Shown: positions 1 to 52,136, numbered from the stretch's first letter. The stretch: 52,136 bases of DNA from Euryarchaeota archaeon UBA549 (GCA_002495645.1 DAGF01000067.1:1-52136); one strand, 5' to 3'. Program-made: numbers and translations. The notes: a model not told the origin generated them from the letters alone.

Positions 1-1
1 C

Positions 2-241
2 ATCGGTATTGTTGGGGCTGGTGGAATTGGCTACCACATTAACAACTACCTCAAGTTCCTTCAATACGACAAAGTGTTTGCCTTGCTGATATTGATTTTC
101 GTGGTTGTGATTATCATCGACCTCATTTCATTCTTCGCCCGCTCATTCGTCAACGAGCAGGGCGATGTGAGGCGTCCAACTTGGATGAACTTGCTCCTGA
201 AAAAAACTGGAGAGAAGTCTACGGCCGCCGCTGCAAACTGA
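2..241 (+). CDS. phnE: ABC transporter permease, PhnE-like, C-terminal fragment (5' end lies outside the window)
   Basis: The frame is open from the window edge to TGA at 239-241, so it has no start codon and is absent from the ORF track. The translation IGIVGAGGIGYHINNYLKFLQYDKVFALLILIFVVVIIIDLISFFARSFV has the GAGGIG motif and final TM helix that I associate with phosphonate-type ABC permease C-termini. Confidence 0.6.
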   Translation: MGIVGAGGIGYHINNYLKFLQYDKVFALLILIFVVVIIIDLISFFARSFVNEQGDVRRPTWMNLLLKKTGEKSTAAAAN

Positions 242-242
242 T

Positions 243-467
243 TCAATCGGCGGCGATGTGAAGGTTGCCGTCTTTGTAGAAGATTTGAATCTGGTCGGCA
301 GCCTTCTTTGAGAGGGCTGCAACGGCCTCATAGATTTCATCTTCCTTGACCTTGAACGCTTTGGCGGCGTCCTTGCTGGACCACGGTTGAATGTGGAAAT
401 CGCTCTTGACAAGCCACTTCAACAGCTTCGTCTCAAACTCAGTCAACTCGTCGGCCATGGTTCCCAC
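243..467 (-). CDS. small hypothetical protein (74 aa), possibly winged-helix-like
   Basis: The ORF exactly fills the gap between the phnE-like stop and the gpsA stop. It lies on the gpsA strand, 34 nt downstream of gpsA. The sequence is charged and helical (LTEFETKLLKWLVKS...EDEIYEAVAALSKKAADQ) and I recognise no family. Confidence 0.45.
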   Translation of the reverse strand: MGTMADELTEFETKLLKWLVKSDFHIQPWSSKDAAKAFKVKEDEIYEAVAALSKKAADQIQIFYKDGNLHIAAD

Positions 468-501
468 AGAGGGCTTCGCCTCAAAATGTCACCGATTCTA
501 C

Positions 502-1500
502 TCATCCCAGAGCGACCATGCGGCGACAGCATTCTTCAGCATCAATATCGCCGTTCAGCAGTGTGTTGAGCGCTTTGGTAAAAGGTATGGAAAGGCCGGC
601 ATCCTCGGCTCGTTCAACAAACATCCGGCAAGCACGAACACCTTCGGCGACCATGTGCATTTCATCCAATGCCTGGTCCAACGTCAAACCCGTTCCGAGT
701 TTTTCACCCATCGAACGGTTTCGCCCGTGCGGTGAAGTGGCGGTGACGTACATGTCGCCCAATCCTGCGGGGCCGAAGGCCACCTCTGCTCGTGCGCCCA
801 ATTCAGCGAGGAGCAAACACCCTTCTTTGAATCCAGACATGAAGATGGCCGCTTTGAGGTTATCACCGCCCAAATCACCAACGTGCTTGAGTCCGTCAAC
901 AAGGCCACAAGCCAGGGCGACGACGTTCTTGTAGGCGCCCCAGAGTTCGGCACCAACGGGGTCGCTGGCGGGATGGAGTATGAAACTGGGTGTACTCAAG
1001 GTCTGGGCGAGGCGTTGGGCGATGGCTTGGTCTTCGCTGGCCACCAAGGCGGTGGTCATGACCCCGCCTGCCGCTTCAGGAGCGATGGTGGGTCCGGTCA
1101 ACACCGCAAGTGGATTGGTCTTTCCTTCTTCCTTGAGCCGTGTGTGAATGGCCTCGGAAATCAGCCGCTTTCCAGGCGCCAGCCCCTTGGCCAAGTCAAG
1201 CAGAACATGACCAGGTTGCAGGTGGGGCAGCACGTCCTCCATGACGTCGAGAATCACCGCTGAGGGGACAGCAAGGACGATGATTTCGCTGCCATCAATG
1301 GCTTCAGCGAGGTGCATGGTTGCGTCCAAGCCAGGGACAGGGTGGTGCGGGAGATATTTCTCGTTCACTTCGCTCATGGTGATGGATTCGTAGACCTCTT
1401 GCTCAATGGTCCATCCCTTGACCTTGTGTCCTTCCAAGAGCCACAATCGGGCGATGGCTGTACCCCAGTTTCCCAATCCCAAGACCGCGATGTGTGCCAT
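502..1500 (-). CDS. gpsA: NAD(P)H-dependent sn-glycerol-3-phosphate dehydrogenase (bacterial GpsA type)
   Basis: It has the Rossmann motif IAVLGLGNWGTAIA. GPTIAPE, GAYKNVVALACGLVDGL, GLGDMYVTATSPHGRNRSMG and VAEGV align with E. coli GpsA. I prefer ATG 1500 (MAHIAVLG) over the TTG at 1512 used by the ORF track. Confidence 0.9.
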   Translation of the reverse strand: MAHIAVLGLGNWGTAIARLWLLEGHKVKGWTIEQEVYESITMSEVNEKYLPHHPVPGLDATMHLAEAIDGSEIIVLAVPSAVILDVMEDVLPHLQPGHVLLDLAKGLAPGKRLISEAIHTRLKEEGKTNPLAVLTGPTIAPEAAGGVMTTALVASEDQAIAQRLAQTLSTPSFILHPASDPVGAELWGAYKNVVALACGLVDGLKHVGDLGGDNLKAAIFMSGFKEGCLLLAELGARAEVAFGPAGLGDMYVTATSPHGRNRSMGEKLGTGLTLDQALDEMHMVAEGVRACRMFVERAEDAGLSIPFTKALNTLLNGDIDAEECCRRMVALG

Positions 1501-1595
1501 GTCAATCGGCAACTTCGCCCATTCGTTGGTTTATACCATTTCGGGCAACATCGGGGCGGAAACGGTGGATTTGTGCCGGTCCTCCACCGGGCCAA

Positions 1596-2783
1596 TCAAA
1601 ACAAATCGTCGTCTTCCTCATCAAAGTCGAAGACATCGTCCTCGTCCTTTTCTTCGGCCTTTGCCGTCGCTTTCTTTGCCTTGCCGGCTTTGGCCTTGGG
1701 GGCCTTCTCAGCCTTTGCAGGGGCGCTCTCTTCCTTGGCGGGTTCCGCTGCTGGGGCCTCTTTGGCTGGTTCAGCAGGTTGAGATGTTGTCTTGCGGGCT
1801 TGTGCGATTTGTGCTTCTTTGGAGCGCAGCTCTTCCTCGCTCTTGCCCGTTTGCAAGGCCAAGGCGCGGCGACGGTCCTCTCGGGCTTTGCGCTCAAGTT
1901 GCTTGTGGCGGGACTTCTCGATGTTCTGCATCATGTACATGGCGTCGTGTTCGAGGAGTGGAGAATCGGAAATGAGGGTGATGTCGAGCCATCCACCGTC
2001 CTCGACGATGAACTCCGCTAAGGGTTCAAAGTTCAGGTCGGATTTCTTGATTTGTGTGTAATGCATGGCGTTTCCGGTGCGGTGCTCAACGCCCGAGAAG
2101 TGGCAGTAGAATTCCTTGGTGCCGATGCTCTCACGCACGACGTCAAAGAGTTCACCGTAATCCTCGGAAGTTCGCATTTGACCGTGGCCACGAGCGTGAA
2201 TGTGAGCAATGTTGAGCACAGGAACCGTTCCTTCAACGTGGTTGACGACTTCAAGGACTTCTTCGAGGCTGCCCCAGAGTTCTTGTCGCCCAGAGGTCTC
2301 AACACCGATTTTTGAGGGGGTGCCGTTTTTGATCCACGGGAAGACGGGGAATTCGTCTTCATCGTCGTGCCAAATTTCATGGATTCGATCCACGATACCC
2401 GAAAAGACGTTGGCCACTTGTTCGTTAGCGGCTTGTCCTCGACCGAAGTCGCCGTAGTGCCCGGTGTGGAGGGTGATGTGGCGAGCGTTGATGGTCCGAG
2501 CGGCTTGAAGGGTCGCTTCGATTTTTGCGAGCGAACGTCCCCGCTCGACCTTGCCGCCAAGCAACTCCGAGTAGTAGGGGCCGTGAATGTTCATTTCGAA
2601 GTCGGTCTTGTTGGCCAAGACACCGGCTTGCCAGTATTGTTCAAAGTGCTGAGGGGCGACCATGCGGACCGTTTGAACTTCCATGGTCTCAAGGCCCAAG
2701 GAGATGATGTCGTCCATTCCCTCAACGATGGTTCGGCCCTTGCACGAGAGTGGAACGCCTGCTGGTCCGAGTTTGATTGACAT
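1596..2783 (-). CDS. AP-endonuclease-2 / endonuclease-IV-like TIM-barrel protein with a K/A/P/E-rich, acidic-tipped C-terminal extension
   Basis: The first ~295 aa show a metal-ligand pattern of the xylose-isomerase-like or Nfo TIM barrel: HGPYY, ITLHTGH, IGVETSG, IAHIHARGHG, CHFSGVEH, LLEHD. The last ~100 aa are a charged helix, then PAEPAKEAPAAEPAKEESAPAKAEKAPKAKAGKAKKATAKAEEK, and end in DDVFDFDEEDDDLF. Confidence 0.7.
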   Translation of the reverse strand: MSIKLGPAGVPLSCKGRTIVEGMDDIISLGLETMEVQTVRMVAPQHFEQYWQAGVLANKTDFEMNIHGPYYSELLGGKVERGRSLAKIEATLQAARTINARHITLHTGHYGDFGRGQAANEQVANVFSGIVDRIHEIWHDDEDEFPVFPWIKNGTPSKIGVETSGRQELWGSLEEVLEVVNHVEGTVPVLNIAHIHARGHGQMRTSEDYGELFDVVRESIGTKEFYCHFSGVEHRTGNAMHYTQIKKSDLNFEPLAEFIVEDGGWLDITLISDSPLLEHDAMYMMQNIEKSRHKQLERKAREDRRRALALQTGKSEEELRSKEAQIAQARKTTSQPAEPAKEAPAAEPAKEESAPAKAEKAPKAKAGKAKKATAKAEEKDEDDVFDFDEEDDDLF

Positions 2784-2926
2784 TCGTTCCCTCCCCCCGA
2801 AACCGACCCAAGGGACATCACATGATAATCCCTTTCTGTTGGCTGTCCGCTAATTTGGCCATCACGGGCGATTTTCAAGAGTGAGTGCATACGACTCTTC
2901 ATGAAGGTGAGACCGGAGCGGCTCAC

Positions 2927-3655
2927 ATGGAGCCCCACGTTCAACGCGCTGTTGATGCGTTCCAAAAGGGCCACCCAGTCTGCTTGTTCGATTCAGAAAA
3001 GCGAGAAGGTGAAACCGACCTCTTGTTTCCTGCATCTATGGCACAACCGGCCACCATGCGACAACTGCGCCAAGACTGTGGTGGTCTGCTCTTCCTCGCC
3101 ATCGGCGACGAGGTCGGTGAGTGCTTTGGGCTCCCGTTCCTGCAAGACCTGCACACGACCCCCGATGCCGTTGAACGAAACCCGGTGCTCAATCACCTCA
3201 TCACGAACGACCTTCGCTACGACGCCCGCTCTGCCTTCACCCTCTCCATCAACCACCGGGAAACGTACACCGGTATCACCGACCACGACCGCGCTTTGAC
3301 CACCCGCCGATTTGCAGAGTTAGCAACCACTTGCTTGGCTGACGGCGTTTCAGGTGAGCCGGCGATGAAGATGCTCGGCGAAGAATTCCGAACCCCGGGC
3401 CACATCCCGGTTTGCAGGGAGGCCCAAGGTGGTCTCGGTGTTCGCCAGGGCCACACCGAACTGGCCGTTGGTCTCGCCCGTCTCGCCGGGACCGCTCCTG
3501 TCGTCATCGGTGCCGAAATGTTGCAGCCCGATGGCGACCATGCCCTTCCTGTCGCTGATGCCCGAGCATGGGCTGAAGCAAGGGGCATTCCGTTCCTCGA
3601 AGGTGCTGATGTCGTCGCTGCCCTTGGCGTTGAATCATCACCGTCATCCTCATGA
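2927..3655 (+). CDS. ribB: 3,4-dihydroxy-2-butanone 4-phosphate synthase
   Basis: It aligns along its whole length with archaeal RibB, for example DSEKREGETDLLFPA, GGLLFLAI, SAFTLSINHRETYTGITDHDRA, FRTPGHIP and RQGHTELAV. ATG 2927 gives MEPHVQRAVDAFQKG, whereas the track starts at an upstream GTG at 2885. Confidence 0.93.
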   Translation: MEPHVQRAVDAFQKGHPVCLFDSEKREGETDLLFPASMAQPATMRQLRQDCGGLLFLAIGDEVGECFGLPFLQDLHTTPDAVERNPVLNHLITNDLRYDARSAFTLSINHRETYTGITDHDRALTTRRFAELATTCLADGVSGEPAMKMLGEEFRTPGHIPVCREAQGGLGVRQGHTELAVGLARLAGTAPVVIGAEMLQPDGDHALPVADARAWAEARGIPFLEGADVVAALGVESSPSSS

Positions 3656-3686
3656 AGCAACAACCCAACCCGTGATTGGTGGTCCT

Positions 3687-4127
3687 ATGAAGCGCATTCT
3701 TGCTGTCGGTGTCTTTGACCTGCTTCACGCAGGCCATTTGCACTATCTCGAACAGGCCAAAGCGCTGGGCGACCATCTGACGGTCGTCGTCGCTCACGAC
3801 GACACGGTGCGAAAGCGAAAACACGAACCGGTGACCAATCAAGACCTCCGTCGCCGCATGGTGGCTGGGCTGAAACCGGTGGATGCCGTGGTGGTCGGCA
3901 ACCCTCCCGATGTCCCCATTTTTGACATCCTTCCCGAGGTTGAACCGCATGTGATTGCCCTCGGCTACGACCAAGAGCATGCGGAGGAGAACATACGCAA
4001 GGCGTTGCACGAGCGAGGCCATGGCGACATCGACGTGGTGCGGGTGGAAGGCTTGAGCGACGACCTTGACGGCACTCGGAAGATCATCGCCCGAATTCTT
4101 GAACGTGCGGAAAAGAAGGGGGCCTGA
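3687..4127 (+). CDS. ribL: archaeal FAD synthetase (FMN adenylyltransferase, RibL type)
   Basis: MKRILAVGVFDLLHAGHLHYLEQAKALGDHLTVVVAHDDTV carries the cytidylyltransferase-fold GxFDxxHxGH motif. It aligns with Methanocaldococcus RibL (LKPVD, GYDQ). ATG 3687 was chosen; the 86 upstream codons in the track overlap ribB. Confidence 0.85.
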   Translation: MKRILAVGVFDLLHAGHLHYLEQAKALGDHLTVVVAHDDTVRKRKHEPVTNQDLRRRMVAGLKPVDAVVVGNPPDVPIFDILPEVEPHVIALGYDQEHAEENIRKALHERGHGDIDVVRVEGLSDDLDGTRKIIARILERAEKKGA

Positions 4128-4129
4128 AG

Positions 4130-4747
4130 TTGTTCACGGGCATCGTTCAAGGACGAGGAAGTATTGCTTCTATAGAAAAAGGCGAGGCCGTCTGGACCTT
4201 CCATATCATGCTCCCAGAAGCCACCGGACTCCAGCGTGGAGCCAGCGTGGCCATCAACGGCGTCTGTTTGACAGCTACCAACATCGACGCCCACCTCGTG
4301 GCGTTTGATGTCATCCACGAAACCCTCGAGCGAACCAACCTCTCCCAGCTCTCAAAAGGCGATGAGGTCAACGTTGAGCGCTCGCTGAAAATGGGTGATG
4401 AGTTGGGAGGTCACTTGCTTTCGGGTCATATCATGGGCACGGGCGAAATCGTGTCACGAGCGGAGGTCGGCGAGGGCGTCGATCTGACCGTTGCAACAGC
4501 GCAAAGCATGATGAAATTCATTCACGAAAAAGGATACATCGGCCTTAACGGTGCATCCTTGACCATCGGCGAAGTGGCCGAAAACCGATTCAACATCCAT
4601 CTCATTCCCGAAACACTTCGTTTGACGACCTTCGGTTCGCTTGACGAAGGCAGTTGCATCAACATCGAAATCGACGCCATGACGCAAACCATTGTTGCGA
4701 CGGTCGAGCGAATGATGAAAGAGGAGAACCCGGAGGGCAAATCATGA
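4130..4747 (+). CDS. ribE: riboflavin synthase, two-barrel bacterial/eukaryotic type
   Basis: It has the canonical N-terminus MFTGIVQGRG and an internal duplication (second barrel GHIMGTGEIV), at 205 aa. The TTG start lies 2 nt after the ribL stop. Confidence 0.9.
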   Translation: MFTGIVQGRGSIASIEKGEAVWTFHIMLPEATGLQRGASVAINGVCLTATNIDAHLVAFDVIHETLERTNLSQLSKGDEVNVERSLKMGDELGGHLLSGHIMGTGEIVSRAEVGEGVDLTVATAQSMMKFIHEKGYIGLNGASLTIGEVAENRFNIHLIPETLRLTTFGSLDEGSCINIEIDAMTQTIVATVERMMKEENPEGKS

Positions 4748-5133
4748 ACAAACACATCGGAGTCGTCTGCGGTTCCTTTCACAAAGAGGAGGTTTCGCGG
4801 ATGCTCGAATTCGCCAAAGATGAGGCGGAGCAACACGGTTTGACCATCGGCGACGTGGTTTGGGTTTCGGGTTCAATGGAGGTACCACTCGCTCTTGACC
4901 GACTCCTCCCCGACCACGATGCTGCGGCGTGTCTGGGCATCATCGAGAAGGGTGAAACGCAACACGGTCTGGCCATGGGTCAAGCCGTCATCAAAACCAT
5001 CTTGGAGCTGCAACTCAAACACAACAAGAAGATCGGTCTCGGTATCATCGGGCCAGGTGCCAAACCAAAACACATCGAGCCCCGCTTGGAACCTCATGCC
5101 CGTGCGGCCATTGTTGCTTGCATCGGCGAGTGA
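4744..5133 (+). CDS. ribH: 6,7-dimethyl-8-ribityllumazine synthase
   Basis: ATG 4744 overlaps the ribE stop (ATGA). IGVVCGSFHKEE, VSGSMEVPLALDRLL, GIIEKGETQH and GLGIIGPG align with archaeal lumazine synthase. The alternative is the homologous archaeal pentameric riboflavin synthase, which is unlikely given the adjacent ribE. Confidence 0.8.
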   Translation: MNKHIGVVCGSFHKEEVSRMLEFAKDEAEQHGLTIGDVVWVSGSMEVPLALDRLLPDHDAAACLGIIEKGETQHGLAMGQAVIKTILELQLKHNKKIGLGIIGPGAKPKHIEPRLEPHARAAIVACIGE

Positions 5134-5145
5134 GTTCGTTCCCGT

Positions 5146-6360
5146 TCACTCGGTGTAGATGTCCAATTCGAACACCGTGCCGCCCCAGGTGAAGATGAGC
5201 AATTCATCGTTCAAGCCGCGGCCAAACCCGACGAGGAGATTGTCGGTGTCGAGCAGATGTTCTTGTTCCCACACACCGGAACCCGCTTCTCTTGTGAGCC
5301 AAATATCGCCGCTGCAGAAATCACCGTACATGAACCCGCCTTGCCAAGGTTCAGGCCCCCAGTCCATGTACAATCCACCCGTGATGGAGCATCGGCCTTC
5401 TTCGTGGGTGTAGACGATGACTGGGTCGGTCATCCCAACCGGAGGATCAGACGGGGGCGCCGTACAATCGCTCGGGTCGTTGAATTCTCGATTGGCTTCA
5501 CGTTCAGCCCATCCAAAATTACTGGATTGAAGGACGGGAACAAGGCTGATTTCCTCGAAACAATTCTGCCCCACGTCTGCAATCCACAGCCTGTTTTGGG
5601 CATCCACATCAAACTTCCACGGGTTGCGTAGGCCCCGATGCAGGGTGTAATCTTGCGCCGTACCTGAGGTGTTGTGGAGTGGTGTCATGCTGCCGTTGAG
5701 GTAGTGGAAATGCTGGATGGTTCCCAAGGCGGACGTGTTGTTTTGCCCGTGATCCAACGGGTCGTTGGAGCCGCCGCCATCACCCACGCCCCACAGGTAG
5801 GTGTGATCTCCCAAGGCAAGGAGATGGCCGCCGTTGTGGTTTCGGTAAGTTTGTTCGATTTCCCGAAGCGTGCGAATTGAGGATTCATCCAGAGAACCGT
5901 TGACTACATCTCCGGCCGCCAAAAACAAATTTGTCACTTCTTTGGTCTCGCAGTTGGCCGTTCCGATGTAGGTGAACAGGATTTGAGGGTTGTCTTCGTA
6001 ATTGGACACGAAGGTGAAACCCAGCAACCCTGCTTCCGTGTGGCAATTGGAGACGAGGTTGCTGATGTTGCCCACCAGTCGGGTGCTTTCGCCGTTGTAT
6101 GCGGTGATGTGCCCGTCCAAGTCCGAGAACCAGACTTCGTCTTCGGTGGGGTGATGAAGCGAATTGGTTGGGGTTGTGAATCCGCTGAGGTACTCTTTGC
6201 AGGTGATGTTGAGGTCGATGGGGTTGCAGTCTGGCTGACTGCGATTCTCCCATTCAAAGCCACTCCCTTGCTCTTCCTCTTCTCCGCCAAGGCAACCCGA
6301 AAGGGGAGCGACTGTGAGGAGGACGACCAGGAACAGACAGAGGCTGTTTCGGTGCACCAT
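5146..6360 (-). CDS. PQQ-dependent soluble sugar (glucose/sorbosone) dehydrogenase-like beta-propeller lipoprotein
   Basis: It has a signal peptide with a lipobox-like LSGC. HNGGHLLALGDHTYLWGVGDGGGSNDP, GLRNPWKFDVD and NFGWAERE are typical of the sGDH/sorbosone dehydrogenase family. Confidence 0.7.
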   Translation of the reverse strand: MVHRNSLCLFLVVLLTVAPLSGCLGGEEEEQGSGFEWENRSQPDCNPIDLNITCKEYLSGFTTPTNSLHHPTEDEVWFSDLDGHITAYNGESTRLVGNISNLVSNCHTEAGLLGFTFVSNYEDNPQILFTYIGTANCETKEVTNLFLAAGDVVNGSLDESSIRTLREIEQTYRNHNGGHLLALGDHTYLWGVGDGGGSNDPLDHGQNNTSALGTIQHFHYLNGSMTPLHNTSGTAQDYTLHRGLRNPWKFDVDAQNRLWIADVGQNCFEEISLVPVLQSSNFGWAEREANREFNDPSDCTAPPSDPPVGMTDPVIVYTHEEGRCSITGGLYMDWGPEPWQGGFMYGDFCSGDIWLTREAGSGVWEQEHLLDTDNLLVGFGRGLNDELLIFTWGGTVFELDIYTE

Positions 6361-6366
6361 TGACCA

Positions 6367-7620
6367 TTACTCCTCGGCGGGCGTTGTTGCTTCGGTTTCT
6401 GCAGGCGTGGATGGCGCATCTTCGTTGCGGTTCTTCATGACGTAGACCGCCACGCCGATGGCACCGACCACAAGGATCGGGATGTACAGCGGAAGGCCGT
6501 CGTCGCTTGAGGTGACCTTGACCTTGCTGATTTTATCTCCGAAGTAGGCGTTGATGCCGGGCACATCGCCGATGGCGTCTCCGTAGCTTCCGAGGTGGGA
6601 TTCCGTGTCGATGATGGTCATTCCTGGTGTACTGAGCACGTCATCGAGGATCTTCAGGTCAGCATCGTTGCTGCTCATCGTCGTGAAGGCGTCTCGGAGC
6701 GATTGCACTTCGGCAGCCGTGAAGACATCAGGGTTGTACATGACCGGATGGCTGGGGGCTTTGCCGAACGGGGTGTTGATTTCACCGTTTTCTTTGTATC
6801 CTCCAATGGGGTAGAAATCCTCGGTGGAGGCAAAGTCGCCCTCAAAGCACCAGTCTTGCGGGTCGTCGCCGCAATAATCAGGAACGGTGGGGTCCTTGGC
6901 GAAGGAGATGTAGTCGGTGGCGTCGCCCAGGGCGTGCTCGGCCAAGCAGCGCAATGATCCGATGTACCGGTAGTAGGGCGTGCCGCTGTCGGGAATGCTC
7001 GAATCCTCTGAGAAGTGGTTGGTCACCGTGTCGTGAAGGGAATCAATCTCGTCCTTGTCGCCAACGACTTCCATGTAACTGTTGTTGATGAGGTAGCCCA
7101 TGGGCAACAGCATGCCTGAACTTCCAAGGGCAGAGGTGTGACAGGAAATTTTGCCTTCCATCAGCGTAAGGGCTTGGTCCACGTCGCCGTTCATACTGGC
7201 TTGGGCCATGTCGGAGTCCTTGTGGACCCATGCCACGGCGTGGTAGTAGGCGCGACCGTCGGCCTTTTGCTCTGCGGCAGCGACTTGAAGGCCGTATTCG
7301 TTCCAGCTCAACCATGCAGCGCCGCCGTCGAGGAAGCCGATGTCAGCGTTGCCAAATCGAAGGGCTTCAATGGTGGCAGCCTGGCTGTTAACCGGGTAAA
7401 TCTCCACCTCTTGGCCCATGAGTTCACCGAGTCGGTCGGCGAGTTTCTGTGGGTTTTCGTCGGTGTTTTGGTACTCTTCCTTCACTTCAAATGCGATCTT
7501 TAGACAGTTGTCATCATCCGTGCATGTAGAATAATCGATGTCCGATGAAAATAAGCATCCCGGAACGGTGGCTGCAAGCAAGGTGGTCATCAACATGATA
7601 GCTATTAATCGGCGGTTCAT
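6367..7620 (-). CDS. phnD: PhnD-family periplasmic-type substrate-binding protein with N-terminal lipobox and C-terminal TM segment
   Basis: ATG 7620 gives MNRRLIAIMLMTTLLAATVPGC. The core aligns with E. coli PhnD: ATIEALRFGNADIGFLDGGAAWLS, AYYHAVAWVHKDS, SALGSSGMLLPMGYLI. The C-terminus is LPLYIPILVVGAIGVAVYVMKNR plus a T/P/E tail. The true ligand is not assignable. Confidence 0.65.
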   Translation of the reverse strand: MNRRLIAIMLMTTLLAATVPGCLFSSDIDYSTCTDDDNCLKIAFEVKEEYQNTDENPQKLADRLGELMGQEVEIYPVNSQAATIEALRFGNADIGFLDGGAAWLSWNEYGLQVAAAEQKADGRAYYHAVAWVHKDSDMAQASMNGDVDQALTLMEGKISCHTSALGSSGMLLPMGYLINNSYMEVVGDKDEIDSLHDTVTNHFSEDSSIPDSGTPYYRYIGSLRCLAEHALGDATDYISFAKDPTVPDYCGDDPQDWCFEGDFASTEDFYPIGGYKENGEINTPFGKAPSHPVMYNPDVFTAAEVQSLRDAFTTMSSNDADLKILDDVLSTPGMTIIDTESHLGSYGDAIGDVPGINAYFGDKISKVKVTSSDDGLPLYIPILVVGAIGVAVYVMKNRNEDAPSTPAETEATTPAEE

Positions 7621-7699
7621 TTCGTATCCCCTTAACCATGCGACCCGAAGCCCATATATCATATTTCGTCTCCCCTAAACTTAGAAGGGAGGTGGCGAC

Positions 7700-10375
7700 A
7701 TGCGAGAAAGATTAGATCCGCCCAATAACCTCCTCAGGCGTTGGCTCCTCGTCCTGATGCTGTTGTCCCTCTTCCCGATAAGCATCACAGCCCCTTATGT
7801 CCTCCTTGAACCAGAACAACCCGATGTGGTCGTGCCATTTCCAGAAGATCTCGCTCCTCAATCAGAGGGTTACCTCTTGGTGGTGTTGGACGGCGTTGGA
7901 GAAAACATCATGCGTGATTCAACCATGATGCCGAAACTGGTCGAACGGCTGGACGAACAGGCCGTTTTGTCCATCACGACCGGGCCGCTCACCCTCTCTG
8001 CGACGTGCGTTCGTGAGATGATGACAGGGGTCCCAAATGCGCCGATTGACGGATTGAAGAACTTCAACATGGGCCACCCAGGGGGGTTTGACCCGTGGCT
8101 GTTGGCAGCAGCCTCGGAGCAACACTCGGTGGGCATGATCGGCAGTTATGTGATGGGGAACATGTACGGCGACTCCCCCAACATCGAGTTCATCAACACC
8201 TTTGAGGGGCATGCAGACTATTACGAGGGCGACCGTGCCACCGGAGGCATCCTTGAGGAATGGTTGGTCGATGGGCGTCACAATGTCATTGCTGCACACT
8301 TTTCGGGGCCCGACAAAGTCGGCCATAAATGGGGTACGGTTTCAGAGGAGTATCGAAACAAAATGCTGGATATGGACCAACATCTCTCGAGCTTACTGCG
8401 CTTTGTACCCGCAAACTGGACGGTGGTCGTCACGGCTGACCACGGCATGACGGCTTCGGGTTCTCACGGCTCGGCCGAAGCGGACACGAGAAACGTCCTC
8501 GCACTTGTATCTGGCCCGGAGATTGACGCCAGCGCCCGTGCGGATGCGGCTCAACTTGACCTCGCAGCCTTGATGTTGTACGATTTAGGCCTTGATTTCC
8601 CAAGCCAAGTTCACGGACGAGTTCCCTTGCCCTTGCTCAGCATTTCCCTTGATGACCGCGACAAGGTTGAGGCATGGAATTGGGAAGCAGCCTTGCATCG
8701 ACATGTGTTCTTCTATCCGGAAGATACCGAAATCTATCGTGTGGGGGAGATCAACTGGCAAGGCATCGAAGGCGACCCTGTGTCAATCCGTCCGTTGGAC
8801 GTGTTCATTTCCATCGCCGTTCTCTCAGCAACCTTCTTGCTGGCGTACAAATGGCTTCAACAAGGTCAATCGACGAGCAAAAAGGAACAACAACACTTGC
8901 TCCTGCTCGGTGGCATCGTGGTGGCGTCGGTTTGGTTCCATGGGCATCTTTCGTTCTCTGCGATGATTCCGAGGGCCATCGGAGCAGGCGGTGTTGTTTG
9001 GCTCGTTGCTTCATCGTTGGGAAGAACTCCGCCACTCGCTCTGAAAGGGACTTCGAACTTCTTCAAACCGTTTCCTTGGCTGTTGGGGTTGTTGATGCTC
9101 ACTCTGTTCTTTTTTGACCTTTCAAGAGGACTGCTCGTGTTGCTTGTGGCTTGGGTTGTTTTCTGGTCCGTGGGTGCCATGACTGGGCAAGCAAAGCAGC
9201 ATCAACCCTCTTCGAAGACCGTCCACTTGCTCGCTGTTTTGGTCTCTCTGCTGCTGGGCTCACTGCGCCTCTGGTACGCCCTGCTCCCGATGTTTTTGCT
9301 GGTGACCGGTTTGGCCCTTGAGAAAACGGCTCAAAGCCGTCCTCAGCACGAACGTGTTTCGGTCTGGACCATCTGGTGTCTACTTGTCCTGTCTATTTCC
9401 TACGTCCATCGGAGAATTTTGGGTGACCATCACCTGCTCAAACTCGTCAACATGGCGCCCACCAGTTTGCTGAGCGCTGTTGTTCTTACGATTATGTTGG
9501 TTCTGTTTTCGGTGTTTTTTGGTCTTGTTTCACAAAGACAACACTCGCGCACCCACACCATCTGGTGTTTTGTTTTCCTTGGTTCTGCCTTCGCCCTCTC
9601 TCGAATCGAATGGCTCTGGTTGCAGCAGATTGTACTCTTGGGCATTTTGGCATTGTACGGTGGTGCGGGATTGGCGACCAACCTCAACCCCGCCTCTCGA
9701 AAGCTTCTGCTTCACGCCGGATTGGCGCTCCACATGATGGTGTCTTGGGGCCCGTGGGCGACCGTCGCCGGTTTGGCCTTGCTCCTCTCTCTGCCTACGG
9801 TGGTGGAGGGATTACGCATTCCAAAACGTCAATCCGTGAATTGGCGCGAGCAACCGCAAGCGATGCTGACTTGGATGGTGTTACCGTGGGTTGTTTGGAT
9901 CCTGTGGTGGACACTCATGGGCCAGGTCAACGGTGTTCAATTCTGCTACGAAGGTATCTGTCCCCATCCTCGAGAACTCGACCCCGGTTTGGTGAAGGTG
10001 CAAGGAGGATACTTCGGGGGAGGGGCTCAGCCTTCGACCATTTGGATGACGATCATGGTGGTGAGTCCGCTGCTGATGATGTCGGTTGCCTTGATGCAAC
10101 AGTTGATGGTTGAGGGTCTTGATTTGCGACCTTATGTCGTGTCGCAGGGATTGATTGTCTTTGGTTGCCTTGCTCTTTATGCATACACCCCCATCTATCC
10201 AAGGTTGGTGTTTTCCCTCACCTACAACATGCTCTTCGCCTCAGCGCAAATGTGCTTTGCACTTCTCGCAATGGGATGGTTTCGTATCACGCATGAAACC
10301 GAAGGACTCCGGCGCATGTTTGGAGCGAGGGTCCAACTGGAAGACGAGAAATTTAGGGCCTACGAAACTATTTAG
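7700..10375 (+). CDS. alkaline-phosphatase-superfamily membrane protein, phosphoethanolamine-transferase (GPI-EtNP-transferase)-like
   Basis: An N-terminal TM is followed by a catalytic core with LVVLDGVG, LSATCVREMMTG, AAHFSGPDKVGHKWG and VVVTADHGMTASGSHGS. A dozen or more hydrophobic segments then run to the C-terminus. A GGGAGGTGG run lies just upstream of ATG 7700. Confidence 0.7.
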   Translation: MRERLDPPNNLLRRWLLVLMLLSLFPISITAPYVLLEPEQPDVVVPFPEDLAPQSEGYLLVVLDGVGENIMRDSTMMPKLVERLDEQAVLSITTGPLTLSATCVREMMTGVPNAPIDGLKNFNMGHPGGFDPWLLAAASEQHSVGMIGSYVMGNMYGDSPNIEFINTFEGHADYYEGDRATGGILEEWLVDGRHNVIAAHFSGPDKVGHKWGTVSEEYRNKMLDMDQHLSSLLRFVPANWTVVVTADHGMTASGSHGSAEADTRNVLALVSGPEIDASARADAAQLDLAALMLYDLGLDFPSQVHGRVPLPLLSISLDDRDKVEAWNWEAALHRHVFFYPEDTEIYRVGEINWQGIEGDPVSIRPLDVFISIAVLSATFLLAYKWLQQGQSTSKKEQQHLLLLGGIVVASVWFHGHLSFSAMIPRAIGAGGVVWLVASSLGRTPPLALKGTSNFFKPFPWLLGLLMLTLFFFDLSRGLLVLLVAWVVFWSVGAMTGQAKQHQPSSKTVHLLAVLVSLLLGSLRLWYALLPMFLLVTGLALEKTAQSRPQHERVSVWTIWCLLVLSISYVHRRILGDHHLLKLVNMAPTSLLSAVVLTIMLVLFSVFFGLVSQRQHSRTHTIWCFVFLGSAFALSRIEWLWLQQIVLLGILALYGGAGLATNLNPASRKLLLHAGLALHMMVSWGPWATVAGLALLLSLPTVVEGLRIPKRQSVNWREQPQAMLTWMVLPWVVWILWWTLMGQVNGVQFCYEGICPHPRELDPGLVKVQGGYFGGGAQPSTIWMTIMVVSPLLMMSVALMQQLMVEGLDLRPYVVSQGLIVFGCLALYAYTPIYPRLVFSLTYNMLFASAQMCFALLAMGWFRITHETEGLRRMFGARVQLEDEKFRAYETI

Positions 10376-10407
10376 GGTGCACGAAACTAGAGGGGTATGG
10401 TGGCGGA

Positions 10408-10680
10408 ATGTACACGTGCAACAATTGCGATATGATGATGCAAACAGGCTGGGTCGCCTGTCCTTACTGTGGTGTGCAAATTGACAACGTGTTCAACTCC
10501 TCAAAGTCGGTGGTTGAAATTGCCGAAAATCGCTGCCAAACCGGGTGCGCAACGCCATGTGAGCGTTCGAAGCAAAAGGTGAAAAAAACCTGTTGCGGGA
10601 AGCACGAAAGGAAAAACAAATTTTGCAAATCATGCCCGGACCACCCCACAAGGGCGAACCGCAGATGTTCAAGCGCCTAG
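10408..10680 (+). CDS. small Cys-rich zinc-ribbon protein (90 aa)
   Basis: It has an N-terminal CxxC...CPxC ribbon (YTCNNCDMMMQTGWVACPYCG) and a basic Cys-rich C-terminal half (CQTGCATPC, KKTCCGK, FCKSCP). It is the only sizeable ORF in this gap. Confidence 0.45.
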   Translation: MYTCNNCDMMMQTGWVACPYCGVQIDNVFNSSKSVVEIAENRCQTGCATPCERSKQKVKKTCCGKHERKNKFCKSCPDHPTRANRRCSSA

Positions 10681-10741
10681 GAAAAGAAATTTGCCCGATG
10701 GTTCAATTGGTGGGGACTGGTAGAAAACCGATTCTTATCCA

Positions 10742-11734
10742 TTATGAAGACATATTACTCGCCTCTATACGAACTCCCTCGTCTTTGAGCGTTTGAATGA
10801 CATTGTGAATGACATCAGAGGGAAGGTCCTCGGGAGGGTGGATGCCCTCGGTGAAAAGTTCCTGTTGGCTCCAAGCGACCACGCAAGCAAGGGTGACCAA
10901 ACCTGTGGTCCTCGCCATGCTCGAATCCCCGTCCTTGCCCTCATCCTCCACCGTCCACCTGCGTACCTGACCGTTTCCTTCGACACGAACTTCCATCCAG
11001 GTAAATTCGGGTCGTTGTGGGTCAAGGCGCCAGGCATCCACCAGTTCATCGGGGCTGAGTTCTGTGCTCTGGTACCGCTGGATATGGCCGGGCCAACGAA
11101 CGGTGTATTCGCCCATGGTGTTGGCTGGCACGTTGATGAGCGAGCGCAGTCCGTCGGTCAGGAAAGCTTCCATTTGTCTACCGTTGGCGTCAATGCTGTG
11201 AAGTTCTGACATCGCAGGAACCACGACGATGCTTCCGGCTCGAACCACCCGTGCGGGGCGCGTGTACTCGGCGATGACATCATGCGGTGAAAACGGTGCC
11301 ATGTAGGACCACTCCTCGTCAGGCTGTGAGGGGTTTCCGCCCACCTTGATGCTCACCTTCTCCAAGGCGCCGAGTTCTCGGTGGGCAAGCGCCACCAACA
11401 TGTTGGACAAACCGGGCGCGATGCCCACGTCCCAAAGGACGGTGCTGCTGCCTTCTTGCAACCTGTCGGGGGTGGTTTCACTGAACGAGAGGTCGACGAT
11501 GCGATGGCCGTGGGGGTGGAGGGCTTGCAGGACGCTGTGGCCGATGTCGCCGGGGACCATGTTGACAATCAAATCGGCGGCGCTGTGGTCAGCGTTTGCG
11601 GCGTCGAGGAGGTGGAAGGTGGCAGGGGTATCCCTGGGCGTGATGTCAAAGAGATGCACATCAAAACCCGCTTCGCAGAGTTTGCGGGTTACAAAGGAGC
11701 CAACCAAACCGCCACCAAGGCAGTGAATCCTCAT
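10742..11734 (-). CDS. saccharopine-dehydrogenase-like NAD(P)-binding oxidoreductase
   Basis: It starts with the Rossmann motif MRIHCLGGGLVGSFVTRKL and broadly resembles saccharopine/lysine dehydrogenase-like proteins. The substrate is not assignable. Confidence 0.6.
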   Translation of the reverse strand: MRIHCLGGGLVGSFVTRKLCEAGFDVHLFDITPRDTPATFHLLDAANADHSAADLIVNMVPGDIGHSVLQALHPHGHRIVDLSFSETTPDRLQEGSSTVLWDVGIAPGLSNMLVALAHRELGALEKVSIKVGGNPSQPDEEWSYMAPFSPHDVIAEYTRPARVVRAGSIVVVPAMSELHSIDANGRQMEAFLTDGLRSLINVPANTMGEYTVRWPGHIQRYQSTELSPDELVDAWRLDPQRPEFTWMEVRVEGNGQVRRWTVEDEGKDGDSSMARTTGLVTLACVVAWSQQELFTEGIHPPEDLPSDVIHNVIQTLKDEGVRIEASNMSS

Positions 11735-11834
11735 GCTTTCACCTCAGGAATGCGGAACTCAAAGGTTTCCCCTCGCTTTTTTATCCATAGACAACGGAGG
11801 GAGTCATTATGAGGTTCCGGCCTAACCATGAACC

Positions 11835-12179
11835 ATGAGCATCCTTGCCAAGTACGAAGCCGCCTTTGAATCCGGAGATAAAGAACAACTTGACGCCGTC
11901 ATTCACGATGATTGCAAATTCTACCCGCACGTTGGTGGAGCCGTCATGACCAAGGGCGACATCATGGCGTTTGCAGGCACGGGTGCCGTGCGTACCGAAT
12001 CCCATCGCATCCTGTTTGAGAACGACGAGGTGGGTGTGGGCCATTCCATCGCTCACTTCGCCAACGGTTCAACCTCCGAAGCCGTGTTGGCCTTCTACAA
12101 GTTCCACGACGGCAAGATCATCCATGTCGAAACCGGTGCAACACCGCTGAGTGATGATTACCAACTCATCGGCCAGTGA
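11835..12179 (+). CDS. SnoaL/NTF2-like small protein
   Basis: This 114-aa protein has the pattern YEAAFESGDKEQLDAVIHDDCKFY...FYKFHDGKIIHVE, typical of the NTF2-like cone fold. Confidence 0.5.
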   Translation: MSILAKYEAAFESGDKEQLDAVIHDDCKFYPHVGGAVMTKGDIMAFAGTGAVRTESHRILFENDEVGVGHSIAHFANGSTSEAVLAFYKFHDGKIIHVETGATPLSDDYQLIGQ

Positions 12180-12223
12180 TATCAGGCTGCCTTGTCTCCA
12201 ATTGTGAGGCGTTGCCCCGCGTT

Positions 12224-12901
12224 CTATAGAATGGGTCCGAGTTGCACGCCCAGCAGCAAAACAGCCGTGGCGCAGACCGTGATGAGGATGTTGTCATCGA
12301 TGGGCCCGTATTCGTAGCGCTCCACGAAGGTGGCCACCGTCGCAGCGATGAGGCCCCAGACCGGGAGGCTTGGGTCGCCAGCACCGGCAGCAAACCATCC
12401 AAGCGGTGCGCTGACCAGGAACATGAACACGTTGCCGATGGGGCTCTTGGACCGCTTTCGCACCACGGCGTTTCGAACCACACCGGTCACCCCATCACCA
12501 AAAGCCATGAAGAGCGAAGGCACGATGGCCAACCACGGGTCGCCCACCAACCACCAAATCAAGGAGATGGACATCCACCACATCAGCCCGAACTTGACAT
12601 CGTTCTGGTTTTGCTCCGTTTGGAACCAATGCATGACAATGCCTGCACGGTGCGATGCGTAGAGCAGTGCGGTGAGCAGGATGCCGGCGACCATTGGATA
12701 CCACACATCGGTGAACAGGAAAGGAACGCTCAGTGAGCCAACACCTCCGGCCATCATGTGGACGATTTTCCGGTTGTAGTACACGGCTCGAATGTGCTCC
12801 ATGCCGCGGTTGACCATCATGGTGTAAGGGACCTTGGTGGCGTAGAGTACCAACATGACATAGACGCCCATGCCGGCCGCTGCTGCGAGTTGGTTGACCA
12901 T
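12224..12901 (-). CDS. polytopic membrane protein, polyprenol (dolichol/phytol) kinase / CTP-transferase-1-like
   Basis: It has about 7 hydrophobic segments. The loop FGDGVTGVVRNAVVRKRSKSPIGNVFMF resembles the GDxxAxxxGRRFG...KSxEGS motif of dolichol/phytol kinases and related cytidylyltransferases. Confidence 0.5.
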   Translation of the reverse strand: MVNQLAAAAGMGVYVMLVLYATKVPYTMMVNRGMEHIRAVYYNRKIVHMMAGGVGSLSVPFLFTDVWYPMVAGILLTALLYASHRAGIVMHWFQTEQNQNDVKFGLMWWMSISLIWWLVGDPWLAIVPSLFMAFGDGVTGVVRNAVVRKRSKSPIGNVFMFLVSAPLGWFAAGAGDPSLPVWGLIAATVATFVERYEYGPIDDNILITVCATAVLLLGVQLGPIL

Positions 12902-13003
12902 GCAGGGGCTTTGTTCCGGGGTATCTCTATGTTTTTGCTGACCAAGGGACTCCGGGGCGAATCTTCAAACACCACCGTTCCTCACCAACGCTTGGAGAGT
13001 CAC

Positions 13004-13933
13004 ATGTCCGAAGTACGTAACGTCATCATCATCGGTTCTGGACCTGCAGGCTACACAGCCGGTCTCTACGCTGGCCGAGCCATGCTCAATCCCTTGATGT
13101 TCGCAGGCTACATGTCCGGAGGGCAGTTGATGCTCACCAGCGATATCGAAAATTTCCCCGGCTACCCCGAAGGCATCGCCGGCCCTGAAATGATGATGCA
13201 ATTGCGAGAACAAGCTGAGCGCTTTGGTCTTGAAGTTGAGGACAAGAACGTCGACGAGGTTGATTTGAGCGAACGTCCCTACAAGGTCATGGTTGAGGGT
13301 GAGACCTTCCTGACCCATTCCATCATCGTCTGCACCGGCGCTGAATCGCTATGGCTTGATGCGCCCGGTGAGGCCGAACAAAAGGGACGAGGCATCTCCA
13401 CCTGTGCCACCTGCGACGGTGCCTTCTTCCGAGACGAACACGTGCTCGTGATCGGTGGAGGGGACTCCGCTTGTGAGGAAGCGACCTTCTTGACCCGATT
13501 TGCAAGCAAGGTCACCCTCATTCATCGCCGAGACGTGTTCAAGGCTTCAACCATCATGTACGAGCGAGCGGCCAACAACCCGAAAATCGAAATTCGCACC
13601 TTCCGACAAATCAAGGAATGGCTCTCCGACGACAAAGGCCTCAGCGGAGCGGTGCTCGAAAACACGCAAGACGGGAGCACGGAAACCATCGAAGCCACCG
13701 GTGCTTTCATCGCCATCGGCCACACACCCATCACCGATTTCCTCGGAAACCAGGTTGAAACCGATGAGAACGGTTACATCGTTCACAAGGAGCACACCAT
13801 GACCTCTGTCCCAGGTGTGTTCGCTGCCGGCGATGTCGTTGACACGCGCTACAAGCAAGCCATCACCGCCGCCGGTATGGGCTGCTCGGCCGCCATGGAC
13901 GTCGAAAAGTGGCTTGAAGAGAACGTTCATTGA
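13004..13933 (+). CDS. trxB: thioredoxin-disulfide reductase
   Basis: It carries GSGPAGYTAG (FAD), the redox-active CATCDG, GGGDSACEEA (NADPH) and GVFAAGDV. ATG 13004 was chosen; the track's 82-codon upstream extension has no TrxR similarity. Confidence 0.92.
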   Translation: MSEVRNVIIIGSGPAGYTAGLYAGRAMLNPLMFAGYMSGGQLMLTSDIENFPGYPEGIAGPEMMMQLREQAERFGLEVEDKNVDEVDLSERPYKVMVEGETFLTHSIIVCTGAESLWLDAPGEAEQKGRGISTCATCDGAFFRDEHVLVIGGGDSACEEATFLTRFASKVTLIHRRDVFKASTIMYERAANNPKIEIRTFRQIKEWLSDDKGLSGAVLENTQDGSTETIEATGAFIAIGHTPITDFLGNQVETDENGYIVHKEHTMTSVPGVFAAGDVVDTRYKQAITAAGMGCSAAMDVEKWLEENVH

Positions 13934-13972
13934 AGCCGCTTCCTTGATGAAGACCGTCGTTTTGGGCGCGTC

Positions 13973-15139
13973 ATGGTTGATGTTGCTCGCCACGCCCGTC
14001 ACATCAGCCTGCCCAATGTGGGCGTGGAAGGTCAGCGCAAGTTGAACAACGCCAGCGTTTTGCTCATCGGGGCAGGTGGGCTCGGCTCACCTGCGGCCTT
14101 GTACCTCGCTGCTGCAGGCGTTGGTCGACTGGGCCTTGTGGACAACGATGCAGTCGACCTCAGCAATCTCCAGCGGCAAATCCTGCACGCCACGAAGGAT
14201 GTGGGCCAACCAAAGGTTGCCTCGGCGAAGGCCAGCCTTGAGGCCCTTGACCCGAACGTGAAGGTTGAGGTGTTTCAAGAGCGTTTGAATCCAGGCAACG
14301 CCATGGCCATCATGAAGGGGTGGGACATCGTCATCGACGGCACCGATAATCTTCCCACTCGCTATCTCATCGACGATGCCTGCTCCTTGCTCGGCCTTCC
14401 GTGGGTGTACGGCTCGGTGTTCCGTTTCGAGGGACAGGTCTCCCTCTTCAACCACAACGGCGGGCCGTGTTATCGCGACCTCTTTCCCGAACCGCCTCCC
14501 GCAGAAGCCGTCCCTACGTGCTCAGAGGCTGGAGTCTTTGGTGTACTTCCGGGTGTGATTGGTGTGCTTCAGGCCACGGAGGCCATCAAACTCCTGCTCG
14601 GTTTACCCGTATCCTTGAGCGGCAAACTCCTGCTTTATGATGCACAATCCATGGCCTTTGACACGCTGACTTTTGAGGCGGACCCCGAACGTGAAGCGGT
14701 GGTTGACCTCTCGGGGGCAGCGGCCATGTTGAGTCAGGAGGCATGGTGCATGGACTCAGGCCAAGTTGCTGATTCGCCGCAAGAACAAAAATCCGAACCC
14801 AACCCACACGGGGCAATGTTCAACCACATTTCCGTCGCTGAATTCCTTGACCGTCGTGAAAACGGCTGGACGCCGTTCATTTTGGATGTACGCTCTGACG
14901 CTGAATACGCAGATGCACGGGCGAAAAGTTGCGACCTTCAAGTCCCTCATTCCCACGTCCGCTCTGTGTTGGACAGCCTTCCCAAAAAGACCGACATCCT
15001 CATTCACTGCAAAAGCGGCATGCGTTCGCAATTGGCTGCTATCGAATTGATTCAAGCTGGCTGGGCCGCTGAACGCCTCTTCAACCTCGACGGTGGCATC
15101 ATGGGGTGGCACGCCGCTGCACCGGATGATATTGAATGA
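13973..15139 (+). CDS. ThiF/MoeB/UbaA-family E1-like adenylyltransferase fused to a C-terminal rhodanese domain
   Basis: The N-terminal part has LLIGAGGLGSPAALYLAAAGVGRLGLVDNDAVDLSNLQRQ and PTCSEAGVFGVLPG. The C-terminal ~110 aa have the rhodanese active-site loop ILIHCKSGMRSQ. Confidence 0.85.
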   Translation: MVDVARHARHISLPNVGVEGQRKLNNASVLLIGAGGLGSPAALYLAAAGVGRLGLVDNDAVDLSNLQRQILHATKDVGQPKVASAKASLEALDPNVKVEVFQERLNPGNAMAIMKGWDIVIDGTDNLPTRYLIDDACSLLGLPWVYGSVFRFEGQVSLFNHNGGPCYRDLFPEPPPAEAVPTCSEAGVFGVLPGVIGVLQATEAIKLLLGLPVSLSGKLLLYDAQSMAFDTLTFEADPEREAVVDLSGAAAMLSQEAWCMDSGQVADSPQEQKSEPNPHGAMFNHISVAEFLDRRENGWTPFILDVRSDAEYADARAKSCDLQVPHSHVRSVLDSLPKKTDILIHCKSGMRSQLAAIELIQAGWAAERLFNLDGGIMGWHAAAPDDIE

Positions 15140-15245
15140 GTCTCGATCTGCGTTCACGACACGCACTGATGAAAACGCCCCTTTGCCTGTGGTCGTATTG
15201 GGTGAGGTTCAAAGCCGCTGAGTTCCTGCTTTCATCACGGAGGGG

Positions 15246-16355
15246 ATGAGAATGGCCAGCATCATCATCGCCGACGAAAACGAAGGTCGTCGCAACCTGC
15301 TGGCGAACACCTTTGAGCGTGAGGGCTACGAAGTGACCCGATTGAGCACGCTTGCTCAAACCACGGCGACTGCGAGCGCCGTGCTGCCGGACGTGCTCTT
15401 GTTGGAAGGTGAATGGAGCCAAGGGAGCGTCCTTGACGTGTGCCAGTCCTTGGTCGGCCAACCGCGATTTCGTTCGGCTACACGCATCGTTATCCTCTCC
15501 AGAACCACAGCACCGGATTTTCTCTCATCGGCAGCCTTGGCAGGTGTGGCTGAGGTCATTGGAAAACCGGTTGACATGAACCAACTCATCGGCCAAATAG
15601 GACGCCACGCTGCCAAGCAATTCGTACCGCCGCCTGCAGATGTTTCGGCCGGCACAGGCGGTGGAGGTCTTGGTGGCCAACGCTTTGACGTTGGCATGAC
15701 CATGAACGACAGCCAGTGGGCTTTGCCGATGCTTCGGCGCTTGGTTGAGGCCGGTAACATCGATGAGGATTTTGTCGCCTCAATTCGAGGGGAAATGAAC
15801 GAGGGTGAACTGCCAGATGACGAAGGGGGCCTCTCCGCTGAAGCCATGACCACCATGGTGCGTTTAGCGTTGAACCGTCTGGTCGGCACCGAAGGGCCGC
15901 CGACAGCTGCAGTGAATGAGGCGACCGAGCAAACCAAAGAGAAGGTGGTCGCCTCACCATCCAATGTTCCTTCCTTCAAGGACCTCAACAAGGGCGCCAC
16001 ACTTGGTGAGGGCGCCGCTTCGTCCCTTCCAAAATCCGGTGGGAATTCCTCAATGGAAGACATCCTTGAACGGCAAGCCGAAGACATCGCTCGGCAGGTG
16101 GAGGCGGACATGGATGGCATTCTCTCTGAAGAGCCGGAATACATCTCACTGTTGGATGAAAACGAGCAGGTGGGAATTGACCCTGAAACATTGGCGCTGA
16201 CTCGGCTCACCGCAGAGGTTCTTCAGGAATTGATGGATGCCCTCCAGCGCCCCGGGGCGTTGTCCGATTTGACCTTGCTCACCCGGGTTGAGGATGCAAG
16301 CACCCTTGCAGCGGACATGCTCGATGCGCTTCCCGCTCAGGAGGAGGAGGAGTGA
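15246..16355 (+). CDS. CheY-like receiver-domain protein with atypical acceptor site and acidic C-terminal domain of unknown function
   Basis: The N-terminal ~120 aa align with receiver domains: IIIADENEG, DVLLLEGEW, IVILSRT, VIGKPV. The remaining ~245 aa are acidic and I recognise no domain. Confidence 0.75.
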   Translation: MRMASIIIADENEGRRNLLANTFEREGYEVTRLSTLAQTTATASAVLPDVLLLEGEWSQGSVLDVCQSLVGQPRFRSATRIVILSRTTAPDFLSSAALAGVAEVIGKPVDMNQLIGQIGRHAAKQFVPPPADVSAGTGGGGLGGQRFDVGMTMNDSQWALPMLRRLVEAGNIDEDFVASIRGEMNEGELPDDEGGLSAEAMTTMVRLALNRLVGTEGPPTAAVNEATEQTKEKVVASPSNVPSFKDLNKGATLGEGAASSLPKSGGNSSMEDILERQAEDIARQVEADMDGILSEEPEYISLLDENEQVGIDPETLALTRLTAEVLQELMDALQRPGALSDLTLLTRVEDASTLAADMLDALPAQEEEE

Positions 16356-17644
16356 GTTCCACTTCGGACGAGCGCCGACTCCAGCGCGCCTTCATCGCTC
16401 TCCTGCTCGCCTTTTTTGTCAACTTTCTTGGCTACGCCTTCATCGTCCCCATTCTGCCATCGTGGCAAACACAATTTGACCTCAATGCGACCCAGGCAAC
16501 CCTCCTCGTATCCTTGTGGGCGGTTCCTTTGCTTCTCTTTGGACCGATAACCGGACGCATCACTGACCGATTCGGAGCCGGCAGGACGATGTTCATCAGT
16601 TTGGTTTTGCTGACGGCCTCGAGCGGCCTCTATGTCGTGGCGACCAACGAGTGGGTGGGGCGTCCGTTTCTCTTGCTTGCCTTCGCTCGCATGGTTCACG
16701 GCGCTTCGGGTGCCACCATCATGACGGCCGGCTTAGCCGCCGCCTCTCAATTATGGCCCGTGCGTTTTGGTGAGCAGGCTGGAAAGTTGCTGGGGATGGC
16801 GGCCATTGGAGGCTTGTTTGGGCCGGTGCTCGGCGGGGTGTTATTCGCCTGGGGGGAGGCATCTGCGTTCACCGTCTTGGCCGTCTTAACCGCCTTGGTT
16901 TGTCCGCTGATGTGGTTTTCAACCGAGATCATCGGTGGGCCTCGTGACCACGCCACGCCCTCGGTGTCTTTGCGCGTGTTTTTCTCGGACCGGATTCTCT
17001 TCAGAGTCGGTGTGCTGTTGGCCATCACCACCGTGGCCACAGGCGCCCTCGAAGCCGGTGTGCCATTATTCCTTGACGATGCCTTGGGCCTTTCTTCGGC
17101 CGCCATTGGGGGCGTGCTTCTTGTCATGGTGCTAATGCAGGCTCTTGGGTCCGTTATCTGGGGGCGCTGGGTTGACCGAAACGGGCCAACACGCTACATG
17201 GTCATCGGCTGGTTCTTTGTTGTCGCTTCCCTTCTCGGGGTGGGCTTGGTCGGCTCCTTGCTGGCAGGAAACGTCGCTGTGTTGGGGATGATTTTGCTCC
17301 TCGGTTCGTTCCAATTTTTCATCGCTGCTACACAAATTCCGATGCTACCGATGATCGATACCGCTACCAACCGCGCCCTCGGCGAAGGCAACCCCGGTCT
17401 TGCGTTTGGTGTGTTCGGAGCGGCGTGGGCGGCCGGGATCATCGTGGGTCCGCTCTTGGTTGGGCCCGCGTTTGACCTCTTTGGGTCGTGGGCCATTGCG
17501 CTTGGAGGACTGGCTATCCCTGCCTTTGGGGCGCTCTTGCTGACATTGACCAACCGAGACCTCCTCCACGATTGTTATGAGGAGGAAATCGGAAAACGAA
17601 AATCCGAGCGTGAAGGTGTCCACGAAGCCCTTCAACCCGAATGA
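16352..17644 (+). CDS. MFS transporter
   Basis: It has about 12 hydrophobic segments and the loop GRITDRFGAGR after TM2. The GTG start overlaps the upstream stop (GTGA). Confidence 0.8.
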   Translation: MSSTSDERRLQRAFIALLLAFFVNFLGYAFIVPILPSWQTQFDLNATQATLLVSLWAVPLLLFGPITGRITDRFGAGRTMFISLVLLTASSGLYVVATNEWVGRPFLLLAFARMVHGASGATIMTAGLAAASQLWPVRFGEQAGKLLGMAAIGGLFGPVLGGVLFAWGEASAFTVLAVLTALVCPLMWFSTEIIGGPRDHATPSVSLRVFFSDRILFRVGVLLAITTVATGALEAGVPLFLDDALGLSSAAIGGVLLVMVLMQALGSVIWGRWVDRNGPTRYMVIGWFFVVASLLGVGLVGSLLAGNVAVLGMILLLGSFQFFIAATQIPMLPMIDTATNRALGEGNPGLAFGVFGAAWAAGIIVGPLLVGPAFDLFGSWAIALGGLAIPAFGALLLTLTNRDLLHDCYEEEIGKRKSEREGVHEALQPE

Positions 17645-20295
17645 GAAGAGGATTGAAACCACCCATCCCGTGCGAGGGTCGGGGACAGGCCATGTCACAG
17701 GGGGACCTACCGGAAATCTTTGGCCAAGAATGGCGAGCTGCCCAGCCGTTGGAGTTTGTCCAACCACTTCCGAAAGACGCTGCTCGCTCAGAAGTGCTTT
17801 CCTTCGTTGCTCAACAACACGACGCCCACCTCTTCCTCGTGGCCAGTGTATGGGACCACCTCGTGGACAGCGAGCCAGAAACCTTTGAGGGGCCGTCGTG
17901 GAACACCTTTGCTCAACGCTTCGTTGACGCCCTTGAACGAGGCCTGAAGAAACAAATGAAGAGCACGCTCGGGGATGAACTCGAGCGAGAAGTGATCCCC
18001 CGACGAAGCATGGAGGTCATGCTTGAGCGACGAAGAACCCACTTTTTGGTGGACATGCGCTTGATGCTTCGCCGTCTCGCTCACTACATGGCGGTGACCG
18101 TGGAGCAGCGGCTTGAATGGCAACGTTTGATGACACGCACGCGATGTTTGGACGCTGCGCTCAAAGACATCTTCACCCAAGGCGTTGAAACGCCAGATGG
18201 CGGCAAGTTCGGTGGCAAAGGCTTCCGCTCAACGTGGCAGGAAGGCGTGGTGGCGGTCGCCACGGCGCTCAATCGCCAGCCCGATGCTCCCCGAGACGCC
18301 CGCCCGGGACGCGGCTACGATGGTGACCTCGTCGCTCCCATGATTCGTGATGTTGGGCTCGGTCTTGCCATGGGCGATACGCCCCTTGATGTGATGGCGG
18401 CCAACCTCGGAAAGGCCGGTTCCAATCAAAACGGAGGTTGGGACGATGCCGGTGGACGTGACCTCCACGTCGGTGCGTGGCATGTCGGTGTACTCCCACC
18501 AACCGCACCGCTCCCCATCGCCAGCGCAACCATGACCGGTTTGGCGTTTGCAGCATGGCGCCAATCACTCGACCGTTTTCATGTAGCCTGCATCGGCGAA
18601 GGTGCTTCGTCGTCGGGTGAATTTTGGGAAGCCATGAACCTCGCAGGCGCTAGAGGGCTGCCCATCACCTACATTCTGCAAAACAACCAGATTGCGCTTG
18701 ACACGCCACCGGCGAAGCAATCCGGTGTTGAGGTGTGGGCCGACAAGGCCAACGCCATGGGCTTCCCCGCATGGACCATCGACGGCTCTGACCCCGCTGC
18801 TTGGCACGCATCAACCGCCGTGGCCCGAGAATTTTCCATGGCGGGTGGTGGCCCAACCCTCATTCACGTTGAAACGATGCGAGGCTGTGGCCACGCTCAC
18901 CACCATGATGACCTCTATTTGGGCAATCCAAGCGGTACACCGGTCGGGTATGTTGACCGGGATTTGTTGGCCTATTGGGAGGCCAAAGACCCCATCCCAA
19001 CGCACCGTGCACTGTTGATTGAGATGGGTGTAGAGGAAGAGCTGCTTGAAGCGATGGAAGCAGAAGAGCTCGAGGGCGTTGAAGCGGCGAGAAATGAACT
19101 GCTTGAAATGGCGTGGCCCGAACCTGAAACGGTCACCAAAGGCGTCACAACCCTGCACGATGCCGATACGCACGGCGACCACCTGATGCGGTATTCTGGA
19201 CAGCAGGCCCCACCCGGTGTCGATGCACCATTGGACGTCGGTGAACATGCTTGGGCTTACGCCGAAAAGGGTGGGTGGACCTATGCAAGGGCCATTCAGC
19301 AAGCCATGGCGGATATTGCGACCATGCACGGTGATGATTGCGTCTTCATCGGTGAAGATATGGAAGTCGCCGGTGCGTTTGGGATGAACATGGCCCTGAA
19401 GAACGCCGGCCACACGGACAAACTCATCGACATGCCACTGTGCGAAGCCATCATCGTCCACACCGGCGTTGGTGCTGCCCTTTCAGGCATGAAGCCCATG
19501 GTCGAGATTCAATTTGGTGGCTTCGCAGCCCTCGGATTCAACGCCTTGGTGAACAACGCGGCCATGCTTCGTTGGCGCTGGGGAGCAGACTGTCCCATGA
19601 CGGTCCGCATTCCGCTTGGCGCTCGCACACGCTCTGGACCCTTCCATGCGAACATGATCGAATCCTGGTTTGCCAACGACCCAGGTTTGGTGGTGATGGC
19701 GCCAGGAACGCCCCAAGACGCCTATGATCTGCTGATGGAAGGGGCTCAACTGCCCGACCCGGTTCTCATGTTGGAACACATTGGCCTCTACGGTTTGCGT
19801 GGCGGACTGACGGGCTGGGGCATGAACATCAACCAAACCGTTGACACGGAGACGGTGAACACGCACATTGAGAACGGTGAGCGCTACAAACTCGGCCGTG
19901 CCGAGGTGATTCGAGGCGGTCGCGACATCACGCTCGTGACGTGGGGAGCCATGGTTCACATCGCCCTCCAAGCAGCGGACCTTTTGGCAGGGGAAGACAT
20001 CGAAGTGGAGGTGGTTGACCTGCGTACCCTCCTTCCTTTTGATGCCGAAACATGCATTGCTTCTGTGCAACGAACAGGGCGCTTGGTGGTTCTTCAGGAA
20101 GGGCAATGGGCCGGTGGACTTGGCCACACCATTCAGTCCCGTATTATGGAGGATTGTTTCTATGAGTTGGAATCGGCGCCTTCGGTTATCGGGGCTCTTG
20201 ACACGCCCGTGCCGTTTGCCCCACCTCTTGAGAACCACACCATCCCTTCGTTGGAGCACGTCGCCGCTATGCTTCGTGCATCAGTCGGTGCTTGA
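17641..20295 (+). CDS. 2-oxoacid dehydrogenase E1 component, fused alpha and beta subunits (TPP-dependent)
   Basis: The alpha part has IGEGASSSGEFWEAMNLAGARGLPITYILQNN, a TPP motif variant. The beta part has FIGEDMEVAGAFG, CEAIIVHTGVGAALSG, PMVEIQF, DPVLMLEH and VEVVDLRTLLPFD. ATG 17641 overlaps the MFS stop (ATGA); an alternative start at 17692 gives MSQGDL. Confidence 0.85.
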   Translation: MRRGLKPPIPCEGRGQAMSQGDLPEIFGQEWRAAQPLEFVQPLPKDAARSEVLSFVAQQHDAHLFLVASVWDHLVDSEPETFEGPSWNTFAQRFVDALERGLKKQMKSTLGDELEREVIPRRSMEVMLERRRTHFLVDMRLMLRRLAHYMAVTVEQRLEWQRLMTRTRCLDAALKDIFTQGVETPDGGKFGGKGFRSTWQEGVVAVATALNRQPDAPRDARPGRGYDGDLVAPMIRDVGLGLAMGDTPLDVMAANLGKAGSNQNGGWDDAGGRDLHVGAWHVGVLPPTAPLPIASATMTGLAFAAWRQSLDRFHVACIGEGASSSGEFWEAMNLAGARGLPITYILQNNQIALDTPPAKQSGVEVWADKANAMGFPAWTIDGSDPAAWHASTAVAREFSMAGGGPTLIHVETMRGCGHAHHHDDLYLGNPSGTPVGYVDRDLLAYWEAKDPIPTHRALLIEMGVEEELLEAMEAEELEGVEAARNELLEMAWPEPETVTKGVTTLHDADTHGDHLMRYSGQQAPPGVDAPLDVGEHAWAYAEKGGWTYARAIQQAMADIATMHGDDCVFIGEDMEVAGAFGMNMALKNAGHTDKLIDMPLCEAIIVHTGVGAALSGMKPMVEIQFGGFAALGFNALVNNAAMLRWRWGADCPMTVRIPLGARTRSGPFHANMIESWFANDPGLVVMAPGTPQDAYDLLMEGAQLPDPVLMLEHIGLYGLRGGLTGWGMNINQTVDTETVNTHIENGERYKLGRAEVIRGGRDITLVTWGAMVHIALQAADLLAGEDIEVEVVDLRTLLPFDAETCIASVQRTGRLVVLQEGQWAGGLGHTIQSRIMEDCFYELESAPSVIGALDTPVPFAPPLENHTIPSLEHVAAMLRASVGA

Positions 20296-20904
20296 CCCGT
20301 CGGGAAAGAACCGGTGTTTGAGGTCGCACGCCAGCCATGCGCCGAGGGTGGTTGATGCGACATAGAAGGGCAACGTTGCCCACATACCGTTCAAGAGGTT
20401 GGGCCCCAAGGTGCGAGCAGGGTTCATGCTCGCACCGGTCAACGGTCCTGCGATGAGGGCAAGGAGTGCCACGGTGCCGCCAACCCACAGCGCAATCATC
20501 ACCCTTGAGGAGGAGCGTTGAACGATGAGCAGGATGCTGGCCATCAGGGCGGTCGTGATGGCGACCTCGATACCAAATCCTTCCACCAGCGAGACCGAGG
20601 GCGCAAGCGAAGTTGGGGCGGCCCCGCTGACGATGAGCGCGCCTGCGATACCACCCGCACATTGAGCGACGATGTAGGTGGGGAGCAATCGGCCTTCCAA
20701 TTGCCCGTCTCTCCAAAAAGAGATGCTGACTGCGGGGTTGATGTGGGCACCACTCAGCGGTCCAAAGGCGATGATGGCGAGGGTTACGGCGACACCAAAC
20801 GTCAGCGACACGATGCCGTGGCTGGCGCCAAGCGCAACACTTCCACAGCCCGCAGCAACCATGAAGGCCGTGCCAAAGAACTCGCCAGCGAATTCCTTGC
20901 GCAT
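20281..20904 (-). CDS. aqpM: aquaporin / MIP-family channel
   Basis: It has two NPA boxes (HINPAVS, SMNPART) and six hydrophobic segments. ATG 20904 (MRKEFAGEFFGT) is preferred over the TTG at 20943. The 3' end overlaps the convergent E1 gene by 15 nt. Confidence 0.9.
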   Translation of the reverse strand: MRKEFAGEFFGTAFMVAAGCGSVALGASHGIVSLTFGVAVTLAIIAFGPLSGAHINPAVSISFWRDGQLEGRLLPTYIVAQCAGGIAGALIVSGAAPTSLAPSVSLVEGFGIEVAITTALMASILLIVQRSSSRVMIALWVGGTVALLALIAGPLTGASMNPARTLGPNLLNGMWATLPFYVASTTLGAWLACDLKHRFFPDGSSTD

Positions 20905-21004
20905 GGTGCTGGGCTGTCCTCGGCGGTTCAAAGCCTTCGTCAAGAATGAAGCCGCAGTAATTTAACGAGGTAACCGTCAAGAAGTGGAGGCGAGTCCACA
21001 AGCC

Positions 21005-22135
21005 ATGGGTGAGGAGGCCGCCGCCAAAGAAACCGGCATTCCTCAGCTGGTGTTCAGCAACACCTTGGTTCTCAACGGCGCTCTGTTTCTGGGAATTTTG
21101 GCTCTTCATTCCGTTGTTGAGGATTCTGCCATCAACAACAACTGGCTGTCTTTTGCACTGCTCGCCATGGCACTGGCCTTGCTCATCAAGTCGGCTGATG
21201 TGTTCATTGAAGGGGCCAAAGGTTTGGCTTACCGTGCGGGTTTGCCAGAGGTGGTCATTGGCTTAACCATCGTCTCCATCGGTACATCGCTTCCCGAAAT
21301 TTTAGTCACATCCACGGCAGCAGCCGACATCCCCACAAATCCTGAAATCGGAGATTTGGCCATCGGTGGCATTTACGGCTCAATTCTGGTTCAAATCACT
21401 CTTATTCTCGGCGTGGTTGTTGCCTTCCGCGGCGTGAAGGTTCGGCCGTCGTGGTTGAAGCGAGACGGTTTCATCATGTTCGCCTCCATCGGTTTAGTGA
21501 CCCTCTTCCTGTTCACCGGGGCAGGGTTGAGCCGAATTGAGGGCGCCTTGCTGATGTCGTTGTACATCGCTTACATCTACTGGTTGCTTTCCCACAGGGA
21601 CGAAATCCTCGAGGAAGAATTGAGCGGAGGCGAGCAGGTCGAACGGAAGGTCACTCGGACAACAGCATCCTACGCCTTCATGGTAACCAGCGGCTTGCTG
21701 TTGGCCTTGTTCGCAGCGCACCATTTGGTGAACGTGGCCAGCGATATGGCCTACGCCTTCAATGTCCCCCACGCTGTCATCGGCACAACGGTTTCCGGCC
21801 TTGGGACCTCGTTGCCCGAATTGACCATCGCCTTCCTCGCCGCCAAGCGCAGTCAGGGCGTGGCCATCGGGACCCTCATCGGTTCAAACATCACCGATCC
21901 GCTGCTTTCCATCGGCTTTGCCGCTTTGGTCCACCCGCTCGCTCTGACCTCAGCAAGTTTTGCTTTGACCGCCTATGTCATCATCCCTGCGACCTTTATC
22001 GGAACGGGCGTTGCCCTCTTGATGATGCGCTCGGAGTACGAATTCAAGCGATGGGAAGGCGTCATTCTCATCCTGATTTACATGATTTTCTTGGCCGTCC
22101 TCGCTGCAGAGCACCAAGGCTATCTTGTCCTTTGA
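21005..22135 (+). CDS. Ca2+/cation antiporter (CaCA family, YrbG-like)
   Basis: It has two alpha-repeat signatures, GTSLPEILVT and GTSLPELTIA, and about 10 TM segments. ATG 21005 is preferred over GTG 20984. Confidence 0.85.
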   Translation: MGEEAAAKETGIPQLVFSNTLVLNGALFLGILALHSVVEDSAINNNWLSFALLAMALALLIKSADVFIEGAKGLAYRAGLPEVVIGLTIVSIGTSLPEILVTSTAAADIPTNPEIGDLAIGGIYGSILVQITLILGVVVAFRGVKVRPSWLKRDGFIMFASIGLVTLFLFTGAGLSRIEGALLMSLYIAYIYWLLSHRDEILEEELSGGEQVERKVTRTTASYAFMVTSGLLLALFAAHHLVNVASDMAYAFNVPHAVIGTTVSGLGTSLPELTIAFLAAKRSQGVAIGTLIGSNITDPLLSIGFAALVHPLALTSASFALTAYVIIPATFIGTGVALLMMRSEYEFKRWEGVILILIYMIFLAVLAAEHQGYLVL

Positions 22136-22195
22136 CCGCCTGATGTCGAGGGCTCTCATCTAATCGCTCTTAAGGGAGCGACGCTTCGCAGGAAC

Positions 22196-23344
22196 ATGGT
22201 GGACTTCCAACTCGACGAGATGCAAGCCATGTTGAAAGAACTCGCTCACGAGTTTGCTCAAGATGAAATCCGTCCCAACGCTGAACACTGGGATGAAACG
22301 GCGCACTATCCGAAGGAAACCATCCAGGCTGCGCACGAGATGGGCCTGCTGAACCTCCATATCCCCGAAGCCTACGGCGGAGCCGGACTGGGCTCGTTTG
22401 AGGAAGTTCTCGTGAACGAAGAGCTCGCTTGGGGCGACCCCGGCTTTGCCACGGCGGCCTACGCCACAGCCCTTGCCAGCGCCCCCATCATCACCGGTGC
22501 CACGGAAGAGCAGAAGGAGCATTGGTTGCGGAAAATCGCCGAAGAGGGGGCGCTCGCCTCCTACGCTGTTACCGAACCTGGTGCAGGTTCGGATGTGGCT
22601 GCTTGCAAAACGACCGCCATCAAAGACGGCGATGAATACGTCATCAACGGCTCAAAGATGTGGATCACGGGTGCAGGCTATGCTGATTTTTTCTTTGTCC
22701 TCGCCAAAACCGACCCTGAGGCAGGCTATCGAGGCATGTCGGGCTTCGTCGTGGAGAAGGACACCCCGGGCTTTTCGCTGGGTAAAAAAGAAACGAACAT
22801 GGGTCAGCGCTGTTCGGATACACGTTCCATTTCCTTTGATGATGTCCGGGTACCTGCAGACCATTTGATTGGAGGCTCTGAATCCGGTGGATGGATGAAC
22901 GCCATGAAAGCCTTCGACATGAGTCGGCCCAACATCGCAGCCCACGCAACGGGTTTGGCTCGTGCAGCCTACGAGCACGCTCTTCAATACGCCAATGAGC
23001 GCCAAACCTTTGGCAAACCGCTCCACCAACACCAAGCCATTCAATTCATGTTGGCCGACATGAAAACCAACATCGAAGCCTCTCGCATGTTGACCTGGAA
23101 ATCCGCCGCAGAATTTGATGCAGGTGTACGCAACACCGAATCCGCCGCTCACGCCAAGCGATTTTCCGCTGACATGGCCATGCAGGTGGCCACGGACGCT
23201 GTCCAAATTTACGGTGGCTACGGGTATTCCGAGGAGTACCCCGTTGCACGGTTGATGCGTGGAGCAAAGGTCATGCAGATTTACGAGGGTTCGTCCCAAG
23301 TTCAACGCATGATCATCGGTCGAGAAATCACCAAGGGTCTTTGA
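22196..23344 (+). CDS. acyl-CoA dehydrogenase
   Basis: It shows full-length ACAD similarity: YAVTEPGAGSD, NGSKMWITGAGYAD, QIYGGYGYSEEYPVARLMRGAKVMQIYEGSSQVQR. Confidence 0.92.
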   Translation: MVDFQLDEMQAMLKELAHEFAQDEIRPNAEHWDETAHYPKETIQAAHEMGLLNLHIPEAYGGAGLGSFEEVLVNEELAWGDPGFATAAYATALASAPIITGATEEQKEHWLRKIAEEGALASYAVTEPGAGSDVAACKTTAIKDGDEYVINGSKMWITGAGYADFFFVLAKTDPEAGYRGMSGFVVEKDTPGFSLGKKETNMGQRCSDTRSISFDDVRVPADHLIGGSESGGWMNAMKAFDMSRPNIAAHATGLARAAYEHALQYANERQTFGKPLHQHQAIQFMLADMKTNIEASRMLTWKSAAEFDAGVRNTESAAHAKRFSADMAMQVATDAVQIYGGYGYSEEYPVARLMRGAKVMQIYEGSSQVQRMIIGREITKGL

Positions 23345-24115
23345 TCAGCGACGCCCCTTGCGAAGGTTATCCTCCAGTTGCCAAATGCGGTCCTCGTCGT
23401 GATGCCAAGGTTGTTCCACGTTGCTCACGGCCTTCTCCTCTTGCCGCTCCATCCACGAATCGAGTTGCTTGTTCTCAATCTCCAGTGCAAGATACTCAAA
23501 ATGCAGAGGATCAAACACCTCTAACCAAGGCCAGTCCGGATCCATGTCTTCGACGAAGTCGTACTCTTCGATGTCGTGCTCACCGTATTCATCCATATGG
23601 ACGTCATCTTCCATCACCACACCTTCCTCGCTGAACTGGTAGACCTCCTTGAGCGCGTTTCTCGGGGAGACGATGAATTGAGCCAGCAGGGGAATACGCA
23701 TCGCCGTCGTTTTGTCGTTTTGGAGCGCTAAAGCCAACGCCGCCACCTGGTCACCGATGGGCAAACCTCTGGATTCCGAGCGGGGATTGATGCACAACGA
23801 AACGGCGAACGGATTTCGTTCAATGATGTCGCTTTTCCACGCCGCAGCATGAATGTCAATGTTCCAATGCACTTCTTTCACTTCTCGGTAATCCCCGTCA
23901 ATCTCGATGTAATCCTCAATGTAGGTTACTCTGGTGTTGATGGAGTACCAACGCCTTGAAGCGCCCTGGACGGTGATGGCTGGTAGGGATTGAACGTTTT
24001 CTTTGAGTTCCATTTTCGGTGAACCTGCCACAATTCCCTGAAGAAATTCAATGGAGCGCGCGTAGGCATCTCGATTGGACTTCAGCCAGTGCCCCGGTGG
24101 TTTCCATGTGACCAT
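23345..24115 (-). CDS. hypothetical acidic cytoplasmic protein (256 aa)
   Basis: ATG 24115 (MVTWKPPGHW) avoids overlap with the divergent mocA-like gene. There is no TM segment and no motif I recognise. The C-terminal half is rich in D/E/W/H (DEYGEHDIEEYDFVEDMDPDWPWLEVFDPLHFEY). Confidence 0.5.
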   Translation of the reverse strand: MVTWKPPGHWLKSNRDAYARSIEFLQGIVAGSPKMELKENVQSLPAITVQGASRRWYSINTRVTYIEDYIEIDGDYREVKEVHWNIDIHAAAWKSDIIERNPFAVSLCINPRSESRGLPIGDQVAALALALQNDKTTAMRIPLLAQFIVSPRNALKEVYQFSEEGVVMEDDVHMDEYGEHDIEEYDFVEDMDPDWPWLEVFDPLHFEYLALEIENKQLDSWMERQEEKAVSNVEQPWHHDEDRIWQLEDNLRKGRR

Positions 24116-24191
24116 AGGGGGTTGACAGTTCAAGTGTATATCAAGTTCAAAACAACGCAAACCCAAAGGGGAGAGTGCCTTCCTTTCACCC

Positions 24192-24803
24192 ATGAACACC
24201 GAGGCGGTACCGGCCGTGCTGCTCGCAGCGGGCATGAGCCGCCGCCTCGGTCGTCCAAAGGCCTTGGTTTCGGTGAACGGTCGTACGCTCGTTGAATGGG
24301 CGCACGAGCGGCTTCTGGCAGCGAATTGCACCCCTGTTGTGGTGGTGAACACCGACATTGAATCCGAAATCAAGGCGCTGTTGCCAAACGCCCACATCGT
24401 TGTCAACCCTCAACCGGACTTGGGTCGGACGGGCTCCCTCCAACTCGGCCTGCGCACCGTCGTTCAGGTCCTCGGCTACGAAATTCAGCGTCTGGTGATG
24501 GTTCCCGTCGACCGGCCGTGCTGGAATGTGACCCTTCTGAAGACCCTTCTCGAGCATGAAGGTAACGTCGCTCCTGCACATGATGGCCGAAAGGGCCACC
24601 CTGTGGTGTTGGAGGGCGAAGGTCTCGCGACCGTGAGCCAAGCGCAACAGGACACGCCACTACGCGACCTCGTGCATTTCGCCCCAGTCTCTGTTTTCGC
24701 ACCTTGGCTCAACATGAACATCGACACGCCCGAAGATGTTGACCAATTGCTGGCTGAAGGAGAGCACCTTTCCTCCTGTTTTTCTGAAAGCGAAGGGATA
24801 TGA
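24192..24803 (+). CDS. mocA: MobA-like NTP transferase, probable molybdenum cofactor cytidylyltransferase
   Basis: It has the N-terminal motif AVLLAAGMSRRLGRPKAL and a length of about 200 aa. It lies directly upstream of xdhC and in the same region as the coxSLM-type genes. Confidence 0.75.
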   Translation: MNTEAVPAVLLAAGMSRRLGRPKALVSVNGRTLVEWAHERLLAANCTPVVVVNTDIESEIKALLPNAHIVVNPQPDLGRTGSLQLGLRTVVQVLGYEIQRLVMVPVDRPCWNVTLLKTLLEHEGNVAPAHDGRKGHPVVLEGEGLATVSQAQQDTPLRDLVHFAPVSVFAPWLNMNIDTPEDVDQLLAEGEHLSSCFSESEGI

Positions 24804-24826
24804 GGGCGTCCCGCTGAGGACCCACC

Positions 24827-25699
24827 ATGACCGCTCATGTCCTGCAATGGGTTTTGAGCGAACTCGCCCGTCAACGCAAGGTCGTCATGGCCACGGTGTT
24901 GAACACCTCAGGAAGCGTGCCGGGAAAGACCGGTGCCCGTCTTGCCATGTCGTCGTTCGAGGAAGCATGGACGGGCACGGTGGGCGGCGCTGGTCTTGAA
25001 CACAAGGTGCTGGAACGCTGCCGAGGGCTTCTTCTTGAGTCGCATCAACCCTTTGCGGAGGTGTTGACGTTTGGCTTGAACAAAGGTGCGAAGGGCTATG
25101 AGGTAACACCCCTTGATTCGCTGTGCGGCGGTCGGGTGTCGATCGCTATCGAGGTGATGATTCCAATGCCACACGTTCACATCATGGGCGGCGGTCATTG
25201 CGGTGAGGCCTTGGCCACCACGCTCCACGGGTTGGGTTGGACGTATTCCGTCCACGACACACGGGAAGAATATGTTTCTATAGAAAAATACCCACATGCA
25301 ATTGAGCGTTCATCGGCCGCAATTACCGATTTGTTGAGTGGGGAATCTGCCGAATCACTTGGTCGGTTTTCTGATGTGCTCCTTCTGGGTCATGACTGGT
25401 CCGAAGACCAAGAACGATTGCTTGGACTGCTCCACCTCTTGAACACCCCCGATGCGGAGTTGGACGGCGTGAACGCACCGCGCCTTGGTGTCATCGGGAG
25501 TCGCTCAAAATGGCAGGCATTTGAGAAAACTTGCCTTGATGAGGGGCTGCCTCAATCGCTTTTGGACCAGGTCATTTGCCCGATTGGACTCAACATCGGT
25601 GCTCAATCACCCGAAGAGATTGCAGTGGCGGTGGTCGCTCAAATCATGTCGCTTCACAAAGGGGTTGACCCCAACGAGGCCACGTGGCGTCAGGATTGA
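24827..25699 (+). CDS. xdhC: XdhC/CoxI-family molybdoenzyme maturation factor
   Basis: The N-terminal XdhC/CoxI pattern is VMATVLNTSGSVPGKTGARLA. The second, Rossmann-like domain has HVHIMGGGHCGEALA and ICPIGLNIGAQSPEEIAVAVVAQI. Confidence 0.78.
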   Translation: MTAHVLQWVLSELARQRKVVMATVLNTSGSVPGKTGARLAMSSFEEAWTGTVGGAGLEHKVLERCRGLLLESHQPFAEVLTFGLNKGAKGYEVTPLDSLCGGRVSIAIEVMIPMPHVHIMGGGHCGEALATTLHGLGWTYSVHDTREEYVSIEKYPHAIERSSAAITDLLSGESAESLGRFSDVLLLGHDWSEDQERLLGLLHLLNTPDAELDGVNAPRLGVIGSRSKWQAFEKTCLDEGLPQSLLDQVICPIGLNIGAQSPEEIAVAVVAQIMSLHKGVDPNEATWRQD

Positions 25700-26238
25700 G
25701 GGATGAAGACCTGCTCTCGGAAGTACTTCAACTCCTCAATGGATTCAAGAATGTCATCAAGGGCAAGATGGGCCCCCTTCTTCGGGAATCGGGGAATATC
25801 GGTGTACCATCGCCTGCTCAATTCCTTAACCGTAGAGACATCAATCATTCTGTAGTGGAGGAAATCCAACAATTCTGGCATTTCCTTGGCGAGGAATTGC
25901 CGGTCGTTCCAAACGCTGTTGCCACAAAGGGGGGCTTTGTTTTCATCCACCCATTCTCGGAGGAAGGCGAGGGTGGCTTGTTCGGCTTCTCCTGCGCTGA
26001 CACCCTCCTTGCGGATTCTATCCACCAAGCCACTGCGGTGGTGGTGGGTGGTGTTCCATTCGTCCATGCCATCAATGAGGGATTCTGAAACACTGATGGC
26101 AAGGTTTGGACCTGTGGCGAGGACGTTCAACTCACTGTCGGTGACGACGGTAGCGATTTCGATGATCGATTCTCGTGACACGTCAAGGCCTGTCATCTCA
26201 AGGTCAATCCAGACCATGCGTTGCTCTCGCTTGTCCAT
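25690..26238 (-). CDS. orn: oligoribonuclease (DEDDh 3'-5' exonuclease)
   Basis: It aligns closely with E. coli Orn: MVWIDLEMTGLD, IIEIATVVTD, PLCGNSVWNDRQFL, MPELLDFLHYRMIDVSTVKEL, HLALDDILESIEELKYFRE. Confidence 0.9.
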   Translation of the reverse strand: MDKREQRMVWIDLEMTGLDVSRESIIEIATVVTDSELNVLATGPNLAISVSESLIDGMDEWNTTHHHRSGLVDRIRKEGVSAGEAEQATLAFLREWVDENKAPLCGNSVWNDRQFLAKEMPELLDFLHYRMIDVSTVKELSRRWYTDIPRFPKKGAHLALDDILESIEELKYFREQVFIPQS

Positions 26239-26290
26239 GCCTTATTGGCAAAGGCGGCGGGTCTTGATTCTTCGCCGAAGAACGAGCGAC

Positions 26291-29200
26291 TCACGCGTTT
26301 GAGTTGTCGGTCTCAAACGTCAGCATGATCTGGCCGTTTGGCCCGAAAGCGACGACTGGAACATACCCTTCATGCGGCGTTTGTTCAAGCGAACTGAGAA
26401 TGTTCTGAACGGCATCCTTTGGTAGGCGCAATGCGAAGCCTTCGCCGGTGTCCAAGAGGCCACTGTGGGCTTTCTTCGGCTTGGGGGCTTGAACAGGCTT
26501 CGTTTCCTCGACCTTTTGGTCAACGACTGGTTCGGAGGCCGTCTCTTCTTCCTCATCCTCTGCATCATCAACAAGGTCAATCTCGAGGTCGTCCTCCTCC
26601 TCCACGGCTTCATCAAGCACTTCAAGGTCAGCATCGTCCTCTTCCTCTTCGAGATCCAACGCAGCCAGCTCAGCTTCCAATTCGTCGTCTTCTTCATCAT
26701 CAACCCCTGCATCCAAATCGACCATGGCGGGGATGTTCTTCGGGCCGTCGTCGGTTGAACCTGGATCTTCATATTCAGCCATTTCATAGATGCCGTCTTC
26801 TTCGTTCATGCGCTGCATGAACAAGAATGAGAATCCGAGGGCGACCATGCCCGTTAGAACAATGCCGATGGCGTTGTAGATATCACTCTCGAGCGAATTT
26901 GCGAACAAGAAGGCGGTGAGGATGGAACCGTAGCCCCCCACGCCTCGACGCCATCGAGCGTCGGCTTCGTCGCTGAACCCTTGGATGCCGATAACAACCA
27001 GATAAACCGTGGTCAGCAAGTAGGCAATGGACTCCAAGTTGACGCTGTCGAAAGCAACGAACAAACCGATGATGGTGTAGAGTGCACCGCTGACGCCCAA
27101 GCGGTCCATGAAGGCAAAGAAGGACTCGTCGGAATCCCACTTCAACGCCTTGTAATCGTAAACCATGTCGTCCCTCGCGGAGAGGAGCGAGAGCAGGAGG
27201 CCTTGGACGGCGAGGGTCATTCCGGTGATGGTTTGACGTTGGTCATCCGTGCCGACCTCGGCTTGCACCAGCAAGTTGACGACGCTGAACGTCAAGAGAA
27301 TTGGCAAAGCGATGATGCTGTTCGGACGACCGTCCTTGAGGGCGGAACGTGCCAAGAGGACCAGACCGATCACGGGGCCGATACCAAAGAACACAGAATA
27401 CCCGCCAACATAGCCCAAAGCACCGAGTTGCAGGGCAAGAGAGGCCGTTGAATCAGCGAGGTTGATGTCTTCCTCGGTGGTTGGAGGCGTTCGGAACAAA
27501 ACCCCGCGTTGGTGCATGATGGCCATTGCGCTACCGGTCAATCCCGTGATCATCCCGCTCCAGCCAATGGCATCCGCTTCGGTAATCGGCTGGAAGGTTT
27601 CACTGAGCGAGAACCCGATGTAAAGCGAAACAAAGAGTGCTCCGAGCATGTAAGGGAAGGTTTGGCTGTTGTTGGTGAACCAGAAGTAAGGCAGCAACAC
27701 GAAACAGGCCAAGGTCGGCAGCCAGTAACCGTCGGGTATGGCGCTGAACAAGGCGATAGCCAGCCAAATCCCCATGATGAACATGGTGAAACTCGATTCC
27801 AATTCATCGTCTTCAGAAGTGTAGAGTCGGGACAATCCAAAGAGCATTTGTGTGCCAATGATCAATCCGATGAACGCAGGGAACGGTCCTGCATGGTCGT
27901 CCAAGAGGTATGTTCGCACGCTATCGGGAGCACCCTCCAGCATCGTGTTGAACAAGCCGTGCGAATACCATCCTTGGCCCAAGAACACCAACACCAAGGG
28001 CATCAAGGAAAGCAGGAGGTAGAACTTGAACTGGACAACACGCATCGTCACCAACAGCAGAATCGGCAACAGGAGCAGGCCACCAGATGTATCGAGCATG
28101 GCCAGCAGGAGGAGCATGACATAGGCGACGCCATCGCTCATTCGGTCCAACTCGTTCGTGTCAATTCCGCGCCGAGCGATGACGGTGTTGACGATGATGG
28201 GGGCGCTGACGAGAATCAGGTCCAACAACACGTTTGACATTTGGATGTCGGCCGAAGTGCCCCAGACATTGTCTCCCAGAGCTAGGGAAAGAGGTGCTGC
28301 AATCAGGAGCAGGAGCGTGACGGCCGTGGCCCGAGTTGCCGAGCTGATGCTGGCCATGGCGAGCACTTCTCGGATGAGCATACCAACAGGGATGACCATG
28401 AGCAGAACGAGGGCGGGTTGGTCGGACCAAGTGGAGGCGTTGACATTGCTCACGGAGAAGGTGAACATCATCAATGAAGAGAGGAGGCTGAACCGAGCCA
28501 AAGGCGTAAGTTCGCCATCCTCAATGACTGCATCGAGATCTTTTTCCTTGGGGTCCTGAATTTCCCAAACATTCGTATTAGGATTGTAAATGAGTTCATC
28601 TTGGTTGCCGATGCCGAACCAGTGATAGATGGAACCAACATCAAGTTCCTTGCCTGCTGCTTTTGCTGCGAGGAAGTACAGCACCAGACTCACCACGAAG
28701 AATTGAGGGCGGAGCCCCATCGCGACGATATCATCAAAGACAGAACTCGGTGGGAGTTTGAGGTTGTCCAAGGCGGCGAGAAGCAAAACAGTGACCGATG
28801 TAAATGCGAGTGCGAGCGTGATGTCTTTGCGTTGCTTCATGTTTGGCGAGGGGTACTGAAGCATCATGCTGTAGCTCATGAAGGCCATGTACGCCACCAA
28901 GAGCCAAGGCAAGAACCACTCTGGGTCCAACACGGCTCTGGATAACACAACGGAGCCAAGCATCGCCAAACTGGTGCTCGTCTGGATTTTTCCAGTCCTT
29001 CGTCCGGCCTCGGAGACAGCGACCAAGAAGATGGGGAGCAACACGTGTAGCCACGTTCCACCGTACGTATCTTGGGCGGTCAAATCTGCAGAGATGCCCA
29101 TCCAGTCGGTGATGAGGTACGAGCCACTGAAGGCGAGGATGGTGATGTTGATGACCCACGCCCGAGCAACCTTTGAGATGAACACCATGTAAGGAATCAT

Positions 29201-30415
29201 GATCATACTGAGCACCCAGGGCATGGTGGAGGTTTCAGGTGGCAAGGCCGCAAGGGCGACAGCGAGCCCCACGGGCATCCAAGGCACTCGTTGCTGGAGA
29301 ACGGCCGGGAAATAGGCCAGCAGAACCGTGACCCAAAGCGCCACTGGGATGTTAACATAGGCGGCGAGCTCGGGGTAATCACTTGCTCGGAACGGCCCGA
29401 GAATGAGGTTGAAATCAGGTTCAGTCCGGGCTAGCGCAATCGCTACGACCACGGTGCCGATGAGGACGGCTGATGCTCGTTCCATGACTTCCTTTCGAAG
29501 GTCTTGCCGGGAGGCGTAGTAGCCTTGCAGGGCGATGATGAACACCATCAGGGAAAGTGCTCCACCCATGCCGTCATCGGGGGCGTTGGTGTTCAACACC
29601 TCGTAGATGATGGGGACGATGCATGCCGCAACAGCGACCACGACAAAATTGAGGGCCCGGTTTGAACGCAGGGCCATCTCCATCGATACAAAGGAAATCA
29701 AGACGATGGCAAGGCCAAGTTCCCAACTGACTACACTTTCAGACCAGCGAATCCACGGGCCGACGCCAGCGATGAGCACGGCCATGGGAGCGTAGGTGGC
29801 GACGCCCCAGCCGAAACTCGTATCACCGCTGTATCGCCTGAGGAGAAGGAAGTGGCCGAAGGTCAACAGAAGGCAGGTGGCTGTTTGGGCGTAAATGCCG
29901 TTGGCATTTGGGGACCAATCCACTTCGGTGTAAGCATCGGGTGAACCAAACCAATCCAATTCGAGTGTTCCCGTGGCGTAACCCATCATGAATCGGGTGC
30001 CCCATAGCACACCGACCGTTGAGAAGAAAAAGGCAATGCCGAGGAAATAATTCTGAATGTCCTTGAGCCTGTACCCGTTCTTCTTTGATTGAAGTTCAAT
30101 CAATCCGATTGAAACCAAGAAGGATGCCAAACCACCCACGAAGAGCACCAAAAAGTTCTGATTGGTGGCGTCTTCGTCGAAAGCGACGCTAAATACACCT
30201 CCCCAGATGGCCAAGAAACCGATGCCCATCATGACGATTTGTGAGAGTTTCATCAAGAACAGGTCGTCTCGATTCATGGATTGATTGGGTTTGACCAATG
30301 TGATGCTTTCTTGGGGTGCATCAACGCCTTCAACCACGCCTCCAACGAATCCGGAGGAAGGGGTTGGTTGTGCTCGTGGTCGTACTGGGGCGACTCTTCT
30401 CTTTGGTGCTGCCAT
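26291..30415 (-). CDS. giant polytopic membrane protein (1374 aa, roughly 35 hydrophobic segments) with acidic C-terminal region; function unknown
   Basis: This is a long uninterrupted ORF. It has a basic N-terminus (MAAPKRRVAPVRPRAQ), then hydrophobic segments with short loops through about residue 1150. An approximately 150-aa D/E-rich tract follows (DDEEDDELEAELAALDLEEEEDDADLEVLDEAVEEEDD). The protein ends in a ~65-aa globular-looking segment (GFALRLPKDAVQNILSSLEQTPHEGYVPVVAFGPNGQIMLTFE). Confidence 0.85.
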   Translation of the reverse strand: MAAPKRRVAPVRPRAQPTPSSGFVGGVVEGVDAPQESITLVKPNQSMNRDDLFLMKLSQIVMMGIGFLAIWGGVFSVAFDEDATNQNFLVLFVGGLASFLVSIGLIELQSKKNGYRLKDIQNYFLGIAFFFSTVGVLWGTRFMMGYATGTLELDWFGSPDAYTEVDWSPNANGIYAQTATCLLLTFGHFLLLRRYSGDTSFGWGVATYAPMAVLIAGVGPWIRWSESVVSWELGLAIVLISFVSMEMALRSNRALNFVVVAVAACIVPIIYEVLNTNAPDDGMGGALSLMVFIIALQGYYASRQDLRKEVMERASAVLIGTVVVAIALARTEPDFNLILGPFRASDYPELAAYVNIPVALWVTVLLAYFPAVLQQRVPWMPVGLAVALAALPPETSTMPWVLSMIMIPYMVFISKVARAWVINITILAFSGSYLITDWMGISADLTAQDTYGGTWLHVLLPIFLVAVSEAGRRTGKIQTSTSLAMLGSVVLSRAVLDPEWFLPWLLVAYMAFMSYSMMLQYPSPNMKQRKDITLALAFTSVTVLLLAALDNLKLPPSSVFDDIVAMGLRPQFFVVSLVLYFLAAKAAGKELDVGSIYHWFGIGNQDELIYNPNTNVWEIQDPKEKDLDAVIEDGELTPLARFSLLSSLMMFTFSVSNVNASTWSDQPALVLLMVIPVGMLIREVLAMASISSATRATAVTLLLLIAAPLSLALGDNVWGTSADIQMSNVLLDLILVSAPIIVNTVIARRGIDTNELDRMSDGVAYVMLLLLAMLDTSGGLLLLPILLLVTMRVVQFKFYLLLSLMPLVLVFLGQGWYSHGLFNTMLEGAPDSVRTYLLDDHAGPFPAFIGLIIGTQMLFGLSRLYTSEDDELESSFTMFIMGIWLAIALFSAIPDGYWLPTLACFVLLPYFWFTNNSQTFPYMLGALFVSLYIGFSLSETFQPITEADAIGWSGMITGLTGSAMAIMHQRGVLFRTPPTTEEDINLADSTASLALQLGALGYVGGYSVFFGIGPVIGLVLLARSALKDGRPNSIIALPILLTFSVVNLLVQAEVGTDDQRQTITGMTLAVQGLLLSLLSARDDMVYDYKALKWDSDESFFAFMDRLGVSGALYTIIGLFVAFDSVNLESIAYLLTTVYLVVIGIQGFSDEADARWRRGVGGYGSILTAFLFANSLESDIYNAIGIVLTGMVALGFSFLFMQRMNEEDGIYEMAEYEDPGSTDDGPKNIPAMVDLDAGVDDEEDDELEAELAALDLEEEEDDADLEVLDEAVEEEDDLEIDLVDDAEDEEEETASEPVVDQKVEETKPVQAPKPKKAHSGLLDTGEGFALRLPKDAVQNILSSLEQTPHEGYVPVVAFGPNGQIMLTFETDNSNA

Positions 30416-30572
30416 GTGAATCAGTCTAAAAATCGTCAGTCTACACTTAATATTTCACCCGCGAACCCCTGCGAGAACCCCAAGTTGAGTGCGATTCCTA
30501 GAAGGCGGAGGCTAACACGGTTACAATGACTTGAAAACCTGCCAATGGCTGGGGTGAAGTGAGGAGAATTTT

Positions 30573-32561
30573 ATGAAACGCTCGTTGCTCTGTGTGTTTT
30601 GCTTTTTCTTGATGCTCGCACCCGCTTTTGCCATGGCGATGCCGGTGCAATCTTCGGTCGAAGAACCGGTGGAAGATGGCTGGTGGATTGACACATCCCT
30701 TGATCGAAATCAGAACAATATCGGCGATATGGTTGAAAAATATCACGATCATCCGCTTTTCCTTGATGAGGACAACACACTTCCCCTCATCATTGACTTT
30801 GACCATACGCCTACCGACGGCGATGTGGCCATGCTTGAACGAGAGGTCGGATACGTCCACCAGTGGAACCTACCTCGCATCGATGCCGTGGCGGGTCGTG
30901 TTCCCCACGCCATGATTCTCGAGACCACGACGCTGCCCGGAGTGGTTATGCTCGAACTTGACGGCATCCTCCAGGTGCAAAACGGTGATGCAGCCGTCGT
31001 GCACGAGGTTGACCTTGCTCAACAGCAAACAGGGTACGACGGCTCCGGCGTCAGTGTTGCAGTCATTGATACGGGCATCGACAGCCTCCACGTTGGGCTT
31101 GACGACCACGACGATGACAACAGCACCCACGATCCGAAGGTGATTGCGTTTTATGATCCCGTGAACAACCCTGACAAAACCAACGGCACTGAAATCCAAG
31201 CCTACGATGACCAAGGCCACGGAACACATTGTGCGGGAACCGTTGCAGGAACGGGCGCACCCACCTTCGAACACCCGGGAATGGCTCCACAAGCCAATCT
31301 TGTCGGCGTGAAAGTGTTGGATTCCGGTGGTTCGGGAAGTTTCTCTGTCGTGATGGCCGGAATGGAGTGGACCGTTGAAAATCGGTACAAATTCAACATC
31401 CGTGCTGCATCCATGAGTCTTGGAGGGCCGGGGCCAATAGAGTGGACGTCGTCTGAAGAAGACAGCGTCAACCGCTATGCTAACGAGATGGTCCGAGCGG
31501 GTATTAGTATGCTCATTGCCGCTGGAAATTCGGCAGCCCCAGGCACCATTGGAACGCCCGGTGGCGCAGAAGATGTCATTACAGTCGGAGCACTCAACAA
31601 AAACACGGCCATTGCAGAATACAGTAGTGAGGGGCCAACCGAAGAAGGCCGAGTGAAACCCAATGTGGCCTTCGTCGGTTCGGATGTGATGTCTGCTCAA
31701 CACAACTCGGGTGATGGATATGTTGCCTTCAGCGGCACCAGCATGGCGACACCGGGTGTTGCGGGGACCGTTGCCTTGATGTTGCAGGCAAATCCTGACT
31801 TATCGCCCTTTGATGTGCGAAACATTCTCCAAGAAACAGCCACATATCGAGAGTGCCACTACATGGCTGCCAATCAACCGTGTGCCGAAGATTTGATTCC
31901 AAAGAATCGGCAAAACAATGTTTACGGCCACGGACACGTAGAGGCACTGGCTGCGGTCATGGAAGCGGCCCAACGGGACTATCAACTCGACACCTCAATC
32001 TCCATCACCATCACCACTGAGGCAGGAATCGACGATCGCATCCACCTCATGCCAGGCGATGCAATCGAGGTTGACCTGAGCGGAGATGTTGATACTTTCC
32101 AGTGGCGCAGTAATCATCTGCGTGATGACTGGGCAAATCTCCACACCTTTGACGAAGGCGATGAGAAAGCTACACTTGATTTGACCACCATCGTTAACCA
32201 ACTTGAGCATCTTCCGGGAATCGAAGTTGAAGGCAATCACACCCTCTCTCTGCGAGGTTTAATCGCCAATGAGAGCGATGGACATTCTTCCTCGGCCCTC
32301 GTATCCGTGAATGTGATGCTGATGGACACGGCCAATGCGAAATCCTATGGCGAGAACAGCGGTGATGGTTTGTTTGGCGACCTCCCCACATGGGTTGGTC
32401 CCGTTGTCATCCTCTTCCTCGTGGCTTTGGTTATCTTTGGGATGATCCTCATCAACAAGGTCGAGGACGCTGCAGAGGTTGAGGTCTTGGACTGGTCAAA
32501 ACCAGATGAGGACATTGATGCCGTTGTTGTTGGGCATCTTGAAGCCGAAATTTTGGATTGA
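30573..32561 (+). CDS. subtilisin-like S8 serine protease, secreted, C-terminally membrane-anchored
   Basis: The catalytic triad motifs are VAVIDTGID (Asp), HGTHCAGTVAG (His) and GTSMATPGVAG (Ser). It has an N-terminal signal peptide and a C-terminal TM, VGPVVILFLVALVIFGMILI. A GAGGAG run lies upstream of the ATG. Confidence 0.92.
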   Translation: MKRSLLCVFCFFLMLAPAFAMAMPVQSSVEEPVEDGWWIDTSLDRNQNNIGDMVEKYHDHPLFLDEDNTLPLIIDFDHTPTDGDVAMLEREVGYVHQWNLPRIDAVAGRVPHAMILETTTLPGVVMLELDGILQVQNGDAAVVHEVDLAQQQTGYDGSGVSVAVIDTGIDSLHVGLDDHDDDNSTHDPKVIAFYDPVNNPDKTNGTEIQAYDDQGHGTHCAGTVAGTGAPTFEHPGMAPQANLVGVKVLDSGGSGSFSVVMAGMEWTVENRYKFNIRAASMSLGGPGPIEWTSSEEDSVNRYANEMVRAGISMLIAAGNSAAPGTIGTPGGAEDVITVGALNKNTAIAEYSSEGPTEEGRVKPNVAFVGSDVMSAQHNSGDGYVAFSGTSMATPGVAGTVALMLQANPDLSPFDVRNILQETATYRECHYMAANQPCAEDLIPKNRQNNVYGHGHVEALAAVMEAAQRDYQLDTSISITITTEAGIDDRIHLMPGDAIEVDLSGDVDTFQWRSNHLRDDWANLHTFDEGDEKATLDLTTIVNQLEHLPGIEVEGNHTLSLRGLIANESDGHSSSALVSVNVMLMDTANAKSYGENSGDGLFGDLPTWVGPVVILFLVALVIFGMILINKVEDAAEVEVLDWSKPDEDIDAVVVGHLEAEILD

Positions 32562-32566
32562 AGTGG

Positions 32567-33100
32567 TCAAGCTGCTGCACTGGCTTCGTTCCACTTTTCA
32601 AGAATCGTGGCACTGTCGTCCATGCGCCCTTCGTGTAGGTAGGTGATTTCACCTGCTCCGTTCACAAAGGCAAGCGAGCCTGGTCGAGTGATGTCCAATG
32701 CCGTCGTGACATCGCTTCCTTTCATGAAGGCATAAGTGGTCAGTTCGACCCTTGTATCACCCTCTTCGTCGTCATGGGCGTTGGCCGAGTCATGCCATTC
32801 ACTCAAACTCAATCCGCCTGCATTTTCTGCAGGATCGGTGGACATAACCAAGACAGGAAGTTCAGGTTGTGTTTCCCAAATTGCATGCATGGTTGTGAAA
32901 CAGGGGTTGTTGCACCATTCAGCGGAGAAGATCACAATGAAGGCATTTCCCGACATACGCTCGTTGTCGTATGTTTGGTTGTCATCAGCAACCTCTGAGA
33001 AGTTAGGAAACACCAGTGTTTTTTCCTCCTCTTCGCCTGTGCAACCCGTCAGCGGGGCAGCGATGAGAAGGATGAGAATCAGCGCGTGTATTTTGGCCAT
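32567..33100 (-). CDS. thioredoxin-fold (TlpA/redoxin-like) lipoprotein with atypical WCNNPC motif
   Basis: ATG 33100 gives MAKIHALILILLIAAPLTGC, a signal peptide plus lipobox. FIVIFSAEWCNNPCFTTM occupies the position of the FWASWCxxC redoxin motif. Confidence 0.6.
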   Translation of the reverse strand: MAKIHALILILLIAAPLTGCTGEEEEKTLVFPNFSEVADDNQTYDNERMSGNAFIVIFSAEWCNNPCFTTMHAIWETQPELPVLVMSTDPAENAGGLSLSEWHDSANAHDDEEGDTRVELTTYAFMKGSDVTTALDITRPGSLAFVNGAGEITYLHEGRMDDSATILEKWNEASAAA

Positions 33101-33225
33101 GGAGTTCTTACATGTCCGTTGCTTATTCAAACCTTGCTCCCGCCGTCAGTTGGAGCGCTTATTTTGCATAACCGGTGAAAAAAGGGGGGAACAAAAGCCA
33201 TTAGTCTAGCCAAGATAGGGGACTC

Positions 33226-34287
33226 ATGAATGCATTGGGCCGAGGCATCATTCTTTTGCTTGCTTTGATTTTACTCGCCCCAGTTTCGGCTCAGTCCGGT
33301 GACTCAACAACATGCGTATCCGGAACGTCTACTGAGGACAGGCAGGGTTGTTTGGATTCGGACGGCGATGGATGGTCGGACCCCGATGAAGATTGGAACG
33401 AGAGCATGGGTGCCGACGCCTTCCCCGACAACGCTTCCGAACATAGGGACCTTGATGGTGATGGACTCGGGGATGTCGCCGACCCTGACATGGACAATGA
33501 CGGTGCATTGGATGAGGTGGATGTGTGGCCCGAGATTCCTGAACTTTGGTCCGACATCGACGGCGATGGCTACGCTGACCAAGGGCTTCATCCGATGAGC
33601 GATAATTGCCCGAACATCTACGGAAAGAGCAAGATTCGATTGAAGGGTTGTTCGGACATCGACGGCGATTTCGTACCAGATGAATACGACGATGACGCTG
33701 ACGGTGACGGTATTCGAAACGAGATGGAACGTTCTGCATCATCCGGGACCATTCTCTACGACCCTTACAATCCGGATTCCACGCCCCCAGATGCAGACCA
33801 AGACACCATTCCAGATGTGCTTGATTCCGACAACGACAACGATGGATGGCCCGATTACATTGAAATCGACCGAGGGTCAAACATCTACGACGATGAGGAA
33901 ACGCCATTTACGATGTACTTTGGCTCAAACACCGGCATTTTCTACACGGGCGGTCTTGGTCCAGGTTCGTTCAGTTTTGAGTACGATTCAGATTACACAG
34001 AACTCTCGGTTTCCGTGATCAGTGAAATCGTGTTTGAAGAACTGGTCATTCCGCTCCTTTTGGTCCCAATTTATTTCGCTGTCTTTCTCTCGCGCCGTCG
34101 TGAATTCGGTCGTCTTCTCAGGGAGATTGATGCTGCAAAAACCATTGATGTTTTGCGTGATATTGAGGCCGAGGTCAACGAAGCGGTCAAGCAGCGCAGC
34201 ATCAAGGTCTACCACGGACTGGTGTTGAGGAACGCGATTGAACTCAACGAAGCCGAGTTCAACGGAGAGTGCATTGAAGAGGAATAA
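33226..34287 (+). CDS. secreted Ca-binding protein with thrombospondin-type-3-like DxDxDG repeats and a C-terminal TM plus cytoplasmic helical tail
   Basis: It has a signal peptide (LLALILLAPVSAQ). The repeats are DSDGDGWSDPDED, DLDGDGLGDVADPDMDNDGALDEVD, DIDGDGYAD, DIDGDFVPDEYDDDADGDGIRNE and DSDNDNDGWPDYIE. The TM segment is LVIPLLLVPIYFAVFL. Confidence 0.78.
   Translation: MNALGRGIILLLALILLAPVSAQSGDSTTCVSGTSTEDRQGCLDSDGDGWSDPDEDWNESMGADAFPDNASEHRDLDGDGLGDVADPDMDNDGALDEVDVWPEIPELWSDIDGDGYADQGLHPMSDNCPNIYGKSKIRLKGCSDIDGDFVPDEYDDDADGDGIRNEMERSASSGTILYDPYNPDSTPPDADQDTIPDVLDSDNDNDGWPDYIEIDRGSNIYDDEETPFTMYFGSNTGIFYTGGLGPGSFSFEYDSDYTELSVSVISEIVFEELVIPLLLVPIYFAVFLSRRREFGRLLREIDAAKTIDVLRDIEAEVNEAVKQRSIKVYHGLVLRNAIELNEAEFNGECIEEE
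33355..33870 (+). repeat. array of degenerate DxDxDG Ca-binding (TSP3-like) repeats within the CDS
   Basis: At least five Asp-rich loops are read in the translation, at residues ~44-215 of the 33226 gene. Confidence 0.7.
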
Positions 34288-34319
34288 GAGGCCACAGGCC
34301 CCCAATTATCAAAGAGTCC

Positions 34320-34949
34320 ATGGACTACGGCAAGGCAGGGACGACCATGGTGGGCGATGAGCATGTTTCGATGATTCCTGCGCCCGAAGGAAAACGGTGG
34401 TCCGCCACCGTCAACGGTCAGCCATACGAGGTCCTCGCGCCAAGCAACGCTGTCCTGCTCGATGTGCTACGAGACAAGGTGGGTACGCTTGGCGTGAAGC
34501 GGGGATGTGATTTGGGAACGTGCGGTTGTTGCACCGTGATGATTGACGGGGTTCCAAAATTGTCTTGCCTCACCCTTGCGGGACAAGTTCAGGGCGCCGA
34601 TATCATCACGGTTGAGGGTCTTTCAGACGGTGCACATCTCGCTCCAATCCAAACGTGTTTTGCCACCCACGGTGGTTCCCAGTGCGGCTTTTGCACACCT
34701 GGTTTCTTGGTCGCCTCGCAGGCTTTGCTCAACGAGAACGACAACCCGAGCCGAGAGGAAATTGCCTGCGCGATTGAAGGCAATCTCTGCCGTTGCACTG
34801 GTTATCAACAAATCATCGACTCCATCGAGGCCGCCGCTGCCATTCACCGGGGGGACGTTGCCGCACCTGCGCCTGCAAGCGACCCCCATCCCGACCCACA
34901 CCCCTCCGGTCCAGAGGAGCCCACGATGCCGCCCGGCCATGCGAAGTGA
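34320..34949 (+). CDS. molybdenum hydroxylase small subunit, [2Fe-2S]-binding (CoxS/XdhC-iron-sulfur type)
   Basis: It has two Fe-S cysteine clusters: GCDLGTCGCCTV, then CGFCTPGF and CRCTGY. A Pro-rich C-terminal tail follows (PAPASDPHPDPHPSGPEEP). Confidence 0.9.
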   Translation: MDYGKAGTTMVGDEHVSMIPAPEGKRWSATVNGQPYEVLAPSNAVLLDVLRDKVGTLGVKRGCDLGTCGCCTVMIDGVPKLSCLTLAGQVQGADIITVEGLSDGAHLAPIQTCFATHGGSQCGFCTPGFLVASQALLNENDNPSREEIACAIEGNLCRCTGYQQIIDSIEAAAAIHRGDVAAPAPASDPHPDPHPSGPEEPTMPPGHAK

Positions 34950-34954
34950 TCATC

Positions 34955-37756
34955 ATGGGAAGTTATCGTCAGCAACCGGGCGCGTCCTCATCAGAGGTCC
35001 GTAAAGACGGCAAGCGAGTCGCAGGAAAGCAAGTCTTCCCTCCACCCGGCTCGGGAGGAAGCGAGCCTCAAATGCGTCCAAGGGATTTGGACTTCATTCC
35101 AGAAACGGTGGGTGGCAAAGAGCCCAAACCAGCCGGCGACCACATTCACGACCGAGACCGAACCGGAACCGTGGTGGGCAAGCCCATTCCGCTGGTCGAT
35201 TCAAATGCTAAAGTGACCGGTCAGGCATGGTACGGCGACGATGTACGCCTGCCGGGCGAACTGATTGGCAAAATCCTTCGCTCACCTCATCACTATGCAC
35301 GAATCAAGTCCATCGACACGAGCCGTGTTGAAGCCCTCCCCGGTGTCATTGCGGTTTCCACCGGTCAAGATGCACCCAATCGGTTTGGTGTTCTTCCGGT
35401 GACCAAGGACGAGCACGCTATGGCGGTTGAGAAGGTTCGGCACGTGGGCGATTTGGTCGCTTGTGTCGCCGCCGTGGATGAGGCAACCGCCATTGAAGCG
35501 CTTTCCCTCTTTGACATTGAGTGGGAGGAATTGGAACCGGTGTTTGACCCCAAGAAGGGTCTTGAGGACCACGACGAACCCATTCACTGGCGCGGAAAGT
35601 ACCACCTCGCTCGAACCAACGTGCAAAAGCGTGTGTTCCAGGAATTCGGCGACCGTTCGCTGGTGAAAACACCGCATGCATCATCCCATGGCTCTTGGAC
35701 CATGATGGGCGTTCACCATGGGTTCACTGAACCGCATGCCGTGGTGGCCCATTGGGACCCGAACGGACGACTTCAGCTCTACACGCCTCAACAAGTGCCG
35801 CATTACACTCACCGTGCGCTCTCGACGGTGTTGGATGTCCCCATGCACCAAATCAACGTCATCCGCACCTTCGTGGGTGGGGGCTTTGGTGGAAAATCCG
35901 ACCCCTTCCCTCACGAGATGTGCGCTGCTCTGTTGGCTCGCAAAGCGGGCCGACCCGTCCGCATCACCTTTGACCGTGAGGAAGTCTACTGGATCAACCG
36001 CGGTCGCCATCCAAGCCACATTGATGTGAAGATGACGGCCGATGATTCGGGACGTATCTCAGGCTTTGATATCGATGCCCTCATCGACGGCGGTGGCTTC
36101 GCTTCGTTTGGCCACGTCACGTCGTACTACAACGGTGTACTCGCCACCGCACCCTACGAATTGGGCTCCTTCCACTACACGGGGGCGCGCGTTTGGACGA
36201 ACAAACCGGCTTCAGGTGCCATGCGAGGCCACGGGGCTGTCAACACTCGGTGTGCGGTTGAGGTCGGTCTTGACGAGATGGCTGAATCGATGAACGTCGA
36301 CCCTATTGATTTGCGCTTGGCCAACTTGCTCCCACCCCATAGCCGCACCATCAGCGGCTTCCGAATCACCTCAAACGGTATGCGAGAAGCCCTTGAACGG
36401 GTTCGTGAAGGCTCCCAGTGGGACAAGAAATTCCGTCAACTCCCTCTCGGGAAGGGCATCGGTATCGGCTGCGGTTTCTTCATTTCAGGCTCAGGCCTTC
36501 CCATTCATTGGGACCCGAAGAATTTCCCACACGCCACGGTCCACATCCAAGTTGACATGGACGGTGGTGTGACCGTTCACACCGGTGCGGCTGACATCGG
36601 TCAAGGGTCGACCACGGCCGTGGCTCAAGTGGTGGCAGAGGTGTTGGCCTTGCCCATCGAAATGGTTCACGTTCGCAGCCATGAGAGCGATACGAGCCCG
36701 GTTGACCTCGGTTCCTATTCAAGTCGTGTCACCTTCATGAACGCCAACGCCGCCATCCGTGCCGCCATTGGTATCCGCGACCAACTGCTCAAGGCCGCTT
36801 GGGACATGTTGGGCTATCACCCGAACGTGTTGGTCCTCAACGACCGGCGCATCTACTACAAACACGACCCTGCTATCGGTGTGTCGTACCTTGAAGCGCT
36901 CCACAAGGCCCAGGCCGATACCGGTGCGCTCATCGCCCGGGGCGCCTACCGCTCGCCCCCGATGGGCGGCGTGCACAAAGGTGCTGCAGCCGGCCTTGCG
37001 CCTGCTTATTCCTTCTCGGCTTACGTTGCAGAGGTTGATGTTGACGTTGAGACGGGACTGGTTTCATGCACCAATGTTTGGGCCGCCCACGATTGTGGAA
37101 AAGCGCTCAACCCGTTGGCGGTGAAGGGGCAGATCATCGGCTCTTGCCACATGGGTCTTGGCCAGGTGCTGACCGAGAAGATGGTCTACGGGCGAACAGG
37201 TCATCTGCAAAACGCGAACCTCTTGGAATACAAAATCCCCAGCGTCCATGAAATGCCTCATGTTGAAGCCATCATCGTGGAATCAAGTGACCCCGAAGGT
37301 CCGTTCGGTGCCAAGGAAGCCGGCGAAGGACCCCTTCTTCCGATTTTGCCCGCAGTGGTGAACGCCGTCTACGATGCCATCGGTGTCAGGCTTCGAAACC
37401 TACCGCTTACGCCCGACGTGGTCTACGCAGGCATTGAGAAGCATGTCAAACAAAACGGGCTTGAGGATGCTGAAGCCATTGAACCACCTCGGCTGAAGCA
37501 CGGGCCGCTTCAGAGCGTCCTTGTTGCTCGCAGCGATGAACACCGAGAGCGCGACCGTTTGCGACAACGAAGCGAAGACACCTCGGCCTACGTGAACGGC
37601 GTTTTGTTCGGCTTCGACCCTGACCGCCCCTTGGCAGAGCAGGTTGACGGATGGCGGGAGGCGGATGAACCCCTCCCCGAACAGTTGGCTGAACTCGGCT
37701 TCGCAGGTCGTGCATGGCTCAAAAAAGAACAGCGCCACATGGGAGGTGATGATTGA
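34955..37756 (+). CDS. molybdenum hydroxylase large subunit (xanthine dehydrogenase / aldehyde oxidase / CoxL family)
   Basis: ATG 34955 lies 6 nt after the small-subunit stop. Motifs include KVTGQAWYGDD, GGGFGGKS, GAMRGHG, GQGSTTA and FGAKEAGEGPLLP. It has an ~90-aa N-terminal and an ~100-aa C-terminal extension relative to the family core. Confidence 0.9.
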   Translation: MGSYRQQPGASSSEVRKDGKRVAGKQVFPPPGSGGSEPQMRPRDLDFIPETVGGKEPKPAGDHIHDRDRTGTVVGKPIPLVDSNAKVTGQAWYGDDVRLPGELIGKILRSPHHYARIKSIDTSRVEALPGVIAVSTGQDAPNRFGVLPVTKDEHAMAVEKVRHVGDLVACVAAVDEATAIEALSLFDIEWEELEPVFDPKKGLEDHDEPIHWRGKYHLARTNVQKRVFQEFGDRSLVKTPHASSHGSWTMMGVHHGFTEPHAVVAHWDPNGRLQLYTPQQVPHYTHRALSTVLDVPMHQINVIRTFVGGGFGGKSDPFPHEMCAALLARKAGRPVRITFDREEVYWINRGRHPSHIDVKMTADDSGRISGFDIDALIDGGGFASFGHVTSYYNGVLATAPYELGSFHYTGARVWTNKPASGAMRGHGAVNTRCAVEVGLDEMAESMNVDPIDLRLANLLPPHSRTISGFRITSNGMREALERVREGSQWDKKFRQLPLGKGIGIGCGFFISGSGLPIHWDPKNFPHATVHIQVDMDGGVTVHTGAADIGQGSTTAVAQVVAEVLALPIEMVHVRSHESDTSPVDLGSYSSRVTFMNANAAIRAAIGIRDQLLKAAWDMLGYHPNVLVLNDRRIYYKHDPAIGVSYLEALHKAQADTGALIARGAYRSPPMGGVHKGAAAGLAPAYSFSAYVAEVDVDVETGLVSCTNVWAAHDCGKALNPLAVKGQIIGSCHMGLGQVLTEKMVYGRTGHLQNANLLEYKIPSVHEMPHVEAIIVESSDPEGPFGAKEAGEGPLLPILPAVVNAVYDAIGVRLRNLPLTPDVVYAGIEKHVKQNGLEDAEAIEPPRLKHGPLQSVLVARSDEHRERDRLRQRSEDTSAYVNGVLFGFDPDRPLAEQVDGWREADEPLPEQLAELGFAGRAWLKKEQRHMGGDD

Positions 37757-38721
37757 TGCTGATGCCTCCGTTTGAACTCCATCACCCTTCCACGGTTGAC
37801 GAAGCTGTTGAACTCGCTGCGTCCCTCATGGCCAAGAATGAGGTCTTTGACTGGGTCGCTGGCGGAACGGACGTCCTTCCGAATTACAAGTGGCGCATCA
37901 ATCCAAAGCCGCACGTGATTTCACTTGCCGGTATTGAGGAGGCTCACGCCCTCTCTTCACGAGAACTCGGTTGCATGGTGCCCCTTTCCTCGCTGACCAC
38001 CGAGAATGACGTTCATCCCTTGCTGGTGCAGGCCGCCTCAAAAGTGGCCTCTTCCTTGATTCGCAAGAGCGCTACCGTGGGCGGTAACCTCTGCTTGGAC
38101 ACCCGGTGTTTCTGGTACAACCAAAGCGAAGATTGGCGCCGTTCCATCGATTGGTGTCACAAAGCCGACTGCGGAACCGGCGCAGATTGTCGGGTCATCC
38201 CCAATCAGAACACCCTTTGCGTAGCGACCTACCAAGGCGATTTGGCGCCCAATTTCATGGTGCTTGACGCCTCGGTGGTGCTCATCGGTCCAGAGGGTGA
38301 ACGCACCATGCCACTCGTTGATTTCTACGAATTGGACGGCATGAAGAAAAACGTGCTGAAGACGGGTGAATTCCTTCTCAAGGTCGTGCTACCAGAAGAG
38401 GCTGCTCAACGGAAAGGGTGCTATCAAAAACTCAGGGTTCGAGATTCGTGGGATTTCCCAGAGGCTGGTGTGGCCGCATCATGGGTGCCAGGCGACGGCT
38501 CGAGCCTGCTGGTGGCGAGCACTGCGCTCGAATCCATTCCCCGCTTGCACACCGAACAAGTCGAAGAGCACCTTGCAGCGGGCGACCTTGATCCACTCGC
38601 ACTGGCAAAAATCGTTCAAAAATCGGTGAAACCGGTCAACAACACAGCGCTCCCACCTCGTTACCGCCGAGCGATGGTGAAGACATTGACCAAACGAGCC
38701 CTCTTGGGTATTCTTGAGTGA
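37756..38721 (+). CDS. molybdenum hydroxylase FAD-binding medium subunit (CoxM/XdhB-like)
   Basis: The N-terminus FELHHPSTVDEAVELAA...WVAGGTDVLPNYK is typical of the FAD-binding subunit, and ATVGGNLC is also present. The ATG overlaps the large-subunit stop (TGATG). Confidence 0.8.
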   Translation: MLMPPFELHHPSTVDEAVELAASLMAKNEVFDWVAGGTDVLPNYKWRINPKPHVISLAGIEEAHALSSRELGCMVPLSSLTTENDVHPLLVQAASKVASSLIRKSATVGGNLCLDTRCFWYNQSEDWRRSIDWCHKADCGTGADCRVIPNQNTLCVATYQGDLAPNFMVLDASVVLIGPEGERTMPLVDFYELDGMKKNVLKTGEFLLKVVLPEEAAQRKGCYQKLRVRDSWDFPEAGVAASWVPGDGSSLLVASTALESIPRLHTEQVEEHLAAGDLDPLALAKIVQKSVKPVNNTALPPRYRRAMVKTLTKRALLGILE

Positions 38722-38730
38722 GGTGAAGAT

Positions 38731-39675
38731 GTGAGGGCAAAGGTTGCAGTTATGCTGAGCCTTCTGGTTCTCATAGGACTTCCTGCCGTTCAGGCTCAAG
38801 ACATGCAAGGCCCCTCGTGGGAGATGGGGTGGGTGACCGATGTTGACCCGAAATACGTCGTCGACCTCGAAGAGGATTGGGACTTGACGGGCGAGTTGGT
38901 CGTTTACGTCTCCAACGACGGCCCGGCCACATTGAATTTGGCCTTGTCTTATGATTTTGACGAGGACGGGCCGTTCTCATTTGACGGCCCCGACAATCTT
39001 GAAGTTGCAGGAAATACGAACGACACCTTCACCATCAGCATCACAGGTGTCGACGCCCAAACTGTGCGTGCGTTTTCACCCTCCTCAAGCCTTGAGTTGA
39101 CCGTGACGGGCGAGGAAAAAGTTGGTGACTCAACCCTGCGCTCTCAGGAGATATCGGCCGACATCACGGTGCCCCGGATGTTTCGGTTGATTCCAAACCT
39201 CATCGCACCGACCGACACCCTGTTTTCCGGTTCATGGGTTGACTTCACCTTGGAGGTCAGCAACCTCGGTAACACCCAGGACGCCATCACCATGGGCGAA
39301 GCCACCGTACGAAGTTGCCCTCACCTCAGCGTCACGGGCTTGGAGCAACTTGAGAACACGGTGGTCCAAGTCACCAATGCCAACGGCGATAACGCCGTGG
39401 CCTTCACGCTTCGTTTGGAGGCCAGCACCAGCCATCAAGAGCGGACCTGTGAGGTTTCCATTGCGGTGGAATCCGAAGGCGACGAGTCTCAGCGTTCGAG
39501 CACCATCAATGTGGATGTTGTGGCGCCGGAAGTCTCGGAAACGACCAACGAAGAAGAGGATGAGGAAGACCAACCGCTTGTTCCAGATTCCTCCTCCTTG
39601 CCCTGGGTCTCCATATTCGATGTTTTAACGGTCACACTGGTGGCACTTCTTCTCACTCGCTGGCGTCGTGTCTGA
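38731..39675 (+). CDS. secreted cell-surface protein with two CARDB/Ig-like segments, acidic linker and C-terminal TM anchor
   Basis: It has a signal peptide (MLSLLVLIGLPAVQAQ). LVVYVSNDGPATLNLALSY and VDFTLEVSNLGNTQDAITM resemble CARDB-type strands. The end is EEEDEEDQPLVPDSSSLPWVSIFDVLTVTLVALLLTRWRRV. Confidence 0.65.
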   Translation: MRAKVAVMLSLLVLIGLPAVQAQDMQGPSWEMGWVTDVDPKYVVDLEEDWDLTGELVVYVSNDGPATLNLALSYDFDEDGPFSFDGPDNLEVAGNTNDTFTISITGVDAQTVRAFSPSSSLELTVTGEEKVGDSTLRSQEISADITVPRMFRLIPNLIAPTDTLFSGSWVDFTLEVSNLGNTQDAITMGEATVRSCPHLSVTGLEQLENTVVQVTNANGDNAVAFTLRLEASTSHQERTCEVSIAVESEGDESQRSSTINVDVVAPEVSETTNEEEDEEDQPLVPDSSSLPWVSIFDVLTVTLVALLLTRWRRV

Positions 39676-39861
39676 ATTGAGGGAGAACTCAAAAACTGTA
39701 ATTTTTCGTCAATTAGCGCCTTTTTACGCAGTGTCATACGGTTGACTGCGTCTTAAAAATCAAGGGATGTCCCTGCCCATCGCTGAGCAACTATTATGTG
39801 TGGAATGTGTCTCCGAAGGTTGTAAATCTGTGCATTATGTCACAGGAATCGTGGTGATACA
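39676..39861 (+). promoter_or_regulatory. AT-rich intergenic region (longest in the window): probable terminator of the upstream unit and promoter of the MoxR module
   Basis: It has T5 runs at 39702-39706 and 39721-39725. A 7-bp hairpin ACGCAGT-N12-ACTGCGT spans 39726-39751. TATA-like TTAAAAAT is at 39753-39760 and GTAAAT lies near 39822. Confidence 0.4.
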
Positions 39862-41439
39862 ATGGCTGAAGCCGAAAAAAGCAGTCTGAGCCTTGAAGCA
39901 TGGCTCATGATTGGCTTGCTGGTTTCGGTCGTTCTTTCCACGGCCGTCATTGCCATCGTTTCAGCCGGCAAGACCACCGTTTTCTCACCCTATGAGAACG
40001 GTTCAGAATACGAGGAACAGCAGTTGACCTTCATGCGGGACAGCTTGGAGGATTTCACTGTGGCCAACACGATGTCCACGCCCATGCTTGTCAACGATTG
40101 GCAAAACCCACACCGCACCCTGTTGGTCATCGCTGCCCCCGAGAAACCCTTTGATGCAGCCGAAGCCGCTGCCATCCACGACTTCGTCACCGAACGTGCA
40201 GGAAAGGTCATCTTGGCATCAAACTCAACCAACGCCCAACTCGTCGCAGAGGAGTTCGGCGTGAAATACTTTGACGCTCCCGTACGTGATGATATCGCCA
40301 CCGGACGATATTACGAGGTCACCAACGACAACGGCGACCGAATCACCCCCGACACCAAGAAACTCTGGTCGGTCGCCAGCGTCACCCGTGATGTGAGCAC
40401 CATGGGCGATGAAAAGGCCGTTCCGTGCTCGGAAGACGACGTGAAGCAGGAGAACGTCCAGAACTGCAGAATGCCGGTGCTTTTCCACCGACCAACCGCC
40501 ATTCAGGTGTTGGATGAGCAAGCCGATGAAGGCCGAAACGTCCACGTCCTCGCCTCCGCCTCCACCTCCGCTGAAATCGACGCTGGTAAGGGCGAATCCA
40601 ATCCAACCCTTGGTGAGGGTGAAACCGGCTTGATCATTCGAATTGATTACCCCGACCAAACCGTGCTCGACCAGCGCTCGCTCAGTTTGGGAGGCGACAT
40701 CGGTGAAATCAGCGCCACCGGCAGCATCGTGTTCGTTTCGGACCACTCGGTCTTGGCCAACCATCTTTGGGACCAGGACTACGCCGAGGAGACCGGGAAG
40801 CAGCAATGCGACTCTCAACTTTACATTCAGTTTGGCCACATGTGTTGGGACACCGATTCAGAAGGCTTGAATCAAGGTCTTGGCGACACCACTTGGCGTG
40901 GCAACGAGGCTTTCTTCACCGCCTTGATCAACGACATGATGGAGTTTGACAACGACGAACTCTCGGCCACCATCGCCCGTACAACTGATAACTTCAACAT
41001 CGTATTTGACGAAAGCCGACACGTCTCGAGCTCCCTCTCCATGCCCTTCACAGAAGCCATGGGCGCCATCGTTCTCTTGACCAGCGACGGTGTGCTCAAG
41101 TGGCTCATCATCCTCAACCTCTTTGCGCTCTTGGCCATCGCCATCATGGTGGTGCCAGAGAAAGAAAACTGGCGTCACGTCTTTGACTTGACCCGATTCA
41201 GGGAGCGTCCGACAAAATTGGACCCCTCCCAATACCAACGGCGGACCCGTGAGGCCTTCCTCACCAAGGTTCGCAACTTCAACGACCTGACGCGTGAAGA
41301 GTTTGCGCGCAAGTCCCCTGCGGAAGTCATGCAGATGATCCGCGAACCCCGATTGGTCGAACTGGTGAGTTCGAACCGTGTCTACTCCAACGATGAACTG
41401 AGGGAATTGATCCCGCAAATCCGTCGTTGGGGAAATTGA
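39862..41439 (+). CDS. bitopic membrane protein, DUF4350-like, first gene of the MoxR module
   Basis: An N-terminal TM is followed by a large extracytoplasmic domain with RTLLVIAAPEKPFDAAEAAAIHDFVTERAGKVIL and IVFDESRHVSSS. From memory, this pattern belongs to DUF4350 proteins encoded next to MoxR/DUF58. A second TM and a basic cytoplasmic tail follow. Confidence 0.65.
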   Translation: MAEAEKSSLSLEAWLMIGLLVSVVLSTAVIAIVSAGKTTVFSPYENGSEYEEQQLTFMRDSLEDFTVANTMSTPMLVNDWQNPHRTLLVIAAPEKPFDAAEAAAIHDFVTERAGKVILASNSTNAQLVAEEFGVKYFDAPVRDDIATGRYYEVTNDNGDRITPDTKKLWSVASVTRDVSTMGDEKAVPCSEDDVKQENVQNCRMPVLFHRPTAIQVLDEQADEGRNVHVLASASTSAEIDAGKGESNPTLGEGETGLIIRIDYPDQTVLDQRSLSLGGDIGEISATGSIVFVSDHSVLANHLWDQDYAEETGKQQCDSQLYIQFGHMCWDTDSEGLNQGLGDTTWRGNEAFFTALINDMMEFDNDELSATIARTTDNFNIVFDESRHVSSSLSMPFTEAMGAIVLLTSDGVLKWLIILNLFALLAIAIMVVPEKENWRHVFDLTRFRERPTKLDPSQYQRRTREAFLTKVRNFNDLTREEFARKSPAEVMQMIREPRLVELVSSNRVYSNDELRELIPQIRRWGN

Positions 41440-41443
41440 AACA

Positions 41444-41450
41444 AGGAGGA
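41444..41450 (+). promoter_or_regulatory. Shine-Dalgarno-like AGGAGGA upstream of moxR
   Basis: The sequence acaAGGAGGAtaagaaATG has 6-7 nt spacing. Similar GGAGG/GAGGTG runs precede the genes at 7700, 30573, 42619 and 43942. Confidence 0.6.
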
Positions 41451-41456
41451 TAAGAA

Positions 41457-42584
41457 ATGCAACCCCCAGCCCCCCCAGCAGCCCCGCCCGCGCCTGTTCC
41501 TGCAGCGCCAGCAGCACCGGTGGCCCCTGCCGCACCCGCCGCACCCGTGGCACCCGCAGCACCCGCCGCACCTGTTGCACCTGCAGCACCGGCCGCTCCG
41601 GCCCAGCCGAAGCACCAGAGTACCCCTGAAGTCCGAGAGCGCCTCAAGGCCGTCGGTGCGATTGCCCAGGCAATCTCCGCCGAAGTCCAGAAGGTCATTA
41701 TCGGTAAGTCACACGTCATTGACAACGTGCTGATCAACATCCTGTCCAACGGGAACCTTCTCTTCGAAGATTACCCCGGTTTGGCAAAGACGTTGATGAC
41801 CAACACGTTCGCCGATGCATTGGGTTGTGACTTCAAGCGTGTTCAATTCACGCCTGACTTGCTCCCCGCTGACATCACCGGTACCAACATCTACGACGCC
41901 AAGAAGGGCGAATTTACCTTCAAGCCCGGTCCATTGTTCTGTAATCTCCTCCTCGCTGACGAGATTAACCGTGCACCTCCCAAGACCCAAGCTGCACTGC
42001 TTGAGGCCATGCAGGAGAAGCAGGTGACCATCGGTACGGTGACCCACAAGTTGCCCGCTCCGTTCATTGTTATGGCCACCCAAAACCCGGTTGAACAGGA
42101 AGGTACCTACCCACTTCCCGAAGCACAACTTGACCGTTTCATGTTCAAGATGTCCGTCGGTTACCCTGACCGTGCAGACGAGGACGAAATCCTCGCCCGC
42201 CGTATCAGCCGTGGAAAGGACGCCGTCGATGTCGACGTTATCACCGACCCTGCTCGTGTCATCGCTATGCAGCAAGCCTGTGAAGACGTCTACGTTGACC
42301 CAGCCCTGCGCATGTACATGGTCGAAATCGTGTCCCGCACCCGTGAGGACCCTCGAGTTCTCGTCGGCGCTTCGCCTCGTGGTTCCCAGGCTTTGCTGAA
42401 GACCTCCCGAGCAGCCGCTGCTCTGCGTGGTCGCGACTTTGTCACCCCTGACGATGTCAAGGCCATCGCCGAACTCGCCATCGCTCACCGTATCATCTTG
42501 AAGCCAGAGCACCAAATCAAGGGTCTCGAATCAGGAGAGGTCATCCAGTCCATCCTGCGCGAAGTCCCTGTGCCAACGGTTTGA
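41457..42584 (+). CDS. moxR: MoxR-family AAA+ ATPase with Pro/Ala-repeat N-terminal extension
   Basis: Walker A region is LFEDYPGLAKT and Walker B/sensor region is LLLADEINRAPPKTQAALLEAMQEKQVT. VMATQNP and SPRGSQALL are also present. A strong AGGAGG lies 7 nt upstream of ATG 41457, and there is no internal ATG before the AAA core. Confidence 0.9.
   Translation: MQPPAPPAAPPAPVPAAPAAPVAPAAPAAPVAPAAPAAPVAPAAPAAPAQPKHQSTPEVRERLKAVGAIAQAISAEVQKVIIGKSHVIDNVLINILSNGNLLFEDYPGLAKTLMTNTFADALGCDFKRVQFTPDLLPADITGTNIYDAKKGEFTFKPGPLFCNLLLADEINRAPPKTQAALLEAMQEKQVTIGTVTHKLPAPFIVMATQNPVEQEGTYPLPEAQLDRFMFKMSVGYPDRADEDEILARRISRGKDAVDVDVITDPARVIAMQQACEDVYVDPALRMYMVEIVSRTREDPRVLVGASPRGSQALLKTSRAAAALRGRDFVTPDDVKAIAELAIAHRIILKPEHQIKGLESGEVIQSILREVPVPTV
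41502..41609 (+). repeat. 27-nt tandem repeat (about 4 units) encoding AAPAAPVAP within the moxR 5' region
   Basis: The units, read directly, are gcagcgccagcagcaccggtggcccct / gccgcacccgccgcacccgtggcaccc / gcagcacccgccgcacctgttgcacct / gcagcaccggccgctccggcccagccg. Confidence 0.85.
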
Positions 42585-42618
42585 AGCTGAAACGCAAACA
42601 CACTGAGGTGAATCAAAC

Positions 42619-43932
42619 ATGTGGAGTCGCAAGTCAGCCATGCTTGGCAGCCTAGCTGTTGCCATGTACTTGCTTGGCTTGACGCTCCGAAACACCCAAC
42701 TCGTCACGATTGCCGTGGTTATCTTCGTGTTCCTCACATGGGCTGCACTCATTGGGAACCATGCGGATGTTGCATCGAGCGGTCGTCGTGCTGAGGAATG
42801 GAGTGGTGAGGAGGGCGTTGCCTTGGGCAACGTTGTCGCCATGCGAAAGCTGTCCAGTGCACGCATGTTTGAGGATGGAGAATTGAATGTCACCCTGCGA
42901 ATGCAGAACACATCATCGCTGCCCAAGATTTTGGAAGTGCGTGACCGTGTTCCTGAAGTCATGCGAATCAAGGAAGGTGCCAACTACATCTTGATGGAAC
43001 TCGGCCCTCGCCGAGAGACCTTCATCGAGTACACCGTTGAATGCCCACTGCGAGGCTTCTACAGCCTCGGGCCGGTTACCGTCCGTATTCAGGATGCTTT
43101 TGGCTTGTTCCACAAGGAAAAGGAATTGCACGTTTACAACGACTTCCTCGTGTTCCCCAAGATGGAGGACCTCAAGGAGACCTTTGTGAAGTCCCGTGTT
43201 CCGAAGATCTTCACCGGTGCCGTCAACATTCGACAACCCGGTCCCGGTTCGGAATTCTACTCTCTTCGTGAGTACTTTGAGGGTGATTCCTTCCGTGCCA
43301 TCAACTGGTCTGCCTACGCACGCTCGGGCAAACTCATGGTCAACGAGCGCGAGCGGGACGCTGTTTCCGACGTCATCATCATCGTGGACTCCCGCGCTGT
43401 TGCTGAAACAGGCCCGGTTTCTCGCAACGCTTTGGTGTATTCCACCCGAGCAGCAGCGTCGCTGGCCAAGTACTTCCTTGGCCGCCGTGACTCCGTTGGT
43501 GTTATCGTCTACGGTGATGAAGTGGTCAGCGTTGACCGAGACACCGGAAAGAAGCAACTCTACGTCATCTTGACCAAGTTGGCCGGTGCCGTCGCCCGTG
43601 GAAACATTCCGTTGCAGGTTGTGGTGAACCGTATTCTGCCCCACATCAACAAGGGCAGCCCCATCATCTTCCTCTCAAACTTGGAAGATGACCCGACCAT
43701 CGTCAATGCACTGCGAGACTTCCGTGCACGAGATTTCGATGTCACCGTGCTTTCACCATCCTCACTTGAGTTCGAATTTGATGCCAAGCGCATTGACCGA
43801 ACCGGATACGAGGTCATGAAGACCGAGCGAGACGTCCTCATCGGCGAACTCCGTGGTCTTGGCGTGAACATCATGGATTGGGAGCCAGACATGCTCCTTT
43901 CCACCGCTCTTGCAGGAGCACGAGGTTTCTGA
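42619..43932 (+). CDS. DUF58-family protein (vWA-like), N-terminally membrane-anchored
   Basis: It has two N-terminal TM segments. The hallmark is GPGSEFYSLREYFEGDSFRAINWSAYARSGKLMVNERERD, followed by a vWA-like IIIVDS segment. GAGGTG lies upstream. Confidence 0.85.
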   Translation: MWSRKSAMLGSLAVAMYLLGLTLRNTQLVTIAVVIFVFLTWAALIGNHADVASSGRRAEEWSGEEGVALGNVVAMRKLSSARMFEDGELNVTLRMQNTSSLPKILEVRDRVPEVMRIKEGANYILMELGPRRETFIEYTVECPLRGFYSLGPVTVRIQDAFGLFHKEKELHVYNDFLVFPKMEDLKETFVKSRVPKIFTGAVNIRQPGPGSEFYSLREYFEGDSFRAINWSAYARSGKLMVNERERDAVSDVIIIVDSRAVAETGPVSRNALVYSTRAAASLAKYFLGRRDSVGVIVYGDEVVSVDRDTGKKQLYVILTKLAGAVARGNIPLQVVVNRILPHINKGSPIIFLSNLEDDPTIVNALRDFRARDFDVTVLSPSSLEFEFDAKRIDRTGYEVMKTERDVLIGELRGLGVNIMDWEPDMLLSTALAGARGF

Positions 43933-43941
43933 GGTGAAGTT

Positions 43942-44865
43942 ATGGCCATCAATCGACCTTCAGCCGACACCTCGCATCTGTACGATGGAAAAACGGTTCG
44001 TTCTTCAGCACCGTCTCGCAAGAAGGCCGCTGGCCAAGTTGGCGCCGGGAGTGACATCCCTAAGGACGCCATTCCCACCGTTGAGATTCCATCCTTTATC
44101 GAGAGTTTGCTCGGCGGTCCCCTTGTTCCAAAGATGAAATTCCTTCCACCCGATAAGATGGTGCAGAACCTCCAAATCGGTGTGTACGGTGTTTTGGTTG
44201 CTCTGGCGTTCTTGACCTACATCATCTCGCCTCCACAAGGGACGATTTGGTACATTCTCACGGGCAGCCTCGGCCTGGCCAACATCATGCAGTTGACCAT
44301 CATCGCAGCCGCCACCGTCCTCGGATTCATGGGGACCTTCAAGCGTGATGCACGCTTGTCACTGGGCAGTAACCTGTTGTTTATCTTGGCCATTTTGCGA
44401 TTTGCCTCTTCCACGACTTCCCTTTCCAACAACCTGCTTAATTTGCAAAACAACCCGACCATGCTTTCGGTTTTGGTGGTTGTTTACGCCGTGTTGCTCA
44501 TCATGTACTTTGAACTCAGCAACGGTGTCATTCGATACTCGATGCTTGACACGAGTATTCGAACCAACGAAGTCTACGTGATGAACCCCAAGAAGATCGT
44601 TTCCAAGTATCACCGCTCACTGGTCATCAACCCAGTTCTTGCCACCTTGTTGGCTTGGTTTGTGTTGTCGGCGAACACGATTCTCCCGTGGATTGTTGGC
44701 ATCTTCTCAGGTGATACGGCGAACCGTATGCGTGAATCCGTGGAGCTGACCTCAGTTTACGGCGTTGCTCTCGGTACGATGTTTGTGTTCATCACCGTCG
44801 GCATCTTGTTCGGACTCAATCTCCCAACCCACCTTCAGCGATTCCGAGAAAAGCAAGCAGAGTGA
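43942..44865 (+). CDS. polytopic membrane protein (about 6 TM), last gene of the MoxR module; function unknown
   Basis: It starts 9 nt after the DUF58 stop with GAGGTG upstream. A ~75-aa cytoplasmic N-terminus is followed by hydrophobic segments. I recognise no motif. Confidence 0.6.
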   Translation: MAINRPSADTSHLYDGKTVRSSAPSRKKAAGQVGAGSDIPKDAIPTVEIPSFIESLLGGPLVPKMKFLPPDKMVQNLQIGVYGVLVALAFLTYIISPPQGTIWYILTGSLGLANIMQLTIIAAATVLGFMGTFKRDARLSLGSNLLFILAILRFASSTTSLSNNLLNLQNNPTMLSVLVVVYAVLLIMYFELSNGVIRYSMLDTSIRTNEVYVMNPKKIVSKYHRSLVINPVLATLLAWFVLSANTILPWIVGIFSGDTANRMRESVELTSVYGVALGTMFVFITVGILFGLNLPTHLQRFREKQAE

Positions 44866-44866
44866 T

Positions 44867-46180
44867 TTACTCGCCGCTTTTTGACACGAGCGCCATCATC
44901 TCGTCAAGCATCCGAGAGATATCGGCACGCTTTGACAGCATGTGAATGGACGTGACCGACTGGTAGAGTTGGCTTTCGTTGACATCGTGGTATTGAGTAA
45001 GTTTTTCCTGCAGGTAATCGATGTCCCTGCATCCGATGAAAGAGAGCATGGCGGCATAGTATTCGTAATCCACCACCGTGCACCGCTGCTTGATGATGTG
45101 GACTCCTTTGGAAACCTCATGCTGAGGGAACACAAATCGCCATTGAGCATTGGTGGTTTCAAAGGAACAAATGCGAACGTTCGCCTCGTTCAGTTCCTGG
45201 AGCAGGTCGCTCAGTTCCAACGCAGCATCTTGTACATAGCGGACCTCTGCGTTCACGCAGGCGACACGGGGGATGCAAGCGATGCCCTTGATGTTGGGTT
45301 CGGTCTCAATGTCAGGGCCAATGACGGTCTTCAGCCCGTTTTCTTTGTAGCGAGACAGGTGGCGGATTTCGATGGGAATACCCATTTCGTAAACGGGTTC
45401 CACCGTTGCAGGGTGAAGAATGGTCGCGTCGGCGTTTGAGAATTCAATGGCTTCACCGTAGCCGAGGTAGGGGATTGGAGCGGATTGTATGCCCCAGCGT
45501 GGGTTCACTGGATAGATGCCAAGCACGTCCTTCCACAACACGACGCGTTGGGCTTGCAAGAGCGCAGCCAGAGCGGTAGCCGTGTGGTCGCTTCCACCCC
45601 GCCCAAGCAGGGCGATGTTCCCATCTGTTCCTTCTCCAAACCAGCCGGTAACGACAGGCACGCCGTGAAACGCGTCTCGGTCGAGTTTCCTTTGAGAACC
45701 TGCGAGGTCAACTTGGGTGGCTGATCCCTCGCCGTTGAGTTGCAAGCCGATGTCTTCAGAGCCAAGCGGGTGGGCGTCGATGCCACGAATCGACAAAGCA
45801 TGAGCGATGACGAGGGCGGATAACCGCTCACCGGACGCCAGAAGCTGATTGTACGCTTGACGATCGTCTCTATCGGTGGCCAAAGCGCTCAGGGACTCCT
45901 CAATTCCGTCCAGCACCCGCTGAAAAATTTCGTAGAGCGGTGATTCGATGAGGGCCGGTGAAAAACGCAAATGATGACTGGCAAGGTCGTTGACCAAGCG
46001 TCCAGCATAACGTGGTTCTTGTGCGGCACGCATCAAACGATCGGTGGTGCCCCAAAGGGCGGAGACGACGAGAACGACCGGATGGTCCGCTTTGGTGATG
46101 ATCTCTGCAATGTTTTCCAAGTCCGATGCATCCCGCAGGCAGGAGCCTCCAAATTTGTGGACCACAGGGAGTTCATTCAT
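44867..46180 (-). CDS. aspartate kinase
   Basis: The amino-acid-kinase N-terminus is VVHKFGGSCLRD...VVLVVSALWGTTDRL, with GRGGSDHTA. The C-terminal region is ACT-like. ATG 46180 overlaps the aroC stop by 8 nt. Confidence 0.85.
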   Translation of the reverse strand: MNELPVVHKFGGSCLRDASDLENIAEIITKADHPVVLVVSALWGTTDRLMRAAQEPRYAGRLVNDLASHHLRFSPALIESPLYEIFQRVLDGIEESLSALATDRDDRQAYNQLLASGERLSALVIAHALSIRGIDAHPLGSEDIGLQLNGEGSATQVDLAGSQRKLDRDAFHGVPVVTGWFGEGTDGNIALLGRGGSDHTATALAALLQAQRVVLWKDVLGIYPVNPRWGIQSAPIPYLGYGEAIEFSNADATILHPATVEPVYEMGIPIEIRHLSRYKENGLKTVIGPDIETEPNIKGIACIPRVACVNAEVRYVQDAALELSDLLQELNEANVRICSFETTNAQWRFVFPQHEVSKGVHIIKQRCTVVDYEYYAAMLSFIGCRDIDYLQEKLTQYHDVNESQLYQSVTSIHMLSKRADISRMLDEMMALVSKSGE

Positions 46181-47255
46181 CGTCAAAACCTCCACGAATC
46201 ATCAGGTCAGCAACCACCAAGATGGCCATGGCCTCCACCACAGCGACCGCCCGAGGGCCGAGGACAGGGTCGTGCCGGCCTTTGACGACCAACGGTTCTT
46301 GCTGGTTGGTTTTCATGTTCAACGTGTGTTGGACACGAGGAATACTGGAGGGGGGCTTGAACGCGACACGCAGGTGGACGGGTGCACCGGTGGACAAGCC
46401 TGCAAGAGCCCCGTCTGGGCGCTCGCCCAACAGCACCGGGTCATCAGAGGAGCCACCCCACGGGTTGTTGTGCTCACTTCCACGCATGGTTTGGACACCA
46501 AAGCCATGACCGATTTCCACTCCTCTTGCAGCAGGTATGGCCATCATGGCACGTGCGAGCGCCGGTTCAAGTCCGTCAAACCAAGGCTCACCAAGGCCGA
46601 GGGGCAAGCCGAGAACCTGAAGGTCAACCCTTGAGCCGATGGAATCCCGGTCTTTGCGGGTGGTTTCGACCAAATCAGCCATTTTCGCTGCGGCTACTGG
46701 GTCTCGGCACCGGAGTGCTTTGCACGTTTCGTCAGCCCATCGTTCAGGGCAGGAATCCAGCGGTGCTGATTCGATGTTTCCTATGGCACCGAGATGCGCT
46801 TCAACATCAACACTGTGCGAGGAAAGCCACGGGCGCAGAAGGGCGGCGACCGCGACCAAGGGGGCGGTCATGCGAGCACTTGAGGTTCCTCCACCGCGAA
46901 GGTCGGCTTCCCCCTTGGTTCGCTTCATCATCACCATGTCTTGGTGGCCGGGTCGGGGATGGTTGGGCAGAAAACTGTAGTCCGAGGAACGAGCATCCTT
47001 GTTGGCGATGTGAACTTCAATGGCCTCACCGGTCGTCTTGCCGTTGGCAACGCCCGTTCTCCATTCAACTTGGTCGTCCTCCTTCCGCTTACTGCTGTAG
47101 GCTCCACCCGTTTTGCGCAGGGCCATCGCGGCTTGGATTTGCGCCTCGTCAACGGTCAGTCCAGCAGGCATCCCTTCAACCAGCGCGCCGACAAAGGGGC
47201 CGTGGCTTGAGCCACGGAGTGTTACCCGCAAAGCCTCACCAAGACGCATCTGCAT
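46173..47255 (-). CDS. aroC: chorismate synthase
   Basis: Motifs are RVTLRGSSHG, HPRPGHQD, GGGTSSARMTAPLV and GRHDPVLGPRAVAVVEAM. Confidence 0.9.
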   Translation of the reverse strand: MQMRLGEALRVTLRGSSHGPFVGALVEGMPAGLTVDEAQIQAAMALRKTGGAYSSKRKEDDQVEWRTGVANGKTTGEAIEVHIANKDARSSDYSFLPNHPRPGHQDMVMMKRTKGEADLRGGGTSSARMTAPLVAVAALLRPWLSSHSVDVEAHLGAIGNIESAPLDSCPERWADETCKALRCRDPVAAAKMADLVETTRKDRDSIGSRVDLQVLGLPLGLGEPWFDGLEPALARAMMAIPAARGVEIGHGFGVQTMRGSEHNNPWGGSSDDPVLLGERPDGALAGLSTGAPVHLRVAFKPPSSIPRVQHTLNMKTNQQEPLVVKGRHDPVLGPRAVAVVEAMAILVVADLMIRGGFDDE

Positions 47256-47297
47256 GATTCTACGGAGGAACGAACGGCTGGCCCTTTTAGAAGGTGT

Positions 47298-48191
47298 TCA
47301 CTCGAGTTCGTCTTCAATTTCACCAGAGAGGAAGGACGTTTCAATGATCTCAGATTCAGGATACCTGGTGCTGTACCACGATTTTATCCGTTCCACCGTG
47401 GGTTTTTGTTGCGCAGGCACCACAATGACGAGTGCTGGACCTGAACCTGAAATGCCGGCTGAACGAGCGCTGTTCATGAACGAATCATTGGCCATCTTTC
47501 TTCCCTCAGCGTCACGTAGAGCAGCGACGGTGCCACGTCCATTCCACGTCAGCGCCACGAGAGGTTTTGCATCTTGCAGCGCCATCAGGGCTTGTTGAAA
47601 GGCCGTTACTTGAGAGGCGAAATCCTCCAGGGTTGGTTGGTGTATTCGTGGGCCACGCAGGACCAACAAGACCGTCCAATCGTCGCCAGAGAGCCCCGGC
47701 TCGTCCATCAACACGCCTTCGGCAACCGGCGCTTGGACATCAATGAGTTTCCATCCTGGTGTCATGCAAGCCCACGCATCATCGATGGAGCCAGTGAGTG
47801 ACACACCCGAGGATGTCTGCGCTTGAGCTGCTAGGGCCACCATTTCGTGGGGTTCGAGTTGGGTATCGGTCGCTTGGCAGAGGGCTCGCAGCGCAGCGAT
47901 GCAGGTCGCTGCTGATGATTTCAGCCCCTGCTTCTTAGGGATTTTCGAGTTGACGCCCCAATGCAAGTCGTCCCGCTCAAAACCGTCCGGGAGGGGATGA
48001 TTGGCATCCATCCACGCCGAGAGGAGCGCATCAAGAACGCCGTCCTCATCCTTGACGTCGCGTTTGCTGGGGCGGTCAAGAAGGCGAACCGTGATGGGAA
48101 GGTCAAGGGCCATGTTGGCACCGTAGCCAAGGGCTGCGGCGTGGAGAAGGCTGCATGCACCGTGTGCGCTACCCTTTCCGAGAACAGCCAT
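47298..48191 (-). CDS. aroK: archaeal shikimate kinase (GHMP-kinase family)
   Basis: It aligns with Methanocaldococcus GHMP-type shikimate kinase: KKQGLKSSAATCIAAL, LTGSIDDAWACMTPG, AGISGSGPAL. Confidence 0.85.
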   Translation of the reverse strand: MAVLGKGSAHGACSLLHAAALGYGANMALDLPITVRLLDRPSKRDVKDEDGVLDALLSAWMDANHPLPDGFERDDLHWGVNSKIPKKQGLKSSAATCIAALRALCQATDTQLEPHEMVALAAQAQTSSGVSLTGSIDDAWACMTPGWKLIDVQAPVAEGVLMDEPGLSGDDWTVLLVLRGPRIHQPTLEDFASQVTAFQQALMALQDAKPLVALTWNGRGTVAALRDAEGRKMANDSFMNSARSAGISGSGPALVIVVPAQQKPTVERIKSWYSTRYPESEIIETSFLSGEIEDELE

Positions 48192-48195
48192 AAGC

Positions 48196-49227
48196 TCACC
48201 TTTCTTCGATCTCCCCCTTTACCGGTGAACCGACATGCCGTGCAGCATGACCAACCCACCCCAGAACGATGTCTTCGGGGGCAAGTTCAGTCACGGATAC
48301 GGCTTTTGGCTCATCGGAAAGCAGGCGAACGGTTTCTGCTTGTTGCATGAACACATGAGAATTATTAGCGTTATGGATTGCACGGCTGGTCTCTTTTCCC
48401 GATAGTTTGAGCATGGGACGTTGTTCTATCTTTATCCGACCGAGCACAACAGGGCGAGTGTTTCCTTGGTTGTCAACGGCCAGAAGTTCATCCCCCGCTT
48501 TCAATTCTGACATGTATTTCGTTGACCCATCGGCCATCATCACGTAGGAATGCGGCGCTCCAGCGTTCACCCTGAACGGCCGTGTAGGAACAAAAGTGGA
48601 GGGAATGGTCTCGCTGTGAATGAGGTACAAGACTTGGGCGCTCGACCCAACCAATAACCCCTCCAATTCATGGAATTGCGAGAGGAAATCAAGGCAAAAC
48701 CGGTCGCCAAGACCTGCCTCTTCAACCGATTCGAGCACGATTGACACCAGTGAAACGTGGTCGGTCTTGGTTGCTTGAATGTCTTGGGTTTTCGGGGCTT
48801 TTTCAAGACGTTGGGCTTTGACGCTGAGCGCTGCTTCCAGTATGGCTGGTTGAGATGAAACGACAAGGGCGTCAACGCCTTCCTCAAGTGCAAAACCTGC
48901 GCCTTGTGCTTGAATGGGCGATGAAATCACGGCGGCGATTTTTGTGTGGCTACCGCTTCGGTGGGCGACGAGGTTTTCCAGAGGGATCATCGACCATGTT
49001 TCGCAGTTGACCACAATCCAGTCTACCGTGCCGATATGGGCCATGCCGACTTGCTGTGTTTCCCCGTCCTTGATGTGGACGTAAGCACCGATGACGCGGT
49101 CGCCTTGGAACAACCGGTCGCCTTCCACACGAAGGTGGTCCGGGTGGATGTCGTCTGCCATGATGCGGTCAACACCTTCGGGCATTGGGATGGACGGCGA
49201 ACCTTCCACCTGCATCCAGACTTCCAT
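48196..49227 (-). CDS. aroB': 3-dehydroquinate synthase II (archaeal type)
   Basis: There is a strong full-length match to archaeal DHQ synthase II: WSMIPLENLVA, GLGDRFCLD, LIHSETIPSTFVPTRPFRVNAGAPHSY, TKYMSELKAGDELLAVD, GRIKIEQRPML, AETVRL. Confidence 0.92.
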   Translation of the reverse strand: MEVWMQVEGSPSIPMPEGVDRIMADDIHPDHLRVEGDRLFQGDRVIGAYVHIKDGETQQVGMAHIGTVDWIVVNCETWSMIPLENLVAHRSGSHTKIAAVISSPIQAQGAGFALEEGVDALVVSSQPAILEAALSVKAQRLEKAPKTQDIQATKTDHVSLVSIVLESVEEAGLGDRFCLDFLSQFHELEGLLVGSSAQVLYLIHSETIPSTFVPTRPFRVNAGAPHSYVMMADGSTKYMSELKAGDELLAVDNQGNTRPVVLGRIKIEQRPMLKLSGKETSRAIHNANNSHVFMQQAETVRLLSDEPKAVSVTELAPEDIVLGWVGHAARHVGSPVKGEIEER

Positions 49228-49236
49228 GTCATCAAC

Positions 49237-50034
49237 TCACAGGTTGCAGGCTTCCATGGCCGAGGAGGCCGAGGCCCCGTTGTGAACCATCATGACCAAA
49301 GCCTTGGCCATCGCTCCAGGATTGGGGTGTGCGAACACTTGGCGCCCCATGCAAACGCCACTTGCGCCTGCGTTAAGTGCAGATTCCACCATGGTCAGTA
49401 CGCTTCGTGTATCATCGTTGGATGGGCCACCGGCCATCAGCAGAGGAATTGGGGCACTTTTGGCGACCTCGGTGAATGAAGATTCGTCACCGGTCCAAAC
49501 GCACTTTGCTGCATCGCAGCCCAGTTCAAAAGCCAATCGAACCGCATGCGCCTGTGATTTGGTCTTGTCACCTTCCTGGTGGTTGAGGTTGGGTCCGCGT
49601 GCATAGACCATGCCAAAGGCAGGGAGGTCAGCGTGGAGAGCCTGGCGGTTCAATTCGCCCATGCGCTGAATCATCTCCGGTTCGCGTTCGCTTCCCATGT
49701 TGACTTGGCTGGAAACACCGATGCCGCCCCTGGGCAGCGTTTCATCAGCATGGCCGACGAGCACCTTGTTGTTGGACTCGGGGCCTGCGTGGCGGGTGGA
49801 GACGGAGTAATGCACGACCATCCCTGTGGAAGTGCCCTCACACAGATGAGCGTACGTGCTCACCACGCCCTTTTGGGCGACGATGGCGTTCACACCAGCA
49901 TCGATAAGGGATTGGATCAAGTTTTCCAAATCTTCGAGTCCGGGATTGGGATAATCCGATGCCCCGTGGTCGATGGGGATCCACACACCTCGTCCGTTCG
50001 GCAGCAGCGTTGCCAGACGCTGGGCTTTGTCCAT
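49237..50034 (-). CDS. aroA': 2-amino-3,7-dideoxy-D-threo-hept-6-ulosonate (ADH) synthase, class I aldolase family
   Basis: It aligns with archaeal AroA': IPIDHGASDYP, GVNAIVAQKGVV, the Schiff-base region CDAAKCVWTG, LLMAGGPS and GVCMGRQVF. Confidence 0.88.
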   Translation of the reverse strand: MDKAQRLATLLPNGRGVWIPIDHGASDYPNPGLEDLENLIQSLIDAGVNAIVAQKGVVSTYAHLCEGTSTGMVVHYSVSTRHAGPESNNKVLVGHADETLPRGGIGVSSQVNMGSEREPEMIQRMGELNRQALHADLPAFGMVYARGPNLNHQEGDKTKSQAHAVRLAFELGCDAAKCVWTGDESSFTEVAKSAPIPLLMAGGPSNDDTRSVLTMVESALNAGASGVCMGRQVFAHPNPGAMAKALVMMVHNGASASSAMEACNL

Positions 50035-50086
50035 GCTCTTCCGAGGTTGCCGCCTTCATCAAAGGTTTGTATGCAGAATGAGGCCT

Positions 50087-50719
50087 CTAGAGTTGGTCGC
50101 CAGCCCACTTCAACACCTCGGCTTCTGCAGTTTGAAGGTGTTCTTGATACGTTGAGCGTGCAATACCCAATATGTCTGCAAGTGCTTGGATGGTGATGGA
50201 TTTCGGTTCGTTGTAGTAGCCGTGCTGGGTGGCCAGACTGTAGCATTCATGCTGCCGTTGGGTCAACACATCAATCAGTGAGTTGCCCTCTTCACGGATG
50301 TCCCTGACCCGAATGTCCGCAGGGGGAAGGAAGACCTTGCTCAATTTGACAAAGGAGGAAATGGCTTGGGGTATGCCCCGGAAGGTCAGGGTCAATGTTC
50401 CGTTTTCAAATTCGGTTGGGAGCATGATGTAGATGTTTTCTGTAGTGGAAGCCAAACACACCAAGGCATGGGTGTTCCAGATGACGAGCGCACCCCCCTC
50501 CCGTTCGTTGACCTCCTGTTCAACGGTGATGTACGGAATCGCTTCAAGGTCCTTCACCGATTTCCCCTCTCTGAAGACGGGGAGGATAATCTGTCGAACC
50601 CCTTCGGGTGTGATGAGAAGGTTGCCAATAAACGAAAGGCGTTGAACAACATCACCAAGAAGTGCGAGGTCGGTGTTTGCGAGGGCCTCTCTGTCCCACG
50701 ATACGGAGACCTCTCTCAT
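50087..50719 (-). CDS. Bat-type (HTH_10) transcription regulator with N-terminal domain of unknown function
   Basis: The C-terminal LTQRQHECYSLATQHGYYNEPKSITIQALADILGIARSTYQEHLQTAEAEVL is the archaeal HTH_10/bacterio-opsin-activator-type helix-turn-helix. It lies 52 nt upstream of aroA' on the same strand. Confidence 0.75.
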   Translation of the reverse strand: MREVSVSWDREALANTDLALLGDVVQRLSFIGNLLITPEGVRQIILPVFREGKSVKDLEAIPYITVEQEVNEREGGALVIWNTHALVCLASTTENIYIMLPTEFENGTLTLTFRGIPQAISSFVKLSKVFLPPADIRVRDIREEGNSLIDVLTQRQHECYSLATQHGYYNEPKSITIQALADILGIARSTYQEHLQTAEAEVLKWAGDQL

Positions 50720-50767
50720 GAGTCATGGCGGTTTCTCCACCTTGTTAGAACTTTGGTGATTATGAAC

Positions 50768-50781
50768 GGGCAAGAATGCCC
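50768..50781. promoter_or_regulatory. short palindrome GGGCA-N4-TGCCC in the divergent promoter region between the Bat-like regulator and the coiled-coil gene
   Basis: It is read directly in the 89-bp intergenic region at 50720-50808. It is too short to be significant on its own. Confidence 0.25.
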
Positions 50782-50808
50782 ATCGCATGTTTCAAGAGGT
50801 AGTTGGTC

Positions 50809-52136
50809 ATGGATGAAACCATGGAATTGGCCGATTATGTTCTCACCATTGCCCTTGGGGGAGCCTTCCTTCTCGGTTTGATGTTCATCGTCATGCGCCG
50901 AGAAGCGCAAGTCAATCTTCAGAGTGGCATGAGTGCAGAGGGCTTGTTGCAACAGCAATCTGGAATGGGCTTTGGCAAGGCGAAGAAGAACCTTGACCGC
51001 AAGTTGGCGACCATTCAAGACCTTCTCCGACAGCAAAACCAAGGCGACCGGCAACTCGCAGAGGAGCGGTTTAACCGCCGCCGGCAAGAACAAGCTAGTG
51101 CCGAGGAAGAGGCTCGCCGTCAGCGTGAATTGTTGGAAGAGCAGCGCCAGTCTGAACTTGAAGAGGCTCGCCTCCGCGAGGAGGAAGAAGCTGCTCGAAG
51201 AGCCGCTGAACGTGATGAGGAAGAGGCTCGCCTTGCGGAGGAGCAAGAAGCAGCCCGTCAATCCGATTTGGCAGCCGCTGAGGAAGAACGCCTCTCCGAA
51301 ATAGAAGCTGCTCGGCAGCAAGAAATGCTGGAATCCAGAGAAGCGGCCCAACGCGCCATGTCCGAACTTCGCGCTCGGTTGGAGCGTGAAGGGGCCCAAT
51401 CTTCGGACGTGCAGATTTCGCTGATGTGGAACAACTACAACGATTTGGACCTCCATGTCGTCAGTCCATCCGGTGAACGCATCCACGGTGGCAACAAGAA
51501 ATCCGCTTGCGGCGGTGAACTTGACGTTGACGCGAACGTGCGAGCAGAGACTCGCAAACCGGTCGAAAACGTGTTTTGGGAAGAAGGAAAGGCACCCGCA
51601 GGGCGATATCAAGTGTACGTTCACTACTACAAGAAGCACAAAAAGCGACGCAGCAAGGACCCCACCAAGTTCCAGGTCATCATCAACGAAGGTGGCGACC
51701 CACGAGAATACAACGGTGAACTCTCGATGGGCGACCCCATCATGCTGGTTGCAGAATTCAACCTTCCATCCCCCGAAGAGCGAGCCGCTCGTCGAGCAGC
51801 CTTGGAGGAGGAACTCCGCGCTGCCGGCATGGATGTTCCGGAGGCCGCAGCGGCCATTTCGGAAGTTGAGGAAACCCGTCAAGCGGAGATGGAGGCTGCT
51901 GAAGCAGAGCGCCTCGCTGAGATTGAAGCGGCCCGAGAGCAAGAGGTGCTTGAGGCTCAAGCGGCAGCTCAACGCGCCATGTCCGAACTTCAAGCACGTT
52001 TGGAGCGAGAAGGCGCCCAGTCGTCAGATGTGCAGATCTCTTTGATGTGGAACAACTACAACGACCTGGATTTGCACGTCGTGTGTCCATCCGGAGAACG
52101 CATCCACGGGGGCAACAAGAAATCCGCTTGCGGCGG
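50809..52136 (+). CDS. membrane-anchored coiled-coil protein with tandem DLDLHV-type (DUF2135/YfaP-like) modules; 3' end lies outside the window
   Basis: The frame is open from ATG 50809 to the window edge (442 codons plus 2 nt), so it is absent from the ORF track. MDETMELADYVLTIALGGAFLLGLMFIVMRRE supplies one TM, followed by ~190 aa of E/R/A/Q-rich sequence. A ~125-aa module comes next: DVQISLMWNNYNDLDLHVVSPSGERIHGGNKKSACGGELDVDANV...PVENVFWEEGKAPAGRYQVYVHYYKKH...LVAEFNLP. A second charged spacer and the start of a near-identical second module follow. Confidence 0.8.
   Translation, partial: MDETMELADYVLTIALGGAFLLGLMFIVMRREAQVNLQSGMSAEGLLQQQSGMGFGKAKKNLDRKLATIQDLLRQQNQGDRQLAEERFNRRRQEQASAEEEARRQRELLEEQRQSELEEARLREEEEAARRAAERDEEEARLAEEQEAARQSDLAAAEEERLSEIEAARQQEMLESREAAQRAMSELRARLEREGAQSSDVQISLMWNNYNDLDLHVVSPSGERIHGGNKKSACGGELDVDANVRAETRKPVENVFWEEGKAPAGRYQVYVHYYKKHKKRRSKDPTKFQVIINEGGDPREYNGELSMGDPIMLVAEFNLPSPEERAARRAALEEELRAAGMDVPEAAAAISEVEETRQAEMEAAEAERLAEIEAAREQEVLEAQAAAQRAMSELQARLEREGAQSSDVQISLMWNNYNDLDLHVVCPSGERIHGGNKKSACG
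51271..52136 (+). repeat. 621-bp direct tandem duplication inside the 50809+ gene (copy 1 at 51271-51891; copy 2 at 51892 to the window edge)
   Basis: Both copies encode AAE(E/A)ERL(S/A)EIEAAR(Q/E)QE...AAQRAMSEL(R/Q)ARLEREGAQSSDVQISLMWNNYNDLDLHVV(S/C)PSGERIHGGNKKSACGG. Where both copies are visible (51271-51515 vs 51892-52136), the nucleotides differ mostly at third codon positions. Confidence 0.85.

What the first reader, a model, noticed from the sequence alone, without database searches (positions are those of the whole stretch)
26291..30415. Orphan 1374-aa membrane protein with about 35 hydrophobic segments and a poly-acidic C-terminal arm
Reading the translation, I count roughly 35 hydrophobic stretches of TM length, separated mostly by short loops. 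Very few loops are long enough to form soluble domains; the largest, ~70 aa, is near GKELDVGSIYHWFGIGNQDELIYNPNTNVWEIQDPKEKDLD. I see no transporter signature, no oligosaccharyltransferase WWDxG motif and no obvious internal duplication. After the last TM, a ~150-aa D/E-rich arm leads to a short globular-looking end (GFALRLPKDAVQNILSSLEQTPHEGYVPVVAFGPNGQIMLTFE). A basic N-terminus with an acidic C-terminal arm on the cytoplasmic side suggests a scaffold or tether rather than a classical transporter. It is one of the largest genes in the window and has no assignable function. It is divergent from the S8 protease gene.
Basis: partly seen in the sequence, partly recalled or inferred. Interest (0 to 1): 0.65.

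Follow-up and report, generated by a model that had tools for sequence, protein, structure and literature searches.

The report
Giant 38-helix archaeal membrane protein
This is a real, strongly conserved 1374-residue protein that crosses the membrane about 38 times, is found only in the abundant ocean archaea called Marine Group II (Poseidoniales), resembles no known protein family or solved structure, and has no known function.

Summary
The ORF at 26291-30415 (-) is intact and under strong purifying selection (dN/dS about 0.07). It is full-length in more than 130 protein clusters and in 160 GTDB species genomes. All are Poseidoniales (Poseidoniaceae and Thalassarchaeaceae), so it is not an orphan.

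- There are about 38 membrane helices. AlphaFold2 gives pLDDT 85.7 and pTM 0.73.
- The positive-inside signal is very strong (K+R 41 against 9), which puts both termini in the cytoplasm.
- There is one 55-residue cytoplasmic loop.
- A flexible, acidic linker of about 115 residues leads to a conserved 51-residue beta-beta-alpha-beta-beta end domain.

Nothing known matches: Pfam, NCBIfam, PDB sequence profiles, Foldseek against PDB and BFVD, and internal-repeat searches all found nothing.

Function is inferred only. Invariant charged residues inside helices (R141, E246, D437, E469, D732, D1104), broken helices, and helices more conserved than loops favour an active intramembrane machine with a tethered cytoplasmic module. 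They argue against an inert scaffold.

The gene sits in an order-wide syntenic block, between a membrane-anchored S8 protease plus molybdenum-hydroxylase genes and XdhC.

This is a new family and probably a new fold. Its mechanism is unresolved.

The parts
26291..30415 (-). Whole gene, 1374 codons plus stop. A Poseidoniales-specific giant polytopic membrane protein.
   Evidence: intact ORF; full-length homologues; dN/dS about 0.07.
30272..30415 (-). N-terminal basic, probably disordered cytoplasmic segment (residues 1-48; MAAPKRRVAPVRPR...).
   Evidence: sequence; 5.5 K+R on average; pLDDT below 50 for model residues 1-20. The N-terminal motif MxAPxR is conserved in homologues, which supports the ATG at 30415 over the downstream GTG used in some annotations (1348 aa).
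26795..30271 (-). Membrane domain, residues 49-1207: 38 predicted transmembrane helices with N-in/C-in topology.
   Evidence: AF2 pLDDT 85.7, pTM 0.73, 38 long helices; hydropathy; positive-inside rule.
28856..30271 (-). Most conserved N-terminal module (residues 49-520, helices 1-16). It is the only part that distant Thalassarchaeaceae members match strongly.
   Evidence: block conservation 0.60-0.71 here against 0.42-0.58 elsewhere; distant members align to profile positions about 40-500.
28493..28657 (-). Largest loop (residues 587-641), cytoplasmic, with a beta-hairpin and invariant E590, W617 and R641.
28220..28222 (-). Codon of D732, an invariant aspartate inside helix 22. It is one example of the conserved intramembrane charged residues (R141, E246, D437, E469, D732, D1104).
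26462..26794 (-). Flexible acidic linker (residues 1208-1318; 48 D/E and 6 K/R in 115 aa). Its length and acidity vary among homologues.
   Evidence: low pLDDT in the part that was modelled.
26309..26461 (-). C-terminal mini-domain (residues 1319-1369), beta-beta-alpha-beta-beta, with the near-invariant TPHEG loop. It is family-specific.
   Evidence: alignment; AF2; no PDB match; found only at the end of this family's proteins; present even in distant members.
30416..30572 (.). 157-bp divergent intergenic region shared with the S8 protease gene (47% GC against about 55% in the flanks).
   Evidence: The adjacency is conserved in 61 of 64 related loci that have enough upstream DNA.
30573..32561 (+). 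Context: divergent neighbour, an S8 subtilase with a signal peptide and a C-terminal membrane anchor.
   Evidence: Peptidase_S8, E = 2e-55; sequence.

Best explanation
The gene encodes a lineage-specific integral membrane protein of Marine Group II archaea (order Poseidoniales). About 1160 residues form 38 transmembrane helices with very short outer loops. The N-terminus, one 55-residue loop, a flexible acidic linker and a small beta-beta-alpha-beta-beta end domain all lie in the cytoplasm.

Shown here: the architecture, the topology, conservation and purifying selection, restriction to one archaeal order, and the absence of any detectable relative among described families or solved structures.

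Inferred: the membrane body is a working intramembrane machine. Most likely it moves an ion or a small or lipidic substrate across or within the membrane, or catalyses a reaction at the membrane interface, using its buried invariant acidic, basic and polar residues. The tethered end domain would act as a cytoplasmic regulatory or partner-binding module, either docking back onto the basic cytoplasmic face or recruiting another protein.

I put about 0.9 on the structural description and about 0.4 on the 'active machine with tethered regulatory module' reading.
For: Real, selected gene:
- Intact ORF.
- dN/dS 0.06-0.08, similar to the neighbouring housekeeping genes.
- Same length and architecture in more than 130 clusters and 160 GTDB species representatives.

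Architecture:
- AF2 gives pLDDT 85.7, pTM 0.73 and 38 helices.
- K+R is 40.9 against 8.8 between alternating loop sets (p = 3e-6).

Signs of an active role:
- Invariant or nearly invariant charged and polar residues within helices: R141, E246, D437, E469, D732, N1047, D1104.
- Many invariant Pro and Gly residues.
- Four helices with breaks.
- Helices are more conserved (0.59) than loops (0.50).

Tethered module:
- The 51-aa end domain is conserved across the whole family, including members at about 20% identity.
- The linker varies in length (72-152 aa) and in acidity, which is typical of a flexible tether.
- The domain occurs nowhere else.

No relatives: Pfam, NCBIfam and PDB profile searches are negative. 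Foldseek against PDB and BFVD finds no match at E <= 1e-3.
Against: - There is no homology or fold match to any transporter, channel or enzyme.
- There are no inverted or tandem internal repeats of the kind most transporters show.
- No conserved His or Cys is available for cofactors.
- At deep divergence the protein has changed more than its neighbours: 34-38% identity against 62-72% for the S8, RNase T and XdhC genes. This would also fit a structural or surface-exposed role.
- I could not inspect the model's coordinates, so no cavity or pore has been seen.
- The docking or regulatory role of the end domain is pure inference.
Confidence: 0.4

Rival explanations
1. Passive membrane scaffold or tether. 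The 38-helix body would organise or shape the membrane of these archaea, and the acidic arm with its end domain would hold a cytoplasmic partner at the membrane.
For: - There are no soluble catalytic domains, and almost all of the mass is in the bilayer.
- The only Foldseek matches, all non-significant, are elongated alpha-solenoids.
- The protein diverges faster than its neighbours at long range.
- It has a flexible linker plus a small conserved binding-type domain.
Against: - Invariant buried Asp, Glu and Arg residues and strongly conserved helices are unusual for a passive scaffold.
- dN/dS is as low as for enzymes.
- No partner gene is consistently adjacent across both families.
Confidence: 0.25
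2. Membrane partner of the neighbouring molybdenum hydroxylase (xanthine or CO-dehydrogenase family). The giant protein would dock the soluble Fer2/MoCoBD/FAD enzyme at the membrane through its cytoplasmic arm or domain.
For: - In Poseidoniaceae the gene lies within about 4-6 kb of the Fer2-MoCoBD-FAD genes on one side and XdhC plus a MobA-like gene on the other. This holds in 61 of 64 loci.
- In a Thalassarchaeaceae locus it sits directly between Fer2-MoCoBD-FAD and XdhC, without the S8 or RNase T genes.
- From my own knowledge, not tested here: cox clusters of carboxidotrophs also include polytopic membrane proteins.
Against: - The whole block, including the acyl-CoA dehydrogenase, the Na/Ca exchanger and MIP, is syntenic, so adjacency may simply be inherited gene order.
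- Other family members sit in unrelated contexts.
- There is no conserved His, Cys or Met for haem or Fe-S, and no quinone-site signature.
- The genes are on different strands, so they are not in one operon.
Confidence: 0.1
3. Envelope-biogenesis enzyme acting at the outer membrane face. This would be a GT-C-like glycosyltransferase, a polymerase or ligase, or a factor that handles the co-located membrane-anchored S8 protease.
For: - Invariant motifs cluster at the outer interface: DWxPNANGIY, NAPxxGxGGALSL, LDxSGG and R141.
- The divergent pairing with an exported, membrane-anchored S8 protease is conserved in Poseidoniaceae, and the two genes are tandem in L006.
Against: - There is no extracytoplasmic domain and no WWDxG motif.
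- No GT-C or STT3 Pfam hit was found in 42 members.
- No Foldseek hit to PglB, AglB, ArnT, Emb or PMT structures appears among the 50 matches listed.
- The S8 adjacency is lost in Thalassarchaeaceae.
Confidence: 0.1
4. Artefact: a fusion of several genes through sequencing or assembly errors, or a non-coding ORF.
For: None found. One long-read contig (L006) shows the opposite kind of error, a 1-nt frameshift that splits off the end domain.
Against: - More than 100 independent assemblies carry full-length ORFs of 1220-1460 aa.
- There is purifying selection along the whole length.
- A single confident AF2 model spans the region.
Confidence: 0.01

Closest known systems
Piezo mechanosensitive channels (eukaryotes)
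   Same: Both have a very large number of membrane helices. By my recollection Piezo has 38 per subunit, the same count as here. In both proteins the termini are cytoplasmic, most of the mass is in the bilayer, and sequence repeats are hard to detect.
   Different: - No Piezo chain appears among the 50 Foldseek matches listed, and no match reaches E <= 1e-3.
- The PDB sequence-profile search gives no Piezo hit.
- There is no extracellular cap or large loops, and the protein is about half the size.
- No 4-helix repeat is detectable.
- The resemblance is numerical only.
DUF2339 (PF10101) and other large uncharacterised polytopic families
   Same: These are long, many-helix prokaryotic membrane proteins without soluble domains and of unknown function.
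   Different: No Pfam model, including DUF2339, matches any of 35 plus 7 family members, even at E <= 5 and E <= 0.1 respectively. The distribution here is restricted to one archaeal order.
Mrp / complex-I antiporter-like subunits (NuoL/M/N, MrpA/D)
   Same: Both are large helical membrane modules with functionally essential charged residues buried in helices, and with broken helices. Mrp is reported absent from Poseidoniales (PMC9258230).
   Different: There is no Proton_antipo_M or related Pfam hit. No Foldseek hit to complex I or Mrp structures appears among the 50 matches listed. There is no internal 5-helix inverted repeat. The conserved buried residues here are Asp, Glu and Arg, whereas in that family (by my recollection) they are Lys and Glu.
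AbrB/SpoVT/MazE swapped-hairpin domains and ribbon-helix-helix domains (compared with the 51-aa end domain only)
   Same: Similar size. The beta-beta-alpha-beta-beta order is that of an AbrB-type monomer (the fold order is from my own knowledge). The 'F-x-[LIV]-R-L-P-x-D' strand-to-helix motif resembles the N-terminus of RHH proteins; the weak hit is AmrZ at E = 0.63.
   Different: There is no significant sequence or fold match. The domain is tethered to a membrane protein rather than forming part of a DNA-binding dimer. The family signature is the TPHEG loop.

Membership tests
Oligosaccharyltransferase STT3/AglB and GT-C glycosyltransferases | WWDxG (or WWDYG) motif and a C-terminal extracytoplasmic domain | tested here: not met
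   There is no WWD or WW in the sequence. The outer loops are 7-37 aa only.
Oligosaccharyltransferase STT3/AglB and GT-C glycosyltransferases | Profile or fold similarity to the GT-C core | tested here: not met
   Pfam is negative for 42 members. No GT-C chain appears among the 50 Foldseek PDB matches listed, and no match reaches E <= 1e-3.
DUF2339 (PF10101) | Match to the Pfam model | tested here: not met
   hmmscan of 35 members at E <= 5 lists 15 spurious families, none of them DUF2339.
Piezo | About 38 TM helices with cytoplasmic termini | tested here: met
   38 helices, N-in/C-in. The Piezo count is from my own knowledge.
Piezo | Blade of repeated 4-helix units plus a C-terminal pore module with an extracellular cap; fold similarity | tested here: not met
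   No repeats by hhalign. There is no extracellular domain. No Piezo chain is among the Foldseek matches listed.
Piezo | Trimeric, curved assembly | not testable with these tools
   No multimer prediction was available and the model's coordinates could not be accessed.
Secondary transporter superfamilies (MFS, APC/LeuT, RND, DMT, antiporter-like) | Profile match, or the characteristic internal inverted or tandem repeat | tested here: not met
   Pfam, NCBIfam and PDB profile searches are negative. The maximum hhalign self-match probability is 22%. Foldseek is negative.
AbrB/SpoVT swapped-hairpin (end domain) | beta-beta-alpha-beta-beta monomer of about 50 aa | tested here: met
   AF2 secondary structure: E26-28, E34-36, H39-51, E57-63, E69-75.
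AbrB/SpoVT swapped-hairpin (end domain) | Sequence or fold match to family members; dimeric interleaved barrel | tested here: not met
   No PF04014 hit. No AbrB or MazE chain is among the Foldseek or PDB profile matches listed. Dimerisation could not be tested.
New Poseidoniales giant membrane protein family (proposed here) | A body of about 1150-1200 aa with 38 helices, then a variable linker and a C-terminal mini-domain with the TPH-x-G loop | tested here: met

The most novel reading that the evidence does not exclude
This is a previously undescribed membrane-protein fold: 38 non-repetitive helices in one chain. It would be a core, order-specific invention of Marine Group II archaea with a new kind of function. 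One possibility is a translocation or membrane-remodelling machine gated by its own tethered 'ball-and-chain' cytoplasmic domain. Another is the missing membrane dock for the adjacent molybdenum hydroxylase.
Probability: 0.3. Interest if true: 0.8.

Novelty: categorically new. Interest (0 to 1): 0.6.

Why it matters
Marine Group II archaea are among the most abundant archaea in the surface ocean and have never been cultured, so their envelope and membrane biology is largely unknown. Here a roughly 4-kb gene is conserved across the whole order, is under strong purifying selection, is predicted with high confidence, and has no detectable relative in any family or structure library searched. That makes it a clear 'dark matter' target. 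It could reveal a new membrane fold and a lineage-defining membrane function. It is also a clean marker gene for Poseidoniales. The predicted topology, the invariant buried residues and the separable end domain give concrete handles for heterologous expression, cryo-EM and mutagenesis.

Tried and rejected
1. Pfam and NCBIfam on the window protein, on 35 diverse members and on 7 distant members gave nothing consistent.
2. PDB sequence-profile searches with the full alignment and with the end-domain alignment gave only low-complexity acidic matches, plus a 19-residue AmrZ match at E = 0.63.
3. Foldseek of the 1189-residue model against PDB and BFVD gave only non-significant soluble alpha-solenoid, tape-measure-like matches with TM-score <= 0.25. 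Foldseek of the end domain against PDB gave nothing below E = 0.5.
4. An internal-repeat search by hhalign on 160-aa chunks reached at most 22% probability.
5. I looked for the end domain in other proteins. All 24 hits are fragments of this family. They arise from contig-end gene calls (for example L007) or from a frameshift in a long-read contig (L006). They are not free-standing paralogues.
6. I looked for a conserved adjacent partner shared by the two families. The genes flanking the P0116 locus are unrelated to the 455-aa neighbour in Poseidoniaceae.
7. An iterated search starting from distant members, intended to leave the order, returned only Thalassarchaeaceae proteins.
8. The literature searches found no description of this protein.
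9. I considered coevolution (DCA) to obtain helix contacts and rejected it. There are only about 100 effective sequences for about 1150 positions.
Full report
**Observation.** The window carries an uninterrupted ORF at 26291..30415 on the minus strand, with an ATG start and 1374 codons. The window is about 55% GC with no compositional break at the gene. Some public annotations start 26 codons downstream, giving 1348 aa. The N-terminal MxAPxR motif is conserved in distant homologues, which supports the upstream ATG.

**Organism and distribution.**
- A search of 5.8 billion proteins returned 137 clusters. Essentially all are 1220-1460 aa and full-length, and the only names given are 'hypothetical protein'. 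The sources are Euryarchaeota, Candidatus Poseidonia and Poseidoniaceae.
- A profile of the membrane region was read against 1.84 billion cluster representatives. It found only 195 proteins at E <= 1e-3. All 150 that were listed are full-length members or fragments of this family.
- The most distant full-length members (1218-1270 aa, one of 1812 aa) come from Thalassarchaeaceae or 'Thermoplasmatota archaeon' MAGs.
- Iterating from those distant members found only more Thalassarchaeaceae proteins.
- In one-genome-per-species GTDB contigs, 160 stretches encode a relative. The 80 that were fetched are all Poseidoniales-type MAGs, apart from two evidently mis-binned contigs.
- The protein is therefore not an orphan. 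It is an order-wide, order-restricted family of unknown function.

**Reality of the gene.** Against close relatives (L008, L046, L014, L010, L026), dN/dS is 0.057-0.081 over 1351-1374 aligned codons (about 1350-1374). The neighbouring RNase T, XdhC and S8 genes fall in the same range. Together with the many independent full-length assemblies, this rules out a fusion artefact. The only disruption I saw is the reverse kind. In a long-read contig (L006) a 1-nt frameshift in the linker splits off the last 73 codons.

**Anatomy.**
- Hydropathy averaged over 35 homologues gives 36-38 hydrophobic segments.
- AlphaFold2 on residues 27-1215 with a 108-sequence alignment gave mean pLDDT 85.7 and pTM 0.73. 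It predicts 38 long helices, and four of them have a break.
- I treated these 38 helices as alternating membrane crossings. The loops on the N-terminal side then carry 40.9 K+R on average over homologues, and the other side carries 8.8. Total loop lengths are nearly equal (280 and 286 residues). The alternation holds loop by loop (Mann-Whitney p = 3e-6).
- The topology is therefore N-in/C-in. The outer loops are short (7-37 aa), acidic and almost free of Lys and Arg.
- The largest loop, residues 587-641, is cytoplasmic. It contains a beta-hairpin and the invariant residues E590, W617 and R641.
- After helix 38 comes a 115-residue linker with 48 D/E and 6 K/R. In homologues this linker is 72-152 residues long with 13-42% D/E. 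Flexibility is the conserved property, not acidity.
- The last 51 residues form a mini-domain predicted as beta-beta-alpha-beta-beta, with pLDDT about 85 over the domain. It carries a near-invariant T-P-H-x-G loop and is recognisable even in members at about 20% identity.
- A profile of this mini-domain finds it nowhere except at the C-terminus of this family. There is no second copy in the window or in 89 related loci.

**Conservation pattern.**
- Helices are more conserved than loops: mean column identity 0.59 against 0.50.
- The N-terminal 16 helices (residues about 50-520) are the most conserved part. They are also the part that distant members match.
- Invariant or near-invariant charged and polar residues lie within helices: R141, E246, D437, E469, D732, N1047, D1104 and Q59/Q177. 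There are also many invariant Gly, Pro and Trp residues.
- Conserved interface motifs occur on both faces. Outside: DWxPNANGIY, NAPxxGxGGALSL and LDxSGG. Inside: QxRVPWMPIGLA, ISSxTR, KRGID and DARWRRGxGGYGS.
- The membrane part has only 6 His and 3 Cys, and none is conserved. A haem, Fe-S or metal site is therefore unlikely.

**Comparison with what is known.**
- Pfam and NCBIfam give nothing for the window protein, for 35 diverse members at E <= 5, or for 7 distant members.
- PDB sequence-profile searches give only acidic low-complexity matches.
- Foldseek of the confident model finds no match at E <= 1e-3 in 350,542 PDB chains. The listed matches are soluble alpha-solenoids with TM-scores <= 0.25. 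No transporter-superfamily, GT-C, Piezo, complex-I or Mrp chain appears among the 50 matches shown; the only membrane proteins there are a few ABC transporters at probability below 0.1.
- BFVD is also negative.
- There is no detectable internal duplication and no WWDxG motif.
- The end domain has no significant PDB neighbour. Its strand order recalls an AbrB-type hairpin monomer, and its F-x-hydrophobic-R-L-P motif recalls ribbon-helix-helix N-termini. Both are resemblances only.
- The helix count equals that of Piezo as I recall it, but every testable Piezo feature beyond the count fails.
- AlphaFold DB could not be searched, so 'new fold' remains provisional.

**Genomic context.**
- The gene is divergent from an S8 subtilase, with a 157-bp spacer. 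The subtilase has a signal peptide and a C-terminal membrane anchor.
- Downstream on the same strand is an RNase T-type exonuclease. Next come XdhC, a MobA-like nucleotidyltransferase, an acyl-CoA dehydrogenase and a Na/Ca exchanger. On the other side, beyond S8, lie a 187-aa ORF, a TSP3-repeat protein, and the Fer2/MoCoBD/FAD subunits of a molybdenum hydroxylase.
- This arrangement is conserved. Of 64 related loci with at least 5.5 kb of upstream DNA, 61 have S8, Fer2 and MoCoBD upstream.
- In one lineage S8 is in tandem with the giant gene.
- In a Thalassarchaeaceae locus the giant gene lies directly between Fer2-MoCoBD-FAD and XdhC, with no S8 or RNase T gene.
- Other Thalassarchaeaceae-type members sit in unrelated contexts.
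- Because the entire block is syntenic, adjacency is weak functional evidence. I keep the Mo-hydroxylase and S8 links as low-probability rivals.
- At deep divergence the giant protein has changed more than its neighbours: 34-38% identity against 62-72%. Short-range dN/dS is nevertheless equally low.

**Mechanism.**
- Shown: a 38-helix N-in/C-in membrane body, and a cytoplasmic flexible linker ending in a conserved mini-domain.
- Inferred: the buried invariant charges, the broken helices and the higher conservation of helices point to a protein that does work in the membrane. That work could be translocation of an ion, a small molecule or a lipid, or interfacial catalysis. An inert scaffold seems less likely.
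- Inferred: the tethered end domain most plausibly regulates the body or binds a cytoplasmic partner. The cytoplasmic face is strongly basic and the linker in this genus is strongly acidic, so a 'ball-and-chain' docking arrangement is conceivable.
- I rate the machine reading at about 0.4, a passive scaffold or tether at about 0.25, a Mo-hydroxylase dock at about 0.1, an envelope-biogenesis enzyme at about 0.1, and an artefact at 0.01 or less. The rest is unassigned.

**Verdict.** The topology and the lack of any known signature hold. Scaffold against transporter remains open, and the evidence leans mildly towards an active role. The family appears to be new at both the sequence level and the predicted-fold level, and it is confined to an ecologically dominant, uncultured archaeal order. 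Interest is 0.6: it is high as a structural and functional dark-matter target, but tempered by the absence of any direct functional evidence.

Noticed in passing
window 24192-25699 and 34320-38721; locus L089 3481-12747: The genes of a molybdenum hydroxylase are split around the giant gene. The Fer2_2 small subunit, the MoCoBD large subunit and the FAD_binding_5 subunit lie on one side. The maturation genes XdhC and a MobA-like NTP_transf_3 gene lie on the other. The same split occurs in a Thalassarchaeaceae locus, where the giant gene is the only gene in between.
   Followed up: partly
L003 12217-13596, L005 12105-13472 (absent from the window at 26238-26291): Many Poseidoniaceae carry an extra convergent gene of about 455-460 aa, with only faint S8-like similarity, between the giant gene and the RNase T gene. 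In the window the two genes are only 52 bp apart and this gene is missing.
   Followed up: no
L009 (NZEQ01000021.1) and L086 (CAXQWT010000088.1): Two public MAGs are labelled Verrucomicrobiales bacterium and Salipiger bermudensis. Both carry contigs with the complete Poseidoniales syntenic block (giant gene, S8, RNase T). This most likely reflects mis-binned archaeal contigs in bacterial bins.
   Followed up: no
L006 5990-6010: In a pilon-polished long-read contig the giant gene is split by a 1-nt frameshift inside the acidic linker. The result is a 1295-aa ORF plus a 73-aa ORF that carries the end domain. A homopolymer or indel error is the probable cause, but a natural split was not excluded.
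   Followed up: partly
L006 106-6007: In this lineage the S8 protease gene lies upstream on the same strand as the giant gene, 67 bp away. Elsewhere the two are divergent. The pair has therefore stayed together through an inversion.
   Followed up: no
window 30573-32561: The S8 subtilase has a signal peptide, a C-terminal transmembrane anchor and a short acidic cytoplasmic tail. It is therefore an externally displayed, membrane-anchored protease.
   Followed up: partly
window 23345-24406 (-), 32567-33130 (-), 38731-39675 (+), 20267-21109 (-): Four further ORFs of 187-353 aa have no Pfam match. The 187-aa ORF and the adjacent TSP3-repeat protein (33226-34287) are conserved next to S8 only in the Poseidonia-like subset of loci.
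   Followed up: no
L058 and L059 (MAG SI034_bin128): One MAG holds two contigs, each with a copy of the giant gene plus S8 at similar identity to the window (37-38%). This could be strain heterogeneity within the bin or a true duplication.
   Followed up: no
P0157 (1812 aa, Logan contig of 23 kb): One distant family member is about 450-550 residues longer than all the others and has no Pfam domain in the extra part. The nature of the extension was not examined.
   Followed up: no
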